NCBI GenBank assembly: GCA_002269645.1
Contig: NIVC01001579.1
Span: forward strand, 58,318-122,317
DNA: 64,000 nt
Direction of reading: 5' to 3'
DNA from: Macrostomum lignano
Lineage: Eukaryota
Made by a program: the position numbers and the translations under genes. Of this stretch, positions 1-64,000 are shown piece by piece. Every line of letters begins with the position of its first letter. Position 1 is the first letter of the stretch. The notes under the pieces are model-generated. The model had not been told where the DNA came from. It worked only from the letters and a program-made list of their open reading frames with translations, and ran no database searches.

Positions 1-1277
1 CTTTGTTTTACTGAAAACCGCTTATCAAAAAAAGCACTCGTTTTGATGCAATTCAAATTTCTGTCGGTCACTTAATTTTCCCGTGTTGTCACAGTTTCCA
101 AAGCATGGTGAATTTGTTTGTTTTTCAAATTACCGTAGCTTCACTATTTGACATTGTAGGAACCTCCAAGTAGTCTCAAATTAAAGCTTAAATCTCTCTC
201 TTCAGGACATATATTTCCGTTTTTCTTAACTCTCTTGGTTTTCTAGTTTTTTATCATATGAAGTTGGTATCATTTAGCTCTTTTTAGCAGATTTTGCTCG
301 GCACGCACAGGTCACGTGACCCTCACCAGAATGCCTACTAACAGACTTTTTTGAAGAAAATCATAAATTAATTGATTTTTAACATATTAACTAGATTGAC
401 TAGTCACAATTCACAAAGTCAAGCTAGTCCTAACCTTAATTAAAATAGAAGGACCTAAATTGATAGTTATAGCAGGCCTAGCTTAAAATACGCCTAATAA
501 GCATACATATAAATAGATAGGACTAATAATAGGTAGGACTAAGAGGAAATTATGAACTTCTAAAGGTCTATTTAAGTTAAAAAAATGAGTAGCCAATCTA
601 TGGACATGGCCATGGGATTTCTAGAAATTGGAGGCCTAGGCCTAAATAAATTTATCATGGATTTTACCAAAAGTATTAGGCCTATCTATGATAAAATACT
701 GATTTATCTAATTTCTAATCTCATGGAGGCTATGGCCTGATAAGTTATTGCCTATAGGCTAGGTCTACTAAAATTTTTAAGGTGCTTAAATAGCCATAAA
801 CAAGGCAATTTATCTTTCAAGGCCTTGAACCAAAACATTGACGAATATAAAATAAAATTAATTTAATTTTAAAAAGCACGAAGCGTTTTTTATTGTTCAC
901 TTCTATTTTGTCTATTTTAACAAACAGTGTCTTATTTGCCGATTATAATTTAGCTTTAAGATATTAATTTTAACTTAAAAACATATAAATGTAATAATTA
1001 ATTATAGTAATTTCCTAAAAATGTCTGAATATGGTGTATCACAGTTTTTTATCGAAGTGGATTCCATGTTGAATCAATATACGCTTATTTCTCATGAATT
1101 CCTTGTAAAATCCACATCAACATTAGGACAGTAAAAATAAAAAAATAATGCATAAAAAATACTTTGCATACCATTATGTCATCTTTAAGTTAATAATTTG
1201 CAAAAAATAAAGAAACATTTAAATTCCACATGGCCACGTGGAACCCACGTGGAATCCATGAATCATTTTTCACTGGG
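1..1277. mobile_element. Right end of a probable EnSpm/CACTA-type DNA transposon extending out of the window
   Basis: AT-rich tract ends in TTTTTCACTGGG (reverse complement CCCAGTGAAAAA) at 1277. It is preceded by subterminal palindromic motifs (CCACGTGG, GGAATCC/GGATTCC, ATCCATG) like those of the complete element at 31209-37938. The other end is not visible. Confidence 0.45.
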
Positions 1278-1679
1278 CAACGACTGCGGCAATCTCTCAG
1301 CTGTCAGCTGCGGGATTTTAAATTCTGCAGCCAATTTAGTCCCGAATTATTAGGGATAATTGTTTCCACTCACAGCACCTGCCTCAGCACCAGATGGCAT
1401 TAATCGTGCTGAAATTGGGCGCAACTTTTTTTCTGATGGACCGGCAAATAAAAAACTAAGCCGGCTGTTTACAGTCCTACATTTTTCGAACGAGCAATCA
1501 TGCAATTGCATGGCCCCAGGAGTTACCGGCGAGTTACCTGTAATTTCCTGCGTGAATAAATGGCCAAGCTTTCGTCTCTGAGTGGATGATTCGAAATGAG
1601 TTACGAACAGATGAGAACGAAAAATTACATTTAGTGACTTAGCAATGAGCTTGGGAAAGAGGTGTAGCTTATTTTATTG

Positions 1680-2177
1680 AGCACCAGAGGCGCCAGCACC
1701 AGAGGCGCCAGCACCAGAGGCGCCAGCACCAGAGGCGCCAGCACCAGAGGCGCCAGCACCAGAGGCGCCAGCACCAGAGGCGCCAGCACCAGAGGCGCCA
1801 GCACCAGAGGCGCCAGCACCAGAGGCGCCAGCACCAGAGGCGCCAGCACCAGAGGCGCCAGCACCAGAGGCGCCAGCACCAGAGGCGCCAGCACCAGAGG
1901 CGCCAGCACCAGAGGCGCCAGCACCAGAGGCGCCAGCACCAGAGGCGCCAGCACCAGAGGCGCCAGCACCAGAGGCGCCAGCACCAGAGGCGCCAGCACC
2001 AGAGGCGCCAGCACCAGAGGCGCCAGCACCAGAGGCGCCAGCACCAGAGGCGCCAGCACCAGAGGCGCCAGCACCAGAGGCGCCAGCACCAGAGGCGCCA
2101 GCACCAGAGGCGCCAGCACCAGAGGCGCCAGCACCAGAGGCGCCAGCACCAGAGGCGCCAGCACCAGAGGCGCCAGC
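1680..2177. repeat. 15-bp minisatellite (GCACCAGAGGCGCCA), about 33 identical copies
   Basis: Directly visible perfect period of 15; explains the ASTRG, GASGA and LAPLV ORFs. Confidence 0.97.
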
Positions 2178-2714
2178 GATAGCCCCAGCAGAGCGGCCGT
2201 GTCCCACATCCCGGACAACCTTTAATTTTACGGATGGTAGAAATACAATTTCCTAACCATCCTTCTACCCTTTGTGGCGATGCGTGGAGAGTAATAGCTG
2301 GACATCAAAGCCAGCCTATGCCTACAAGCGCCTGCTATAGCTGGAGCCATTCATGCGAGCCAAGATCATTGAGCAGTGTAGAGTTGCCGGTCAAGCGACT
2401 TTCGCGGAAACTGGACCGCCGAACTCGGGATAGTTAGCTAATTAATATAATGCTAGCACCCAGTGGGAGTTACCATGCTTCATCTCATTTAGAAAGTTAC
2501 TAATGCGATCGCACGTTCGACTGAATGACAATATCGGTAATGATAGGCAGATCACAGTTTGGCCAAGGTGTGCCGTGCTCTACTAGCTGAGCCTCGTGCA
2601 CACTACTTCAAAAAGAGAAACAACGCATCAAATTACTTCACCATTCGATGAAATCAGCTGCGCTGTATCAGTGGGAGGCTGCAGGAAGATGTTTTACAGT
2701 AGAAGTTTAGTTTT

Positions 2715-2795
<81 letters not shown>
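2715..2795. repeat. (TTAG)n microsatellite, about 20 copies
   Basis: Directly visible. Confidence 0.95.
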
Positions 2796-2842
2796 CAGCG
2801 CACAATCACACAGGGTGTACAGCGGCCCTGACTTTCCCTAGT

Positions 2843-3360
2843 GTGCACCACAGAATATATACGGCAGAGAAGAATCCGGACCTTCACCTGAAGGAATCGT
2901 TAAACATCTTGACATTCTCGAATGTTGCCGACTGGGAACTTGCCATGCAGACTTTTTGTTCCATCAGTCTCGAACGAGCTGCCGCAAATGGGATTTCTGA
3001 AAAGACATTATCTCGGCACTCGTCCCTGTTTTCGCCACGGGGCCGGGGGATTAAGGAGCTTAAGGGGTGGGCGGGCTACGCCACGTTGAAGCTCGACGGC
3101 TCAAAGATGAAAGCGACTCAAAGGAAGGCGGACATGGCAAAGGAGAGGAGAAGATCAAAGACGTCTCTGCTGAACCCCCCCTCCGAGCGCAGCCCGCTGG
3201 CCAAAGGCTCCGCTGTTTTCCTTTGATGCCTGCCTGCATAGTTAATTATGGTCGCGAGCCGCCTTTGTGCCTCACTGGCAGCAGCGGCACACAGAGGGGC
3301 TTCCTTTGCCGGCTGGGGTCCCCGGCGTCTGTGCCAGGCACGGCATCGACTGCATGACGA
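2843..3360 (+). mobile_element. Possible degenerate DIRS/Ngaro-type gag-like fragment
   Basis: ORF text DWELAMQTF...IKELKGWAGY followed in another frame by a Cys-rich segment (CIVNYG...LCLT...FLC) loosely resembles DIRS ORF1. No RT or recombinase seen. Confidence 0.25.
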
Positions 3361-4239
3361 ATTGGAAAAGGTGATCAGGGTGGAGCCGTCTCCTGACCGA
3401 ACCAGCCGAACCCAGTTCTGTCGTCTCTACTCTTCATCGAGTTCCAGTTGAAGAGCAGAAGCAGCTGAAGCTGAACAATTCTTTCTCTTAGTCGAAAATT
3501 TGAAAGTTCAACAAACAAGCTGGACGAAAACCCTGATACAATATCGCCATGAAGGCGGCATTATTTTGCAAGAATTTTAGGCTGCAAAATGGAAATATTC
3601 TCGGCGCGCCTGCAGCAGCCAATGGGAAGCGGGTTCCCCACTCGCCCCCACCCCGACGTCCGCCCGTAAGGTTGCTGTTGCCAATGGCGAATTACAGACT
3701 GACTGAAGGGAGACCCCTGAGCAGCAGGTCTCTTCCGCCGGTGCGGAGCGGGGTGGGCGGCCCGCAGGGACTCCGGCTTTGATGCTAAAAAAGATAATTT
3801 CAACCCTCCCTCCTTCCTCAAAACGGCCGAATCCCCGAAATCCCCTTTCATTCCGAGGCGAATGCAACCCTGCACCGTCTCTGTGCGCGACTTTTATCTT
3901 TTTGAATCGTTTGAAGGGACAAAGGCGCGTTTCATTTTCTAGCCCTGGCCTTCTGTAACCAAAGTCAATAGGACGTAGCATACAGGATAAAATAAAAGGA
4001 TCGCCCTCCCCTCTCAGCGCCGTCCAACCCTCCGCCAGATCAAACGGCGGTAATCAAATTTCACAAAAGCGGGAATTAGAAGCAGAAAGAATCAGAAGAA
4101 AAAGAAGACGCTCTAGAGACAGAAGAGCACACAGGAGAGACGGAAAGTTGACAAAAGAAGCAGACGACAGAGAGAAAGACAGAGGGGCAAAAGGGCAAAA
4201 GCGAGTGAATAAAAGCAAAAAGCGGCGCAAAGCAAGGCA

Positions 4240-6145
4240 ATGTCCGGCTACGAGCATCAAGTGCAGGACTCGCACGGTGAGAGCGATGCGGCAGCCTCTG
4301 TGTATTCAGTCTGGTCCCTCTTTGAAAGCGCTGCTCCTTTTGTCCCCCCCTCCCCACGAACGTCAAACCCCCCCCCCCCCCCCTATTTATGCATGTCTAT
4401 AGGCCTTGACTCCCTTCAGGCTCTGCATTTTTTGCTGATAAATAGCAGACAAATTTCACCAGAGGCTCCTCTGCAGTCCGCCAATCCCACGCGCTTGCAG
4501 GCTACGGCCGGCCCGTCTACAACAGCCTGCAGCACTGCAGCTCAGCGTCCGCGGCAGCCGCTGCGGAATCTCTGCTGGCTCCGCAACCGCCGCCGCCGCC
4601 GCCTTCATCGCTGCCGCCGAGTGCCGCAGCAGCTGCCGCATTCTACGGCAGCAGCCCGGTGGACTTTGGCAGCTGCTGGGCCGCCGGTGGCAACGGCGGC
4701 GGCAGCGGCGGCGGCATGGTGGACCACTCGGCTGCGGCGGCGGCGGCAGCTGCGGCAGCTGCTGCTGCGTACTCGGCCAGCAGCAGCGTTGGCAGCGGCA
4801 GCAGATTCGGGATGGTCAGCGGTGGCAGCAATGGCGCAGTCGGATACGGAAGCTTTCATCACCATGCGATGTACACAACGCCGCCGCCGCCGCAGCAGCA
4901 GCAGCAGCAGCAGATGCCGCGAGCTATGCAGCATCATCAATACCACACCGGCCTTCCTGTCCAGCATCAGCTGGGCGGCAGCTGCGACGCCTACGAAGCC
5001 GCCATAGGCGGTGCAGCCTCTTCGTCTGCAATGGGCAGCAGAGGCGGTCAATCCGGAGGCCTCGCCGGCGTCAGCAAGATACCAAGCGGCAGCGGCGGTG
5101 CCAGCGGCAACAGCGGCGGCATCAAGAAGGTGCCGCACGTCAAGAAGCCACTGAACGCATTCATGCTGTTCATGAAGGAGATGCGAGCCAAGGTGGTGGC
5201 TGAGTGCACTCTCAAGGAGTCGGCGGCTATCAACCAGATTCTGGGACGGAAGGTGAGGGCTGTGCCAGCAATTGCAGCAGACTGAATGACATGCATTGCG
5301 CAAAATTAATAGCAGTTGAGCAAGACGGGGGTCTGAATACGCTCATACTTACTAAACAGGTGTCTAAACACTCACTAAACAGGTGTCTAAACACTCACTA
5401 AACAGGTGTATAAACACTCACTAAACAGGTGTCTAAACACTCACTAAACAGGTGTATAAACACTCACTAAACAGGTGTCTAAACACTCACTAAACAGGTG
5501 TATAAACACTCACTAGACAGGTGTCTAAACACTTACTAAAGAGGTGTATAAACACTCACTAAACAGGTGTCTAAACACTCACTAAACAGGTGTCTAAACA
5601 CTCACTAAACAGGTGTATAAACACTCACTAAACAGGTGTCTAAACACTCACTAAACAGGTGTATAAACACTCACTAAACAGGTGTATAAACACTCACTAA
5701 ACAGGTGTATAAACACTCACTAAACAGGTGTCTAAACACTCACTAAACAGGTGTCTAAACACTTACTAAAGAGGTGTATAAACACTCACTAAACAGGTGT
5801 CTAAACACTTACTAAAGAGGTGTATAAACACTCACTAAACAGGTGTCTAAACACTCACTAAACAGGTGACTAAACAATCACTATGCAGTTGCCTGAATAA
5901 ATGCCAAAAGACAGGCATATACTCTAATTCCTCCCCAACAACCCGCAGTGGCACGCTCTGTCCAGAGACGAGCAGGCCAGATACTACGAGCTGGCCCGCA
6001 AAGAGAAGGAGCTTCACATGCGGATGCACCCCGGCTGGAGCGCCAGAGACAACTACGCGGCCCAGTTGGCTGCCAAGAAGAAGGCGACAAAAAAGAGGCG
6101 GCCGACTTCGGGGGAGCTGCTTTTGCAGCAGCAACAGCAACAGCG

Positions 6146-6207
<62 letters not shown>

Positions 6208-7336
6208 GGCTCCAGCATGACTCAGAGACGGTGCGGAAGGCAATGATCGGCAATTCCATTGACACCGCAGCCGCTGTGGCCAGCTTTGCTGACATGGCCG
6301 GGTACGCCAGCTACCTGAGTGGTCACGTGAAAACCGAATACCGAATGAGCGGGTGAGCGAACCAAACTACAGTAGGCAGATTGCAGATTCTCTACCAAAC
6401 TACAGTAGGCGGATTGCAGATTCTCTACCAAACTACAGTAGGCAGATTGCAGATTCTCTACCAAACTACAGTAGGCGGATTGCAGATTCTCTACCAAACT
6501 ACAGTAGGCGGATTGCAGATTCTCTACCAAACTACAGTAGGCAGATTGCAGATTGACTACCAAACTACAGTAGGCAGATTGCAGATTCTCTACCAAACTA
6601 CAGTAGGCAGATTGCAGATTGACTACCAAACTACAGTAGGCAGATTGCAGATTCTCTACCAAACTACAGTAGGCAGATTGCAGATTGACTACCAAACTAC
6701 AGTAGGCGGATGGCAGATTCTCTACCAAACTACAGTAGGCAGATTGCAGATTCTCTACCAAACTACAGTAGGCAGATTGCAGATTCTCTACCAAACTACA
6801 GTAGGCAGATTGCAGATTCTCTACCAAACTACAGTAGGCAGATTGCAGATTCTCTAACAAACTACAGTAGACATTAGTCATTGGTTATAGCCGTCAGACT
6901 CACGACTTCGATTTCGATCGGTCGGGGTTCGATTCTATCCCACTGGAATAATTTGTGTCCTTGAGCAACGCGCTAAACTCTGCATTGCTACAGTTCACCC
7001 AGCTGTAAAATGGGTGCCAGCATTAGCTGGGGTAATTGAGGGTGTGTGGCGACCCCCCAGTCCATGGACTGAGCAGCCGAACTCTGCCTTCAGATGCGCC
7101 GCGCAATAGCTGCGGCTGAGCTGTCGCTGCACATCTGGCCCAATTGGGGCAGGTGCAATCAGTTATTAATTATTGTTATTACAGTAGACAGATTTCAGCT
7201 TCTCCAACAAACTACATTTATGGCTTCTCTAACATTCAGAATGAATACTTCAGTCAACTCGCCTTTTTACAGGAGTGACGACGTGTCAGGTCGCTCATCT
7301 CAATTCGAAACGTATTCGGGAATCACGCAGCCGCAA

Positions 7337-7381
<45 letters not shown>

Positions 7382-7417
7382 CAAGAGGAAGCTGAAACCT
7401 TCACCGAGCTGGCTTAA
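4240..7417 (+). CDS. TCF: TCF/LEF (pangolin) family HMG-box transcription factor, about 445 aa. Exons 4240-4276, 4501-5252, 5949-6352, 7273-7417
   Basis: HMG box [40 protein letters not shown]|[36 protein letters not shown], split by a phase-0 GT-AG intron at the typical TCF position, then a basic tail KKKATKKRR. All junctions are in phase (1338 nt total). First and last exons are less certain. Confidence 0.9.
5348..5875. repeat. 23-bp intronic minisatellite (ACTAAACAGGTGT[C/A]TAAACACTC), about 23 copies, TCF intron 2
   Basis: Directly visible period of 23. Confidence 0.95.
6361..6870. repeat. 33-bp intronic minisatellite (ACCAAACTACAGTAGGCAGATTGCAGATTCTCT), about 15 copies, TCF intron 3
   Basis: Directly visible; starts 8 nt after the donor site. 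Confidence 0.95.
6873..7110 (+). mobile_element. tRNA-derived SINE copy
   Basis: A-box-like TAGTCATTGGTTATAGC and B-box-like GGTTCGATTC, followed by SINE-body-like motifs TGTGTCCTTGAGCAA and CAGTTCACCCAGCTGTAAAATGGG. Confidence 0.6.
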
Positions 7418-7666
7418 GAGCTCACTGAACACGTTCGAACTGAGAGACATTCACTGCAATGATTTATGACCCATACCCGAAGAACAAATGCCTATGTGTA
7501 TAATAGCTACAGAGCTTTGGCCCTGTCACAAAATACCACCAACCCGTGTGCTGTGCTGTTGTCTCTTTCTGATTTTGTCGATCAGCACAAAATCCTGACG
7601 CTGTTGTCAGTCAAGAAGAGAATTTCAAACCAGATTTTTAATGGAATTCTTCATTTGACTGACTTT

Positions 7667-9661
7667 ATGGCCGAGTGCAGTTCTGCAAGAGTGGCTGCTG
7701 CTGCAGTGAATGGGGATTCCCCACTTGATTGGCTTTGTTGTCTATGGCCGAGTGCAGTTCTGCAAGAGTGGCTGCTGCTGCAGTGAATGGGGATTCCCCA
7801 CTTGATTGGCTTTGTTGTCTATGGCCGAGTGCAGTTCTGCAACAGTGGCTGCTGCTGCAGTGAATGGGGATTCCCCACTTGATTGGCTTTATTGTCTATG
7901 GCCGAGTGCAGTTCTGCAACAGTGGCTGCTGCTGCAGTGAATGGGGATTCCCCACTTGATTGGCTTTATTGTCTATGGCCGAGTGCAGTTCTGCAACAGT
8001 GGCTGCTGCTGCAGTGAATGGGGATTCCCCACTTGATTGGCTTTATTGTCTATGGCCGAGTGCAGTTCTGCAACAGTAGCTGCTGCTGCAGTGAATGGGG
8101 ATTCCCCACTTGATTGGCTTTATTGTCTATGGCCGAGTGCAGTTCTGCAAGAGTGGCTGCTGCTGCAGTGAATGGGGATTCCCCACTTGATTGGCTTTAT
8201 TGTCTTTGGCCGAGTGCAGTTCTGCAAGAGTGGCTGCTGCTGCAGTGAATGGGGATTCCCCACTTGATTGGCTTTATTGTCTATGGCCGAGTGCAGTTCT
8301 GCAAGAGTGGCTGCTGCTGCAGTGAATGGGGATTCCCCACTTGATTGGCTTTATTGTCTATGGCCGAGTGCAGTTCTGCAAGAGTGGCTGCTGCTGCAGT
8401 GAATGGGGATTCCCCACTTGATTGGCTTTATTGTCTATGGCCGAGTGCAGTTCTGCAAGAGTGGCTGCTGCTGCAGTGAATGGGGATTCCCCACTTGATT
8501 GGCTTTATTGTCTATGGCCGAGTGCAGTTCTGCAACAGTGGCTGCTGCTGCAGTGAATGGGGATTCCCCACTTGATTGGCTTTATTGTCTATGGCCGAGT
8601 GCAGTTCTGCAAGAGTGGCTGCTGCTGCAGTGAATGGGGATTCCCCACTTGATTGGCTTTATTGTCTATGGCCGAGTGCAGTTCTGCAACAGTGGCTGCT
8701 GCTGCAGTGAATGGGGATTCCCCACTTGATTGGCTTTATTGTCTATGGCCGAGTGCAGTTCTGCAACAGTGGCTGCTGCTGCAGTGAATGGGGATTCCCC
8801 ACTTGATTGGCTTTATTGTCTATGGCCGAGTGCAGTTCTGCAAGAGTGGCTGCTGCTGCAGTGAATGGGGATTCCCCACTTGATTGGCTTTATTGTCTTT
8901 GGCCGAGTGCAGTTCTGCAAGAGTGGCTGCTGCTGCAGTGAATGGGGATTCCCCACTTGATTGGCTTTATTGTCTATGGCCGAGTGCAGTTCTGCAAGAG
9001 TGGCTGCTGCTGCAGTGAATGGGGATTCCCCACTTGATTGGCTTTATTGTCTATGGCCGAGTGCAGTTCTGCAAGAGTGGCTGCTGCTGCAGTGAATGGG
9101 GATTCCCCACTTGATTGGCTTTATTGTCTATGGCCGAGTGCAGTTCTGCAAGAGTGGCTGCTGCTGCAGTGAATGGGGATTCCCCACTTGATTGGCTTTA
9201 TTGTCTATGGCCGAGTGCAGTTCTGCAAGAGTGGCTGCTGCTGCAGTGAATGGGGATTCCCCACTTGATTGGCTTTATTGTCTATGGCCGAGTGCAGTTC
9301 TGCAAGAGTGGCTGCTGCTGCAGTGAATGGGGATTCCCCACTTGATTGGCTTTATTGTCTATGGCCGAGTGCAGTTCTGCAACAGTGGCTGCTGCTGCAG
9401 TGAATGGGGATTCCCCACTTGATTGGCTTTATTGTCTATGGCCGAGTGCAGTTCTGCAACAGTGGCTGCTGCTGCAGTGAATGGGGATTCCCCACTTGAT
9501 TGGCTTTATTGTCTATGGCCGAGTGCAGTTCTGCAACAGTGGCTGCTGCTGCAGTGAATGGGGATTCCCCACTTGATTGGCTTTATTGTCTATGGCCGAG
9601 TGCAGTTCTGCAACAGTGGCTGCTGCTGCAGTGAATGGGGATTCCCCACTTGATTGGCTTT
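7667..9661. repeat. 77-bp tandem array, about 26 copies
   Basis: Unit ATGGCCGAGTGCAGTTCTGCAA[G/C]AGTGGCTGCTGCTGCAGTGAATGGGGATTCCCCACTTGATTGGCTTTATTGTCT; first two starts at 7667 and 7744. Confidence 0.96.
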
Positions 9662-10011
9662 AATTATCAACCTGGCCGACAGAAACAACAATACTACTAT
9701 TCCTAGTAATATTCTCGACACGAAATTTCCCTATATAGTTTGCACAAAGCTCGCACAAAAGCATGGATGTTGTTACTCGCTGTTAATCTTTATGTATTAA
9801 TGATAACAATAAAAACAATGATAATCTCTAATACTCTCCCACAATACTACTTCCACGAAGTAGTTTATCGAAAAAATGAGTAAATATAACTGACAAATAA
9901 AAAAACTTCAGGAATGATTTTTCTAGCAATTTATGCTAGATAAAGTTACTCTCAGAATGTTCCTGCATAGCACAAAAAGATCACACTGAGGGATATTGTG
10001 GAGAGGACAAC

Positions 10012-11356
10012 AGCTGAGGGATATTGGGGATGAGGCAGCAGCTCACACTGAGGGATATTGGGGATGAGGCAGCAGCTCACACTGAGGGATATTGGGATGA
10101 GGCAGCAGCTCACACTGAGGGATACTGGGGATGAGGCAGCAGCTCACACTGAGGGATATTGGGGATGAGGCAGCAGCTCACACTGAGGGATATTGGGGAT
10201 GAGGCAGCAGCTCACACTGAGGGATACTGGGGATGAGGCAGCAGCTCACACTGAGGGATATTGGGGATGAGGCAGCAGCTCACACTGAGGGATATTGGGG
10301 ATGAGGCAGCAGCTCACACTGAGGGATATTGGGGATGAGGCAGCAGCTCACACTGAGGGATATTGGGGATGAGGCAGCAGCTCACACTGAGGGATATTGG
10401 GGATGAGGCAGCAGCTCACACTGAGGGATATTGGGGATGAGGCAGCAGCTCACACTGAGGGATATTGGGGATGAGGCAGCAGCTCACACTGAGGGATATT
10501 GGGGATGAGGCAGCAGCTCACACTGAGGGATACTGGGGATGAGGCAGCAGCTCACACTGAGGGATATTGGGGATGAGGCAGCAGCTCACACTGAGGGATA
10601 TTGGGGATGAGGCAGCAGCTCACACTGAGGGATATTGGGGATGAGGCAGCAGCTCACACTGAGGGATATTGGGGATGAGGCAGCAGCTCACACTGAGGGA
10701 TATTGGGGATGAGGCAGCAGCTCACACTGAGGGATATTGGGGATGAGGCAGCAGCTCACACTGAGGGATATTGGGGATGAGGCAGCAGCTCACACTGAGG
10801 GATATTGGGGATGAGGCAGCAGCTCACACTGAGGGATACTGGGGATGAGGCAGCAGCTCACACTGAGGGATATTGGGGATGAGGCAGCAGCTCACACTGA
10901 GGGATATTGGGGATGAGGCAGCAGCTCACACTGAGGGATACTGGGGATGAGGCAGCAGCTCACACTGAGGGATACTGGGGATGAGGCAGCAGCTCACACT
11001 GAGGGATACTGGGGATGAGGCAGCAGCTCACACTGAGGGATATTGGGGATGAGGCAGCAGCTCACACTGAGGGATATTGGGGATGAGGCAGCAGCTCACA
11101 CTGAGGGATATTGGGGATGAGGCAGCAGCTCACACTGAGGGATATTGGGGATGAGGCAGCAGCTCACACTGAGGGATATTGGGGATGAGGCAGCAGCTCA
11201 CACTGAGGGATATTGGGGATGAGGCAGCAGCTCACACTGAGGGATATTGGGGATGAGGCAGCAGCTCACACTGAGGGATACTGGGGATGAGGCAGCAGCT
11301 CACACTGAGGGATACTGGGGATGAGGCAGCAGCTCACACTGAGGGATATTGGGGAT
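10012..11356. repeat. 34-bp tandem array (GGGGATGAGGCAGCAGCTCACACTGAGGGATA[T/C]T), about 39 copies
   Basis: Directly visible period of 34. Confidence 0.96.
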
Positions 11357-11569
11357 GAAACAGAAACAGAAATTTGCAATCAAGCAGAAAAGAACCAAGA
11401 TGCTAAACAACAAAGTTTACTATCAACGAATACTTTTGTCGGCAGCAAAATGCAATTATCTTGTCCGAGAGAAACAGATGTTTTTTGAGGACTCATTTAC
11501 CGCCAATGATTGTGGCTCAAATTTATTTGACACAGACAGCCTGCTAAATGTGTGCGCTCGAAACATCAA

Positions 11570-13721
11570 TCAGTCTGAGTCGTACTCAACTGTCACCTTT
11601 GCTCGCTTCCTCGGCGGCGCGATGGCAGCCGCTCCTCTACTGCTGAGGGTCAGTTTCTGGCGCACCGGCGGCTCCTCTTCCTCGCCCTCCTCCTGCTGCT
11701 CCTGGATGTCTTCGATCTCCTCTTCAGATTCGTCAAAATCTTCCACGTATTCGGTTTCGCTTTCGGACTCGTCCTCCTCTTCTTCTTCAGACTCCTCGTC
11801 GTCCTCCTCGTCTTCAACTTCAACGGCCTGCAACGCTTTCTCGTAGGCGGCCCGGTCTACGTTGACGAACTCCTCGGGGTTGGCGGCCCGCAGCCTATCC
11901 AGCATCTCCTTCTCGATGGCGGTCTCCAGGCCGGCCCGAACCAGAGCCTTATCCTCTCGTCGACGTTCGCGACGTTCAACTTTGCGCGACAGCGGCACGA
12001 GCTTCGTCTCGGAGGTGAGCACCAGCCTGCGGCTGCGCTTCTGCACCTCAAGTAGGCGGTCGAATCTAAAAAAGGGGACGGGGCAAGGATCGCGAGGTAG
12101 CGGGCTTTTTGCAAAGTTGTTTACAATGCAGTGCACCCACAGACAGTGCACCCACAGACAGTGCACCCACAGACAGGGCACCTACAGACAGTGCACCCAC
12201 AGACAGTGCAGCACCTACAGGCAGGGCACCCACAGACAGTGCACCCACAGACAGTGCAGCACCTACAGGCAGGGCACCCACAGACAGTGCACGCACAAAC
12301 AGTGCAGCACCTACAGGCAGGGCACCCACAGACAGTGCACCCACAAACAGTGCAGCACCTACAGGCAGGGCACCCACAGACAGTGCACCCACAAACAGTG
12401 CAGCACCTACAGGCAGGGCACCCACAGACAGTGCACCCACAAACAGTGCAGCACCTACAGGCAGGGCACCCACAGACAGTGCACCCACAAACAGTGCAGC
12501 ACCTACAGGCAGGGCACCCACAGACAGTGCACCCACAAACAGTGCAGCACCTACAGGCAGGGCACCCACAGACAGTGCACCCACAAACAGTGCAGCACCT
12601 ACAGGCAGGGCACCCACAGACAGTGCACCCACAAACAGTGCAGCACCTACAGGCAGGGCACCCACAGACAGTGCACCCACAAACAGTGCAGCACCTACAG
12701 GCAGGGCACCCACAGACAGTGCACCCACAAACAGTGCAGCACCTACAGGCAGGGCACCCACAGACAGTGCACCCACAAACAGTGCAGCACCTACAGGCAG
12801 GGCACCCACAGACAGTGCACCCACAAACAGTGCAGCACCTACAGGCAGGGCACCCACAGACAGTGCACCCACAAACAGTGCAGCACCTACAGGCAGGGCA
12901 CCCACAGACAGTGCACCCACAAACAGTGCAGCACCTACAGGCAGGGCACCCACAGACAGTGCACCCACAAACAGTGCAGCACCTACAGGCAGGGCACCCA
13001 CAGACAGTGCACCCACAAACAGTGCAGCACCTACAGGCAGGGCACCCACAGACAGTGCACCCACAGACAGTGCAGCACCTACAGACAGTGCACCCACAGA
13101 CAGTGCAGCACCTACAGACAGTGCACCCACAGACAGTGCAGCACCTAAAGGCAGGGCACGACAGACAGTGCACCCACAGACAGGGCAATACAGACAGGGC
13201 ACCCACAGACAGGGCACCCACAGACAGGGCACCACAGACAGTGGACCAGGCAGGGCACCACAGACGGCACCAGACAGTGCACCCACAGACAGTGCACCCA
13301 TAGACAGTGTACGCACAGACAGTGCACCCACAGACAGGGCACCCACATACAGTGCACCGCAGACAGGGCAATACAGACAGGGCACCCACCTGGCAATAAC
13401 CCTCCGTCGAATCCAATTGTTCCAATAGATAAGCTTCTCTTTAATCTGGCCAATGGCCCGCTCGTAGTTTCGATGCAGTTTAACTCGCTCCCACATCTTG
13501 GCCGGCAGGTGGGCCCGCTCGGCCACCTTCATGTAGAGATAGATGACGCCGTCCTCCTCTCGGACGGTGGCATACTGGGAGTTGGCCAGCGGGCAAGAGT
13601 GCCGATTGCACAAGCCGGTCAAGTTGTACTCATTTCGACAAAACTTTGACGTTTTAGTCTTGGTCATAAAACTGCAGAAGCTGTTGTTTATAATCTGCCA
13701 TATTAAATCGTCGCTGTTCAT
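11570..13721 (-). CDS. MAK16: MAK16 ribosome biogenesis protein, 275 aa. Exons 13721-13390 and 12065-11570
   Basis: [17 protein letters not shown]...[41 protein letters not shown], then [21 protein letters not shown]...IEKEMLDRL and an acidic tail. The phase-2 GT-AG intron rejoins IAR|FDR. Confidence 0.95.
12127..13389. repeat. 48-bp higher-order minisatellite built from 15/18/15-bp subunits (GCACCCACAGACAGT core), filling the MAK16 intron
   Basis: 16-aa periodic translations in several frames; the array starts at the donor dinucleotide. Confidence 0.95.
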
Positions 13722-16012
13722 GGCCGCTGCATAAGTGACAAGAGACCAGGTTTCATCAGTCCGCTAATATAGTAAGTCTTGGCTAGCGGCACAAATATCA
13801 AGAGACAGGTCTTTGATTAGACAGCCATTGCCCACTTATGTTAGCCTGTCACTCTTCATAGCTAGGCGAAGGCCCATCCTTGCCTCCTCAAGAGCAGGCC
13901 ATTGAGTATGGCAGTACTGAATGCTATTCTATGACAGGTGTAGGTGTAGTGCAAATCATCCATACAGCTATGAAAGCTATGCGGCCATCAACCCACTAAT
14001 TGGTTGGTAGTTTTATGGGCAACTCTTGCAAGAATTTGCTGATAAATGTGAATATACTGGTTCTAATCCAAGTATTGAATAAATTGATTTGCAATATGCA
14101 TTGAATTAACTTGCAACATTAAAAAAATATTCTTTATCTTTAATTAAAGGAACTTTTTATGCTCTTACAAAAAGTCAACATTTGCACTTGAATTATGAAT
14201 GCAGCTGAATCAATAAATACAATGAGAATGATGCCTAGAAGCATGCCTTTTTTCTTTCTCTGGCTAGTCATAGAGAAGTTGAGTTTAAAGAAGATAAACT
14301 GGTTATGACAAGCAATAGCTCCAATGCAATATGTGGAACAATGAGCAAGATACTCATTGTTCCACATAGATTTCTATGCTTTACAATTAGCTTTAGGACC
14401 ATAAGACTTATTGCAATAATTAAAATTAACAAAAACTAGAATAGTAAAGAACATTTAATAGTTAAGAACAAAATTGCATTGATGAGTATTATATTTATTA
14501 ACAATGCTGTTTGATTAAAAAAAGAGTTTTTTTGCAAAAATGTGCAATATGACATCCATTATACTAAAAAAATAAAAAACTAATATTAACAATATGAAAA
14601 ATATTTACTATTCTAAATAGTAAATAAATAAAACATATTATTTTTTATAAAACATTTATAACAATAAACAATAAACAATAACAATAAATTTATAAATATT
14701 TATTAGTTTATAAAACATATAAATAAATAAAACTAAATAGTAAAAAAATAAATAGTTTTAAAGCATAGAATTAGTGCTTACTTAGGCTTAGGTAAGTCCC
14801 TTCAAAGAAGTTTTTTTACTCAAAATAGTTCATAGATTAAATTCTTGGAGTCAAAATAATTTAACAAATGAAACTTGACAATTGCTAGATTAAAGTGTGT
14901 GGCTAAAGTAAATAACTTCTTGATACCAAAATGAACTATTGCCAATGCCAAAAAGACTGACAACAATGATATAAGTAAACCTATATAAATAGTGTGCAGT
15001 GATCTTGTCTGTCACCATTTTGTCTAGTGCCAGATGAAACAACTTTTTCTAGTATGAATAGGATGTGAGGCAAGCCACATTAGTTTATGGCAGATGGACT
15101 TGAGTGAAGTAAAATAAAAATATATAATTTATAAGTTTCAATAGAAGTTATAAAAATCTGTGCACAAGTTTGTACAACACCTTTTAGAATAGTGATTTTG
15201 TCTACTATGCTTTAGAATATGCTCAATTATATGTGTAGTCCTATATATAAATGTATATTCAATATGCACTTTATTGTGTATATATAAAAATGACACATGC
15301 ATAATAAACATACCCACTAAACTAATTATTGCAATCTACAATTACAGTTTAGAATGGGGAAAAGTCAAATTAATAACTGGACTCATGCTGTTTATGGCCA
15401 CCCACTTTTGAAAAGGCTTTAGACTATATTCCAAGAGTTGGTTGACTAGATTGTGTTGAATTTGGTATGTTTTATATATTGTCAATTAGAAGTGGCAATC
15501 CAAAGTTTTCTAATTTGGTTTTGTCAATAAAGTAAGTGAATTAATTGCATGTTTACATGTTGTTAGCATAAGGCAACAAGCTTTGCAGTGAAACAAATTT
15601 AACAAGTGGCAACATCTAAAGTAGTGCTCTTTTTCTAAAATGTAATACTCATTTACAATATAGTATACTTTTATAATGCCATGGTTGTAGCCTGCCAGTT
15701 CATAGAAAATACTGTATTTGAATTATTGCTAAAAATTCTTTTTTAATTTGTGATATAAAATAATATTTTCCAAATATTTTGTTCAAAATGTGTTTCCAAA
15801 AATAGTATAAATAGAATGCAAATTGGAGTGGAGCAGACAACTTATGTATATATTTGTTTTTAACTAGAAACTGTAAGCTTAAATCTTCCAACATTTGAAA
15901 AGTTAACCAAATTTGCACTGCATTCCTTAAAAAGGCTTAAATCACTTCTAGACTAGGCCTATAAGAAAATCCCAACACTGGGAGAATTGAAAACTGCTAA
16001 AAGCAAGAATTA

Positions 16013-17823
16013 TACGTGTATGACTTTTTCCGTCGGCTATTCCGCCGCATAATTCTGTCGGATATTGCGTCGAATAATGTGCATCAATCTACAAGAATTT
16101 CTGGGATGATATAAAAACATTATCCAATGGAATAAGTGACAGAATTACTGAAGGAATAAACATACATGTTATACTGCTCTCTGCACTGATCAGCTTGCAC
16201 AAATTATCTGACGGAATAAGTGACGGAATTACTGACGGAATTACTGAAGGAATAAACATACATGCTATACTGCTCTCTGCACTGATCAGCTTGCACAAAT
16301 TATCTGACGGAATAAGTGACGGAATTACTGACAGAATTACTGAAGGAATAAACATACATGCTATACTGCTCTCCGCACTGATCAATTTGCACCAATTATT
16401 CGGCGGAATAAATAGTTGTGACGGAATTACTGACAGATTACTGACGAGATGAACCTACATATTTCTCTCTGCACCGATCAATGCTTAAATTATCCGACTG
16501 AGTACCAGAATTACTGGCATTAGCAATGTCTATATACATGTACATGTAAACGAAATTTTAAAGTGCTGGTATGCAAAGTTGTAAAAAACGAGTGGGAAAG
16601 TTACTTGTCTGTTTCAATTAATTAGAAATCTTGATAAAATTGTTTTCTACAGTTAAGGAACCAATTTGGCGCATTTTTTAAATGGCGCATATGCTGGGAA
16701 AACACGAAGTCACGAATCTGAATTTTGATCGATTTGCATATACTGTACTGCATGTTTCATGTAACTTTGTAGGTCTGAGTTTGTTATTAACAAAACAGAT
16801 GATGCAAATGTAACACGCATGTCAACAAATCTTTTTTGTTGGAATTTTAGCTTTAGGAAAAAACAGAGAATCTAGGAAATAAATTATTTCCTAACTCTCA
16901 TACCTACACTATTTTTTGTGTCGAGAAAAAGTATTTTTTAAGACTTGTCACCTGTTGTTATGATAAACTATCATTTTGATCAATTTATTATTTAACCTTA
17001 TTTGAAGCTACGTAACTTTTACTCCAACTTGATACGTTACTGTGACGTTACCAAAAAAACGTAACTCTTAAATACTAAAAAATGTCAGTTTTAAAGTATT
17101 AAAATGACTGAATTCGTTTGGCGCTATAATAAAAAGTAATTTTAAGTACCTTTTAAACACGAAAAACATATCTGCTTGTTTGTTTTTTAAAAACATATTT
17201 GAGACCTATCTGATACGTCCGATTGTTATTTGGGAGAGAGCAGGAGGTTCATCTTGTCAGTAATTCCATCAGTAGTTCCATCACTTATTCCGTCAGATAA
17301 TTTAAGCATTGATCGGTGCAGAGAGCAGTGAGGTTCATCCCGTCAGTAATTCCGTCAGTAGTTCCATCACTTATTCCATCGGATAATTTAAGCATTGATC
17401 GGTGCAGAGAGCAGTGAGGTTCATCCCGTCAGTAATTCTGTCAGTAGTTCCGTCACTTATTCCGTCGGATAATTTAAGCATTGATTGGTGCAGAGAGCAG
17501 TGAGGTTCATCCCATCAGTAATTCCGTCAGTAGTTTTGTCACTTATTCCGTTGGATAATTTAAGCATTGATCAGTGCAGAGAGCAGTGAGGTTCATCCTG
17601 TCAGTAATTCCTTCAGTAGTTCCGTCACTTATTCCGTTGGATAATTTAAGCATTGATCGGTGCAGAAAGCAGTGAGGTTCATCCCATCAGTAATTCCGTC
17701 GGATATTCAGTCGGATAATGTTTTATATATCTCAGATAGTCTCGTAGATTGATGCACATTATTTGACGGAATATCCGACAGAATTATGCAGTGGAATATC
17801 CGACGGAAAAAGTCACACACGTA
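16013..17823. mobile_element. Non-autonomous foldback DNA transposon (MITE), TAC..GTA ends, about 110-bp imperfect TIRs, 6-bp TSD GAATTA; IS3EU-like ends
   Basis: Left end TACGTGTATGACTTTTTCCGTCGG; right end reverse complement TACGTGTGTGACTTTTTCCGTCGG. GAATTA at 16007-16012 and 17824-17829. Inverted subterminal repeat arrays at 16120-16510 and 17250-17710. No transposase ORF. Confidence 0.85.
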
Positions 17824-20800
17824 GAATTATCTTAGTATTTTGAAATAATCATCTTAAAATAGTACAAATGCCTAGATGCTGTGACCCTCTGATCCTGGGA
17901 AATCCTGGATGAAAGAATTTCCCTTTATAATAATAAATAAAATCTAGGAATAAAAAAAGGTTCAGTGCCAAAAAACTGCTTAGGCTGCTATATATACTAC
18001 AAATAGATAAATAAAAATGCTGCTAATAAGAACATTCATATTGTGGTAGGTGGGGCTATCACATTTTTCTCTCCTAGGTTTGGTTGGTATGCCCTAACTG
18101 GTGTTTCAATTTCTATGCATGAATATTTAACCTTGCAAAAAGATGCATAATTTGCATGTTCTTTGGACTTTGGTTTTCTTTGCTTGGACTTTTGCTTTAG
18201 TGTTTTATTAAAACTTCCCACTTTTCTGTTGTAATAACCTTGCTAATTGGCCTACTTTTCTACTTTGTCTTAGGCCTACCTTTGTTTCTTATCTGTGCAG
18301 TTCATTAGGCCCTAGTCTACGAAACCTAATAATACCCATTTAATTATTTATTCTACACCCTGGTACATTGGATTTTATCTCAATTGTTGGTAGCAGCTCT
18401 TTTATAATCAAGCATTAATAACTCTTGCACAATCTGTTGACCATAAAACTTATCCCATAAATTGCATAATAATAACCAATATTTATTGTCATTAATTATG
18501 CTAATAATTTAACAAAGTGGCAACAGAAATTGGTAGGCTTAAAACTTGAAGAAAAACTAGAGAAATTACAATTACATTTATAGGCTTGTGTTATTAATGC
18601 TAATTGTTGATTAAGATGAATATAGGACTAGCATTGGCTAGCAATAAACCTTTACAGCTTTATATGATAGACTTAAACAGTTAAACTTAATAGTTGGGCT
18701 ACATTGAAATGAAATATATCAAGTAATTGACACCAAATCAAGTAACTATTAAGGCCTAGGGCAAGTAAAATTATAACAGCCAAACAGTAGCACTAGATTC
18801 GTCTTTTGGTTAGTAAATGGTCGGTCAATTTTATGAAGGATATCTAATCTATATAACTATATTTAGGCCCTAATAGCTATAGGCTGATAAAAATTTGATT
18901 TTGCCTGTATAATAAAATATATAATTTACTAAAATTGCTAAAATATTTAAATGTCATGATGCAACGTTATTGGAGTACGAACCATAAAAAACATGATAAC
19001 TACAAGCGAATAATTACAATTTCTGTTCTGACTTCTGATGCTTTCATAAGAAGAGACGCAAGTTGATAATTTTTATGTTTTCTTGGAAAAAACATTTTAA
19101 ACTTATTCGAAAATTCAATTTTTTATACGTAATGATGAGCTCTTCAACTATGAAAAGCAATGGACTAATGGACTAATGGATCTAACACGCTAAAAATATC
19201 GTAACCCAAAACGCAAAAACAGAAAAAAATCACATATTAGATACTGTTTTGGATTAATACCAATTTTAATTTTTTCCTTAATTTTCAGTTCTGGTAAGAA
19301 AACCATATCATTCATACATAAAACTATTTCTTAGACTCTTAGGGCTTTAACGCATTATCTTAATAAAACCGAAGGACGACTTATGAGACGAAAACCGTAA
19401 AGGCTAGAAACACTAACCCTACAAGCCTAACTTCGTATCCTAGAAAATGTAAGTTTGAGGGCTGGCTTTATATGGCTATAGCTTGTGGAATAGAATATTC
19501 CCTCTCCTCTCCCGACAGTTGTACATGTAAGTGTAATGATACAATTGTACACGTGAGTAAAATTTCGTCGATTAACAAGATTTTAACGTTAATTACGCTC
19601 GTATGGCGTACCATGCGCTAATCGCGACAAAAAAGTATGGATGATGCATGCCATCATGTACTTGTTGTATATTGTACGTACATGTACTTGATGGCTTTCG
19701 GCCCCTTTCGTGGAAGCCTTCGGGCCTCAGGTCTCAGAAATAAATCAATTAGAGTCCTGCCCCCCACTCCTGTCAGATGGTCAAGCCATCAACCCATGGT
19801 AGCTTGATCTTGTGGCGAGCAGTCTTAGGTCCTATAGCTAAGAGAGGGACAGCGAGAGACAAGCAGGGAGAATTTTGAAATAGAGATCAGCTAATCCGCA
19901 GATTAACTAACCCGCTGCCACCAGCACGTGCGTCCTGGCTCACCAAACCGGAACTTTCGAAATCGGGCTTCCGACTAGAGGGGGCTTAGCACTTACCTGC
20001 CAACTAGTGTCTTTTTTGCTGTCAATCTCGAAGTCATAGCCGATGCTAAGGGACTCTGCACTGCTGCGACTTGATCGCATTGGCCATGAAGGTACAGAGG
20101 GGACTTGTGCAGGGGATTCTTGCAGTGGCGAGACTATGGGGTAGCTACATGTACTATTACATTGCTAAATACGAGAAATTGTACTTTTGGCCTTCAACGC
20201 GCCAACTAGCCTCTCGTAGCGCTGATGATAGGCTAACTCGAACATCGGAGACCGCATGATTCATTACCCGAGCCGCCTGGCGAATCTAGAGTGCACAGAG
20301 TACATCTCTAGCGCCGATTTTGCACTATTGGCAGTTTCGCTAACTGATTTGATAGATTGATCGACTGAGAACCGCCTTGCCACCATGGTCCACTGTGACC
20401 GGCGCCTTACTAGCTTAGCTACTCAAATGTTATTGTTTCTTAACGACAGCAAAAAAGCGCATGATGTTTCCGACTTGTATTTGTGAATTGTTCCAGCTCA
20501 CTGAAACAATGTGCAAAAAAAATTAACACCAGCTCTCACGATGTGGACGGGTATCGTCTTTATGGGTGCATCGTCTATACCCTTTCCTCGCCCTCGTGGT
20601 CGCATTCAGAAATTGTCAAAGATTTAAATAATCGAAGTTTTGCGAGATCACTTTCGCTACTTCAAAACATCAAATATTTTTGCGATGAAATCGCGAGATT
20701 CGAGCTTGTGGAGCGTCTGATTTCTCATTGTGAACTGGAAGATTTAGCATTTAGCATTTCTTATTTAAACGCACCTTTTACCAATTTATTTTTCAACAAC

Positions 20801-21059
20801 AAGGTATACGCTTGGTTTTTAATTTAAACAAAACTTTTTGCAGTTTAAAATCACAATTACGCTGTTATTTTAAACTTTAGATAGCACACGAAAGGACCAA
20901 TATATAGTTGAATTTTTTCTTAAAAGAAACTCGCGTCTCAACAATTGCTAAGGAAATTTTGAAGATAATAAACCATAAACCACAGGAGCAAGTCTAACTA
21001 TTCAGTCTGCAGTAATCACTCCCTACATGCTCTGCTAATGTAACTTCAAACTGTCAAGT

Positions 21060-24000
21060 CTACGACACGACCCGCGTCTCGCTGGCCACCTTCTTGACCT
21101 CCTCTGGCGAGGCCTCCTTGTTGCTGAAGCTGCAGCGGATCTCCCGGCCGTGCCGGCTCATCACAGGCCGGAAGTTGTCCACCATTGGGCGCTTCTTGGC
21201 TTTGTCGAAAAAGGTCTTGGTGAACTTCAGCAGCTGGAGGAGGCGCATCGAGGGGTCAGGGGTTCGTTAGCTGTAGCTAATTGTACATTGGGTGTGTTGT
21301 ACAATTGTATGCATCCTGATCTACAGCCTGATGTACAGCCTGATCTACAGCTTGATCTACAGCCTGATCTACAGCCTGATCTACAGCCTGATCTACAGCC
21401 TGATCTACAGCCTGATCTACAGCCTGATCTACAGCCTGATCTACAGCCTGATGTACAGCTTGATCTACAGCTTGATCTACAGCCTGATCTATAGCCTGAT
21501 TTACAGCCTGATCTACAGCCTAATCTACAGCCTGATCTACAGCTTGATCTACAGCCTGATCTACAGCCTGATGTACAGCCTGATCTATAGCTTGATCTAC
21601 AGCCTGATCTACTACAGCCTGAACTACAGCCTGATCTATAGCCTGATCTACAGCCTGATCTACAGCTTGATCTACAGCCTGATCTATAGCTTGATCTACA
21701 GCCTGATCTACTACAGCCTGAACTACAGCCTGATCTATAGCCTGATCTACAGCCTGATCTACAGCCTGATGTACAGCCTGATCTACAGCCTGATGTACAG
21801 CCTGATCTACAGCCTGATTCATACCCAGATCTATAGCCTGATATGCACTATAAAGCCTGGTCTACAGCTGATCTACAGCTGATCTATAGCTTGATCTACA
21901 GCCTGATCTACAGCCTGATCTACAGCCTGATCTACAAGCCTGATCTACATAGCCTGGTCTACAGCTGATCTACAGCTGATCTACAGCTGATCTACAGCTT
22001 GATCTACAGCCTGGTCTACAGCTGATCTATAGCCTGATCTATAGCCTGATCTATAGCCTGATCTACAGCCTGATCTACAGCCTGATGTACAGCCTGATCT
22101 ACAACCTGATCTACAGTCTGATGTACAGCCTGATCTACAGCCTGATCTACAACCTGATCTACAGTCTGATGTACAGCCTGATCTACAGCCTGATCTACAA
22201 TCCTGATCTACAGTCTGATGTACAGCCTGATCTACAGCCTGATCTACAACCTGATCTACAGTCTGATGTACAGCCTGATCTACAGCCTGATCTACAATCC
22301 TGATCTACAGTCTGATGTACAGCCTGATCTACAGCCTGATCTACAACCTGATCTACAGTCTGATGTACAGCCTGATCTACAGCCTGATCTACAGTCTGAT
22401 GTACAGCCTGATCTACAGCCTGATCTACAACCTGATCTACAGTCTGATGTACAGCCTGATCTACAGCCTGATTTATACCCTGATCTATAGCCTGATATGC
22501 ACTATAAAGCCTGGTCTACAGCTGATCTACAGCCTGATCTACAGCCTGGTCTACAGCTGATCTATAGCCTGATCTATAGCCTGATCTATAGCCTGATCTA
22601 CAGCCTGATCTACAGCCTGATCTACAGCCTGATCTACAACCTGATCTACAGTCTGATGTACAGCCTGATCTACAGCCTGATCTACAATCCTGATCTACAG
22701 TCTGATGTACAGCCTGATCTACAGCCTGATCTACAACCTGATCTACAGTCTGATGTACAGCCTGATCTACAGCCTGATCTACAGTCTGATGTACAGCCTG
22801 ATCTACAGCCTGATCTACAACCTGATCTACAGTCTGATGTACAGCCTGATCTACAGCCTGATTTATACCCTGATCTATAGCCTGATATGCACTATAAAGC
22901 CTGGTCTACAGCTGATCTACAGCCTGATCTACAGCCTGGTCTACAGCTGATCTATAGCCTGATCTATAGCCTGATCTATAGCCTGATCTACAGCCTGATC
23001 TACAGCCTGATCTACAGCCTGATCTACAACCTGATCTACAGTCTGATGTACAGCCTGATCTACAGCCTGATCTACAATCCTGATCTACAGTCTGATGTAC
23101 AGCCTGATCTACAGCCTGATCTACAACCTGATCTACAGTCTGATGTACAGCCTGATCTACAGCCTGATTTATACCCTGATCTATAGCCTGATATGCACTA
23201 TAAAGCCTGGTCTACAGCTGATCTACAGCCTGATCTACAGCCTGGTCTACAGCTGATCTATAGCCTGATCTATAGCCTGATCTATAGCCTGATCTACAGC
23301 CTGATCTACAGCCTGATCTACAGCCTGATCTACAAACCTGATCTACAGCTGATCTACAGCTGATCTATTAGCTTGATCTATAGCTTCATCTATAGCCTAC
23401 AATAGGAAGAACTGTTTTGCGACTGCTCAACAAGGCTGAGAATCCTCATCAAAAATGACCAAACCGCTCACCAGCTCCTTCCGGATCTTCATGGAGTCGG
23501 TGAAGAGATGCCACTGCGCCACCGGGTTGCAGCTTGGGGTAGTGAAGGCGCCGTCGTAGTTCACGAACCGGTGCAGGCTCTCCGGCAGCAGGTCACGGAG
23601 CTGCAGCTCGACCGTCTCCACATCTGAGGAGTGCAGGTGGCTGCTTTGAGACGGGCTGCTCATGGAGTGCGTATGGATGCTCCACTGGGTCTTGGAGTGC
23701 TAAACTGGATCTTGGAGTGCTCAACTGGGTCTTGGAGTGCTCAACTGGGTCTTGGAGTGCTCAACTGGGTCTTGAAGTGCTCAATCGGATCTTGGAGTGC
23801 TCAACTGGGTAATGGAGTGCTCAACTGGGTCTTGAAGTGCTCAACTGAATCTTGGAGTGCTCAACTGGGTCATAGAGTGCTCAACTGGGTCATAGAGTGC
23901 TCAACTGAGTCTTGGAGTGCTCAACTGGGTCATAGAGTGCTCAACTGAGTCTTGGAGTGCTCAACTGGGTCTTGAAGTGCTCAACTGAATCTTGGAGTGC

Positions 24001-27000
24001 TCAACTGGGTCATAGAGTGCTCAACTGGGTCTTGAAGTGCTCAACTGGGTCTTGGAGTGCTCAACTGGGTCTTGGAGTGCTCAACTGGGTCTTGGAGTGC
24101 TCAACCGAATCTTGGAGTGCTCAACTGGGTAATGGAGTGCTCAACTGAGTCTTGGAGTGCTCAACTGGGTCTTGGAGTGCTCAACTGGATAATGGAGTGC
24201 TCAACTGGGTCTTGGAGTGCTCAACTGGGTCTTGGAGTGCTCAACTAGGTCATAGTGCTCAACTGGTTCTTGGAGTGCTCAATTGGGTCTTGGAGTGCTC
24301 AACTGAGTCTTGAAGTGCTCAAGTGAGTAATGGAGTGCTCAACTGGGTAATGAAGTGCTCAACTGGGTATTGGAGTGCTCAACCGAATCTTGGAGTGCTC
24401 AACTGGGTCATGAAGTGCTCAACTGGATCATGAAGTGCTCAACTGGGTATTGGAGTGCTCAACCGAATCTTTGAGTGCTCAACTGGGTCATAGAGTGCTC
24501 AACTGGGTCTTGGAGTGCTCAACTGGGTCTTGGAGTGCTCAAGTGAGTAATGGAGTGCTCAACTGGGTCTTGGAGTGCTCAACTGAGTCTTGAAGTGCTC
24601 AAGTGAGTAATGGAGTGCTCAACTGGGTATTGGAGTGCTCAACTGAATCTTGGAGTGCTCAACTGGGTCTGGGAGTGCTCAACTGGGTCTTGGAGTGCTC
24701 AACTGGGTCTTGGAGTGCTCAACTGGGTCATGAAGTGCTCAACTGGGTCTTGGAGTGCTCAACCAAATCTTGGAGTGCTCAAGTGGGTAATGGAGTGCTC
24801 AACTGGGTCTGGGAGTGCTCAACTGGGTCTGGGAGTGCTCAACTGGGTCTGGGAGTGCTCAACTAGGTCATAGTGCTCAACTGGTTCTTGGAGTGCTCAA
24901 TTGGGTCTTGGAGTGCTCAACTGAGTCTTGAAGTGTTCAAGTGGGTAATGGAGTGCTCAACTGGGTATTGGAGTGCTCAACTGAATCTTGGAGTGCTCAA
25001 CTGGGTCTTGAAGTGCTCAACTGGGTCTTGAAGTGCTCAACTGAATCTTGGAGAGCTCAACTGGGTCTTGAAGTGCTCAACTGGGTCTTGGAGAGCTCAA
25101 CTGAATCTTGGAGAGCTCAACTGAATCTTGGAGTGCTCAACTGAATATTGGAGTGCTCAACTGGGTAATGGAGTGCTCAGTTGGGTCATGTATTGGTTTC
25201 TGATTAATCTAATGTATCAAAACATGATTTTTTCAAGTAGATGCAGGTAGTCAGGTATCTACGTGAACTACAAGTTAAAACGCAGGTTGCTCCTGCCCTC
25301 CTAACAAGCTTTTACGTAGGAGGAAAAGCAGATTTTCATAAAGTTGATACAGCTACCTGAGGAAGTCAATACATGTAGTGTGTTTTCTGGCTACCACTGA
25401 TTATAAAAAAGTATAATAGTCATTTACTGGTAAACATACCCTTGGCTGACACAACAGCTCCGTGTCCCACGGGTTTGAAAAGTTCTGTCATGTTGGATAG
25501 CACCTGCGCGATCACGTGACCGGCCCAGCCGTCGTGGTCTTTAGGCTGAAATTGATTGAGGTTTGTGTCAGTCAGTGCGAGACTGCAGCGTGATGAAGGG
25601 GCGAAGGGCCAACCTGACTGAGGGGACGGAAACGCAGCTGACTGGGGGCGGAAATGCAGCTGACTGGGGGCGGAAACGCAGCTGACTGGGGGGCGGAAAA
25701 CGCAGCTGACTGGGGGCGGAAATGCAGCTGACTGGGGGCGGAAACGCAGCTGACTGGGGGCGGAAACGCTGTCTCCCACACGCAGACTTCAAGTACTCAC
25801 GTTCATCTGGTGGATGAAGCCGCCCAGCACAGTGATGGCGTCGGTGGTGTTGATGGCCTTCGACATGCTCAGCTCCTGCCTCTTGCACACGATGTGCACC
25901 TCCATGGGCGTCGGGAGCGCCTTGCCGGTGGCGTCAAACAGCCGGTGCTCGCTGCCGATGCCCTTCTCGACGTTGGCGGCGCTGCCCCAGTGGAAGTGGA
26001 ACTGGAAGCAGTTGTAGGTGCCGTTGAGGTGGCCTCCGGTCACCGTCAGGTCGGCGCTGTTCACCGCGTCAGCTTGGACTGGAGAGGAGAGGATGCACAG
26101 GCTAAGGATCGGACAGGTGATTCTCAGGATGTTGAATGTTCTTCATGAGTTCTAATTGGCTCTTTTTGGTTAGTGGCGAGTAGCACTGGCTCTGGCATGT
26201 GATTTCTAAGCTGTAGCATGTGATTTCTAAGCTGTAGCATGTGATTTCTAAGCTGTAGCATGTGATTTCTAAGCTGTAGCATGTGATTTCTAAGCTGTAG
26301 CATGTGATTTCTTAGCTCTAATAGGTGCCTTATAGACTCTAACAGCACTCTGATGTCCTATGGTACAAATGTCTTCTCAGATTTTGCAGGTGTGTTCTGA
26401 CCTCAGCAGCTAATGTGCTTTTTAAGGTAGTGCCCTGCCTTCCTACAGAGCATCAACTCACTGGAGTGTCCGTTGTTCTTCACAATGAACTTTCTCTCAT
26501 CGTGCCAGCCCTTGCCCAGTACGATTTTCTTCACCTTGGCCGACTTGTTCTTGCAGAGTCCCATCTCGATGTTGATGGGCGAGGGCCGGTTGGCCGGGAG
26601 GTCCTTGCAGAATGGGCTAATCTGCCACCACTTGGGCGGGGCTGCGGGGTGGTCAGATGTATAAGACGACTTGCCTCCTCTTGGCAACAATAATTTAGCA
26701 AATTTGAGCAGTTTGCAGTTTTCATGGCAACAAAACACCACTCGGTCTTACCGAACTCGCAGTGAGGACCGCGCGCGTTCTCGTAGGCGGGGTTGTACAC
26801 GAAAGCTTTGGTCTCGCAGGGAATGACTGCGTTAGGTGGGTTGAGGCACAGTGTTAGTAGTGCATGTTTGTAAGTCAAAAAGGCGGGTTTGAGAAGATGT
26901 CAACATACGAGTATATAGATTCTGTGGTGACTGTGTGACAGTGACACAAGACTGTAACTGAGCTACATGTACATAGAGTAGGGTAGACTGAGTGAGTAAG

Positions 27001-28546
27001 AAGTCAGAGAATAAGAGACACATTGAGAGCCAGGGAGAGACGCAGGGACAAAGAAGGACGGAGAGAGATGCAGAGAGAGACGGAGAGACGGAGAGATAGA
27101 AAGAGACGAGAGAGAGACAAAGAGACAAAGAGAAAGACTGAGAGAGCGACGGAGGGAGAGGTCGAAGAGAGAAGTACTGGCAAAGTAGAAGTTTCAAATG
27201 TGAGATAATATGAAAATGAGCTACTAATTGATGTCAAAATTAGATCGGGCTTTATTTGATGCGGTGTGGATGAGAATTAATCAAGTCAGTTTGCTTTACG
27301 CAAGAAAACCGAAGAGTTAGCTTTCATTATTACATCGAGTACACTGTCGTTGGGCTCAGATAAAAAGTGAGTTAGCTCCCATTGCGCTCGTGCTATGCAT
27401 GGTTAATTGGTTAGTGACAGATGATACGTCTAGAAGCCTTACGGGCACAGTCGATCTTCCACGACGAGTCCTGGTCGTACAGCTTGGTCTCGGCCCAGCG
27501 TTCCAGCCGCAGCTTGAACTCGCTGTGCCGGATGTAGTGGCGAGGGTTCCTCAGGGATTGCAGTCGCACGTATCCGTTGCTCATGATGACTACCTTAAAG
27601 GTGGAGGCGTTCCTGAACTCTGCCGTGTTTTCGAACTTTGTCATCATGACGAAGTGGTCGGCAACCGTGTTGAGGAAGTGGCCAGGCTTCTCAGCTGACT
27701 CGATGGACACGGCTCGAGGATTGCCGTTCAGAGCAGGCGTGACGAACTTCAGTCTGGTGCCGTTGGTGGTGCTGATGGTGGAGATCACGTCGATACCGGC
27801 CTTGACGGAGTATTTGGGATAATTCTTCGAGATCAGATGGAACTCGCCGTCGCAAACGTCCAGCTTGAACAGTTTGTCTGTAACAAATTCAAGTCTTTGT
27901 AGTTTTCTATCCAGAAAAAAACCAACGAAAACTTTCTGTCCCTGGGAGGCATACAAGAAACAAGCGACTTACCGCTTGCGCAGACAACTCCGAACGATGA
28001 ATCAGCCTTGAACAGGTTGGTATCTGTCCAGCTCATGAGCTTCAGCTTCATTGACTGATGTCTCAGGTAATGCTTGGAGTGCGTCGTACTCTTGAATCGA
28101 TAGTAGCCTTCCCCAGCCTTCTCAAGCAGGAACGAGGCCTCCCGGTTGAACAGCGCGCTCTTGTCGGTTTTCACCAACTTGATGATGTTGTCGACGTTGC
28201 ACAGGAAGTAGCCCGGCTGAGACAGCGACTCCAGCGAAATGCCGTCCTTTGTTCCATCAAGAGCGTCCCGCTCAACAAACCTGGTCCCGTTGCCAATGGC
28301 GATGCCCATCTCGCCGTTGCCCCTCTGGGTCAGGTAGTAAGTTGGGAAGTTGTACGAATTGAAGATCACAGCATTTGGGCACATTTCTGCAACGAAGACA
28401 CAGTGGAAAAGCGTGATGGACGGTACAGCAGGCTGGTTAAATTTCCTGAAGCAGTCGTAATTCTATTAATTAGAAAACTTACTCTTAGCCATCGAGGCCT
28501 GAACGCAGGCCACCAGAAGAGCCGTCAGCAGCAGGAACGGACGCAT
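21060..28546 (-). CDS. Secreted fusion protein, 637 aa: signal peptide + two AbfB/CBM42-like beta-trefoil domains + alpha-carbonic anhydrase. Exons 28546-28483, 28386-27973, 27877-27443, 26826-26752, 26677-26462, 26078-25801, 25545-25440, 23623-23472, 21233-21060
   Basis: Signal peptide [21 protein letters not shown]. AbfB-type motifs ISLES..QPGYFL, HYLRH....KL...ADSSF and HYIRH...DQDSSW. CA motifs [45 protein letters not shown]. All 8 introns are GT-AG and phase-compatible (1914 nt). Confidence 0.85.
21316..23398. repeat. 12-bp minisatellite (CAGCCTGATCTA) with about 390-bp higher-order repeats, last intron of the CA gene
   Basis: Visible 12-bp period; identical ORF pairs offset by 390 nt (22315/22705, 22497/22887). 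Confidence 0.95.
23684..25190. repeat. 20-bp minisatellite (GGAGTGCTCAACTGGGTCTT), about 75 diverged copies, CA intron
   Basis: Directly visible. Confidence 0.95.
25615..25770. repeat. 22-bp minisatellite (GGGGGCGGAAACGCAGCTGACT), about 6 copies, CA intron
   Basis: Directly visible. Confidence 0.9.
26195..26318. repeat. 21-bp minisatellite (GCATGTGATTTCTAAGCTGTA), about 6 copies, CA intron
   Basis: Directly visible. Confidence 0.9.
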
Positions 28547-29339
28547 CGTTGGAGATGAAGCGAGTTGGTCTCCGGTTATCAGCAATGACTTTATTTCCTT
28601 ACTTCTCCACTTTTTTCCGCCGCTTTGAACGATCTGGCGTCGTTATAAAGTCTATTGAGCACGCTGCGCTTCCGCCACCTCTCGCCGCCGTTCAGGAGAC
28701 GCCATTCGGCACTGCTGGCGGGGAGGGGCGCTCCTCGGCCGCCTACCGTCTGCTGCCCCTCGCATCTCCCCCTGCCGCTACCACTCTACCTCTCCGTCCC
28801 GAATACCATCTGCGATCCGTGGAGGGCTTGCGCTGGGAGGGTCGGGAAAGGTGTGTGGGCGAGAAAATTACAATGGTCCTCGCGCAAAACCGCCACCCAA
28901 CCGGTCTAGCGTATCGAAACACTCGACTCGACTATGCAGTCAGTCTTCTCACTTGCAGAGCAGCATTGCATCCAGTAAGTTGCGATCACTTCAAAACAGG
29001 GGCCAGCTGAGCTGGAGTGAAGCAGCCTGAGAGGGGTGTCGGAATTCTTTTTGTTGAAAAAAAGCTTTTGAAGGAGGGAGACACGCGATCGATAAATTTG
29101 ACAGTCTTGACTGCTGTGTTTGCCGCGAATTGCCCTGTCAGGGGGGGGGGGGCGGTCCGCCAAAACCTGCCAGAGCTTCAGCATTTCTGCGGGCCCAGAA
29201 GGTCTGACACAGAATCTGAATAAGTTCAGTTCCAGCCGGTTTGAATCGGCGCGCAAATGTGAAGCTGCTACCAATTAGTTCAATAAAAATGATACAATAG
29301 TTGCAATAAGAAAATGCAAAGAAAAGGTATCGAACATTA

Positions 29340-29870
29340 TTTAACTAGTAACTATTAAAAAATCTCCAAATCTAATTTAATCTTACCAAATCTCACACCA
29401 GATCTCACCAAATTTCACTAAATCTTATTAAATCTCACCAAATCTCACTAAATCTCACCAAATCTCACCAAATATTTTAAAATGTTATTAAATCTCATCA
29501 AATCTTATAATCTCAGTAATTCTCTCAATAGCGAAACCAGAAATTTGTTAAGGGGGCGGATTCTGGAGGGTAAAGACTCAAGGGGCGGAGGGGGTGCGGC
29601 TCTGTATTTTGGCAAAAATTCGCTGGTCCCCCCTTTGATTTTTTTCTGGTCTCCACCTAAAGGGGGGGGCGACTGCTCCCCCCCAGCCCCCCCCCCTGGT
29701 TGCGCCACTGAAATCTCTCTAAATTTCACCAAATATCTCCGATCGAATTTCGTCAAATCTCACTGAAACTCATTATATCTTATTAAATCTCACCAGAATC
29801 TTACCTAATCTCTCGAAATCACAATAAATCTTGTCAAATCTCACCAAATATTTCTAAACTGCGACAAGCA
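29340..29870. repeat. Degenerate AAATCTCACC simple repeat interrupted by a GC-rich MITE-like insert (about 29550-29711)
   Basis: Repeated AAATCTCAC[C/T] on both sides. The insert ends in CCCCCCTGGTTGCGCCACTG, a hAT-MITE-like terminus, but the other end is degenerate and there is no TSD. Confidence 0.5.
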
Positions 29871-32345
29871 ACTCGAGCCAAAATTAAGTTTAAAATGCAA
29901 AGTTTTTCTCATTTCAAATCCGAATACTTTTTTAACGATTATAAAACCAGTTCCGATCTCATTATGCAATGAAGACGTTACGGTAGTTAAAAATTATCAA
30001 AAAGCAATGAATCTGGATTCTGTACAGGCAGCAATCGGAGCTGCTATTGAGAAAATCAGAGTCACTGTACACCTTGTATGAGCTTGTTCCTGCTCGTACA
30101 TCCATGTTCCTGCTCAGGGTCAACCGGAAGCGGTCTACTGTATATACTCTCCCCTTGATTTGCGGCAGTGTCAAATTATAGTTTTTAATGAGCGAATAGA
30201 GCCAAGATATTAATGGCTAGCTTCAGTGTCTTCAGTGTATGCATGTAGAAGCTCGGGATTGATTTCCACCGCTGAGTAACCCACACAGCTCGTACTCTTG
30301 ACGCTGGAATGCTGGATCAGTATGGGTGCTGCTGCCAGCGCCCGACTCGAAGCAGCTTAATTAAGAAGTCTGCTCTCTGAGAGACCGTCGAGAAAACGTA
30401 CGTGCCTGCCAACTGTCGGATCTAGTGAACGCTCCCAGCTGACGGGAGTCGGAGTCCGTCTCAGTCAGACTTCAACCTACGTCAAGCCGAGCTTTTTAGA
30501 TTCTGTTCGTTCGTTGACCGAATGCAATTATTGTTATTATTTGATTCAATCATTTCTTTCCCAACCTGGTCCTGGGCAATTTGTCATTTTATGCACGATA
30601 CTCGTATTAACTAATTAACCATTTTAAGTAAGAAAATAAGGAAATGCACAACGAGATATTACTTTATAAATAATAGCACAAGCTATTAATAAACAGTACA
30701 TGGTTGATAAGTACTAGCTTGTATAGGCTACTATATAGCCTACTAAGTTCTGTCCATAAGAGCTTTTGTACATGTACTCTGATAACTGACGTTATGAACC
30801 AGACATTTACCTTTGCTTGCCCAATGAAACGTTTCTTAATTAAAGATTAACGATATCTTTTTTCTCTTCTTTAATGCTTATGTGACAGTGTGATTCGTAG
30901 AAGCGTGTATCGTATTTCTTTATTTTCATATGCGTACGGTACTACTACTGTATTCTTTCATTTATTTTAACAATATTCGTACGTATTATTATCGCGCCAT
31001 TTTTACTGTTAATTGCTTTGTTTTTGTAGCCTCGTATGTATTTATTCTATTATTTTTATTTCTTTCACATCGTTATTATTTCTCGTAAAGTAGTTCTAAC
31101 TATGTACATGTACTGACGTATGTTATTCTTGCACGATATATTTTATCGATTAATTTGTACATGTACATTGCGCGCCGCGTGGGGGTTGTTTGTCTGGGTT
31201 TTGGATTACCCTACTCTCTTATCATGGATAAATCATCTATGATCCATGATCCATTGATAAATCATGCATGTTCATGGTATTTTCATGCATGGATTTTTAA
31301 AACTTTCCATGGTAAAATCATCCATGTCAGGGAGTTCATACGGGAAAATAAATAACTAAGCTTATAAAAAATTTCAGGCTATTTTATGTATATCTAATAA
31401 AGTTTTAAATATATTTAATAAAAGCGAAATTGTAAATACAAAAAATAGTTTAATAAATTTGTTAAAATCTTCACCTACAAATTGCTTTGAATATATTACC
31501 AGCAATTTTGTTGGCCATTTTGTTTCGGTTTAGTTAATTACGGACTTAACTTCCCATAAACATAAATTACTAGGCCTATTTTTCCTTTCTAAGAGGACTC
31601 TGTCACTCTTGCATGTTGTCATCATTTCATTATGTGTCACTATGTGCTATGTTTATGTTTATGTTTTTTCTTAGCTATATACTTCCAGTTCCACTTTTGG
31701 TAGCTAGTTTTAAAATTCGGTGGCTTGTAAGGTTTTTTGACATGCTAATTTTGATCTTCACTCCTTCAGTGAAAATTGTATTTGTAGATATATTAGAAAA
31801 TAGAAACCCTATTATATATTATATTTGGGATGCAAAGATAACCTATAGGGGTTAGATGTATATTTTTGAATGATATTTTGCTGCATTTTTATAATGATAG
31901 GTTGGCCTAACCAAAGCCAAAGGCCTAGTCTAAAGTGGCATCCTAGACCTAGGCCATAGCCTAATGATAAAAATCACATGGTAGGCTGACAGTTTCAAAA
32001 TAATAAAAAATAATAGTATATTATGGTAATTGGTACTTAATTTCGAGACCTTTCATGTCCTTTGTATCTAATATACAGTCTATAATCAAAACTAGACTAG
32101 ACTAGGCCCAATTAGGCCTAATATTGTCTACTTTGTATCAGAAAATCCACAATGGCACAACTTTATAATTATAGGCCTATATATAGGGCCTAGGCCTTAT
32201 ATTATAATTTTTATTTAAAATCATAGGGGCCTAGGGTCCCTACATTAAATTTTTTTATATACAATTCTAATTGGTTTGTCATTGGCCTCTTGATTGATTC
32301 TTCAAACCTTATCTCCTTGTGAAACTTTTTCAGAACAAATTGTTA

Positions 32346-34297
32346 TGGATGATATTGGATTAAGTGCATCTAATTCTAGGCCTCTTCGAAAGCAGACAAA
32401 AAGTACTTCTAAATTTGGAAATGACAATTCAGCATTGTTTTTCTGCTTTATTCTTCACAATGTTGGCCATGATGAGCAATATGTGACCATTGCATTTGGG
32501 TCTCCCTATTGGCCAAGTACAATAACTAATGATGAAAAGTTGGAACTTGCACAAGTAAGATTTTAAGTTGGATTTATATGCATAATATTTTGTTATTGAG
32601 TACATGGTTTCTAAAACAAATTATTCCAACTACAAATGTAATATTACTTTATTAAATTATATTTTAGGGGACTAAAGTCTTTTTACGCATGTATGGCAAA
32701 CTATTTTCTGCTACACTTGTGGCAAAAGGTAGTGAAAGGCAAATGGCTTCAACTATGAACCAACTTTCCAACTTGGTTAGTGAGGCTGAAAATACTGATT
32801 CATTGATTAGCCAAGCTATTGAGCTTTTTGCAATGAAAGATCCCCAAGCTGGCATTGCAAATGTAAGGACAATAAGGTCATCTAGTTCAAAGCAGGTTGC
32901 TTCAAGTTCTAGTTGTCATCAGCATGGACTACTTGACGAGCTTTATGAAGTGGATAGTGAAAGTGGCGAACCAAATTTGGCGATACCAGCTACTCAATCA
33001 ATGGGTAAAACTGCAATATATATGAACTATTAATTGTTTGCAATTTGTTTTTTTTGTTGTATTATTTGATTAATTATTATTTTTTAGAAAAAGCCATTTC
33101 TGCATTTGAGAGAGAGGCATCTTTGGTTGAAAATGAGCAAGCTCGTGCCACAGGCCTCTTGGAATCAAGTTTGTATATTCTATTACACCTAATTGAAAAC
33201 CAAATACCAAATGAGTCAATATTTTTGTAGCAATAAGCCTTTTTTATCACTAGGTGCAATTCAAGAAGTGCAACCCCTCCGAGGGGTACAGATAGTAAAC
33301 AGTGAATCGGATGCAACAATGAAAGGTATAATTTTATTTTTTTAATATGATACAATCACATTATTAAAAATCAAAATCACCATATTTTTATATATGAGCA
33401 TATATCTTACTCTAGATCTAAAACTGTTCATTCAATCCGAGTTGCTTTCTCTTGAGAAGCGTCTTGCTGCAAGGATATGCCGACTTTTAAAAAAGGATGA
33501 CAACTTTGGTGGAATGCTAACAATTAAAGAATACCAAAATGAGGTATGTCAGTTTTTTCTTAGCATCAGCAGCATCACGTCTGTAGTATAAAAGTTCTAC
33601 TATATAATAACATTTTTTAGGAATTTAGGTGCATTGATGGTTCCCTAGCTGAGCTGTCTTCAATTCTTTGCAACGATCCTAAGGTGTTCCTCCGAAGGTA
33701 TATCAAGCTGCGATTTGGCGAAGGCTACTTGCTTGAGCATATAATCGATTCATCCTGTGGTGCTCGCAGTTCCCGAAGGCCTGCTCCATCTGAGCATGTG
33801 ACAGAGTTTCAACGTAAATATATATATATAATTTTTTCACAGTTTTGTGCAATTTTTTTATTATAAAGCAATTTAGGCTAATTAATGCTAAATGATCTGA
33901 ATCCAATACTTGGGATATTTTCTAAAAAAACACATTTAGGTCTGAGATAAAAGAAATTGAGGAAAAATAGTTCTAAAGTTCAATACATCCCATTGACCTA
34001 TTTAATGATTAGCATCATAAATCAACTTCCTTTTAAATTTAGCCTATTTCTACTATAAACACAGTACACAATGTCTATTGTAAAAATATTTTACTATACT
34101 CGTGAATTTTCAGGTTTGCTTCAATTGTGCTATCGAACATCTGGCTACGACTTCCACGAAATCTGGAAGTCTGTACGAGACCATCTCAATCAGCTGGCCA
34201 GGGAGGAGACACGGGCGAGAAAGCGAACTTCAACTGCTGCTTCTGGACCCGAGTCAGGGGATTCCATTTCCCGCTCAAGGCGAATGGGACCGTGAAT
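32346..34297 (+). CDS. Multi-exon accessory (TnpA-like) gene inside the EnSpm element; exon boundaries approximate
   Basis: Coding-like blocks at about 32346-32555, 32668-32950, 33087-33170, 33417-33543, 33620-33813 and 34113-34297, separated by short AT-rich GT-AG introns, on the same strand as and just upstream of the transposase. Confidence 0.55.
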
Positions 34298-34344
34298 TGC
34301 GGAAAAAATTCTAGTAACTTTTGAATATTTGAATTGCTATTTTT

Positions 34345-36645
34345 ATGTCTAGTAAATCAGAATCTGAGCACTCTCTTTCTACTAATTACTCAGCCTACTC
34401 TTGTCAGGCGATTTCTTCTCCCTCAAATAGTTTTTCTACAAGTAATAGGAGTTCAATTTCAAGCGAAGCCGGTGTAACGCACTCGCACAGCTGTCCTGAC
34501 GCTGTGGAAACTTTTATTGGTGAAAACAATGCTGTGCCTGTGCTTGAGGAGAGTTCAGATAGCTTAGCGAATTTGGCTTCCATCTCAGATCCCAGTGTGC
34601 AGGCGGCTCTGATTTTTCAGTGGGCAATTACTTCCGGAGTTTCAGAGGCTGCTCTTGATAGACTCCTGAAGCTACTTTCTATTTTTAGTAGAGATTCTCT
34701 AGCTCTTCCAAATAGCGTCAAGTTGCTCAAATCATTGATTCAAGATACTTGCCCTCTTGATGATAGTGACGTGTCTGAATTTGGCTTTTGCCCAGAATGC
34801 AAAAGCCAGTGTCAGGTTCATTCCCCAAAGTCAAAGGTTGCTGTGACACAGCTCAATATTGTTCCACAGCTGCGGACTATCTTAAGCAGCCACACTTCAA
34901 CTATTCTGCAGTATGAGCAAGAATTGCAAAAGGATAAAAACACAGACGTTTTGAATTCCAAAATAGTTAAAGAACAAGGCTTAAGCCTATCTTCTGGCAA
35001 GTCGCTTCACTTGCATCTTCTAATCTCAGCTGATGGCGCCAATTTTTTTGAATCTGTTCAGAGTAGCTTTTGGCCATTTCAGGCTCAACTTCTAAACCTT
35101 CCTGTTTACATCCGTCAACGCTTTGCAAATTTAATTCTAATTGCTCTTGTTTCATCGAAGGCAGTCCCGCATTTCCAGTCTTTTCTGTCTGAAATTATGA
35201 ACAATTTGCCAAAACAGTTTATATTCTCGGAATACACCGTTCATGTCCATTACACACTCTTTGTTTGTGACTTGCCCGCTCTTGCTAAGCTCTTCTGCAT
35301 TCACCAGTACAATGGTGCGTTTAGCTGTCCTAGGTGCTTGCACCCAGGTGAGAGCTTTAAAGTATCCGAGAAAGGTAAAAACTGGATCTTCCGCTATGGT
35401 GAAGGCTACTTGTTTCCTTTGAGAAACCCATCTTCCCATCTTGAACACTGTCGGCTCGCACAAATTCGAAATCGGCCTGTTTTTGGCGTAAAGATGCGCA
35501 GTTGCTTGTTAGACTATGTTCCGTTTCCCAGCTGCAATCCTATTGACAGTTTACACTGCTTTTTCGAAGGCCACACCAAGTATCTACTAGAAGAGCTGTC
35601 ATTACCTGCAAACAGGCGCGAGTTGTATTTTTGCTCAGCTAATTGCATGGATTTCATATCTAATTGTATTCGTCAATCTATAACTCCTTCTAGCATCACA
35701 ATCAACACAAATTTTAAAGGCTTTTCAGATTGGAAAGCAAAGCATTTTAAAAACTTTGCGCTATACTTTCTTCTTCCTACGTTTTTGCAGAGAATTTCGC
35801 ATTTTCCATTGAAACTGCTGTTAACTAATTTAGTTCTTATTTATCACATGTTGTATAGCCCCCAATCAAATAAGACTGATATCGAAAAGCTATGCAAAGC
35901 TTTTATCTCCAATGCTCAGCAAATATTCGGACCGAAAGTACTCCGCCTTAATTTCCACCTGCTTTTGCATATGGCTGAACAGTACGAATTGTACGGACCT
36001 GTATTTAATTATTCTATGTTCGCATTTGAGAGCTCCATTGGCATGTTCAAAAAGTTCTTATGCGGAACTGTGTCATTTGGCCCACAGCTTGTTCGCAAGT
36101 TTTTGTTTCAAAAGTTGCTACATCACTACTTTTCTTGTGTTAAGGACTCTATTGTAGTGGATGCAGTTAACTCTATATCTTTAGAGCCATCCAGGCCACA
36201 TGGTATTCTTCGAAACTCACTTGCTTATTTTAATGGACATTTTTTCTCGACAAGCTCAGCTTGTGCGTCGAAAAATTCTAACCATCTTTGCCAATTGAAG
36301 TCCGGCGAAATCTGCACTATTGCAGAGTTCCTCGAGCCTAATACTATTCGAGTGCAAATTTTGGATCCCATTGGTTCGCTGTTTGATTTTGTTTTACGAG
36401 TACCAGCAGCAACTTTCCCCATCGATTTACTTAATTGGAAAGCATTGCTGGAATCCATGTTCAAAAAGTCTTCGACATTCAATTTTGTATTGATATCCCT
36501 GTCTAATGCGCCCAGATCGGCCAGACGCGAACGTATAGTTAATTTTTCAGAGGTCGATCGACCCTGCATCGCTGTTCCAGTAGAATCGTTCAGCAAAGAC
36601 TGTTATTGCGCTGTGCCATTGTTCAAAGAGTTTGAACATGATTAA
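34345..36645 (+). CDS. EnSpm/CACTA-type DDE transposase, 766 aa, uninterrupted
   Basis: Motifs LISADGA, SFWP...LNLP...R, FVCDLPA, YNGAFSCPRC, PIDSLH, WKA.HF, NFHLLLH..EQ...YGPV...SMFAFES. Confidence 0.9.
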   Translation: MSSKSESEHSLSTNYSAYSCQAISSPSNSFSTSNRSSISSEAGVTHSHSCPDAVETFIGENNAVPVLEESSDSLANLASISDPSVQAALIFQWAITSGVSEAALDRLLKLLSIFSRDSLALPNSVKLLKSLIQDTCPLDDSDVSEFGFCPECKSQCQVHSPKSKVAVTQLNIVPQLRTILSSHTSTILQYEQELQKDKNTDVLNSKIVKEQGLSLSSGKSLHLHLLISADGANFFESVQSSFWPFQAQLLNLPVYIRQRFANLILIALVSSKAVPHFQSFLSEIMNNLPKQFIFSEYTVHVHYTLFVCDLPALAKLFCIHQYNGAFSCPRCLHPGESFKVSEKGKNWIFRYGEGYLFPLRNPSSHLEHCRLAQIRNRPVFGVKMRSCLLDYVPFPSCNPIDSLHCFFEGHTKYLLEELSLPANRRELYFCSANCMDFISNCIRQSITPSSITINTNFKGFSDWKAKHFKNFALYFLLPTFLQRISHFPLKLLLTNLVLIYHMLYSPQSNKTDIEKLCKAFISNAQQIFGPKVLRLNFHLLLHMAEQYELYGPVFNYSMFAFESSIGMFKKFLCGTVSFGPQLVRKFLFQKLLHHYFSCVKDSIVVDAVNSISLEPSRPHGILRNSLAYFNGHFFSTSSACASKNSNHLCQLKSGEICTIAEFLEPNTIRVQILDPIGSLFDFVLRVPAATFPIDLLNWKALLESMFKKSSTFNFVLISLSNAPRSARRERIVNFSEVDRPCIAVPVESFSKDCYCAVPLFKEFEHD

Positions 36646-36974
36646 AAAGGTACGAGTATGTGTCCGTACCTTAGATCCGATTATTTTATTATTAATGCTG
36701 CAAAGTCTGGCAGAAAATAAAATTATGCTCCATGACCAAGATAAAACCATCAGGGAATCAGAATAACTTTCCAGATGCCCAACTTCCTCCCTCTCAGACT
36801 CCCACCGTTACCTCTCTTTGTCCGATCTCTCCATATTCAAAATCTCCAAGTTTCTGTGCGCAAATAATTGACTAATGCAGCATTAACTTCGTTTCGTAAA
36901 GGATTAGTCGGCCCTTGCCCTTAATGCGTACCGAATTCGGCTAATTCTATTTATTGACTGTTCAGTAAAATTTA

Positions 36975-37525
36975 CTGTTTTATTTTTTCTTACAGTACCT
37001 TGAAATGCGTCAAATTCTGTCTATTCTGTATCTTAAAGCTCTCTGAGCTGTTTTATTTTTTCTTACAGTACCTTGAAATGCGTCAAATTCTGTCTATTCT
37101 GTATCTTAAAGCTCTCTGAGCTGTTTTATTTTTCTTACAGTACCTTGAAATGCGTCAAATTCTGTCTATTCTGTATTTTAAAGCTCTCTGAGCTGTTTTA
37201 TTTTTTCTTACAGTACCTTGAAATGCGTCAAATTCTGTCTATTCTGTATTTTAAAGCTCTCTGAGCTGTTTTATTTTTTCTTACAGTACCTTGAAATGCG
37301 TCAAATTCTGTCTATTCTGTATTTTAAAGCTCTCTGAGCTGTTTTATTTTTTCTTACAGTACCTTGAAATGCGTCAAATTCTGTCTATTCTGTATTTTAA
37401 AGCTCTCTGAGCTGTCTTATTTTTTCTTACAGTACCTTGAAATGCGTCAAATTCTGTCCATTCTGTATTTTAAAGCTCTCTGAGACTGAGCTGTCTTATT
37501 TTTTCTTACAGTACTTTGAAATGAA
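36975..37525. repeat. 73-bp tandem array, about 7 copies, in the 3' part of the EnSpm element
   Basis: TACAGTACC recurs at 36991, 37064 and onward. Confidence 0.92.
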
Positions 37526-38596
37526 TTATGCCTAATTATCATTAATAATATAAGTCTCGAAATGGTCATCATACGAGTTTTCAATTACTTCTACATTTAA
37601 TTGCATAAGTATTTGTTCTGATACTTTTTTGTTTTGAAAGTGATTTATAAGGGAATGGAAACATATTTCTCAGCAGCACTAAAGATGCTGCCGAATTTGT
37701 TTAGAAAATTTCAGCTTTAAAATGAACCTACGCAAACATTGCGTTCTACTAACAGTAGTGTAGTAAGGAAAATTATATTTAAAATCATACATCAATGTAC
37801 ATGGATGGAAAGTAACCATGGATGAAGTTTACGTGGAACCATGTATGATCAGGTATGGCTCCATACATGTTCAGGTATGATCCATACATGGCATCATGGA
37901 TGCTTCATCCATGATTTATCCATGCAAGGAGAGTAGGGTAAGGGTGTTGTTGTTATCTGTTTACCTTTAAATATATGCTTACACTACAGTCAGCAGCCGC
38001 TCTCGCCCTTCCCCCTTGCTTCGCTTCTCGACCTAGGCTCGCTAACCCTTAGCTGTGACGCTATCTGGTCTCCTTACACCAACTCTTCCGCCGTCTACCT
38101 TGGCCCACCAATTAATTAGTTAATTAACTGATCCAGCAATTTTAAGTAGCGATAGTAAAAGTCTAAGGGTGGAAGCGGCTTGCCGATCTGCTAACTAATC
38201 GTGAACTATCTAAATTAACCGCTACACAAAACCGTCTTATTCGCCTTATTCGTCACACTTAACCTTACGAATTATAGAAAATATGCCGTTTGCTGACGGT
38301 TTTTAAAAGTCTGCTGGCTAAAACAAAGTAATATTTATTATCACTTTAAAACAGAATTCATAAAATATAAAAGCTAATTTTCGACAAAAAATTTTAAAAA
38401 TCATTTTTAGTATTAGAGACTTTATCACACAGCGCGTTTTATTTAGAGCACCAAGAGAACCTCTTGCTTGCATCGAAAAATTCAATTGTGATTCAATCCT
38501 GGGTTCTGATATTGCAATTGTAAGGCTCCTACGTCTTACCAACAGTTAAAATACATAAAATTTCCCAAATTTTACTGATTAGATTTATTTTTAGTC

Positions 38597-40608
38597 ATGG
38601 CTTCTAACGTAGAGCTTAAACGCACCAAAAATCTGGAATACAGCTGCGATGAGTCTACTGATCCTTATACTGGTCTGCCAAAAACGCCAAATGTCCCATA
38701 CTCCAACATGACAAGTGAGCAGGAAAAGTCTATCAAAAAGGTGAGCGAAAAAGATATTTTGGATCAAATAACTTTTAAAGTTGAAACTGTTTTTTTAAAT
38801 ATCAAATGAAATACAACATTCACTAAATTTCACAAAATACAATAAAAGATTAGGATTTTAATTTTTTTAAAAACTCCTCATGGACTTATGCTGAACTGAA
38901 ATTATTAAACGAATTAAGTGAATTAACAACGAATTGAAATTATTTCATTGCTGTTTTTTTACTGTTAATAAGGTTTTTTGCTCGAAAATCAAAAACATTG
39001 CGCAACTTATAAAAAATCCAAAGTACAAAGATACAATAATTTAAATAGATAGATAGATATTTAAAAAAATTTAATTGCCTTTTAAGAGATCACACTTTCA
39101 CAAAAAAGTTTGAAATTGAATCCTAAAAAATGATATTTTAAAAAACCTGTGAACTCAATGCAAAATTGTTCTGGAAAATTCCAAAGAAATTAAATGAACC
39201 AATTAAAGAAAAACAAAATGACATCTGTTTCCTTTTTGGATTCACTTAAATCCCCTCCAATCATTCTTTTCCCAGAATCCGCACGCATTTTTTCACGAGT
39301 CCAAGGAGGAGCCGCGAGAGCCCGGCTGCATCCCGGATCCCCGGGAGGGCGGCCGGTACTACATAGACAGGTACGCCGATTCGATGTCGCAGCACCTGTT
39401 CAGAGACCAGCCGACGCCATCGAATCCGCACTGCTACATCGGCGATCGGCTGGACCGGGAGCTGCCGCCGGATCACAGCGCCTCGAGGCCGGGAGCATAT
39501 TTCTCCTGGGGACCGAATCGCGCCGGTAATTATATAGCAGTGATCGTCAATCCGGAATTATTACTTTATAATTTGTTAATCTAAACTCAACTTATTTATC
39601 GCACCAAAACCGAGAGCATTGGCTAGAAATCGGCTAGTTGCAAATAAGTAACATTGTAAATCTCATAAGTAAAATTGAATTTAAGTAAATTGTTTTAATT
39701 ATCAGACGGAAATAAGTTTTTCTTAGAAATGCATTATAATTTTTAGATAGAGAAAACTTGACCTAGGCCACATTGAGTTTTAACCAGAACATTGCTGAAG
39801 ATGCACTCATTAATAAACATATTTAATTGTCAGTAAAGTTTTGTCTTTTCATGGGGCAAATTTAAATTGGATTTCGGCCGCTTTTTCACATACAATAATG
39901 TTTTTTTACTTTTGATTCTGTAGAATTAAATAAAAATGAATCTGTTGATTTTAGGCGAGAAGACCCTCGGCCACTTTGACGGCGAATCTCCCGTGGCCTT
40001 CCTGCCGGTGGACACCTACCACCGGCCGCCGACCAACTTGCCAGGCGAGATCACCTTCAAGTATGGCCGGCCGGGCGATGGCTACTATGCTCAGAGGAAT
40101 CCACGTTAGTTGCTTGATTTGCTCTGGAGATATTAACTGTTCGAGTTGATAAAAGCACAAACTGGTAGAGTGGCACCCCAAAAGTACATTCTGGCAGACT
40201 GGCGCCTCTCCTGTTCGAGTGGAATCCCAAAATTAAATTCTGGTAGACTGGTACCCCCTCCTGTTTGAGTTGATAAAAGTACAGGCTAGTAGAGTAGCAT
40301 CCTGTCTGATGGTTAGATAAATGTATTCTTAGCCTAAGTGGCATAATGAAAGCCGAAACAGACTGGATAAACGCTTACTTGAACTCGCAGAGTCGAACAC
40401 CTGGTTCGCATCCAGCCACCGGCTCAATGAGCAGCGAATTCTGCAGAACATTCGGCCCAAAACCCTGGCCGAGTACGAGCAGATCTCCAGCGAGTCACGC
40501 AGTCTGGCTGCCACTCGGCGTGACGAGGAAAAGTACCCCGAGTACTCAGAATACACAGCCAAGTACACCGTGCAGGAGCGAACCCCGACCGCTTCTTCAG
40601 ACACCTAA
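38597..40608 (+). CDS. Uncharacterised Pro/Tyr-rich protein, about 253 aa. Exons 38597-38740, 39276-39525, 39955-40104, 40391-40608
   Basis: Four GC-rich blocks join through phase-compatible GT-AG introns (762 nt). No domain recognised; the last acceptor is less certain. Confidence 0.6.
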
Positions 40609-41616
40609 AAAACTGCTGGCGTCTGCTTATCTCTATACTTTTAGCAGACGGTGCCGAGAATGTTATAGAAAAAAGACGCTAAACTGATTGAAAAACTGCT
40701 TAACTTTGAAATACTAACTCTAGTTTTTGTTTATATAATATGAAGCCGTTCGAGTATGGGAAATTATTTGTTTTAAATAACTTGTTTCGTAAATAAAACA
40801 ACTGCGAAAATTAAAACTAACTTGAAGAGTGGAAAGGTAAAATTATTTTCTTCTTGTATGCTTGATATGGGTTCTGTCGAAATTCTGTAACAAGTAATTA
40901 ACAATCAAATGTTAAATTATAAATATACAACCTAACAAGCTTCTGCAAGGACAAATTATTTAAAAAATCTGTTTATCTTTACAGAGCCTCTTCACAATTT
41001 CACTCTGAAAAACTCGAACTAAAGACCTCAAGTATATATGACTGCTTCCTTTGGGAATTAAAATCAAGGCGGTAAACAAATAATTTAAACAAAATCCGAT
41101 AAAAATCGTCCGTTTAATATGAAAGTTTGGTTTAAAAACATTGCAGAATAACATAGTGACTAGCAGAAATCATTTTGTGTTCATTATTTGTGTTGAATAA
41201 ACATAAATAATTATGTTGTAAATAACTAAATAAATAAATAATTGATTTTGTTTTTAAAATTGTCGCAGAAAACTGATGAGCCGGGCTTATGCAGTGCTAA
41301 AACATTTAAGCGATAAAATTGAAAGCAATAAAAATCTTTGGGGTTTATATATTGTGTCAAGTCAAGTCAAGCTGTACTTTAATAAATTAATATCATTCTA
41401 ATGTAAATAAATAATATAAGTATTATTAATTCGAAATTAATGGTCCCATAGAATTCCATTGAAAATCTACAGTTCCGTGGCCAGAAAACTTGGTTTGAAA
41501 TTCTCTACTTGATTTTCTTCTTTACTTTAAGTGTCACCTGTTCGCACTACTCTACTGCTCTTTTTCTATCAGTAGTAGAATCAGCACACGAGTAGCTCAG
41601 ACGGAACACACAAAAT

Positions 41617-44600
41617 TCATTCGTCGGTGAAAACTCCGGCGCCTCGTTCGCGTCTGAGCGTCTCGCGTCGACGCTGTGGAGTCCGCAGCGCCACCGCCTG
41701 CACCAACTTGAAGGCGGAGGCGGCCGCGTCCTGAAGGTAACGGGGCCCGTCAGCGCCAGCCGCGGTGGCGCGCAGTTCGACGCCGTCATCCTCGTCGGCG
41801 GTGGCATTGGAGCGGCCGGCAGCTGCGGCAGGCCGGGCGGCCAGGCAGCGGAGCAGCCAGTCCAGCAGGATGCTCGGCACGTTGACCGGCGGCGGCAGCG
41901 TGTTGATGACCTCGAACTCCAGCAGCAGCTGGTAGCGATAGCGCCTCCAGGTCACAAAGCCATTGGCGTCCTTGACTGACACGGTGAGACTGAACTTGGC
42001 GATGAGTAGGTTGATGAGCAGCAGGTTCACCACGATCAGGTAGACGTGCATGAGACCGCCGGTGTACGCCCGGAGGCCATTCGGGTGCGGGCAGCCCTGC
42101 GAGTTGTCCTCGCCGTCCAGACAGCCAGCCAGGCTGTCGTAGCGCAGCTCGCCGAAGGCCAAGAGCAGCGGGCGAAGATAAATGTCCCAGTAGAGCTGGG
42201 TCTGGTTGACCCGGAGCACGCTGCCGGAGGCGGTGTACAACTGGAAGGTCGGGGGAGGAGAATGTGAGCTACAGTCTATGGCAAAACCATACGAAAGGCA
42301 GAAAGGCAAAGCCACAGACTACCATAGACGAAACTATTGATTTAGTTGAGGGAGACCTTCCGTCAACAACGCATATTCCGTGATTGACTGAAGCCACTGG
42401 ACACGCATCCCAACGGGGTTTCACAAAATTTGTCAACCTACATGTATGTGAGAATTCAAGGGGCCCACCAATTGGGTAATTTCCGGACGAATTTGTCAAC
42501 CAAAGAAACTATAACCATTCGATTAACGTCCAGGCCATTTTTGCTGCCACAAACACCTTTCTTGACGTAAACTGTGCAGTGGACTGGGTCCGTTCATGAC
42601 TCGAGGATTTTCTGCAACAGTGATCTCTACGGCTCTCTTCATGGTGCGGCTTATCATCTTGGAGTTTCTATCTGATTATCTTTCTCCTCTTCAAGAAATG
42701 TATCAGTTTGGGCCATAGACAACGTTGAGTCTCTCAAAAATGGCGCCTTAAGTTGGGCGCTCAGGAAGCGACACTCAAAAAGAATTCTCATTGATTTTTA
42801 GACCAAACTTGCAGCTCGTACGCACGACGCCCTAAATGCCCTAAATTTGTACAAATTTAGTCTAAAAAATCGATGGATTAATTTCGATAGTCTCGACCAC
42901 AGATACTATAACCACTGTAAACACTGTAAACAATATAAACCCTACTGTCTGTAGTCAAACCCCACTGTCTGTAGTCAAACCCCACTGTCTGTAGTCAAAC
43001 CCCACTGTCTGTAGTCAAACCCTACTGTCTGTAGTCAAACTCCACTGTCTGTAGTCAAACTCCACTGTCTGTAGTCAAACCCTACTGTCTCTAGCAAAAA
43101 CCACACTATCTGCAGTAAAACCCCACTGTCTATGGCAAAACCACACAATCCACAGTAATACCTCCACTGTCTAGTAAAACCCCTACTGTCTGTAGTAAAA
43201 TCCCACTGTCTATGGTGGAAAACTCCGCTGTCTGCGGTAATACAACCCAAATTTCTGTAGTAGAGCATCGCACCACTGGTCAGAAAATGGCATCCCACCT
43301 GATTTCCCGGCGTCAGCAGAGCGTGAAAGAAGACCCCGCTGCAGACCACCAGAAAGAGAAACATGGCAACAAGGAAGGGCAGCAGATCCGCCCAGAACAG
43401 CGCCTTCATCATGTTGATGAACGGGCCGAATTTTTGATAGGCGCGCAGTTTCAGCACAAATTTCAGGCCGCAGAACATGAACGATACGCCTAGCAGGAGC
43501 CTGCAGACGTACAGCAGCTGGCCTGCATCGGCTGCCCCGGCTACCAAGGCGGTCTTGAAGGCCAGACCCAGCAGGTGGAACAGCAACTGCAGCTGGTCGA
43601 TGAGGTTCCAGATGTTGAAGTACTGTTTGCCAGTCCTGAGCAGCTCGTGCAGCTCCTGCAGGCTGTAGCTGATGAAGTAGACAACCATGAGGGAGTCGGT
43701 CCACCGCCATCGCGAGTCCAGCTGGATGATGTAGAAGGCGTGCAGAGCCATGAAGACCAGCAGGGCGGCGGCGTGCAGCAGGAACTTCTCCCTGGGCGAG
43801 GCCAGGTTCGAGCACCGGCGCCCCGGCGAGCTGGGGTAGGCGCCTCGGCGCCAGCGCCGGTCAACCAGCTCAACGAAGCAGCGCGTGGCAAAGAAGCTCT
43901 CCGGCGACTTCTTGGCGAGGCAGGCGCCGACTCCTGACGGTGGCGGCCGCAGCAGGTGGTGGTGGACGAGCGGCTGGCAGGACGGCGGGCAGGTGGCGTA
44001 GATCTGGTCCACGGCGTTCAGGCAGACCAGCTCGGCGAAGTCGCGCAGCTCACAGAGACTTTCGGGCGACATGGCGACAACTTGGCGATGCCTGCTGTCA
44101 TCCTGATGACGAGACTGCGACAGCAGCGGCGAGGCAGCTGGCGGGAGGCGCTTCAGCTGATTCTCACAGGCGGCCCGGAGGTCCAGGCAGCAGTGCAGAA
44201 GGTCTGGACGTGGCAGCAGCAGCATCTCGCCAGCCAGCTCCAGGTGGCCGAACGGCACCAGTTCGTCCGGCCGGTGCTCGACCAGGTGCTCCGGACGGAG
44301 CTGCCCGAAGCGCAGCAGGTGACGGACGAGTTCCGCGCTGCCCGAAGCCACGGCCGCTCTGGCCAGAGCCCGGCTGTCCGATTGCGTCGGCTCGACTCGG
44401 AGCAGCAGCGGCCGGAGTCGGGCTGGAAGCAACTCGGACGCGTCCGCCTCCAACGCCTGCCGTTCAGCGGCGGACAGCAGCGGCAGGTCGGCGTCGTCCG
44501 CCTCGATGGCTTCCGGCAGCAGCCGGCCGAGCAGCCGCGGGCACCGGCCGCCGGCGATGGCATCGAGCATCGTGGCCGGGTGGCGCTTGGCCAGACAGCC

Positions 44601-44966
44601 GGACAGCTGGCGCCACAGCGAGGCATCAGCCTGTTCGGGCAGCTCGGCGCTGAGCAGCTGCTCAAGAGCGTCCAGCCGGCCGGCCCTGGCCGCGGCCAGG
44701 AGAGCCCAGGTGGCCAGGCTGGGGCTCTGCACCGCCAGGGAGACCAGCGGCTCCGGCAACTGCTGGCACCGCTCGAGCTCGTCCTCCAGTAGGAGGCGAG
44801 CGGCACCGGCGGCCGAGGCTTCAACGGCTGCATTCAGAAGTTTGAGACGAGTCGAACCAGCATCAGCAACGTCCAGGAGCTCGGCCAATCTGTCCGGATT
44901 GTCCGAACGAACGGCTGCGAGAATTTCTTCGGGCTTAGCGGAGGTCGCAGCGGCTGAAGACGTCAT
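41617..44966 (-). CDS. TRPM-like transient receptor potential cation channel, about 763 aa. Exons 44966-43299 and 42240-41617; further 5' exons possible
   Basis: Pre-S1 FFA..CFVELVDRRW and SPREKF; six hydrophobic segments; S4-S5 KFGPFINMM; pore RPLLLAFGEL; S6 VVNLLLINLLIAKF; TRP-box-like W..YRYQLLLEF..LPPP. Confidence 0.82.
42340..42800 (+). pseudogene. Decayed PIF/Harbinger (DDE_Tnp_4, HARBI1-like) transposase fragment in the TRPM intron
   Basis: Across frames: VID*SH, NYNHSINVQAI....FLDV and WTGSVHDSRIFCNSDLY; contains stops and frameshifts. Confidence 0.75.
42935..43250. repeat. 20-bp minisatellite (CCCACTGTCTGTAGTCAAAC), decaying toward the donor, TRPM intron
   Basis: Directly visible. 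Confidence 0.9.
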
Positions 44967-46112
44967 GGCTTCCACTCACCTGGGTGATAAAATGCACTTC
45001 TATCCAATTTCAAGAATTTCTAAGAAATTGAATTCGACCAAAGTTCGTGGTGGAATATCTGGACAGTCCTATCTAGTTAATGTATTGTAGTTATAATTGG
45101 AATTCAGCCTACAAATGATTAAGTTATTCATAATTTTCGAAGTGTTAAAACTACTAAAAGTCACAAAAGGAGACAAACACTCACCTGTACAGTTAATAGC
45201 CAGATTAAAACAGGTCGCTAATGCTTGCAGTTCCCCCTCTATTTTATTGATTTTTTGGGGGGGGGGGACAACGCGGTATGGATTAAAATTGGGGACGCGG
45301 TGGGCGATAAGCGGAACCAAAATGAATAGCCGGGCAGGGGCAGCGCGGGAGGCACGCTTTGTGCCCCGGGGCCGTAGCTGCATGGAGAGTTTATGGATTC
45401 CACAAGCGTTTAACTGGGAGGCCTGGCACGCCCTTAATCTCCGTTCTTCCTCGCTGTTCCCTGTCTCTCCCTCTCCCTCTCTCTCTCTTCTAATCCTGTC
45501 CGCACTGCACGTTTAGCAACTGCATGTGTGGTTGGTTAGGGGAGAAGCACATTATCCCGCTTTCATCCCAAGCATGTACATAGTGGAGTACATCCAGCTA
45601 TGTCTGTTTTAAGTTTTCAGTGTGTGACAAAATATCGCTGCTCGATCCGAGAAAGCTAGACCCGTCAAAACAGTCTCGTTTTACAAAATTCATCAAATTT
45701 TCTTTCATAAATGAATGGACAGTTTCTAAAATAGTTTACGAACATAAATAGTTTGCAGCATTTTTACTGTTGAGTGACCAGGTGATAAAGTCAATATAGG
45801 TAGAATAAGCGCAATGTATATTTAGAGTTTCTGCACAAAGTTTCAGGAGGGTTGCGGTTTCTGATTTAGGGTTAGGATCGGCAGTGAAGTGTTTGTAGAC
45901 CTCAGATAGAGAAATGAAAGCTGGGAATGGGAAAATGTAAACAGAACCTGACCAAATACAAGCAAAATAATATTGATGATTATTGAAACGAAATAAATTA
46001 AAAGTATTGCTTTATAATTTGGCAGTATAGTTGTGAAAAATATTTTTGTGGATGTTTGTGAGTCGGTCGCCACAATTACACAGTCATGCAGACTGGGGAG
46101 ACTCCAAAACAG

Positions 46113-46700
46113 TCAATTTGAATTGACGGGCTGCTCAGCTCTGTTGTGCGGGCACTCGCTGCCGAAATGCTGCAACATGTGCAGATAGAAGTACAGCGGC
46201 CCCAGCACAGTCTTGCGCAGTCCCCGCTGCAGCAGCGACTCCAGCAGGCGGCCAGGTGCTGCGGAAATCTCGGTCCAGTAGTAGCACACCAGGCAGCACA
46301 CCACAAACAGGGCCAGGTGCAGCCCTGCCGACTGCAGGTAACTTTCCACTGTTGGGGATAAATATCCCATTACAAGTTTTCTATAATATTTGTTGGCAGA
46401 TTTAGGAGAAAAATTAATCTTTATTTCAGAATACTAAGATTTAAAAACAGTGTCTAAATACATGCAGCCATGCAGTCTCCTATAGGCGACATGCCGCCAG
46501 AGTTGCAATTCATTTTTACAGGCTGCCAACCTATAGGGTGCCAACCCCAGCTCCAGTACCGGAGAGCTGTACAGCTGACTGACCTCTCTGCCTCTGCGCC
46601 CAGTGCTGCTCAGAAGCTTGCGTACGCGAATGGGCAGAAACAGGGCATTTGGCCAGGCGCTTTTCTCTCCTGCAGGGAGAGAAGGTCGACTGCGCCCTTG
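46113..46700 (-). other. Possible coding exons of an unidentified gene, or upstream exons of the TRPM-like gene
   Basis: Open GC-rich blocks (GEKSAWPNALFLPIRVRKLL...ELQLWRHV and SAGLHLALFVVCCLV...LLQRGLRKTV) preceded by AG acceptors; not recognised and not joined to a model. Confidence 0.25.
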
Positions 46701-46879
46701 GGGGGGGGGCGTCTTTCCGATGTGACATTTCTACACTATTTGTTTGTGCCATGGATGCTTGAGGAGAGAGATGGAGCCAGAGAGAGAGAGAAAAGAGTAA
46801 AAAGGAAATGGGAGAAGGAGGTAAAAGATTGGGGATTGATATGGGGATAGACAAAGAAATGGATAGAGGGAGATAGAGA

Positions 46880-48298
46880 GGGGATGTGGAGAGGTGAAGA
46901 GAGGATAGAGGTAGAGAGAGTTGAAAGAGAGGGAGAGATGGAAAGAGAGAGAGAGGGGGAGAGAGAGAGGAGACAGAGATGGGGAGAGTTGAGAGATGGA
47001 GAGAGTACTGAGAGAGATGGAGAGAGTATTGAGAGAGATAGAGAGAGAGTACTGAGAGAGATGGAGAGGGAGTACCGAGAGAGATGGAGAGAGAGTACTG
47101 AGAGAGATGGAGAGAGAGTACTGAGAGAGATGGAGAGAGAGTATTGAGAGAGAAAGGGAGAGAGAGTACTGAGAGAGATGGAGAGAGTACTGAGAGAGAT
47201 GGAGAGGGAGTACCGAGAGAGATGGAGAGAGAGTACTGAGAGAGATGGAGAGAGAGTACTGAGAGAGATGGAGAGAGAGTACTGAGAGAGATGGAGAGAG
47301 AGTACTGAGAGAGATGGGGAGAGAGTACTGAGAGAGATGGAGAGAGAGTACTGAGAGAGATGGAGAGAGAGTACTGAAAGAGATGGGGAGAGAGAGAGTA
47401 CTGAGAGAGATGGAGAGAGAGTACTGAGAGAGATGGAGAGAGAGTACTGAGAGAGATGGAGAGAGAGAGTACTGAGAGAGATGGAGAGAGAGAGAGTACT
47501 GAGAGAGAGGGAGAGAGAGAGAGTACTGAGAGAGATGGAGAGAGTACTGAGAGAGATGGAGAGGGAGTACCGAGAGAGATGGAGAGAGAGTACTGAGAGA
47601 GATGGAGAGAGAGTACTGAGAGAGATGGGGAGAGAGTACTGAGAGAGATGGAGAGAGAGTACTGAGAGAGATGGAGAGAGAGTACTGAGAGAGATGGAGA
47701 GAGAGTACTGAGAGAGATGGAGAGAGAGTACTGAGAGAGATGGAGAGAGAGTACTGAGAGAGATGGAGAGAGAGTACTGAGAGAGATGGAGAGAGAGAGA
47801 GTACTGAGAGAGATGGAGAGAGTACTGAGAGAGATGGAGAGAGTACTGAGAGAGATGGAGAGAGAGTACCGAGAGAGATGGAGAGAGAGTACTGAGAGAG
47901 ATGGAGAGAGAGTACTGAGAGAGATGGGGAGAGAGTACTGAGAGAGATGGAGAGAGAGTACTGAGAGAGATGGAGAGAGAGTACTGAGAGAGATGGAGAG
48001 AGAGAGTACTGAGAGAGATGGAGAGAGTACTGAGAGAGATGGAGAGAGAGTACCGAGAGAGATGGAGAGAGAGTACTGAGAGAGATGGAGAGAGAGTACT
48101 GAGAGAGATGGGGAGAGAGTACTGAGAGAGATGGAGAGAGAGTACTGAGAGAGATGGAGAGAGAGTACTGAGAGAGATGGAGAGAGAGAGTACTGAGAGA
48201 GATGGAGAGAGAGTACTGAGAGAGATGGAGAGAGAGAGTATTGAGAGAGATGGAGAGAGAGTACTGAGAGAGATGGAGAGAGAGTACTGAGAGAGATA
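46880..48298. repeat. GA-rich compound repeat (GAGAGAGATGGAGAGAGAGTACT, about 22-26 bp unit)
   Basis: Directly visible; gives the spurious SLS-rich 566-aa ORF. Confidence 0.95.
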
Positions 48299-48892
48299 AA
48301 GGATCGAGTTCATCGATTCAACAACCATCAACATAATTTCTTGAAAAAATCCAAAACATGCTGCACACACTACTAAAATACTTACCAGTAGACGGTAACT
48401 TATTTGTCCAAAAAAGTATATGACATACATATGCATTTTACTATTAACCTGCTACATGTGCACCTATATGTACAGAAGTGGTTTATATACTGACGGCAAT
48501 AAAACCCAGCCTCATAAGTTGAGGTGGAAAGAAATTTGACATTACCATATCATAAAAATGAAACAGGTGCTTGCAGTTGGCTGAAGCCTGCGACTGCACC
48601 TCCCTACCGTTTGGGGCATTACCGAACTGAAGGCGGAGAGGTAGAGGATTTCCAAAACTGACGGGGAAACAGAGGATTATGCCTAAAAGCATCCCGGGAA
48701 AGGGGCAGGAAGCGGCTCCCCATTCCGGCCCAGCCACCCACGCAAATTCGAAATCGACCAGGGCAGGCAGGCAGCAGGCTTTTCTTCTACTAGGAGAGAG
48801 GAGGGACAGCCATAAGAAGCGCGCATCAGTGGCTTCATTCGTGGTAAAGGCAGAACTGTACGCTGCGGAGTTGCGAACGAAATTGCGGGATT

Positions 48893-49371
48893 GGATGCAC
48901 TGAAGGATCAGTGAGGGGTATGGGATGCACTCACTGAAGGATCAGTGGGGGGTATGGGATGCACTCACTGAAGGATCAGTGGGGGTATGGGATGCACTCA
49001 CTGAAGGATCAGTGGGGGTATGGGATGCACTCACTGAAGGATCAGTGGGGGTATGGGATGCACTCACTGAAGGATCAGTGGGGGGTATGGGATGCACTCA
49101 CTGAAGGATCAGTGGGGGTATTGGATGCACTGAAGGATCAGTGAGGGGTATTGGATGCAATCACTGAAGGATCAGTGGGGGTATGGGATGCTCTCACTGA
49201 AGGATCAGTGGGGTATGGGATGCTCTCACTGAAGGATCAGTGGGGGTATGGGATGCACTCACTGAAGGATCAGTGGGGGTATGGGATGCACTCACTGAAG
49301 GATCAGTGGGGGTATGGGATGCACTCACTGAAGGATCAGTGGGGGTATGGGATGCACTCACTGAAGGATCA
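48893..49371. repeat. 33-bp minisatellite (GCACTCACTGAAGGATCAGTGGGGGTATGGGAT), about 14 copies
   Basis: Directly visible. Confidence 0.93.
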
Positions 49372-49806
49372 TGAAACCCCAATTAAATAAACAAAGCTGA
49401 TGAAAAACTGCTCGTCACATTTGAAAATCAGCAATTCAAAACAAGAAGCAGGCTAACAAAAATAAGCCAGAAAAGGCGTAGAAAGTATTATTGATTTGCG
49501 TTCATAGCAAAGCATAGTAGAACGCCAGCGTATTCAAAGAATGCTCTAGAAGCAAGCACTGCGGTTGAGGCCAAAAATATATAAAAGCAGTTCTTTCTGG
49601 TGCGTTTCGGCTGACGTATCGATATAAAGACCAAACGGAAATGGACGAAGAAGCGAAGATCTGCAAGACAACTATTCATTTATTAATAAATAATATTGCA
49701 CTAATATTAATATTAAATGTGTTGCTGCTAAAACTAAGCAGGCAGAGGGTATTTTATCCATCCAGAGGACCTCAGGTTCAGCAGATGCCGCACAGTCTTG
49801 TTACTT

Positions 49807-52703
49807 TCAATGCCTGCCGTCCGTGATGGCCCGATGGTGCCGAGAGCGACCGTCTCGGAGGCCGCCTCCGCCGGCGCCGCCTTTAAAGGCGATGCGAGCA
49901 GCACGCCTGTCCCATTCGCGGTCAAACTGCTGGCCCTCGCCTTGGGAATTCGGGTGCGGATTTCAGTAGGCGGATGTGGGGAGTGGCTCTTTGATGAGCC
50001 GCCTCAACCCTTCCCTCCCTGACTCTTTGATGTCCCGCCTCACACTTCCCTCCCTGACTCTTTGATGTGCCGCCTCAGCCCCGATTCTTTGATATGCCGC
50101 TCACCCCTTCCTTCCTCGACTCTTTGATGTGCTGCCTCAGACCAGACTCTTTGATGAGCCGCCTCACCCTTCCCTCCCTGACTCTTTGATGTGCCGCCTC
50201 AGACCATACTCTTTGATGTCCCGCCTCACCCTTCCCTCCCTGACTCTTTGATGTTCCGACTAACGCTTCCCTCCCTCATTTTTTAATGAGCCTCCTCACC
50301 CTTCCCTCTCCGACTCTTTGATGTAACGCCTCACCCTTCCCTCTCCGACTCTTTGATGTACCACCTCACCCTTCCCTCCCTGACTCTTTGATGTGTCCTC
50401 AGCTTTGACTCTTTCATGTGCCACCTAACCCTTCCCTCACCGACTCTTTGATATGCCGCTCACCCCTTCCTTCCTCGACTCTTTGATGTGCTGCCTCAGA
50501 CCAGACTCTTTGATGAGCCGCCTCACCCTTCCCTCCCTGACTCTTTGATGTGTCCTCAGCTTTGACTCTTTCATGTGCCACCTAACCCTTCCCTCCCCGA
50601 CTCTTTGATGTGCCGCTTCATCCCTTTCCTGTCTATATCTGTTGTGCGCTACTTTAATCTAAATTGAAGGAATACATGAAGGCAAAAACACTCACTCTCG
50701 TCAATGCCATCATAGTGATGGTCCTCCTGCTGCTGGCCCGTGCCGGTGTTTCGCCGCCTCTCAACCGTGTGCCCGCGGCCGCCGATGTGGTGCCCAACGG
50801 CGATTCGCTCCTCCCGGCTGCGGCTGTCCTTCAAGGCCTTGCGCGTCTCACGAACTCCGCCAGGGCCGGCGCGAGACTCGGACACGGCCTGCGGCGGTAA
50901 TTTGATCGATAATGTAATTTGGTTGGAATGAAAATCAACATCAAAAAGTCGGGGCTGAGGCTGCACATCAAAGAGTCGGAGAGGGAAGGGTGAGGCGGTA
51001 CATCAGAGAGTCGGAGAAGGAAGGGGTGAGGCGGCACATCAAAGAGTCGAGGAAGGAAGGGGTGAGCGGCAAATCAAAGAATCGGGGCTGAGGCGGCACA
51101 TCAAAGCCGTACAAGCCAGCCAATGCCATACCTGGTACACCTGCGGCTCCCCAGACCCATCGCTGCGGTAGGCGTACACCGAGGCATGGCTGTAGACCCG
51201 GCCGTTGAAGTCTGGCCGCTGGGACGCTTCTTGGGCGGCCAGCATTCGTTCTCCAGCGTCCGACATCATCCGTTCAACGCCTTCAAACAATCGATCGAAC
51301 TGCGGCAGGCCGAACGAATAGCCGGGCAGGGCGAGACCGCCTCCGCGACCGGTGGACGGGCCACGCGGCACCAGGGCGGAGCTCGTCGCTGGTGGCCATT
51401 CGCCGCCACCGTCGCCGCCGTTGCGGCGCTGCGACCGGTGCTGATGGCGGCGCTGCTGGTGCTGCAAGTCCTCGGCGAAGGCGCCGCCGTGGCCGGGAAC
51501 TGAGCGGGCCCGGCCGGCGGCGTGGCTGTCGAATCGCAGGGCGTGCTGGTGATGGCGACGCGGATTGCCAAACGGCGAGGCGGCACTTCAAAGAGAATAG
51601 TGTGCTCAAGCGTTTAGTTAGTTACTTATTCAGTTCGCAGGGCACACGGAAACGTACATAGCAAAGAGTGTACACTGCATTCACTGCACTCACACAGAGT
51701 GTTTTTCATCACGCATGTACACATTTTCCAGATTTCTCCATCTTAGAGGCTGCCCCCCCAAACCCAGCCCCAGGGCAATTGGCATACTGGTAATTGCATG
51801 TGGATAATATGATTTATTAGTAAACCTAATCTAAGCATACCAGAAAGTTTTTTGTTATTCTTTTATCTATAAAGCTATAGAGAAACTATAAACAATTCAG
51901 TAAAAAAGCATACATATATAATAGTCAGCTAATACATTAAGAGAGCCATTTAGGATACCTTATTAGCATAAAAAACGAAGTGGCAAATATAATTTTTCTA
52001 AAAGAAATTTACTTTACAATTTGATACTACTTTAAAATGCTTCTACTTGTAATTATAAACACAAAAAGTTACTAGTATACTATCTGAAACTTTTATCATA
52101 CAAGCATATGATAAAATATTAAAGTTGATAACCATCCAAGAGAAGTATATTAATTCAAAAAACAATGATAGCCTATCATTATAGTATCAAATAAAGAAAT
52201 CTACAGTTATTAAAATCAAACAGCTCTTTATTTTTAGGATTTTTTTCAAGAAAAATTTAATATTTAGGGTAGAACAAAGATTACTGCCTTAAAAAATTAA
52301 AAAACCCTAATGATTTAACTAGCCTAAACTATACTATATTAATATATAATATCAATACAAAAGAGGCAATAGGTGAAGCCTAGAAAGAATTAATAAAACA
52401 ATGAGTTTCTTCAATTAATTTCTTCCTTTCAATTGGATTTATATTTGTTAATTTGTATGTTTCCCATATTGATATTGAACTAGTGGTAATATATAGTATC
52501 AAAACAAAACCTCGATAAATATAATCAAGTTTAAATCACATGGTATGGATATATGAGCAAACAGCAGTCATATATATAAGAAAATGGCTGGGTAGTGAAA
52601 ATTAAAATGCATGTATGAAATTCATTTAAAAATTGTGTAATTTTTCTTACCCAAAGTCAAAGAAGGGATCCTGCTGGAACTCTCCAAACGGATTTCCAAA
52701 CAT
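49807..52703 (-). CDS. MLF: Myeloid leukemia factor family protein, 277 aa. Exons 52703-52651, 51585-51132, 50888-50696, 49940-49807
   Basis: MFGNPFGEFQQDPFF; YSHASV..Y......PQVYQ|AVSE.R.GPGGVRETRKALKDSRS.EERIAVGHHIGGRGH.VERRRN; DESEGQQFDREW. Phases 2, 0, 1 are all compatible (834 nt). Confidence 0.92.
49985..50625 (+). repeat. Diverged 25-40-bp repeat array with GACTCTTTGATG core, MLF intron 3
   Basis: About 17 CTTTGAT cores counted. Confidence 0.9.
50935..51108 (-). repeat. Inverted copy of the GACTCTTTGATG array, MLF intron 2
   Basis: CATCAAAGAGTCGAGGAAGGAAGGGGTGAGCGGC is the reverse complement of about 50095-50130. Confidence 0.9.
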
Positions 52704-54311
52704 TTTAAAGAAAACTGCGATGGGTATTTGTAAATGACTGCTAACACTGCGAATTAGTCAGGCAGCGTCAACTTGAAAATGGCTAGCAAGTGTGCATGTA
52801 GATCAGGATCTACCAGGCGGCAGGCTGGAACCTGTCAAATCCTCCGTTTTATTCTTAAAAATGACCACAAATTATCGCAATAAGCGCAATTTGTAAAACA
52901 CATCAGATGTATTTTTAACAACTAAGTCTATTTTTCAAATGGCGTGTTTAACAGCAAGAAAAGGCTTTTGTTTTATATTATTTGTATATTTTGTTTTAAT
53001 GTTAAAAAATATTACTGTTCCGTGTTAACTTTAATTTTTAAGAATTGACTTGTAAAAGCTTATAACACTAAAATGAGTGACAATTAACATTTAAATTAGT
53101 AATTTGACGGCCAAATATACGTTTCTTTCTGGCCATAATGTGTACTTGTTAAACCTTACGATTGTGAAAGTGTGCAAGGGTGCAAGCCTGCTGACCTACA
53201 TTCATTTTGCGACTCGTCGAATTATGTCAAGCCGATTTATAACATTTTCTTAATTTCTAAATACAAACCGAAGCATGCTGTAGTAATTTAAAATGTAGTT
53301 GTTATTTGATACAAAAGCTAGATATAATTTAAGCTACATGTAATTGTTTGTTTTACAGCAATAAATTGCTACAATCAAATGAAAAAATACGAAAAAATCA
53401 AAGCATTAGTACGTTTTAATAAAACCTGTAAGTCAGTAAACTATATTTCCACACCGAGATCAAAGCAGAGACTTCTTAATAAGAGAAAATACTAACAGAA
53501 CAGTTTCGGTATTGAAACAAGAAATAATTAGATTCTATAACAAACCGGCAACAGAAGGAACTTACACGTTCCCATTTCACAAGTAGAAAAATAAAGGAAC
53601 AAAATTAAAACACCTGGCTTAAAGAACTTATTAGCGCATAGCACACAGACTTACAAATTTACAAAAAAGTAATATTTCGGAAACAGCGCAACACACAAAG
53701 GAATAGCAGGCATTCGATAATACCTGTTGTAATGAAAGCAGCATTGGCAAATGCGCGAACAAACTCGATGCACATATCCTATTTGGCATTTCGAATAATT
53801 GGCCAAAATAATCCGCATAGAAAACTGGCGTCGGTGTTAGACAGGCACATTGTCAGTGAATTAGTGGCTTTTTATTGAATATAACAAAGCCAAGTAATGT
53901 ACGCAAAATAAGCGTTGAAAATATTCCGATTTATGATAACTTTTTCTTGGTCAAAAAATGCCGCTTCAAGAGGCTTAAACAGAGCGCGTTGAGAAAGAGC
54001 GGACAGCAGAGAAAAATATTAACCTAAGGCGTGACAGCTTTAAAAGCTCAGTAAGTACCTTCAAAAGGCGCCGCTGGTTAAAAATTTGTGGCTTTTTTGT
54101 GAAAATAGTCCGTTTAGCAAAGAAAAAATATTATATATACAAACACTTACTGTATTACTGTCAGTAGACTTCCGATTCACAATCGAAACTATTAAACTTT
54201 TAATTATACCATATAGGCAAAAAAGATTAAAAAAATCACCAGTTCGTACAGTTGAGATAAAATAACTGCATTAATTTAGATCTTAAGGCATCTGACATAG
54301 TGTTGGTGGCC

Positions 54312-55162
54312 TAGCAACTGATGATCTGGGAGGCTGGCCCAGCAACTGAGGATCTGGGAGGCTGGCCCAGCAACTGAAGATCTGGGAAGCTGGCCCAGCA
54401 ACTGAGGATCTGGGAGGCCGGCCTAGCAACTGAGGATTTGGGAGGCTGGCCTGGCAACTGAGGATTTGGGAGGCTGGCCAGGAACTGAGGATCTGGGAGA
54501 CTGGCCCAGCAACTGAGGATCTGGGAGGCTGGCCCAGCAACTGAGGATCTGGGAGGCTGGCCCAGCAACTGAGGATCTGGGAGACTGGCCCAGCAACTGA
54601 GGATCTGGGAGACTGGCCCAGCAACTGAGGATCTGGGAGACTGGCCCAGCAACTGAGGATCTGGGAGGCTGGCCCAGCAGCTAAGGATCTGGGAAGCTGG
54701 CCCAGCAACTGAGGATCTGGGAAGCTGGCCCAGCAACTGAGGATCTGGGAGGCTGGCCCAGCAACTGAGGATCTGGGAGGCTGGCCCAGCAACTGAGGAT
54801 CTGGGAGGCTGGCCCAGCAACTGAGGATCTGGGAGGCTGGCCCAGCAACTGAGGATCTGGGAGGCTGGCCCAGCAACTGAGGATCTGGGAGACTGGCCCA
54901 GCAACCGAAGATCTGGGAGGCTGGCCCAGCAGCTGAGGATCTGGGAGGCCGGCCTAGCAACTGAGGATTTGGGAGGCTGGCCTGGCAACTGAGGATTTGG
55001 GAGGGCAGCGGTGGCAACTGAGGATCTGGGTGGTCCAGCAACTGAGGATCTGGGAGACTGGCCTAGCAACTGAGGATTTGGGAGGCTGGCCTGGCAACTG
55101 AGGATTTGGGAGGGCAGCGGTGGCAACTGAGGATCTGGGTGGTCCAGCAACTGAGGATCTGG
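54312..55162. repeat. 28-bp minisatellite (GATCTGGGAGGCTGGCCCAGCAACTGAG), about 30 copies
   Basis: Directly visible. Confidence 0.95.
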
Positions 55163-55397
55163 ATGAGGAGTGCCTTATCTATGATGTACAATGACTCTGC
55201 TAGACCGTCATGAACCGAATCTGGGACGGTCGTGTAGGCTACGGTGCGATAATTCGAGAAAAATTTCTAAACTACTAAAAAACCATGAAAAAGCGTGTCT
55301 CAAACATGAAAACTTTGCGGGAGCAGAAGACACTTAAGAACAGCCGAGCTAATTATGTTTAACCGTCGCAGTGAGTTAACAATTCATCAAGTGACTG

Positions 55398-58300
55398 TCA
55401 GATCTGATATCTGACCACAATTTTATGCGAGCCGAGTACTTGACCGTTGAGGCCGGCCCGGGCGGCCGCGGCAGCCTGAGGCGTGGCCATGTTCACGAAG
55501 GCGTAGCAAGACCTGTGCACCATCTTGAGCGACAAGACTGGACCGTAGCGGATGAAAGCTGCGCGTAGCTGAGCCTCGGAGACATCGGCTTTGACGCTGC
55601 CAACCCACAGCGACCGGCAGTTATTCGGGTTGTCCGGGGTGGCCTGCGGAGCGGACGGGAGTTTTGGTCACTTCTTTAACAAAGACGATTTCGAAGATGA
55701 TTCTTTAGGGATTTTGAAGCCGATTTTTTAAGGGATTTCGACTGCGATTCTTTAGGGATTTAACTGCGATTCTTTAGGGATTTTCACTGCGATTCTTTAG
55801 GGATTTTCACTGCGATTCTTTAGGGATTTGACTGCGATTCTTTAGGGATTTTCACTGCGATTCTTTAGGGATTTTCACTGCGATTCTTTAGGGATTTTCA
55901 CTGCGATTCTTTAGGGATTTAACTGCGATTCTTTAGGGATTTTCACTGCGATTCTTTAGGGATTTAACTGGGATTCTTTAGGGATTTTCACTGCGATTCT
56001 TTAGGGATTTAACTGCGATTCTTTAGGGATTTTCACTGCGATTCTTTAGGGATTTAACTGGGATTCTTAAGGGATTTTCACTGCGATTCTTTAGGGATTT
56101 TCACTGCGATTCTTTAGGGATTTTCACTGCGATTCTTTAGGGATTTGACTGCGATTCTTTAGGGATTTTCACTGCGATTCTTTAGGGATTTTGACCCCGA
56201 TTGTTTAGAGGATTTGAGGTGAATTTATGGATTTATGGATTTTATGGACTTTAAAGGCGATTTTTGGACAATCTTAGAGGCTATTGTTGGAGACATTAGT
56301 GGGAAATTTCAGTAGGGTCAGTTGACCATCAAATTACCCCAGGCAAAGGCTTGGGTGGAGATCTCAGCAGGCAATTAGCCCGTTTAGGAGCAGCAGACTG
56401 GTCTTCATCATCAATGCTGCAACTGCTATTAGCTGATGGTTGAGGCTGCTGACTGTTGCGAGGCCGCAGCACACCGACTGGCCGACTTGTTGAAGCGGCG
56501 GAGGCTGCAGTCTTGGCGTAGCTGCCCCGAACCGGCGGACTCAAAGGCTTCCGCTGCTCTTGCTGCTCAGGCAGGCCGGCCCCGGCAAGCAGGCGATTGG
56601 CCGCAGCTTCAATATCCCCATTGGCCAGGTCCAGAGCCCGACTGCACAGGCCGCGATCAAGGCCGAGACTCTTCTCCAGACAGGCGAGCTGCGATTCGCG
56701 CATTCGTTCCAAAGCGTCGCCGCAGCCGTCGGCGTCGAGGGCGACCACGCAGGAGAAGCTGTTTGCCGCTTCGGCGTGCAGGCCGAGGTCAGCCTGGGCC
56801 TGGCCCAGAATGTAAAATCCTTTGACGTACTGCGGGCTGAGCTGCACGGACTGCTTGGCATCGGAGGCGCAGAGGTCCAGCTGGCCGAGCCGGTAGTAGC
56901 AGGCCGCCCGGCTGCCGTAATACCGACAGTCGGTGGGGTCCAGCCTGATAGCGGCCGCGAACTCGACGGCGGCGGCGGAGAAATCCTCCAACGGCGTCGA
57001 CATCAATCGGTTGCCCTCTTTGGCGCGCTGCCTGGCCTCGAGCTTCGGATCGGTTGAGTAGCTGGGCGAAGGCTCCGGGATGTTCAGCTGCATCAACGGC
57101 TGCGGCGCTGGGGCTGGCGGCTGCTGGCGCGGCGGCGGTTGAGGTGGCTGCTGGCGCGGCGGCGGTTGAGGCGGCTGCTGGCGCGGTGGCGGTTGAGGCG
57201 GCTGCTGACGGGGAGTCGGCCGAGGCGGCGAAGGCTGTTGAGTTGGCGCTTGTTGCTGCTTCTGCGATGGCTTCTGCTGCTGCTGTGGCAGCTGGTTTTT
57301 CGAGACACGTCTGGCTACGAAGGCGGAGGCTTCGTCGAACTCCTCCTGTGACAGATTAGAGGAACCAGCGGTTTATTAAACTGCCTCAGAAAGAGATGCA
57401 CCATTTGAATTCGGTGCAGAATGCTTAACTTAAGTCAGCTCAGCTGAGGTCAGTGCCCCCTCCCAGCCAGTCACTCAGCTGAGGTCAGTGCCCCCTCCCA
57501 GCCAGTCACTCAGCTGAGGTCAGTGCCCCCTCCCAGCCAGTCACTCAGCTGAGGTCAGTGCCCCCTCCCAGCCAGTCACTCAGCTGAGGTCAGTGCCCCC
57601 TCCCAGCCAGTCACTCAGCTGAGGTCAGTGCCCCCTCCCAGCCAGTCACTCAGCTGAGGTCAGTGCCCCCTCCCAGCCAGTCACTCAGCTGAGGTCAGTG
57701 CCCCCTCCCAGCCAGTCACTCAGCTGAGGTCAGTGCCCCCCTCCCAGCCAGTCACTCAGCTGCGGTCAGTGCAGTGGTGGGAGTGAGGCGCGAATTTCGG
57801 GATTAATGGCACGAATTTCGGGATTAATGGCGCGAATGCGCGATTTCTGAGGCGAGGCGCGATTTTTTTTATGCTCAATGCGCGAAAAATGTTAGCTGAT
57901 TTTGCTTTACTTTGCCAGTGACTGCCACACCCCCAGTGTCTCCTACAGCTGTACTTTCACTTGTAAACTTATTGTTGTTTAAATAAACTTGTGTTATGCT
58001 GAAGAATTTTGTAGTTTTATCAGACATTTAAGTGTCTTAGTTTTATTTAGCATTTTTAGAAATAGAACCGAAACTTATTCTTATTCTATTCTTGGAAATC
58101 AGTAATCCGTTGTGACTAAAAATTGAATACCAAGTTAAGACAACACTCATAGACTAATAGTTTTCACTACAGCATCTCTTCCATTTTCTCCTTCCAGCGC
58201 TACTGACAATTGTTATTAAAATTAAGCATGGCGAAGCGTGTTCAATGGAACAACGATTGGTTAAATAAGCTCGACTATAATGGTGACGTCATTGGTCTTT

Positions 58301-61300
58301 GGGCACGTAAGCGAGACGACTTTAAAGCAGATTGTGCCTGGTGTAATGTCGATTTTGTTTTTCGAAGTGGCATTACAAACTTTAAGAGCCACTCGCAGGC
58401 AGTAAGTCATCGCGAAATTTCGAAGGCCCGTCGGAGCAGCAGCTCCCTCAAGATGTTGATGGCAGGGGCATCCGCAGGCCAGGCTGATCAGAGTATTGAC
58501 GGGTCTTGCGAGCCAAACGACTTAAGTCACTCTGCGAAAGTCTCGGAAATTCGTTTTATCACAAGGATTATTATTAAAAATCGTAGCTTTGAGTCTGAGG
58601 ATGACGCCGTTGAGGACTTACGTGCGATTTGTCCCGACTCCAAGTTTCCGACTGCAATGCAGCTTCATCGATCGAAGATTTCTTACCTCGTGTCTCACGG
58701 CCTCTTTCCCTACCTGAAAGAGGTTATTCTGGCCGATGTTTGCAGCAACAGCAAGTCACCAGACTCAGGCTTTTTTTCAGTGCAAATTGATGAAGCCAAT
58801 AAGAATGGAAAGTTTCTCGGCATCCTTCTGCGATATCTTTCAGAAAATAGTACCGAAAAAACCATGAAGGCCAAATCAGTCTGCATAGATTTGCCTATGC
58901 TGTCTTCTACAACTGCCGCAGCTATTTCTGCTTCTGTTTTGCAGACGATTTCGGAGTGCAACCTCGACAAGTCAAAGTGTGTCGGAGTGATGTCGGACAG
59001 CTGCAACACCATGCGGGGCTCCAAGAGCGGAGTAGTAGTTCGACTTTGGGATGACCTTCGAAATATCATTGATGTAGGCGGCTGCAGCCTTCATCACATC
59101 CACAACGCCGCGAAGTACGCTTGCGACGCTTCGGACTTAGGTCTCAGCGTAGAGACACTAGTGCGCGACCTCTATTGCCACTTCAAGTTTTCGCTCGACG
59201 AAAAGGACCGCTTACATGTCATTGCAACTGAATTCGATGAAGTGCGAAAGCTGGCATTTATTCGGCCAGTTGACACCCGTTGGCTGCAGCTGTTGCCGGT
59301 AGTTGAACGAGTTTTGCGACTGTTAGAGCCTCTAAAAAGTACTTCTTCGACTCCGCGACTAAGGAGCATGGCGCAAAATTTAGCACACTCAAGGTCCAAG
59401 TTCGTGACCCCAAAGTCGAATTTTTTCTTCTATTTTTGGTCGAAGTTTTGCGTCCTCTGCAGAAGTTCGAGCTGTTGTTCCAACAAGAAGACTGCCAAAT
59501 ATTCCGGCTGTACGAAGTGCTAAATGACCTGACACGCTGCTGGCTGTTGCGCTTTGTCTCGCCAGTCAAACTACCCGCCAAAGTCTGGAAGCTGGATTTA
59601 AAGGACAGTTCGATTTGGCTGCCCCATCTGCAAATCGGCATGGGGGAGCAGGCCAGGCGTCTCTTCATTGAGATGTCTGCTAGTGACCAACAGGCCTGTC
59701 TAGCTTTGGTGAAAGCGTTCTTTGTAAAGGGAACAGAGAAACTCTTTGAATATTTGCCGCTGAGCAGCTCCACTCTTCGTGCCTGCCAACTGCTGGATCC
59801 GAAAAAGCAGACAAACGATCGGTTTGTTCAGTGGGTTGATACCATTGCCAGGCAGCTACCGACGATCATGACAGCAAGCGAGCTCGACACGTTGCGAGTT
59901 GAGGCTCGTGCTCATCAACAAGATGTGCTGATTGCTGAGTTAGACATTGAATCCGAATCGGCTAGTAACTTCTGGGGAAAGGTCGCCGCAGTTGGCAATC
60001 GCCCACTTCTTATGCGCATAGTACGTGTGCTATTCGTCTTGCCGCACGGCAACGCGGAAGTCGAGAGAATTTTCAGCAATCTTAATGATGTCGTTACAAA
60101 GAAGCGCTCCAGTCCTGGAGCGCACACCATTAAGGCACTAGTCGTCGCGCGCTCTTGCCTTGCTGCTAAATGTTGGACAGCTGCTACGCTACCAGTCTCG
60201 CTTAGGTTGCAGAACCTGTGCAACAGCGCCTATGCTGCGTACCGCCGACGGCTGGAAGAAGAGAAGCAAGAAGAGGAGCGCAAGAAGAGGGAAGAGCTCG
60301 AGAAGAGTGTCCTCTCCGAAATTCGAAACGAGAAAAGCGTAAGCAAGACATTCACAGACTTAGAAAATTCTGTTCTGGAGACTAACGAGCAGATAAAGAA
60401 GAAGCAGAAGCAGAGGGATGACGCTCAGAAGCTGTTGCTGGAAATGACTAAGGCGAAGGAGGACCGAGATCGTGAGCTGGACGACCTGCGACACAGACAA
60501 GACAAGCTGCAGAAGAAGAAGCTGAAACAGGCCGAGAAAATCACTGAGACGGTGCTCAAGCGTCGAGCTATTGAGCAGTCATTGTCGAACCCTCTGCCAG
60601 AAAGCGTTCAACAGAAAGGCTAATGCTATGTTAGTTGCCTTTTACTTGCTTAAAATGACATCTTCCAAAGTTAGATACGCTCTCGTATAGAGCTTTCGAT
60701 TTCATATATTAGATTTAGTCTAGCTTGAAATATAAAAATTGCAAGTTACGATTATTTCGAATTTAATCTTTAGCAATTCAATAACTTTCATTTAAATAAT
60801 TCATTTGTAAGACCTAATAAAATGCAATACACGAGACCCACGAGTGCGAGTGGCGCACTATTGTCTACGACTACGATGTTAAATTATAGTCAAGCTGTTG
60901 CAACAACACAACAATCGTTTTTTTTCAGAGTTACTCTTTTGAACATTATATAGTCAATGTATGGCAAAAAAAGATTGACACAAAAAAACTTGCGGCGCAA
61001 AAAAATCGTAGGCGCGAAAAAAATGGGCACTCCTCACTCCCACCACTGGTGCTTCCTCCCAGCCAGTCACTCAGCAGAGGTCAGTGCCCCCCTCCCAGCC
61101 AGTCACTCAGCTGAGGTCAGTGCCCCCTCCCAGCCAGTCACTCAGCTGAGGTCAGTGCCCCCTCCAGCCAGTCACTCAGCTGAGGTCAGTGCCCCCTCCC
61201 AGCCAGTCACTCAGCTGAGGTCAGTGCCACCCTCCCAGCCAGTCACTCAGCTGAGGTCAGTGCCCCCCTCCCAGCCAGTCACTCAGCTGAGGTCAGTGCC

Positions 61301-63662
61301 CCCTCCCAGCCAGTCACTCAGCTGAGGTCAGTGCCCCCCTCCCAGCCAGTCACTCAGCTGAGGTCAGTGCCCCCTCCCAGCCAGTCACTCAGCTGAGGTC
61401 AGTGCCCCCTCCCAGCCAGTCACTCAGCTGAGGTCAGTGCCCCCTCCCAGCCAGTCACTCAGCTGAGGTCAGTGCCCCCTCCCAGCCAGTCACTCAGCTG
61501 AGGTCAGTGCCCCCCTCCCAGCCAGTCACTCAGCTGAGGTCAGTGCCCCCTCCCAGCCAGTCACTCAGCTGAGGTCAGTGCCCCCTCCAAGCCAGTCACT
61601 CAGCTGAGGTCAGTGCCCCTCCCAGCCAGTCACTCAGCTGAGGTCAGTGCCCCCTCCCAGCCAGTCACTCAGCTGAGGTCAGTGCCCCTCCCAGCCAGTC
61701 ACTCAGCTGAGGTCAGTGCCACCCTCCCAGCCAGTCACTCAGCTGAGGTCAGTGCCACCCTCCCAGCCAGTCACTCAGCTGAGGTCAGTGCTTCCTCCCA
61801 GCCAGTCACTCAGCTGCGGTCAGTGCTTCCTCCTAGCCAGTCACTCAGCTGAGGTCAGTGCTCCCCCCCAGCCAGTGAGCTCAGCTGGGGTCAGTGCCCC
61901 TCCCAGCCAGTGAGCTCAGCTGGGGTCAGTGCCCCTCCCAGCCAGTGAGCTCAGCTGGGTCAGTGACCCCCCAGCCAGTGAGCTCAGCTGGGGTCAGTGC
62001 CCCTCCCAGCCAGTGAGCTCAGCTGGGTCAGTGACCCCCCACCCCAAATTTTCAAAAAAATCATCTGTCCAGATTTGAACACGCGTTTTTTCTTCTGTTC
62101 TTCACCTTGAGAACAGGTCTAGCGAATCATAACGCATAAAAACAAACCAAATAGTAAATACCGTCTTTATTACCTCTTCAATATCGCCAGTAGAACTATC
62201 TTCCCCACTAGAACCGGAGCATGCATCCTGATCCTTTGAATCGTCAGTGGCAGCCGTAGCTCCTAGCTGCTGACCACCTTCGCCAGAATCTTTCCTCCCA
62301 TGCGATTTTACTGGCGCAGTGGCAGCGGCAGCAGCAGTTTTCTCCTGCTGCTGCTTTTTGGCAGCCAAGTCCGCCGCCGCCTGCTTTTTGGCAGCCAAGT
62401 CCGTCGCCGCCTGCTTTTTGGCAGCCAAGTCCGCCGCCGCCGCCTGCTGTTGCTGCTGCTCCTGCTTCTTCTTGCCACGCCTTTGACGCTTCTTACGACG
62501 CTTCTCCTGTTTACGCTGGGCTCGACGCTTCTCCCGCTCCTCCGCTTCGATCAGCTCCTTCGCCTGCTTTTCCGCCTCCTGCGGGTCCGAGGACCGAAGA
62601 ATTATGAATCAATTTGGTTGCGTCATCAGTCAGCTAAAAGTGGAATCGAACCCGCGACCAGTTTCTGTCCTCGGCTGTTCTATCGGACCACCTATTAATT
62701 AAACTATACTAAACGGAACCTTTTTCTTTGTGCAGAAATGCAAGCTTTTAGTGCCACACTCTATACTTTCTACTTATCAGTAGACGAATGAGTACAATTC
62801 CTTTAACCCACAACACTCACCTCAGGCGACAGAGTGCTGAAACGCGTAATCGGGAGTTCTGATCCCGGTATTGCCTGCGATATTGATAGTACTCGTACCA
62901 ATTGGGGTTGTCATTGAAGCTGCTGTCGCTGTCTGCGTGTTTGCGAGCGAGAATAATATTGAATTGAAGCTGACCGTATACTAATGACGGACCTTCAGAT
63001 CCTGAGGCTGCTGTCCCCAAACTCTAAGCAGACGGACCTTCAGATTCTGAGGCTGCTGTCCCCAAACTCTAAGCAGACGGACCTTCAGATTCTGAGGCTG
63101 CTGTCCCCAAACTCTAAGCAGACGGACCTTCAGATTCTGAGGCTGTTGTCCCCAAACTCTAAGCAGACGGACCTTCAGATTCTGAGGCTGCTGTCCCCAA
63201 ACTCTAAGCAGACGGACCTTCAGATTCTGAGGCTGCTGTCCTCACACCCTAAGCAGACGGACCTTCAGATTCTGAGGCTGTTGTCCCCAAATCCTAAGCA
63301 GACGGACCTTCAGTCATATCCAATAAAACTGGGTCAGACTTGAATAATCTCACAGAGAAAAGTTCGCATGGAATACAAATGCTCGCTCACCGTCAGAATA
63401 GTCCTCATCTTCGTCATCGCAATAAAAATCATCAACATCCTCCGAGTGGTTCATAAAGAAAAACAGAACTGAAACTGGAATGTGCGAAATCGATTAATTA
63501 AAAGTTGCAGGAAAGTCTTTTTGCAACTCAAGTAAGCAATGAGATATGGCTCACAATCTGTCCTAGTCATGGCATCAATCAGTAACCAGATGAATTCCGG
63601 ATTCATAAATTTATCCTTCAAACGGTCAACTTCATCGTCGGTGCTGGTCAGTTTCTTGTAGG
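55398..63662 (-). CDS. TTC31-like TPR + RRM protein, 5' end outside the window. Exons 63662-63555, 63468-63391, about 62932-62821, 62578-62174, 57345-56338, 55643-55398
   Basis: EAEKQAKELIEAEEREKRR..KQEKRRKKRQR; EEFDEASAFV; TPR triplet (KEGNRL...AIRLDP.D.RYYGSRAACY...DAKQSVQLSPQYVKGFY.LG.A); C-terminal RRM SLWVGSV...YAFVN...LNGQVLGSHKIVVRY. One junction (62821/62578) is out of phase. Confidence 0.78.
55690..56195. repeat. 22-23-bp minisatellite (CTGCGATTCTTTAGGGATTT[TC/A/G]A), about 22 copies, intronic
   Basis: Directly visible. Confidence 0.93.
57440..57771. repeat. 35-bp minisatellite (CAGCTGAGGTCAGTGCCCCCTCCCAGCCAGTCACT), left part
   Basis: Directly visible; interrupted by the hAT-like element. 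Confidence 0.95.
57772..61048 (+). mobile_element. hAT-like DNA transposon, 3277 bp, perfect 17-bp TIRs, apparent 3-bp TSD GTG
   Basis: CAGTGGTGGGAGTGAGG at 57772-57788 and CCTCACTCCCACCACTG at 61032-61048; GTG at 57769-57771 and 61049-61051; subterminal GGCGCGAA repeats. Confidence 0.9.
58228..60623 (+). CDS. hAT-family transposase, about 800 aa, with a single frameshift at the A5 run 59334-59338
   Basis: BED-like finger CAWC...H....H; FSVQIDE; VMSDSCNTMRG.KSGV; CSLH; TRWL; dimerisation-type LPHGNAEVERIFS....KKR; C-terminal coiled coil. The ORF2 frame is already open from KYFFDS at 59337. Confidence 0.85.
61049..62040. repeat. 35-bp minisatellite, right part (about 28 copies)
   Basis: Same unit and orientation as 57440-57771. 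Confidence 0.95.
62986..63313. repeat. 45-bp minisatellite, about 7 copies, intronic
   Basis: 15-aa periodic ORF TDLQILRLLSPNSKQ. Confidence 0.93.
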
Positions 63663-63778
63663 CTAGGGAAATTTCTTGGAACTTCTACGAGAGGAATGTT
63701 GGAGCAAGTGGATTGTGCAAATATCAAGCATTAATTTGTGGCAAAAGTAAAAGCTCAGCATGTCTGTGTCAAAATAAG

Positions 63779-63932
63779 TTGGATGTCAGTGGGGAAGGTG
63801 GAGTTGGATGTCAGTGGGGAAGGTGGAGTTGGATGTCAGTGGGGAAAGTGGAGTTGGATGTCAGTGGGAAGGTGGAGTCGGATGTCAGTGGGGAAAGTGG
63901 AGTTGGATGTCAGTGGGGAAGGTGGAGTCGGA
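63779..63932. repeat. 25-bp minisatellite (GGATGTCAGTGGGGAAGGTGGAGTT), about 6 copies
   Basis: Directly visible. Confidence 0.9.
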
Positions 63933-64000
63933 TAGATGTCAATAAGGAAGGTAGTTTGATGTCAGTAGAGATTGTAAGTTGTATACCATTGAGGAATGTA

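What the first reader, a model, noticed from the sequence alone, without database searches (positions are those of the whole stretch)
21060..28546. Secreted tandem-AbfB (CBM42) / alpha-carbonic anhydrase fusion protein
Seen: nine exons splice in phase into signal peptide + AbfB + AbfB + complete alpha-CA. The CA retains the proton-shuttle motif NNGH, three Zn ligands (QFHFHWG, EVHIV), SEH and the gatekeeper TTP. There is no C-terminal TM or GPI-type hydrophobic tail. Established: AbfB/CBM42 is a glycan-binding beta-trefoil of microbial arabinofuranosidases, also found in animal otogelin-type matrix proteins. Inference: an enzyme that tethers CO2/bicarbonate chemistry to an extracellular glycan matrix (mucus, adhesive, statolith or eggshell). 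I do not know this architecture from characterised proteins.
Basis: partly seen in the sequence, partly recalled or inferred. Interest (0 to 1): 0.75.

Follow-up and report, generated by a model that had tools for sequence, protein, structure and literature searches.

The report
Flatworm lectin-tagged secreted carbonic anhydrase
This is a real, expressed gene of the flatworm Macrostomum lignano: a secreted carbonic anhydrase carrying two sugar-binding-type modules, a combination found only in Macrostomum and apparently built by exon shuffling; it is already in the databases but nobody has studied it.

Summary
On the minus strand, 28546..21060, nine GT-AG exons splice in phase. One junction needs correcting: exon 5 starts at 26641, not 26677. 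The corrected 625-aa product is identical to GenBank PAA66219.1 (Macrostomum lignano Mlig012818g2, "hypothetical protein").

The protein has a signal peptide, two AbfB/CBM42 beta-trefoils (one exon each), a CA IV-like alpha-carbonic anhydrase with all catalytic residues, and a conserved hydrophilic tail. It has no TM or GPI signal.

The fusion is shown at three levels:
- **Transcript:** an intronless contig from a relative (71% identity; dN/dS 0.06-0.23 in every module).
- **Peptide:** IDCALIPCETK spans the AbfB2/CA exon junction in published footprint proteomics of M. lignano.
- **Genome:** three copies share the same exon structure.

Among the top 150 hits from 1.84 billion representative proteins, only Macrostomum proteins combine AbfB and CA. 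A CA-only paralog has the same intron positions and phases but lacks the two phase 1-1 AbfB exons, which points to exon shuffling.

Only the gamma sugar pocket (Arg-His...Asp) survives in each AbfB domain. The closest CA relatives mostly carry GPI-type tails, and this protein does not. Most likely it is an extracellular CA held on glycans by lectin modules. Glycan binding, catalytic activity and tissue location are untested. It is a new variant of a known kind, of moderate interest.

The parts
28483..28546 (-). Exon 1 (64 nt): start codon and signal peptide ([18 protein letters not shown]...). It ends in phase 1.
   Evidence: The only KD-19 windows above 1.6 are at residues 1-3. The ortholog also starts with a hydrophobic leader.
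27973..28386 (-). Exon 2 (414 nt, phase 1-1): exactly one AbfB/CBM42 beta-trefoil (AbfB1, aa 22-159), bracketed by Cys24 and Cys157. The gamma pocket R130-H131...D150 is kept. The beta pocket is lost (C84-N85, E104).
   Evidence: Pfam. Pocket columns in alignment A4. AF2 pLDDT of about 90 on the ortholog. Foldseek to CBM42.
27443..27877 (-). Exon 3 (435 nt, phase 1-1): the second AbfB/CBM42 beta-trefoil (AbfB2, aa 160-304), bracketed by Cys168 and Cys303. The gamma pocket R276-H277...D296 is kept. The beta pocket is lost (N229-T230, A250).
   Evidence: MS peptide [13 protein letters not shown] covers aa 165-177.
26752..26826 (-). Exon 4 (75 nt, phase 1-1): N-terminal strand of the CA domain, not a mere linker. 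It carries Cys308...Cys327 and the F-V-Y315 motif that aligns to W5-G-Y7 of hCA II.
   Evidence: Alignment A5. MS peptides IDCALIPCETK (spans the exon 3/4 junction) and [12 protein letters not shown]. dN/dS 0.06.
26462..26641 (-). Exon 5 (180 nt, phase 1-1), with the corrected acceptor at 26641. It carries Cys341 (= Cys23) and the proton-shuttle motif N385-N386-G-H388.
25801..26078 (-). Exon 6 (278 nt): Q415, zinc ligands H417, H419 and H451, E433-H434, E449, V453, V473.
25440..25545 (-). Exon 7 (106 nt): a variable surface segment of the CA domain.
23472..23623 (-). Exon 8 (152 nt): Y540, F544 (position of Leu198), T545-T546-P547, Cys549 (= Cys203), W555.
21060..21233 (-). Exon 9 (174 nt): end of the CA domain (N588, R590, C602), a conserved hydrophilic 21-aa tail ([21 protein letters not shown]) and the TAG stop.
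   Evidence: tail 86% identical in the ortholog; no hydrophobic tail.
21315..25187 (.). Intronic minisatellites: a 12-nt unit x175 in intron 8 (21315-23398) and a 20-nt unit x76 in intron 7 (23674-25187). Smaller arrays lie in intron 6 (25614-25769) and intron 5 (26195-26317). They are not coding.
   Evidence: The lengths of these introns differ among the three genomic copies.

Best explanation
The locus is Macrostomum lignano gene Mlig012818 (copy g2). It encodes a secreted, disulfide-rich, N-glycosylated mosaic protein of 625 aa. In order, it has a signal peptide, two CBM42/AbfB beta-trefoil modules, a CA IV-like extracellular alpha-carbonic anhydrase with a complete catalytic apparatus, and a conserved hydrophilic tail.

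**Origin (inferred from gene structures).** An AbfB module bounded by phase-1 introns was inserted, and then duplicated, in the phase-1 intron between the signal-peptide exon and the first CA exon of a Macrostomum-specific CA4-like gene.

**Mechanism (inferred).** After secretion, the one surviving sugar pocket of each trefoil (gamma: R130/H131/D150 and R276/H277/D296) binds terminal sugars. The two pockets make the protein bivalent and hold it on the worm's own secreted glycan layer (surface mucus, glycocalyx or adhesive footprint material). This takes over the job that a GPI anchor does for most of its closest CA relatives. The zinc site (H417, H419, H451; E433/T545; shuttle H388) then interconverts CO2, bicarbonate and protons locally. 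That would buffer pH and speed CO2 and acid-base exchange in the boundary layer of an animal that has no respiratory or circulatory organs.

**Shown:** gene model, domain composition, conserved residues, purifying selection, existence of the fused protein, and its presence in a footprint sample.

**Inferred:** secretion, glycan binding, catalytic activity, the identity of the ligand, and the physiological role.
For: **Gene model.**
- Nine in-phase GT-AG exons.
- The product is identical to PAA66219.1.
- The window is 100% identical to NIVC01001579.1, and exact spliced mapping gives the same exons in all three assembly copies.

**The fusion is real.**
- A 2370-nt intronless contig from a relative encodes the whole architecture in one ORF.
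- The fully tryptic peptide IDCALIPCETK (aa 301-311) spans the AbfB2/CA exon junction. With two further unique peptides, it was recorded in the sheet 'footprints_Trypsin_intact_1' of Dataset S2 of PMC6410801.

**Selection.** dN/dS is 0.20 (AbfB1), 0.23 (AbfB2), 0.06 (exon 4), 0.15 (CA) and 0.15 (tail).

**Domains.**
- Pfam hits for both families.
- The AbfB domains fold with pLDDT of about 90. They superpose on CBM42 structures 3kmv and 9fnk at TM 0.87 and rmsd 1.6-1.7 A.

**Sugar pockets.**
- In AtAbf43C CBM42, arabinofuranose is held by His, Tyr and Asp in the beta and gamma pockets (PMC12493170).
- In 18 tandem-AbfB homologs, the Arg-His...Asp triad is invariant in the beta and gamma pockets of both domains.
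- Both Macrostomum species keep it only in gamma1 and gamma2.

**CA active site.** All residues that are invariant in 49 relatives are present, including Y7, N62, H64, Q92, H94, H96, E106, E117, H119, T199, T200, W209 and the Cys23-Cys203 pair.

**Secretory features.** N-terminal hydrophobic leader only, 12 Cys conserved in the ortholog, and 4 conserved sequons.

**Loss of the usual anchor.** Of the 49 closest non-Macrostomum relatives, 32 have a hydrophobic GPI-type C-terminus and 7 are borderline. The Macrostomum proteins have none.

**Exon shuffling.**
- CA-only paralog Mlig032849 has exons of 73/78/180/278/118/152/120 nt, with the same phases as window exons 1, 4, 5, 6, 7, 8 and 9.
- Exons 2 and 3 are symmetric phase 1-1.
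- In Hydractinia, each AbfB module is 435 nt bounded by phase-1 introns, after a signal exon that ends in phase 1.

**Precedent for AbfB in animal secreted matrices.** Otogelin (PMC4948705) and Hydra basal-disc-specific AbfB proteins (PMC5080974).
Against: - No experiment shows secretion, glycan binding or CO2 hydration.
- The footprint sample also contains ribosomal proteins, calmodulin, profilin and sperm-tail proteins. Presence there does not prove that the protein is secreted onto the substrate.
- The beta pockets are destroyed in both domains. The gamma pockets have lost the canonical Tyr (Met in AbfB1, Phe in AbfB2) and Asn (Ser, Glu), so affinity and specificity are unknown.
- The canonical CBM42 ligand, arabinofuranose, is not a known animal sugar (my own knowledge).
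- Position 198 is Phe. It is Leu in 49 of 49 relatives. In human CA III, Phe198 lowers activity (my own knowledge). V207 is Ala and Q28 is Pro.
- The transcript id was not found in the positional, germline/neoblast and seminal-fluid supplements as held. No expression site is known.
Confidence: 0.5

Rival explanations
1. The protein is a soluble secreted CA whose trefoils are not lectins. The two AbfB modules have lost sugar binding. They would act as a protein-binding, oligomerising or stabilising double-trefoil scaffold, and the enzyme would work free in a lumen (gut, protonephridia, antrum or seminal fluid).
For: - The beta pockets are lost in both domains and both species. The gamma pockets lack the canonical Tyr and Asn.
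- The tandem trefoil also resembles fascin, which is not a lectin.
- The CA-only paralog shows that a soluble secreted form of this CA exists without any tether.
Against: - The Arg-His...Asp triad of gamma1 and gamma2 is exactly what stays conserved between two species at dS of about 1. These are the nearly invariant columns of the whole family.
- Both AbfB exons are under purifying selection.
- The best double-trefoil structural matches, HA33 and amaranthin, are lectins.
Confidence: 0.2
2. The protein is a lectin-CA aimed at foreign glycans. The gamma pockets would bind furanosides that animals do not make (arabinofuranose or galactofuranose on diatom, plant-detritus or bacterial biofilm polysaccharides). 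The enzyme would then be deposited on food or on the colonised substrate, with a digestive, antimicrobial or substrate-conditioning role, rather than on the worm's own matrix.
For: - Characterised CBM42 modules bind terminal arabinofuranose of arabinan and arabinoxylan (PMC12493170).
- The protein is recovered from material left on a surface.
- Hydra AbfB proteins are specific to the substrate-contacting basal disc.
- M. lignano feeds on diatoms (my own knowledge).
Against: - Nothing indicates ligand identity.
- The substitutions in the pocket argue against unchanged arabinofuranose specificity.
- Otogelin carries AbfB in a purely endogenous matrix.
- No rationale for a CA on food particles has been tested.
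Confidence: 0.2
3. The CA domain is a weak or non-catalytic binding module, as in the receptor tyrosine phosphatase gamma/zeta CA-like domains or the CA-related proteins. The whole protein would then be an adhesive or matrix protein, not an enzyme.
For: Phe at position 198, Ala at 207 and Pro at 28 are unusual for the family. The protein turns up in an adhesive-footprint sample.
Against: All three zinc histidines, E106, T199, E117, Q92 and the H64 shuttle are intact and conserved in the ortholog and the paralog. CA-related proteins typically lack one or more zinc histidines (my own knowledge). dN/dS of 0.15 fits a constrained enzyme.
Confidence: 0.06
4. The fusion is an annotation artefact: two adjacent genes (an AbfB-only gene and a CA gene with its own promoter in the 616-nt intron 3) have been read as one.
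For: Intron 3 is the longest of the 5' introns. Several UniProt models of this locus are visibly faulty.
Against: - Peptide IDCALIPCETK spans the junction.
- The ortholog transcript is one ORF.
- Exon 4 starts in phase 1 and has no start codon or signal of its own.
- The exon structure is identical in three copies.
Confidence: 0.01

Closest known systems
Vertebrate-type CA IV and invertebrate 'CA4-like' extracellular alpha-carbonic anhydrases
   Same: They are the best-scoring non-Macrostomum relatives. They share the signal peptide, the Cys23-Cys203 pair, an extra N-terminal Cys pair, and a full catalytic site with the His64 shuttle.
   Different: This protein has no hydrophobic GPI-signal tail. 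It has two N-terminal AbfB modules, Phe instead of Leu198, and a conserved hydrophilic 21-aa tail.
CBM42-bearing arabinofuranosidases (GH54 AkAbfB 1wd3; GH43 SaAraf43A 3akf-3aki; AtAbf43C 9nxg-9nxi; CtCBM42A 3kmv)
   Same: The same module family and fold (Pfam; Foldseek TM 0.84-0.87). The same logic applies: a sugar-binding trefoil appended to a catalytic domain to place it on a glycan.
   Different: The catalytic partner is a carbonic anhydrase, not a glycosidase. The module is duplicated in tandem. Only the gamma pocket triad survives, and its Tyr and Asn are replaced. The host is an animal.
Animal multi-AbfB secreted proteins (Hydractinia, Hydra, Clytia, Clavelina) and otogelin
   Same: They are the closest AbfB relatives by score. 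They have a signal peptide followed by tandem AbfB modules, with module boundaries in intron phase 1. They are associated with secreted matrices and adhesive tissue.
   Different: They carry no enzyme domain and keep both the beta and gamma triads. None of them contains a CA domain.
Other alpha-CAs with non-catalytic extracellular add-ons (CA IX proteoglycan-like domain; nacrein and other biomineral-matrix CAs)
   Same: The general principle is the same: an extracellular CA is positioned by an extra module or repeat (my own knowledge).
   Different: The add-on here is a folded lectin-type domain pair. There is no TM segment, no acidic or Gly-Asn repeats, and no evidence of biomineralisation in this animal.
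Double beta-trefoil lectins (botulinum HA33, amaranthin)
   Same: The tandem-trefoil N-terminal half resembles them structurally (TM of about 0.45 normalised to the target). The predicted sugar binding is bivalent.
   Different: Sequence identity is only 7-13%. They belong to a different trefoil family and are not fused to an enzyme.

Membership tests
Alpha-carbonic anhydrase (Pfam PF00194) | Sequence matches the family profile above the curated threshold | tested here: met
   158.1 bits against a cut-off of 27, covering profile positions 3-254 of 254. hCA II chains match at E of about 1e-24.
Alpha-carbonic anhydrase (Pfam PF00194) | Three zinc-binding histidines (H94, H96, H119) with second-shell Q92 and E117 | tested here: met
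   H417, H419, H451, Q415 and E449. The columns are invariant or nearly invariant in 53 sequences.
Alpha-carbonic anhydrase (Pfam PF00194) | Gatekeeper pair E106-T199 and proton shuttle H64 | tested here: met
   E433, T545 and H388 in the motif NNGH.
Alpha-carbonic anhydrase (Pfam PF00194) | Canonical hydrophobic CO2 pocket (V121, V143, L198, W209) | tested here: inconclusive
   V453, V473 and W555 are kept, but position 198 is Phe. It is Leu in 49 of 49 relatives, and Phe also in the paralog. The effect on rate is unknown.
Alpha-carbonic anhydrase (Pfam PF00194) | Measured CO2-hydration activity inhibited by sulfonamides | not testable with these tools
   Needs recombinant protein.
CA IV-like membrane-tethered extracellular CA | Signal peptide and the Cys23-Cys203 disulfide pair | tested here: met
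   N-terminal hydrophobic leader. C341 and C549 sit in columns that are Cys in 48 of 49 relatives. Pairing itself was not observed.
CA IV-like membrane-tethered extracellular CA | C-terminal hydrophobic GPI-attachment signal | tested here: not met
   The maximum KD-13 of the last 30 residues is -0.23. It exceeds 1.8 in 32 of 49 relatives. The protein is related to this group but is not a GPI-anchored member of it.
CBM42 / AbfB domain (Pfam PF05270) | Sequence matches the family profile above the curated threshold | tested here: met
   117.6 bits against a cut-off of 22.8, in two stretches. PDB CBM42 chains 3kmv, 9fnk, 3akf and 9nxi are hit.
CBM42 / AbfB domain (Pfam PF05270) | Beta-trefoil fold | tested here: met
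   AF2 on the ortholog gives pLDDT of about 85-97 over both domains. Foldseek gives TM 0.84-0.87 and rmsd 1.6-1.9 A to 3kmv, 9fnk and 9nxi.
CBM42 / AbfB domain (Pfam PF05270) | Sugar-contacting Arg-His...Asp triad in the beta pocket | tested here: not met
   AbfB1 has C84-N85...E104 and AbfB2 has N229-T230...A250. The triad is lost in the ortholog too, and invariant in 18 of 18 homologs.
CBM42 / AbfB domain (Pfam PF05270) | Sugar-contacting Arg-His...Asp triad in the gamma pocket | tested here: met
   R130-H131...D150 and R276-H277...D296. The accompanying Tyr is replaced by Met or Phe, and the Asn by Ser or Glu.
CBM42 / AbfB domain (Pfam PF05270) | Binding of terminal alpha-L-arabinofuranose | not testable with these tools
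   Needs glycan array or ITC.
Exon-shuffled mosaic extracellular protein (class 1-1 modules) | Each inserted domain is encoded by a symmetric phase 1-1 exon set, placed in a phase-1 intron of the recipient gene | tested here: met
   Exons 2 and 3 are 1-1 and each equals one domain. In the CA-only paralog the signal exon joins the first CA exon in phase 1, with the same downstream intron positions. The Hydractinia AbfB modules are also bounded by phase-1 introns.
Component of the Macrostomum adhesive footprint | Detected in footprint material | tested here: inconclusive
   Three unique peptides occur in one footprint sheet of PMC6410801 Dataset S2. The same sheet holds many intracellular proteins, and the stored files are truncated.
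Component of the Macrostomum adhesive footprint | Expression in adhesive or releasing gland cells; adhesion phenotype on knock-down | not tested
   No expression data were found.

The most novel reading that the evidence does not exclude
The lectin-anchored carbonic anhydrase is a working enzymatic component of the flatworm's temporary-adhesion or mucus secretion. It would be fixed by its gamma pockets to the glycosylated adhesive or to the substrate biofilm. There it would set local pH and bicarbonate and so help control how the glue sets or lets go. AbfB modules would then be a shared substrate- or matrix-binding device of animal adhesive secretions (Hydra basal disc, Macrostomum footprints).
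Probability: 0.12. Interest if true: 0.7.

Novelty: new variant of a known kind. Interest (0 to 1): 0.45.

Why it matters
Extracellular carbonic anhydrases are normally positioned by a GPI anchor, a transmembrane helix or acidic matrix repeats. This would be a fourth solution: a lectin-type tether. It appears to have arisen recently in one flatworm genus, and the donor-type module, the recipient-type paralog and the product can all be compared intron by intron. That makes it a clean natural example of exon shuffling creating a new enzyme-targeting architecture.

Macrostomum lignano has RNAi, transgenesis and in situ methods, so the predictions are cheap to test: where the protein sits, what it binds, and what happens to acid-base exchange or adhesion without it. 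It also offers a way to learn what animal AbfB domains bind, including those of otogelin and the cnidarian basal-disc proteins, which is not known.

The finding does not overturn anything. The sequence is already public, and both domains are ordinary members of their families.

Tried and rejected
Rejected in favour of 26641.
- **UniProt models A0A1I8HD97, HFW3, HDX5 and FLP6.** Not used as references. They read through the 5' UTR, skip VKNNGHS, or are frame-shifted.
- **Looking for the AbfB+CA architecture elsewhere.** The top 150 of 2753 hits were mapped domain by domain. All non-Macrostomum high scorers are tandem-CA or tandem-AbfB proteins.
- **Looking for an AbfB-only donor gene in M. lignano.** None was found, within the limits of a word-indexed search.
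- **A mixed alignment of AbfB and CA homologs for one full-length AF2 run.** The AbfB rows were misaligned. The AbfB-only alignment gave good trefoils but a poor CA half.
- **Literature.** There was nothing relevant for Macrostomum plus carbonic anhydrase, AbfB plus carbonic anhydrase, Mlig012818 or RNA815_2810 in main texts. There was no hit in the held supplements of the seminal-fluid screen, the positional RNA-seq, or the neoblast/germline study. A search for flatworm ammonia excretion and mucus CA gave nothing usable.
- **Window neighbours.** MAK16, an HMG-box gene, transposase ORFs, a TPR protein and a channel-like ORF give no functional link and no tandem copy of the gene.
- **Statolith or eggshell biomineral role.** No evidence of any kind was found, so it was not pursued.

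Full report
**1. What is in the sequence**

The minus strand of the window was read between 29200 and 20500. An ATG sits at 28546, a TAG ends at 21060, and nine open segments lie between them, flanked by GT...AG.

Pfam finds two AbfB (PF05270) stretches (E 5.5e-34) and a full-length Carb_anhydrase domain (PF00194, E 4e-46). Human CA II chains match at about 1e-24.

**2. Organism, existing annotation, and one correction**

A homolog search identified the source as the free-living flatworm Macrostomum lignano. The cluster holds three GenBank proteins of 625 aa, BOX15_Mlig012818g1, g2 and g3, all named 'hypothetical protein'. It also holds several UniProt models named 'carbonic anhydrase'.

These proteins, and a 632-aa ortholog from another species, read ...CEF|APPKWW. 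It follows a better pyrimidine tract (tacatctgaccaccccgcag).

With exon 5 starting at 26641, the product is 625 aa and identical to PAA66219.1 (g2). The window gene is base-for-base identical to NIVC01001579.1 of assembly GCA_002269645.1. An independent exact spliced mapping gives:
- exons of 64/414/435/75/180/278/106/152/174 nt;
- introns of 96/95/616/110/383/255/1816/2238 nt.

Copies g1 and g3 have the same exons. Their introns 5-8 differ in length, and those are the introns filled with minisatellites.

**3. Is the fusion real?**

Three independent lines say yes.
- **Transcript.** Ortholog P0002 lies on a 2370-nt Logan contig (SRR30276812) with 5' and 3' UTRs and no introns. A transcript therefore carries signal, AbfB, AbfB and CA in one ORF.
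- **Peptides.** Dataset S2 of Wunderer et al. 2019 (PMC6410801) is the mass spectrometry of adhesive footprints. Its sheet 'footprints_Trypsin_intact_1' lists transcript RNA815_2810.1 (Pfam CA) with three peptides. All three are unique, fully tryptic matches to this protein: [13 protein letters not shown] (aa 165-177, AbfB2), [12 protein letters not shown] (312-323, exon 4) and IDCALIPCETK (301-311). The last one spans the exon 3/exon 4 junction, which is the AbfB-to-CA join.
- **Selection.** Against the ortholog (71% identity, dS of about 1), every module is under purifying selection. dN/dS is 0.20 for AbfB1, 0.23 for AbfB2, 0.06 for exon 4, 0.15 for CA and 0.15 for the C-terminal tail.

The 'two genes' alternative is therefore excluded for practical purposes.

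**4. Anatomy of the protein**

*Signal and secretory features.* The only hydrophobic 19-residue window is at the N-terminus. There is no TM segment and the C-terminus is hydrophilic. Twelve of fourteen Cys and four N-glycosylation sequons are conserved in the ortholog. Cleavage after Ala17 or Ser18 is read by eye from the (-3,-1) rule; no predictor was available.

*AbfB modules.* Exon 2 encodes AbfB1 (aa 22-159, Cys24...Cys157). Exon 3 encodes AbfB2 (aa 160-304, Cys168...Cys303). An AF2 model of the ortholog, built on an alignment of tandem-AbfB homologs, gives pLDDT of about 85-97 for both domains. Foldseek superposes a single domain on CBM42 structures 3kmv, 9fnk and 9nxi (TM 0.84-0.87, rmsd 1.6-1.9 A, 28-31% identity). 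The pair of domains matches double-trefoil lectins such as botulinum HA33.

In the arabinofuranose complex of AtAbf43C CBM42, the sugar is held by His, Tyr and Asp in the beta pocket and by His, Asn, Tyr and Asp in the gamma pocket. The alpha pocket is non-functional (PMC12493170). In an alignment with 18 tandem-AbfB homologs, the Arg-His...Asp triad is invariant (18 of 18) in the beta and gamma pockets of both domains.

The Macrostomum proteins of both species keep the triad only in the gamma pockets:
- gamma1 is R130-H131...D150 and gamma2 is R276-H277...D296, in M. lignano numbering;
- the beta pockets have become C/V-N...E/D (AbfB1) and N-T...A (AbfB2);
- the gamma Tyr is Met in AbfB1 and Phe in AbfB2, and the gamma Asn is Ser or Glu.

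The prediction is one candidate sugar site per trefoil, so the protein is bivalent, with unknown and probably altered specificity.

[quoted passage not shown] F-V-Y315 aligns with W5-G-Y7 of CA II. Cys308 and Cys327 bracket a loop, as in CA IV-type enzymes (my own knowledge for the CA IV disulfides).

In a 53-sequence alignment, all invariant or nearly invariant catalytic columns are occupied correctly:

| M. lignano residue | hCA II position |
|---|---|
| N385, N386 | N61, N62 |
| H388 | H64 |
| Q415 | Q92 |
| H417, H419 | H94, H96 |
| E433, H434 | E106, H107 |
| E449 | E117 |
| H451 | H119 |
| V453, V473 | V121, V143 |
| Y540 | Y194 |
| T545, T546, P547 | T199, T200, P201 |
| W555 | W209 |
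| N588, R590 | N244, R246 |
| C341, C549 | 23, 203 |

Three positions are peculiar to the Macrostomum subfamily: Phe544 at position 198 (Leu in 49 of 49 others), Ala553 at 207, and Pro349 at 28. Phe198 is the CA III state and lowers turnover there (my own knowledge). The enzyme may therefore be slower than CA II or CA IV, but nothing suggests it is dead.

The CA half of the AF2 model is not confident because its alignment was shallow. The CA statements therefore rest on sequence alignment.

*Tail.* The last 21 residues ([21 protein letters not shown]) are 86% identical in the ortholog and absent from the CA-only paralog. Their role is unknown.

**5. Distribution**

The exhaustive HMMER search used the ortholog against 1.84 billion representatives. 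It gave 2753 hits at E of 1e-3 or better. Local domain mapping of the best 150 shows that only Macrostomum entries carry both AbfB and CA.

Every other high scorer falls in one of two groups:
- a tandem-CA protein (for example fish 'CA4-like' proteins or the slug Arion);
- a tandem-AbfB protein (Clavelina, Hydra, Clytia, Hydractinia, Maribacter).

A fused protein with even about 30% identity in both parts would have ranked near the top. Caveat: clustering at 50% hides how many Macrostomum species have the gene. The species behind SRR30276812 is also unknown.

**6. Origin**

M. lignano has a CA-only paralog, Mlig032849g1. It is 332 aa, 66% identical over the CA part, and has its own signal peptide and the same Cys-loop N-terminus. 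Its exons are 73/78/180/278/118/152/120 nt, with the same phases as window exons 1, 4, 5, 6, 7, 8 and 9.

The only structural difference is the two exons 2 and 3. Both are symmetric phase 1-1, each is exactly one domain, and they sit in the phase-1 intron after the signal exon.

In the Hydractinia two-AbfB gene, the signal exon also ends in phase 1. Each AbfB module there is 126+309 = 435 nt bounded by phase-1 introns. That is the same length as window exon 3.

The two Macrostomum AbfB domains are each other's closest relatives (34% identity), and each has its ortholog in the second species (a rough NJ tree).

The simplest history is this: a class 1-1 AbfB module was inserted into a secreted CA4-like gene, the module was duplicated in tandem, and all of this happened before the two species split. 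Secondary loss of the AbfB exons in the paralog cannot be excluded. No AbfB-only gene of M. lignano was found (that search has limited sensitivity).

**7. How it most likely works**

The nearest non-Macrostomum relatives are CA4-like. Of 49 of them, 32 end in a hydrophobic GPI-type tail and 7 more are borderline. The Macrostomum proteins have none.

I therefore read the AbfB pair as a replacement tether. The secreted enzyme is held by two gamma pockets on a glycan layer, and it catalyses CO2/bicarbonate/proton interconversion there. The likely site is the worm's external mucus, glycocalyx or adhesive secretion. Two observations point that way:
- the peptides come from footprint material;
- animal AbfB proteins are otherwise found in secreted matrices, namely otogelin (PMC4948705) and Hydra basal-disc-specific transcripts (PMC5080974).

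A boundary-layer CA would buffer surface pH and speed CO2 and acid-base exchange. Mucus CA on fish gills is the physiological analogy (my own knowledge).

All of this is inference. The footprint sample also contains ribosomal, cytoskeletal and sperm proteins, so it is not a clean secretome. No expression site could be found in the literature held.

The rivals are:
- trefoils that no longer bind sugar (a soluble luminal CA);
- a foreign-glycan target (diatom or biofilm furanosides);
- a non-catalytic CA domain;
- an annotation artefact (excluded).

**8. Comparison and verdict**

The protein is a member of the alpha-CA family and of the AbfB/CBM42 family by every sequence and fold criterion tested. 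It is related to GPI-anchored CA IV-type enzymes but fails the anchor criterion. Its AbfB modules fail the beta-pocket criterion and meet the gamma-pocket one.

It works like a CBM-targeted enzyme, but the 'cargo' is a carbonic anhydrase. That combination has not been described and was found only in Macrostomum.

The sequence is public and auto-annotated, so this is not a discovery of a gene. It is a new variant of a known kind: a well-supported, lineage-specific mosaic with a clear and testable mechanism. Both parts are ordinary, no function is shown, and no open question hinges on it. It is not negligible either, because the architecture is unique in a very large search, the exon-shuffling history is unusually legible, and the host is an experimentally tractable model.

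Noticed in passing
window 21315-23398, 23674-25187, 25614-25769, 26195-26317: Introns 8, 7, 6 and 5 of the gene are largely minisatellite arrays: a 12-nt unit x175, a 20-nt unit x76, a 22-nt unit x7 and a 21-nt unit x6. The same introns differ in length among the three genomic copies (for example intron 8 is 2238, 2322 or 737 nt), so the arrays are unstable.
   Followed up: partly
window, whole (e.g. 1680-2177, 5347-5883, 6361-6870, 7666-9662, 9981-11358, 12128-13341, 46991-48297, 54307-55162, 61055-62039): The window carries about 17 separate high-scoring minisatellite arrays (units of 12-96 nt, up to 2 kb each). Together they make up roughly a fifth of the sequence. Many produce long spurious ORFs in all frames.
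   Followed up: partly
window about 11570-13721 (-): The next gene downstream is MAK16 (Ribosomal_L28e/Mak16 Pfam hits; annotated as 273 aa in GenBank). A 48-nt minisatellite (12128-13341) lies between its N-terminal and acidic C-terminal coding parts.
   Followed up: partly
window 34345-36645 (+): An intact single 766-aa ORF has transposase-type hits (DUF1258, DUF4218 below its cut-off, Transposase_21 below its cut-off). It may be a young DNA transposon.
   Followed up: partly
window 58210-60623 (+): Two overlapping ORFs (437 and 395 aa) lie here. The second carries a hAT C-terminal dimerisation domain. It looks like a frame-shifted hAT-type transposase.
   Followed up: partly
window 41617-44975 (-): Large ORFs (646 and 232 aa) have no Pfam hit. 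By eye their sequence looks like the transmembrane and pore part of a TRP-type cation channel.
   Followed up: no
window 4659-5285 (+) and 56329-57096 (-): There is an HMG-box ORF (E 6.6e-10) in a low-complexity Ala/Gly/Gln-rich frame, and a TPR-repeat ORF of 255 aa. Neither has an apparent link to the CA gene.
   Followed up: partly
L002 574-738 and 1463-1579 (NIVC01000032.1): About 4.4 kb upstream of the CA-only paralog Mlig032849g1 lie the last two exons of another, near-identical CA copy (91-97% identity). The CA-only paralog therefore seems to sit in a tandem array.
   Followed up: no
P0058 (UniProt A0A1I8G9Z6) and P0011 (A0A1I8GEY2): P0058 is an 86-aa fragment of an apparently separate M. 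lignano paralog (63% identical, same Cys-loop and CA N-terminus). UniProt calls it 'Kringle domain-containing protein', but Pfam gives only a weak CA hit. P0011 seems to be a faulty model of the CA-only paralog, with the NNGH segment skipped. Several UniProt models of the AbfB-CA gene are also faulty: 5' UTR read-through, VKNNGHS skipped, or frame-shifted.
   Followed up: partly
P0012-P0023 and P0173-P0182 (hits): Many animals (teleost fish 'CA4-like', gastropods, bivalves, copepods) encode proteins with two to four tandem alpha-CA domains. Some predicted proteins have 8-17 CA-like stretches.
   Followed up: no
L003 (Hydractinia symbiolongicarpus CM055236.1): In this cnidarian two-AbfB gene, every intron is in phase 1. 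Each AbfB domain is split 126+309 nt at the same internal position. This suggests an ancient, regular module structure for animal AbfB genes.
   Followed up: partly
PMC5080974 (Hydra basal disc study): The authors treat the basal-disc AbfB transcripts as glycosyl hydrolases. The AbfB Pfam domain is the carbohydrate-binding module (CBM42), not the catalytic domain, so these are more likely lectin-type proteins.
   Followed up: no
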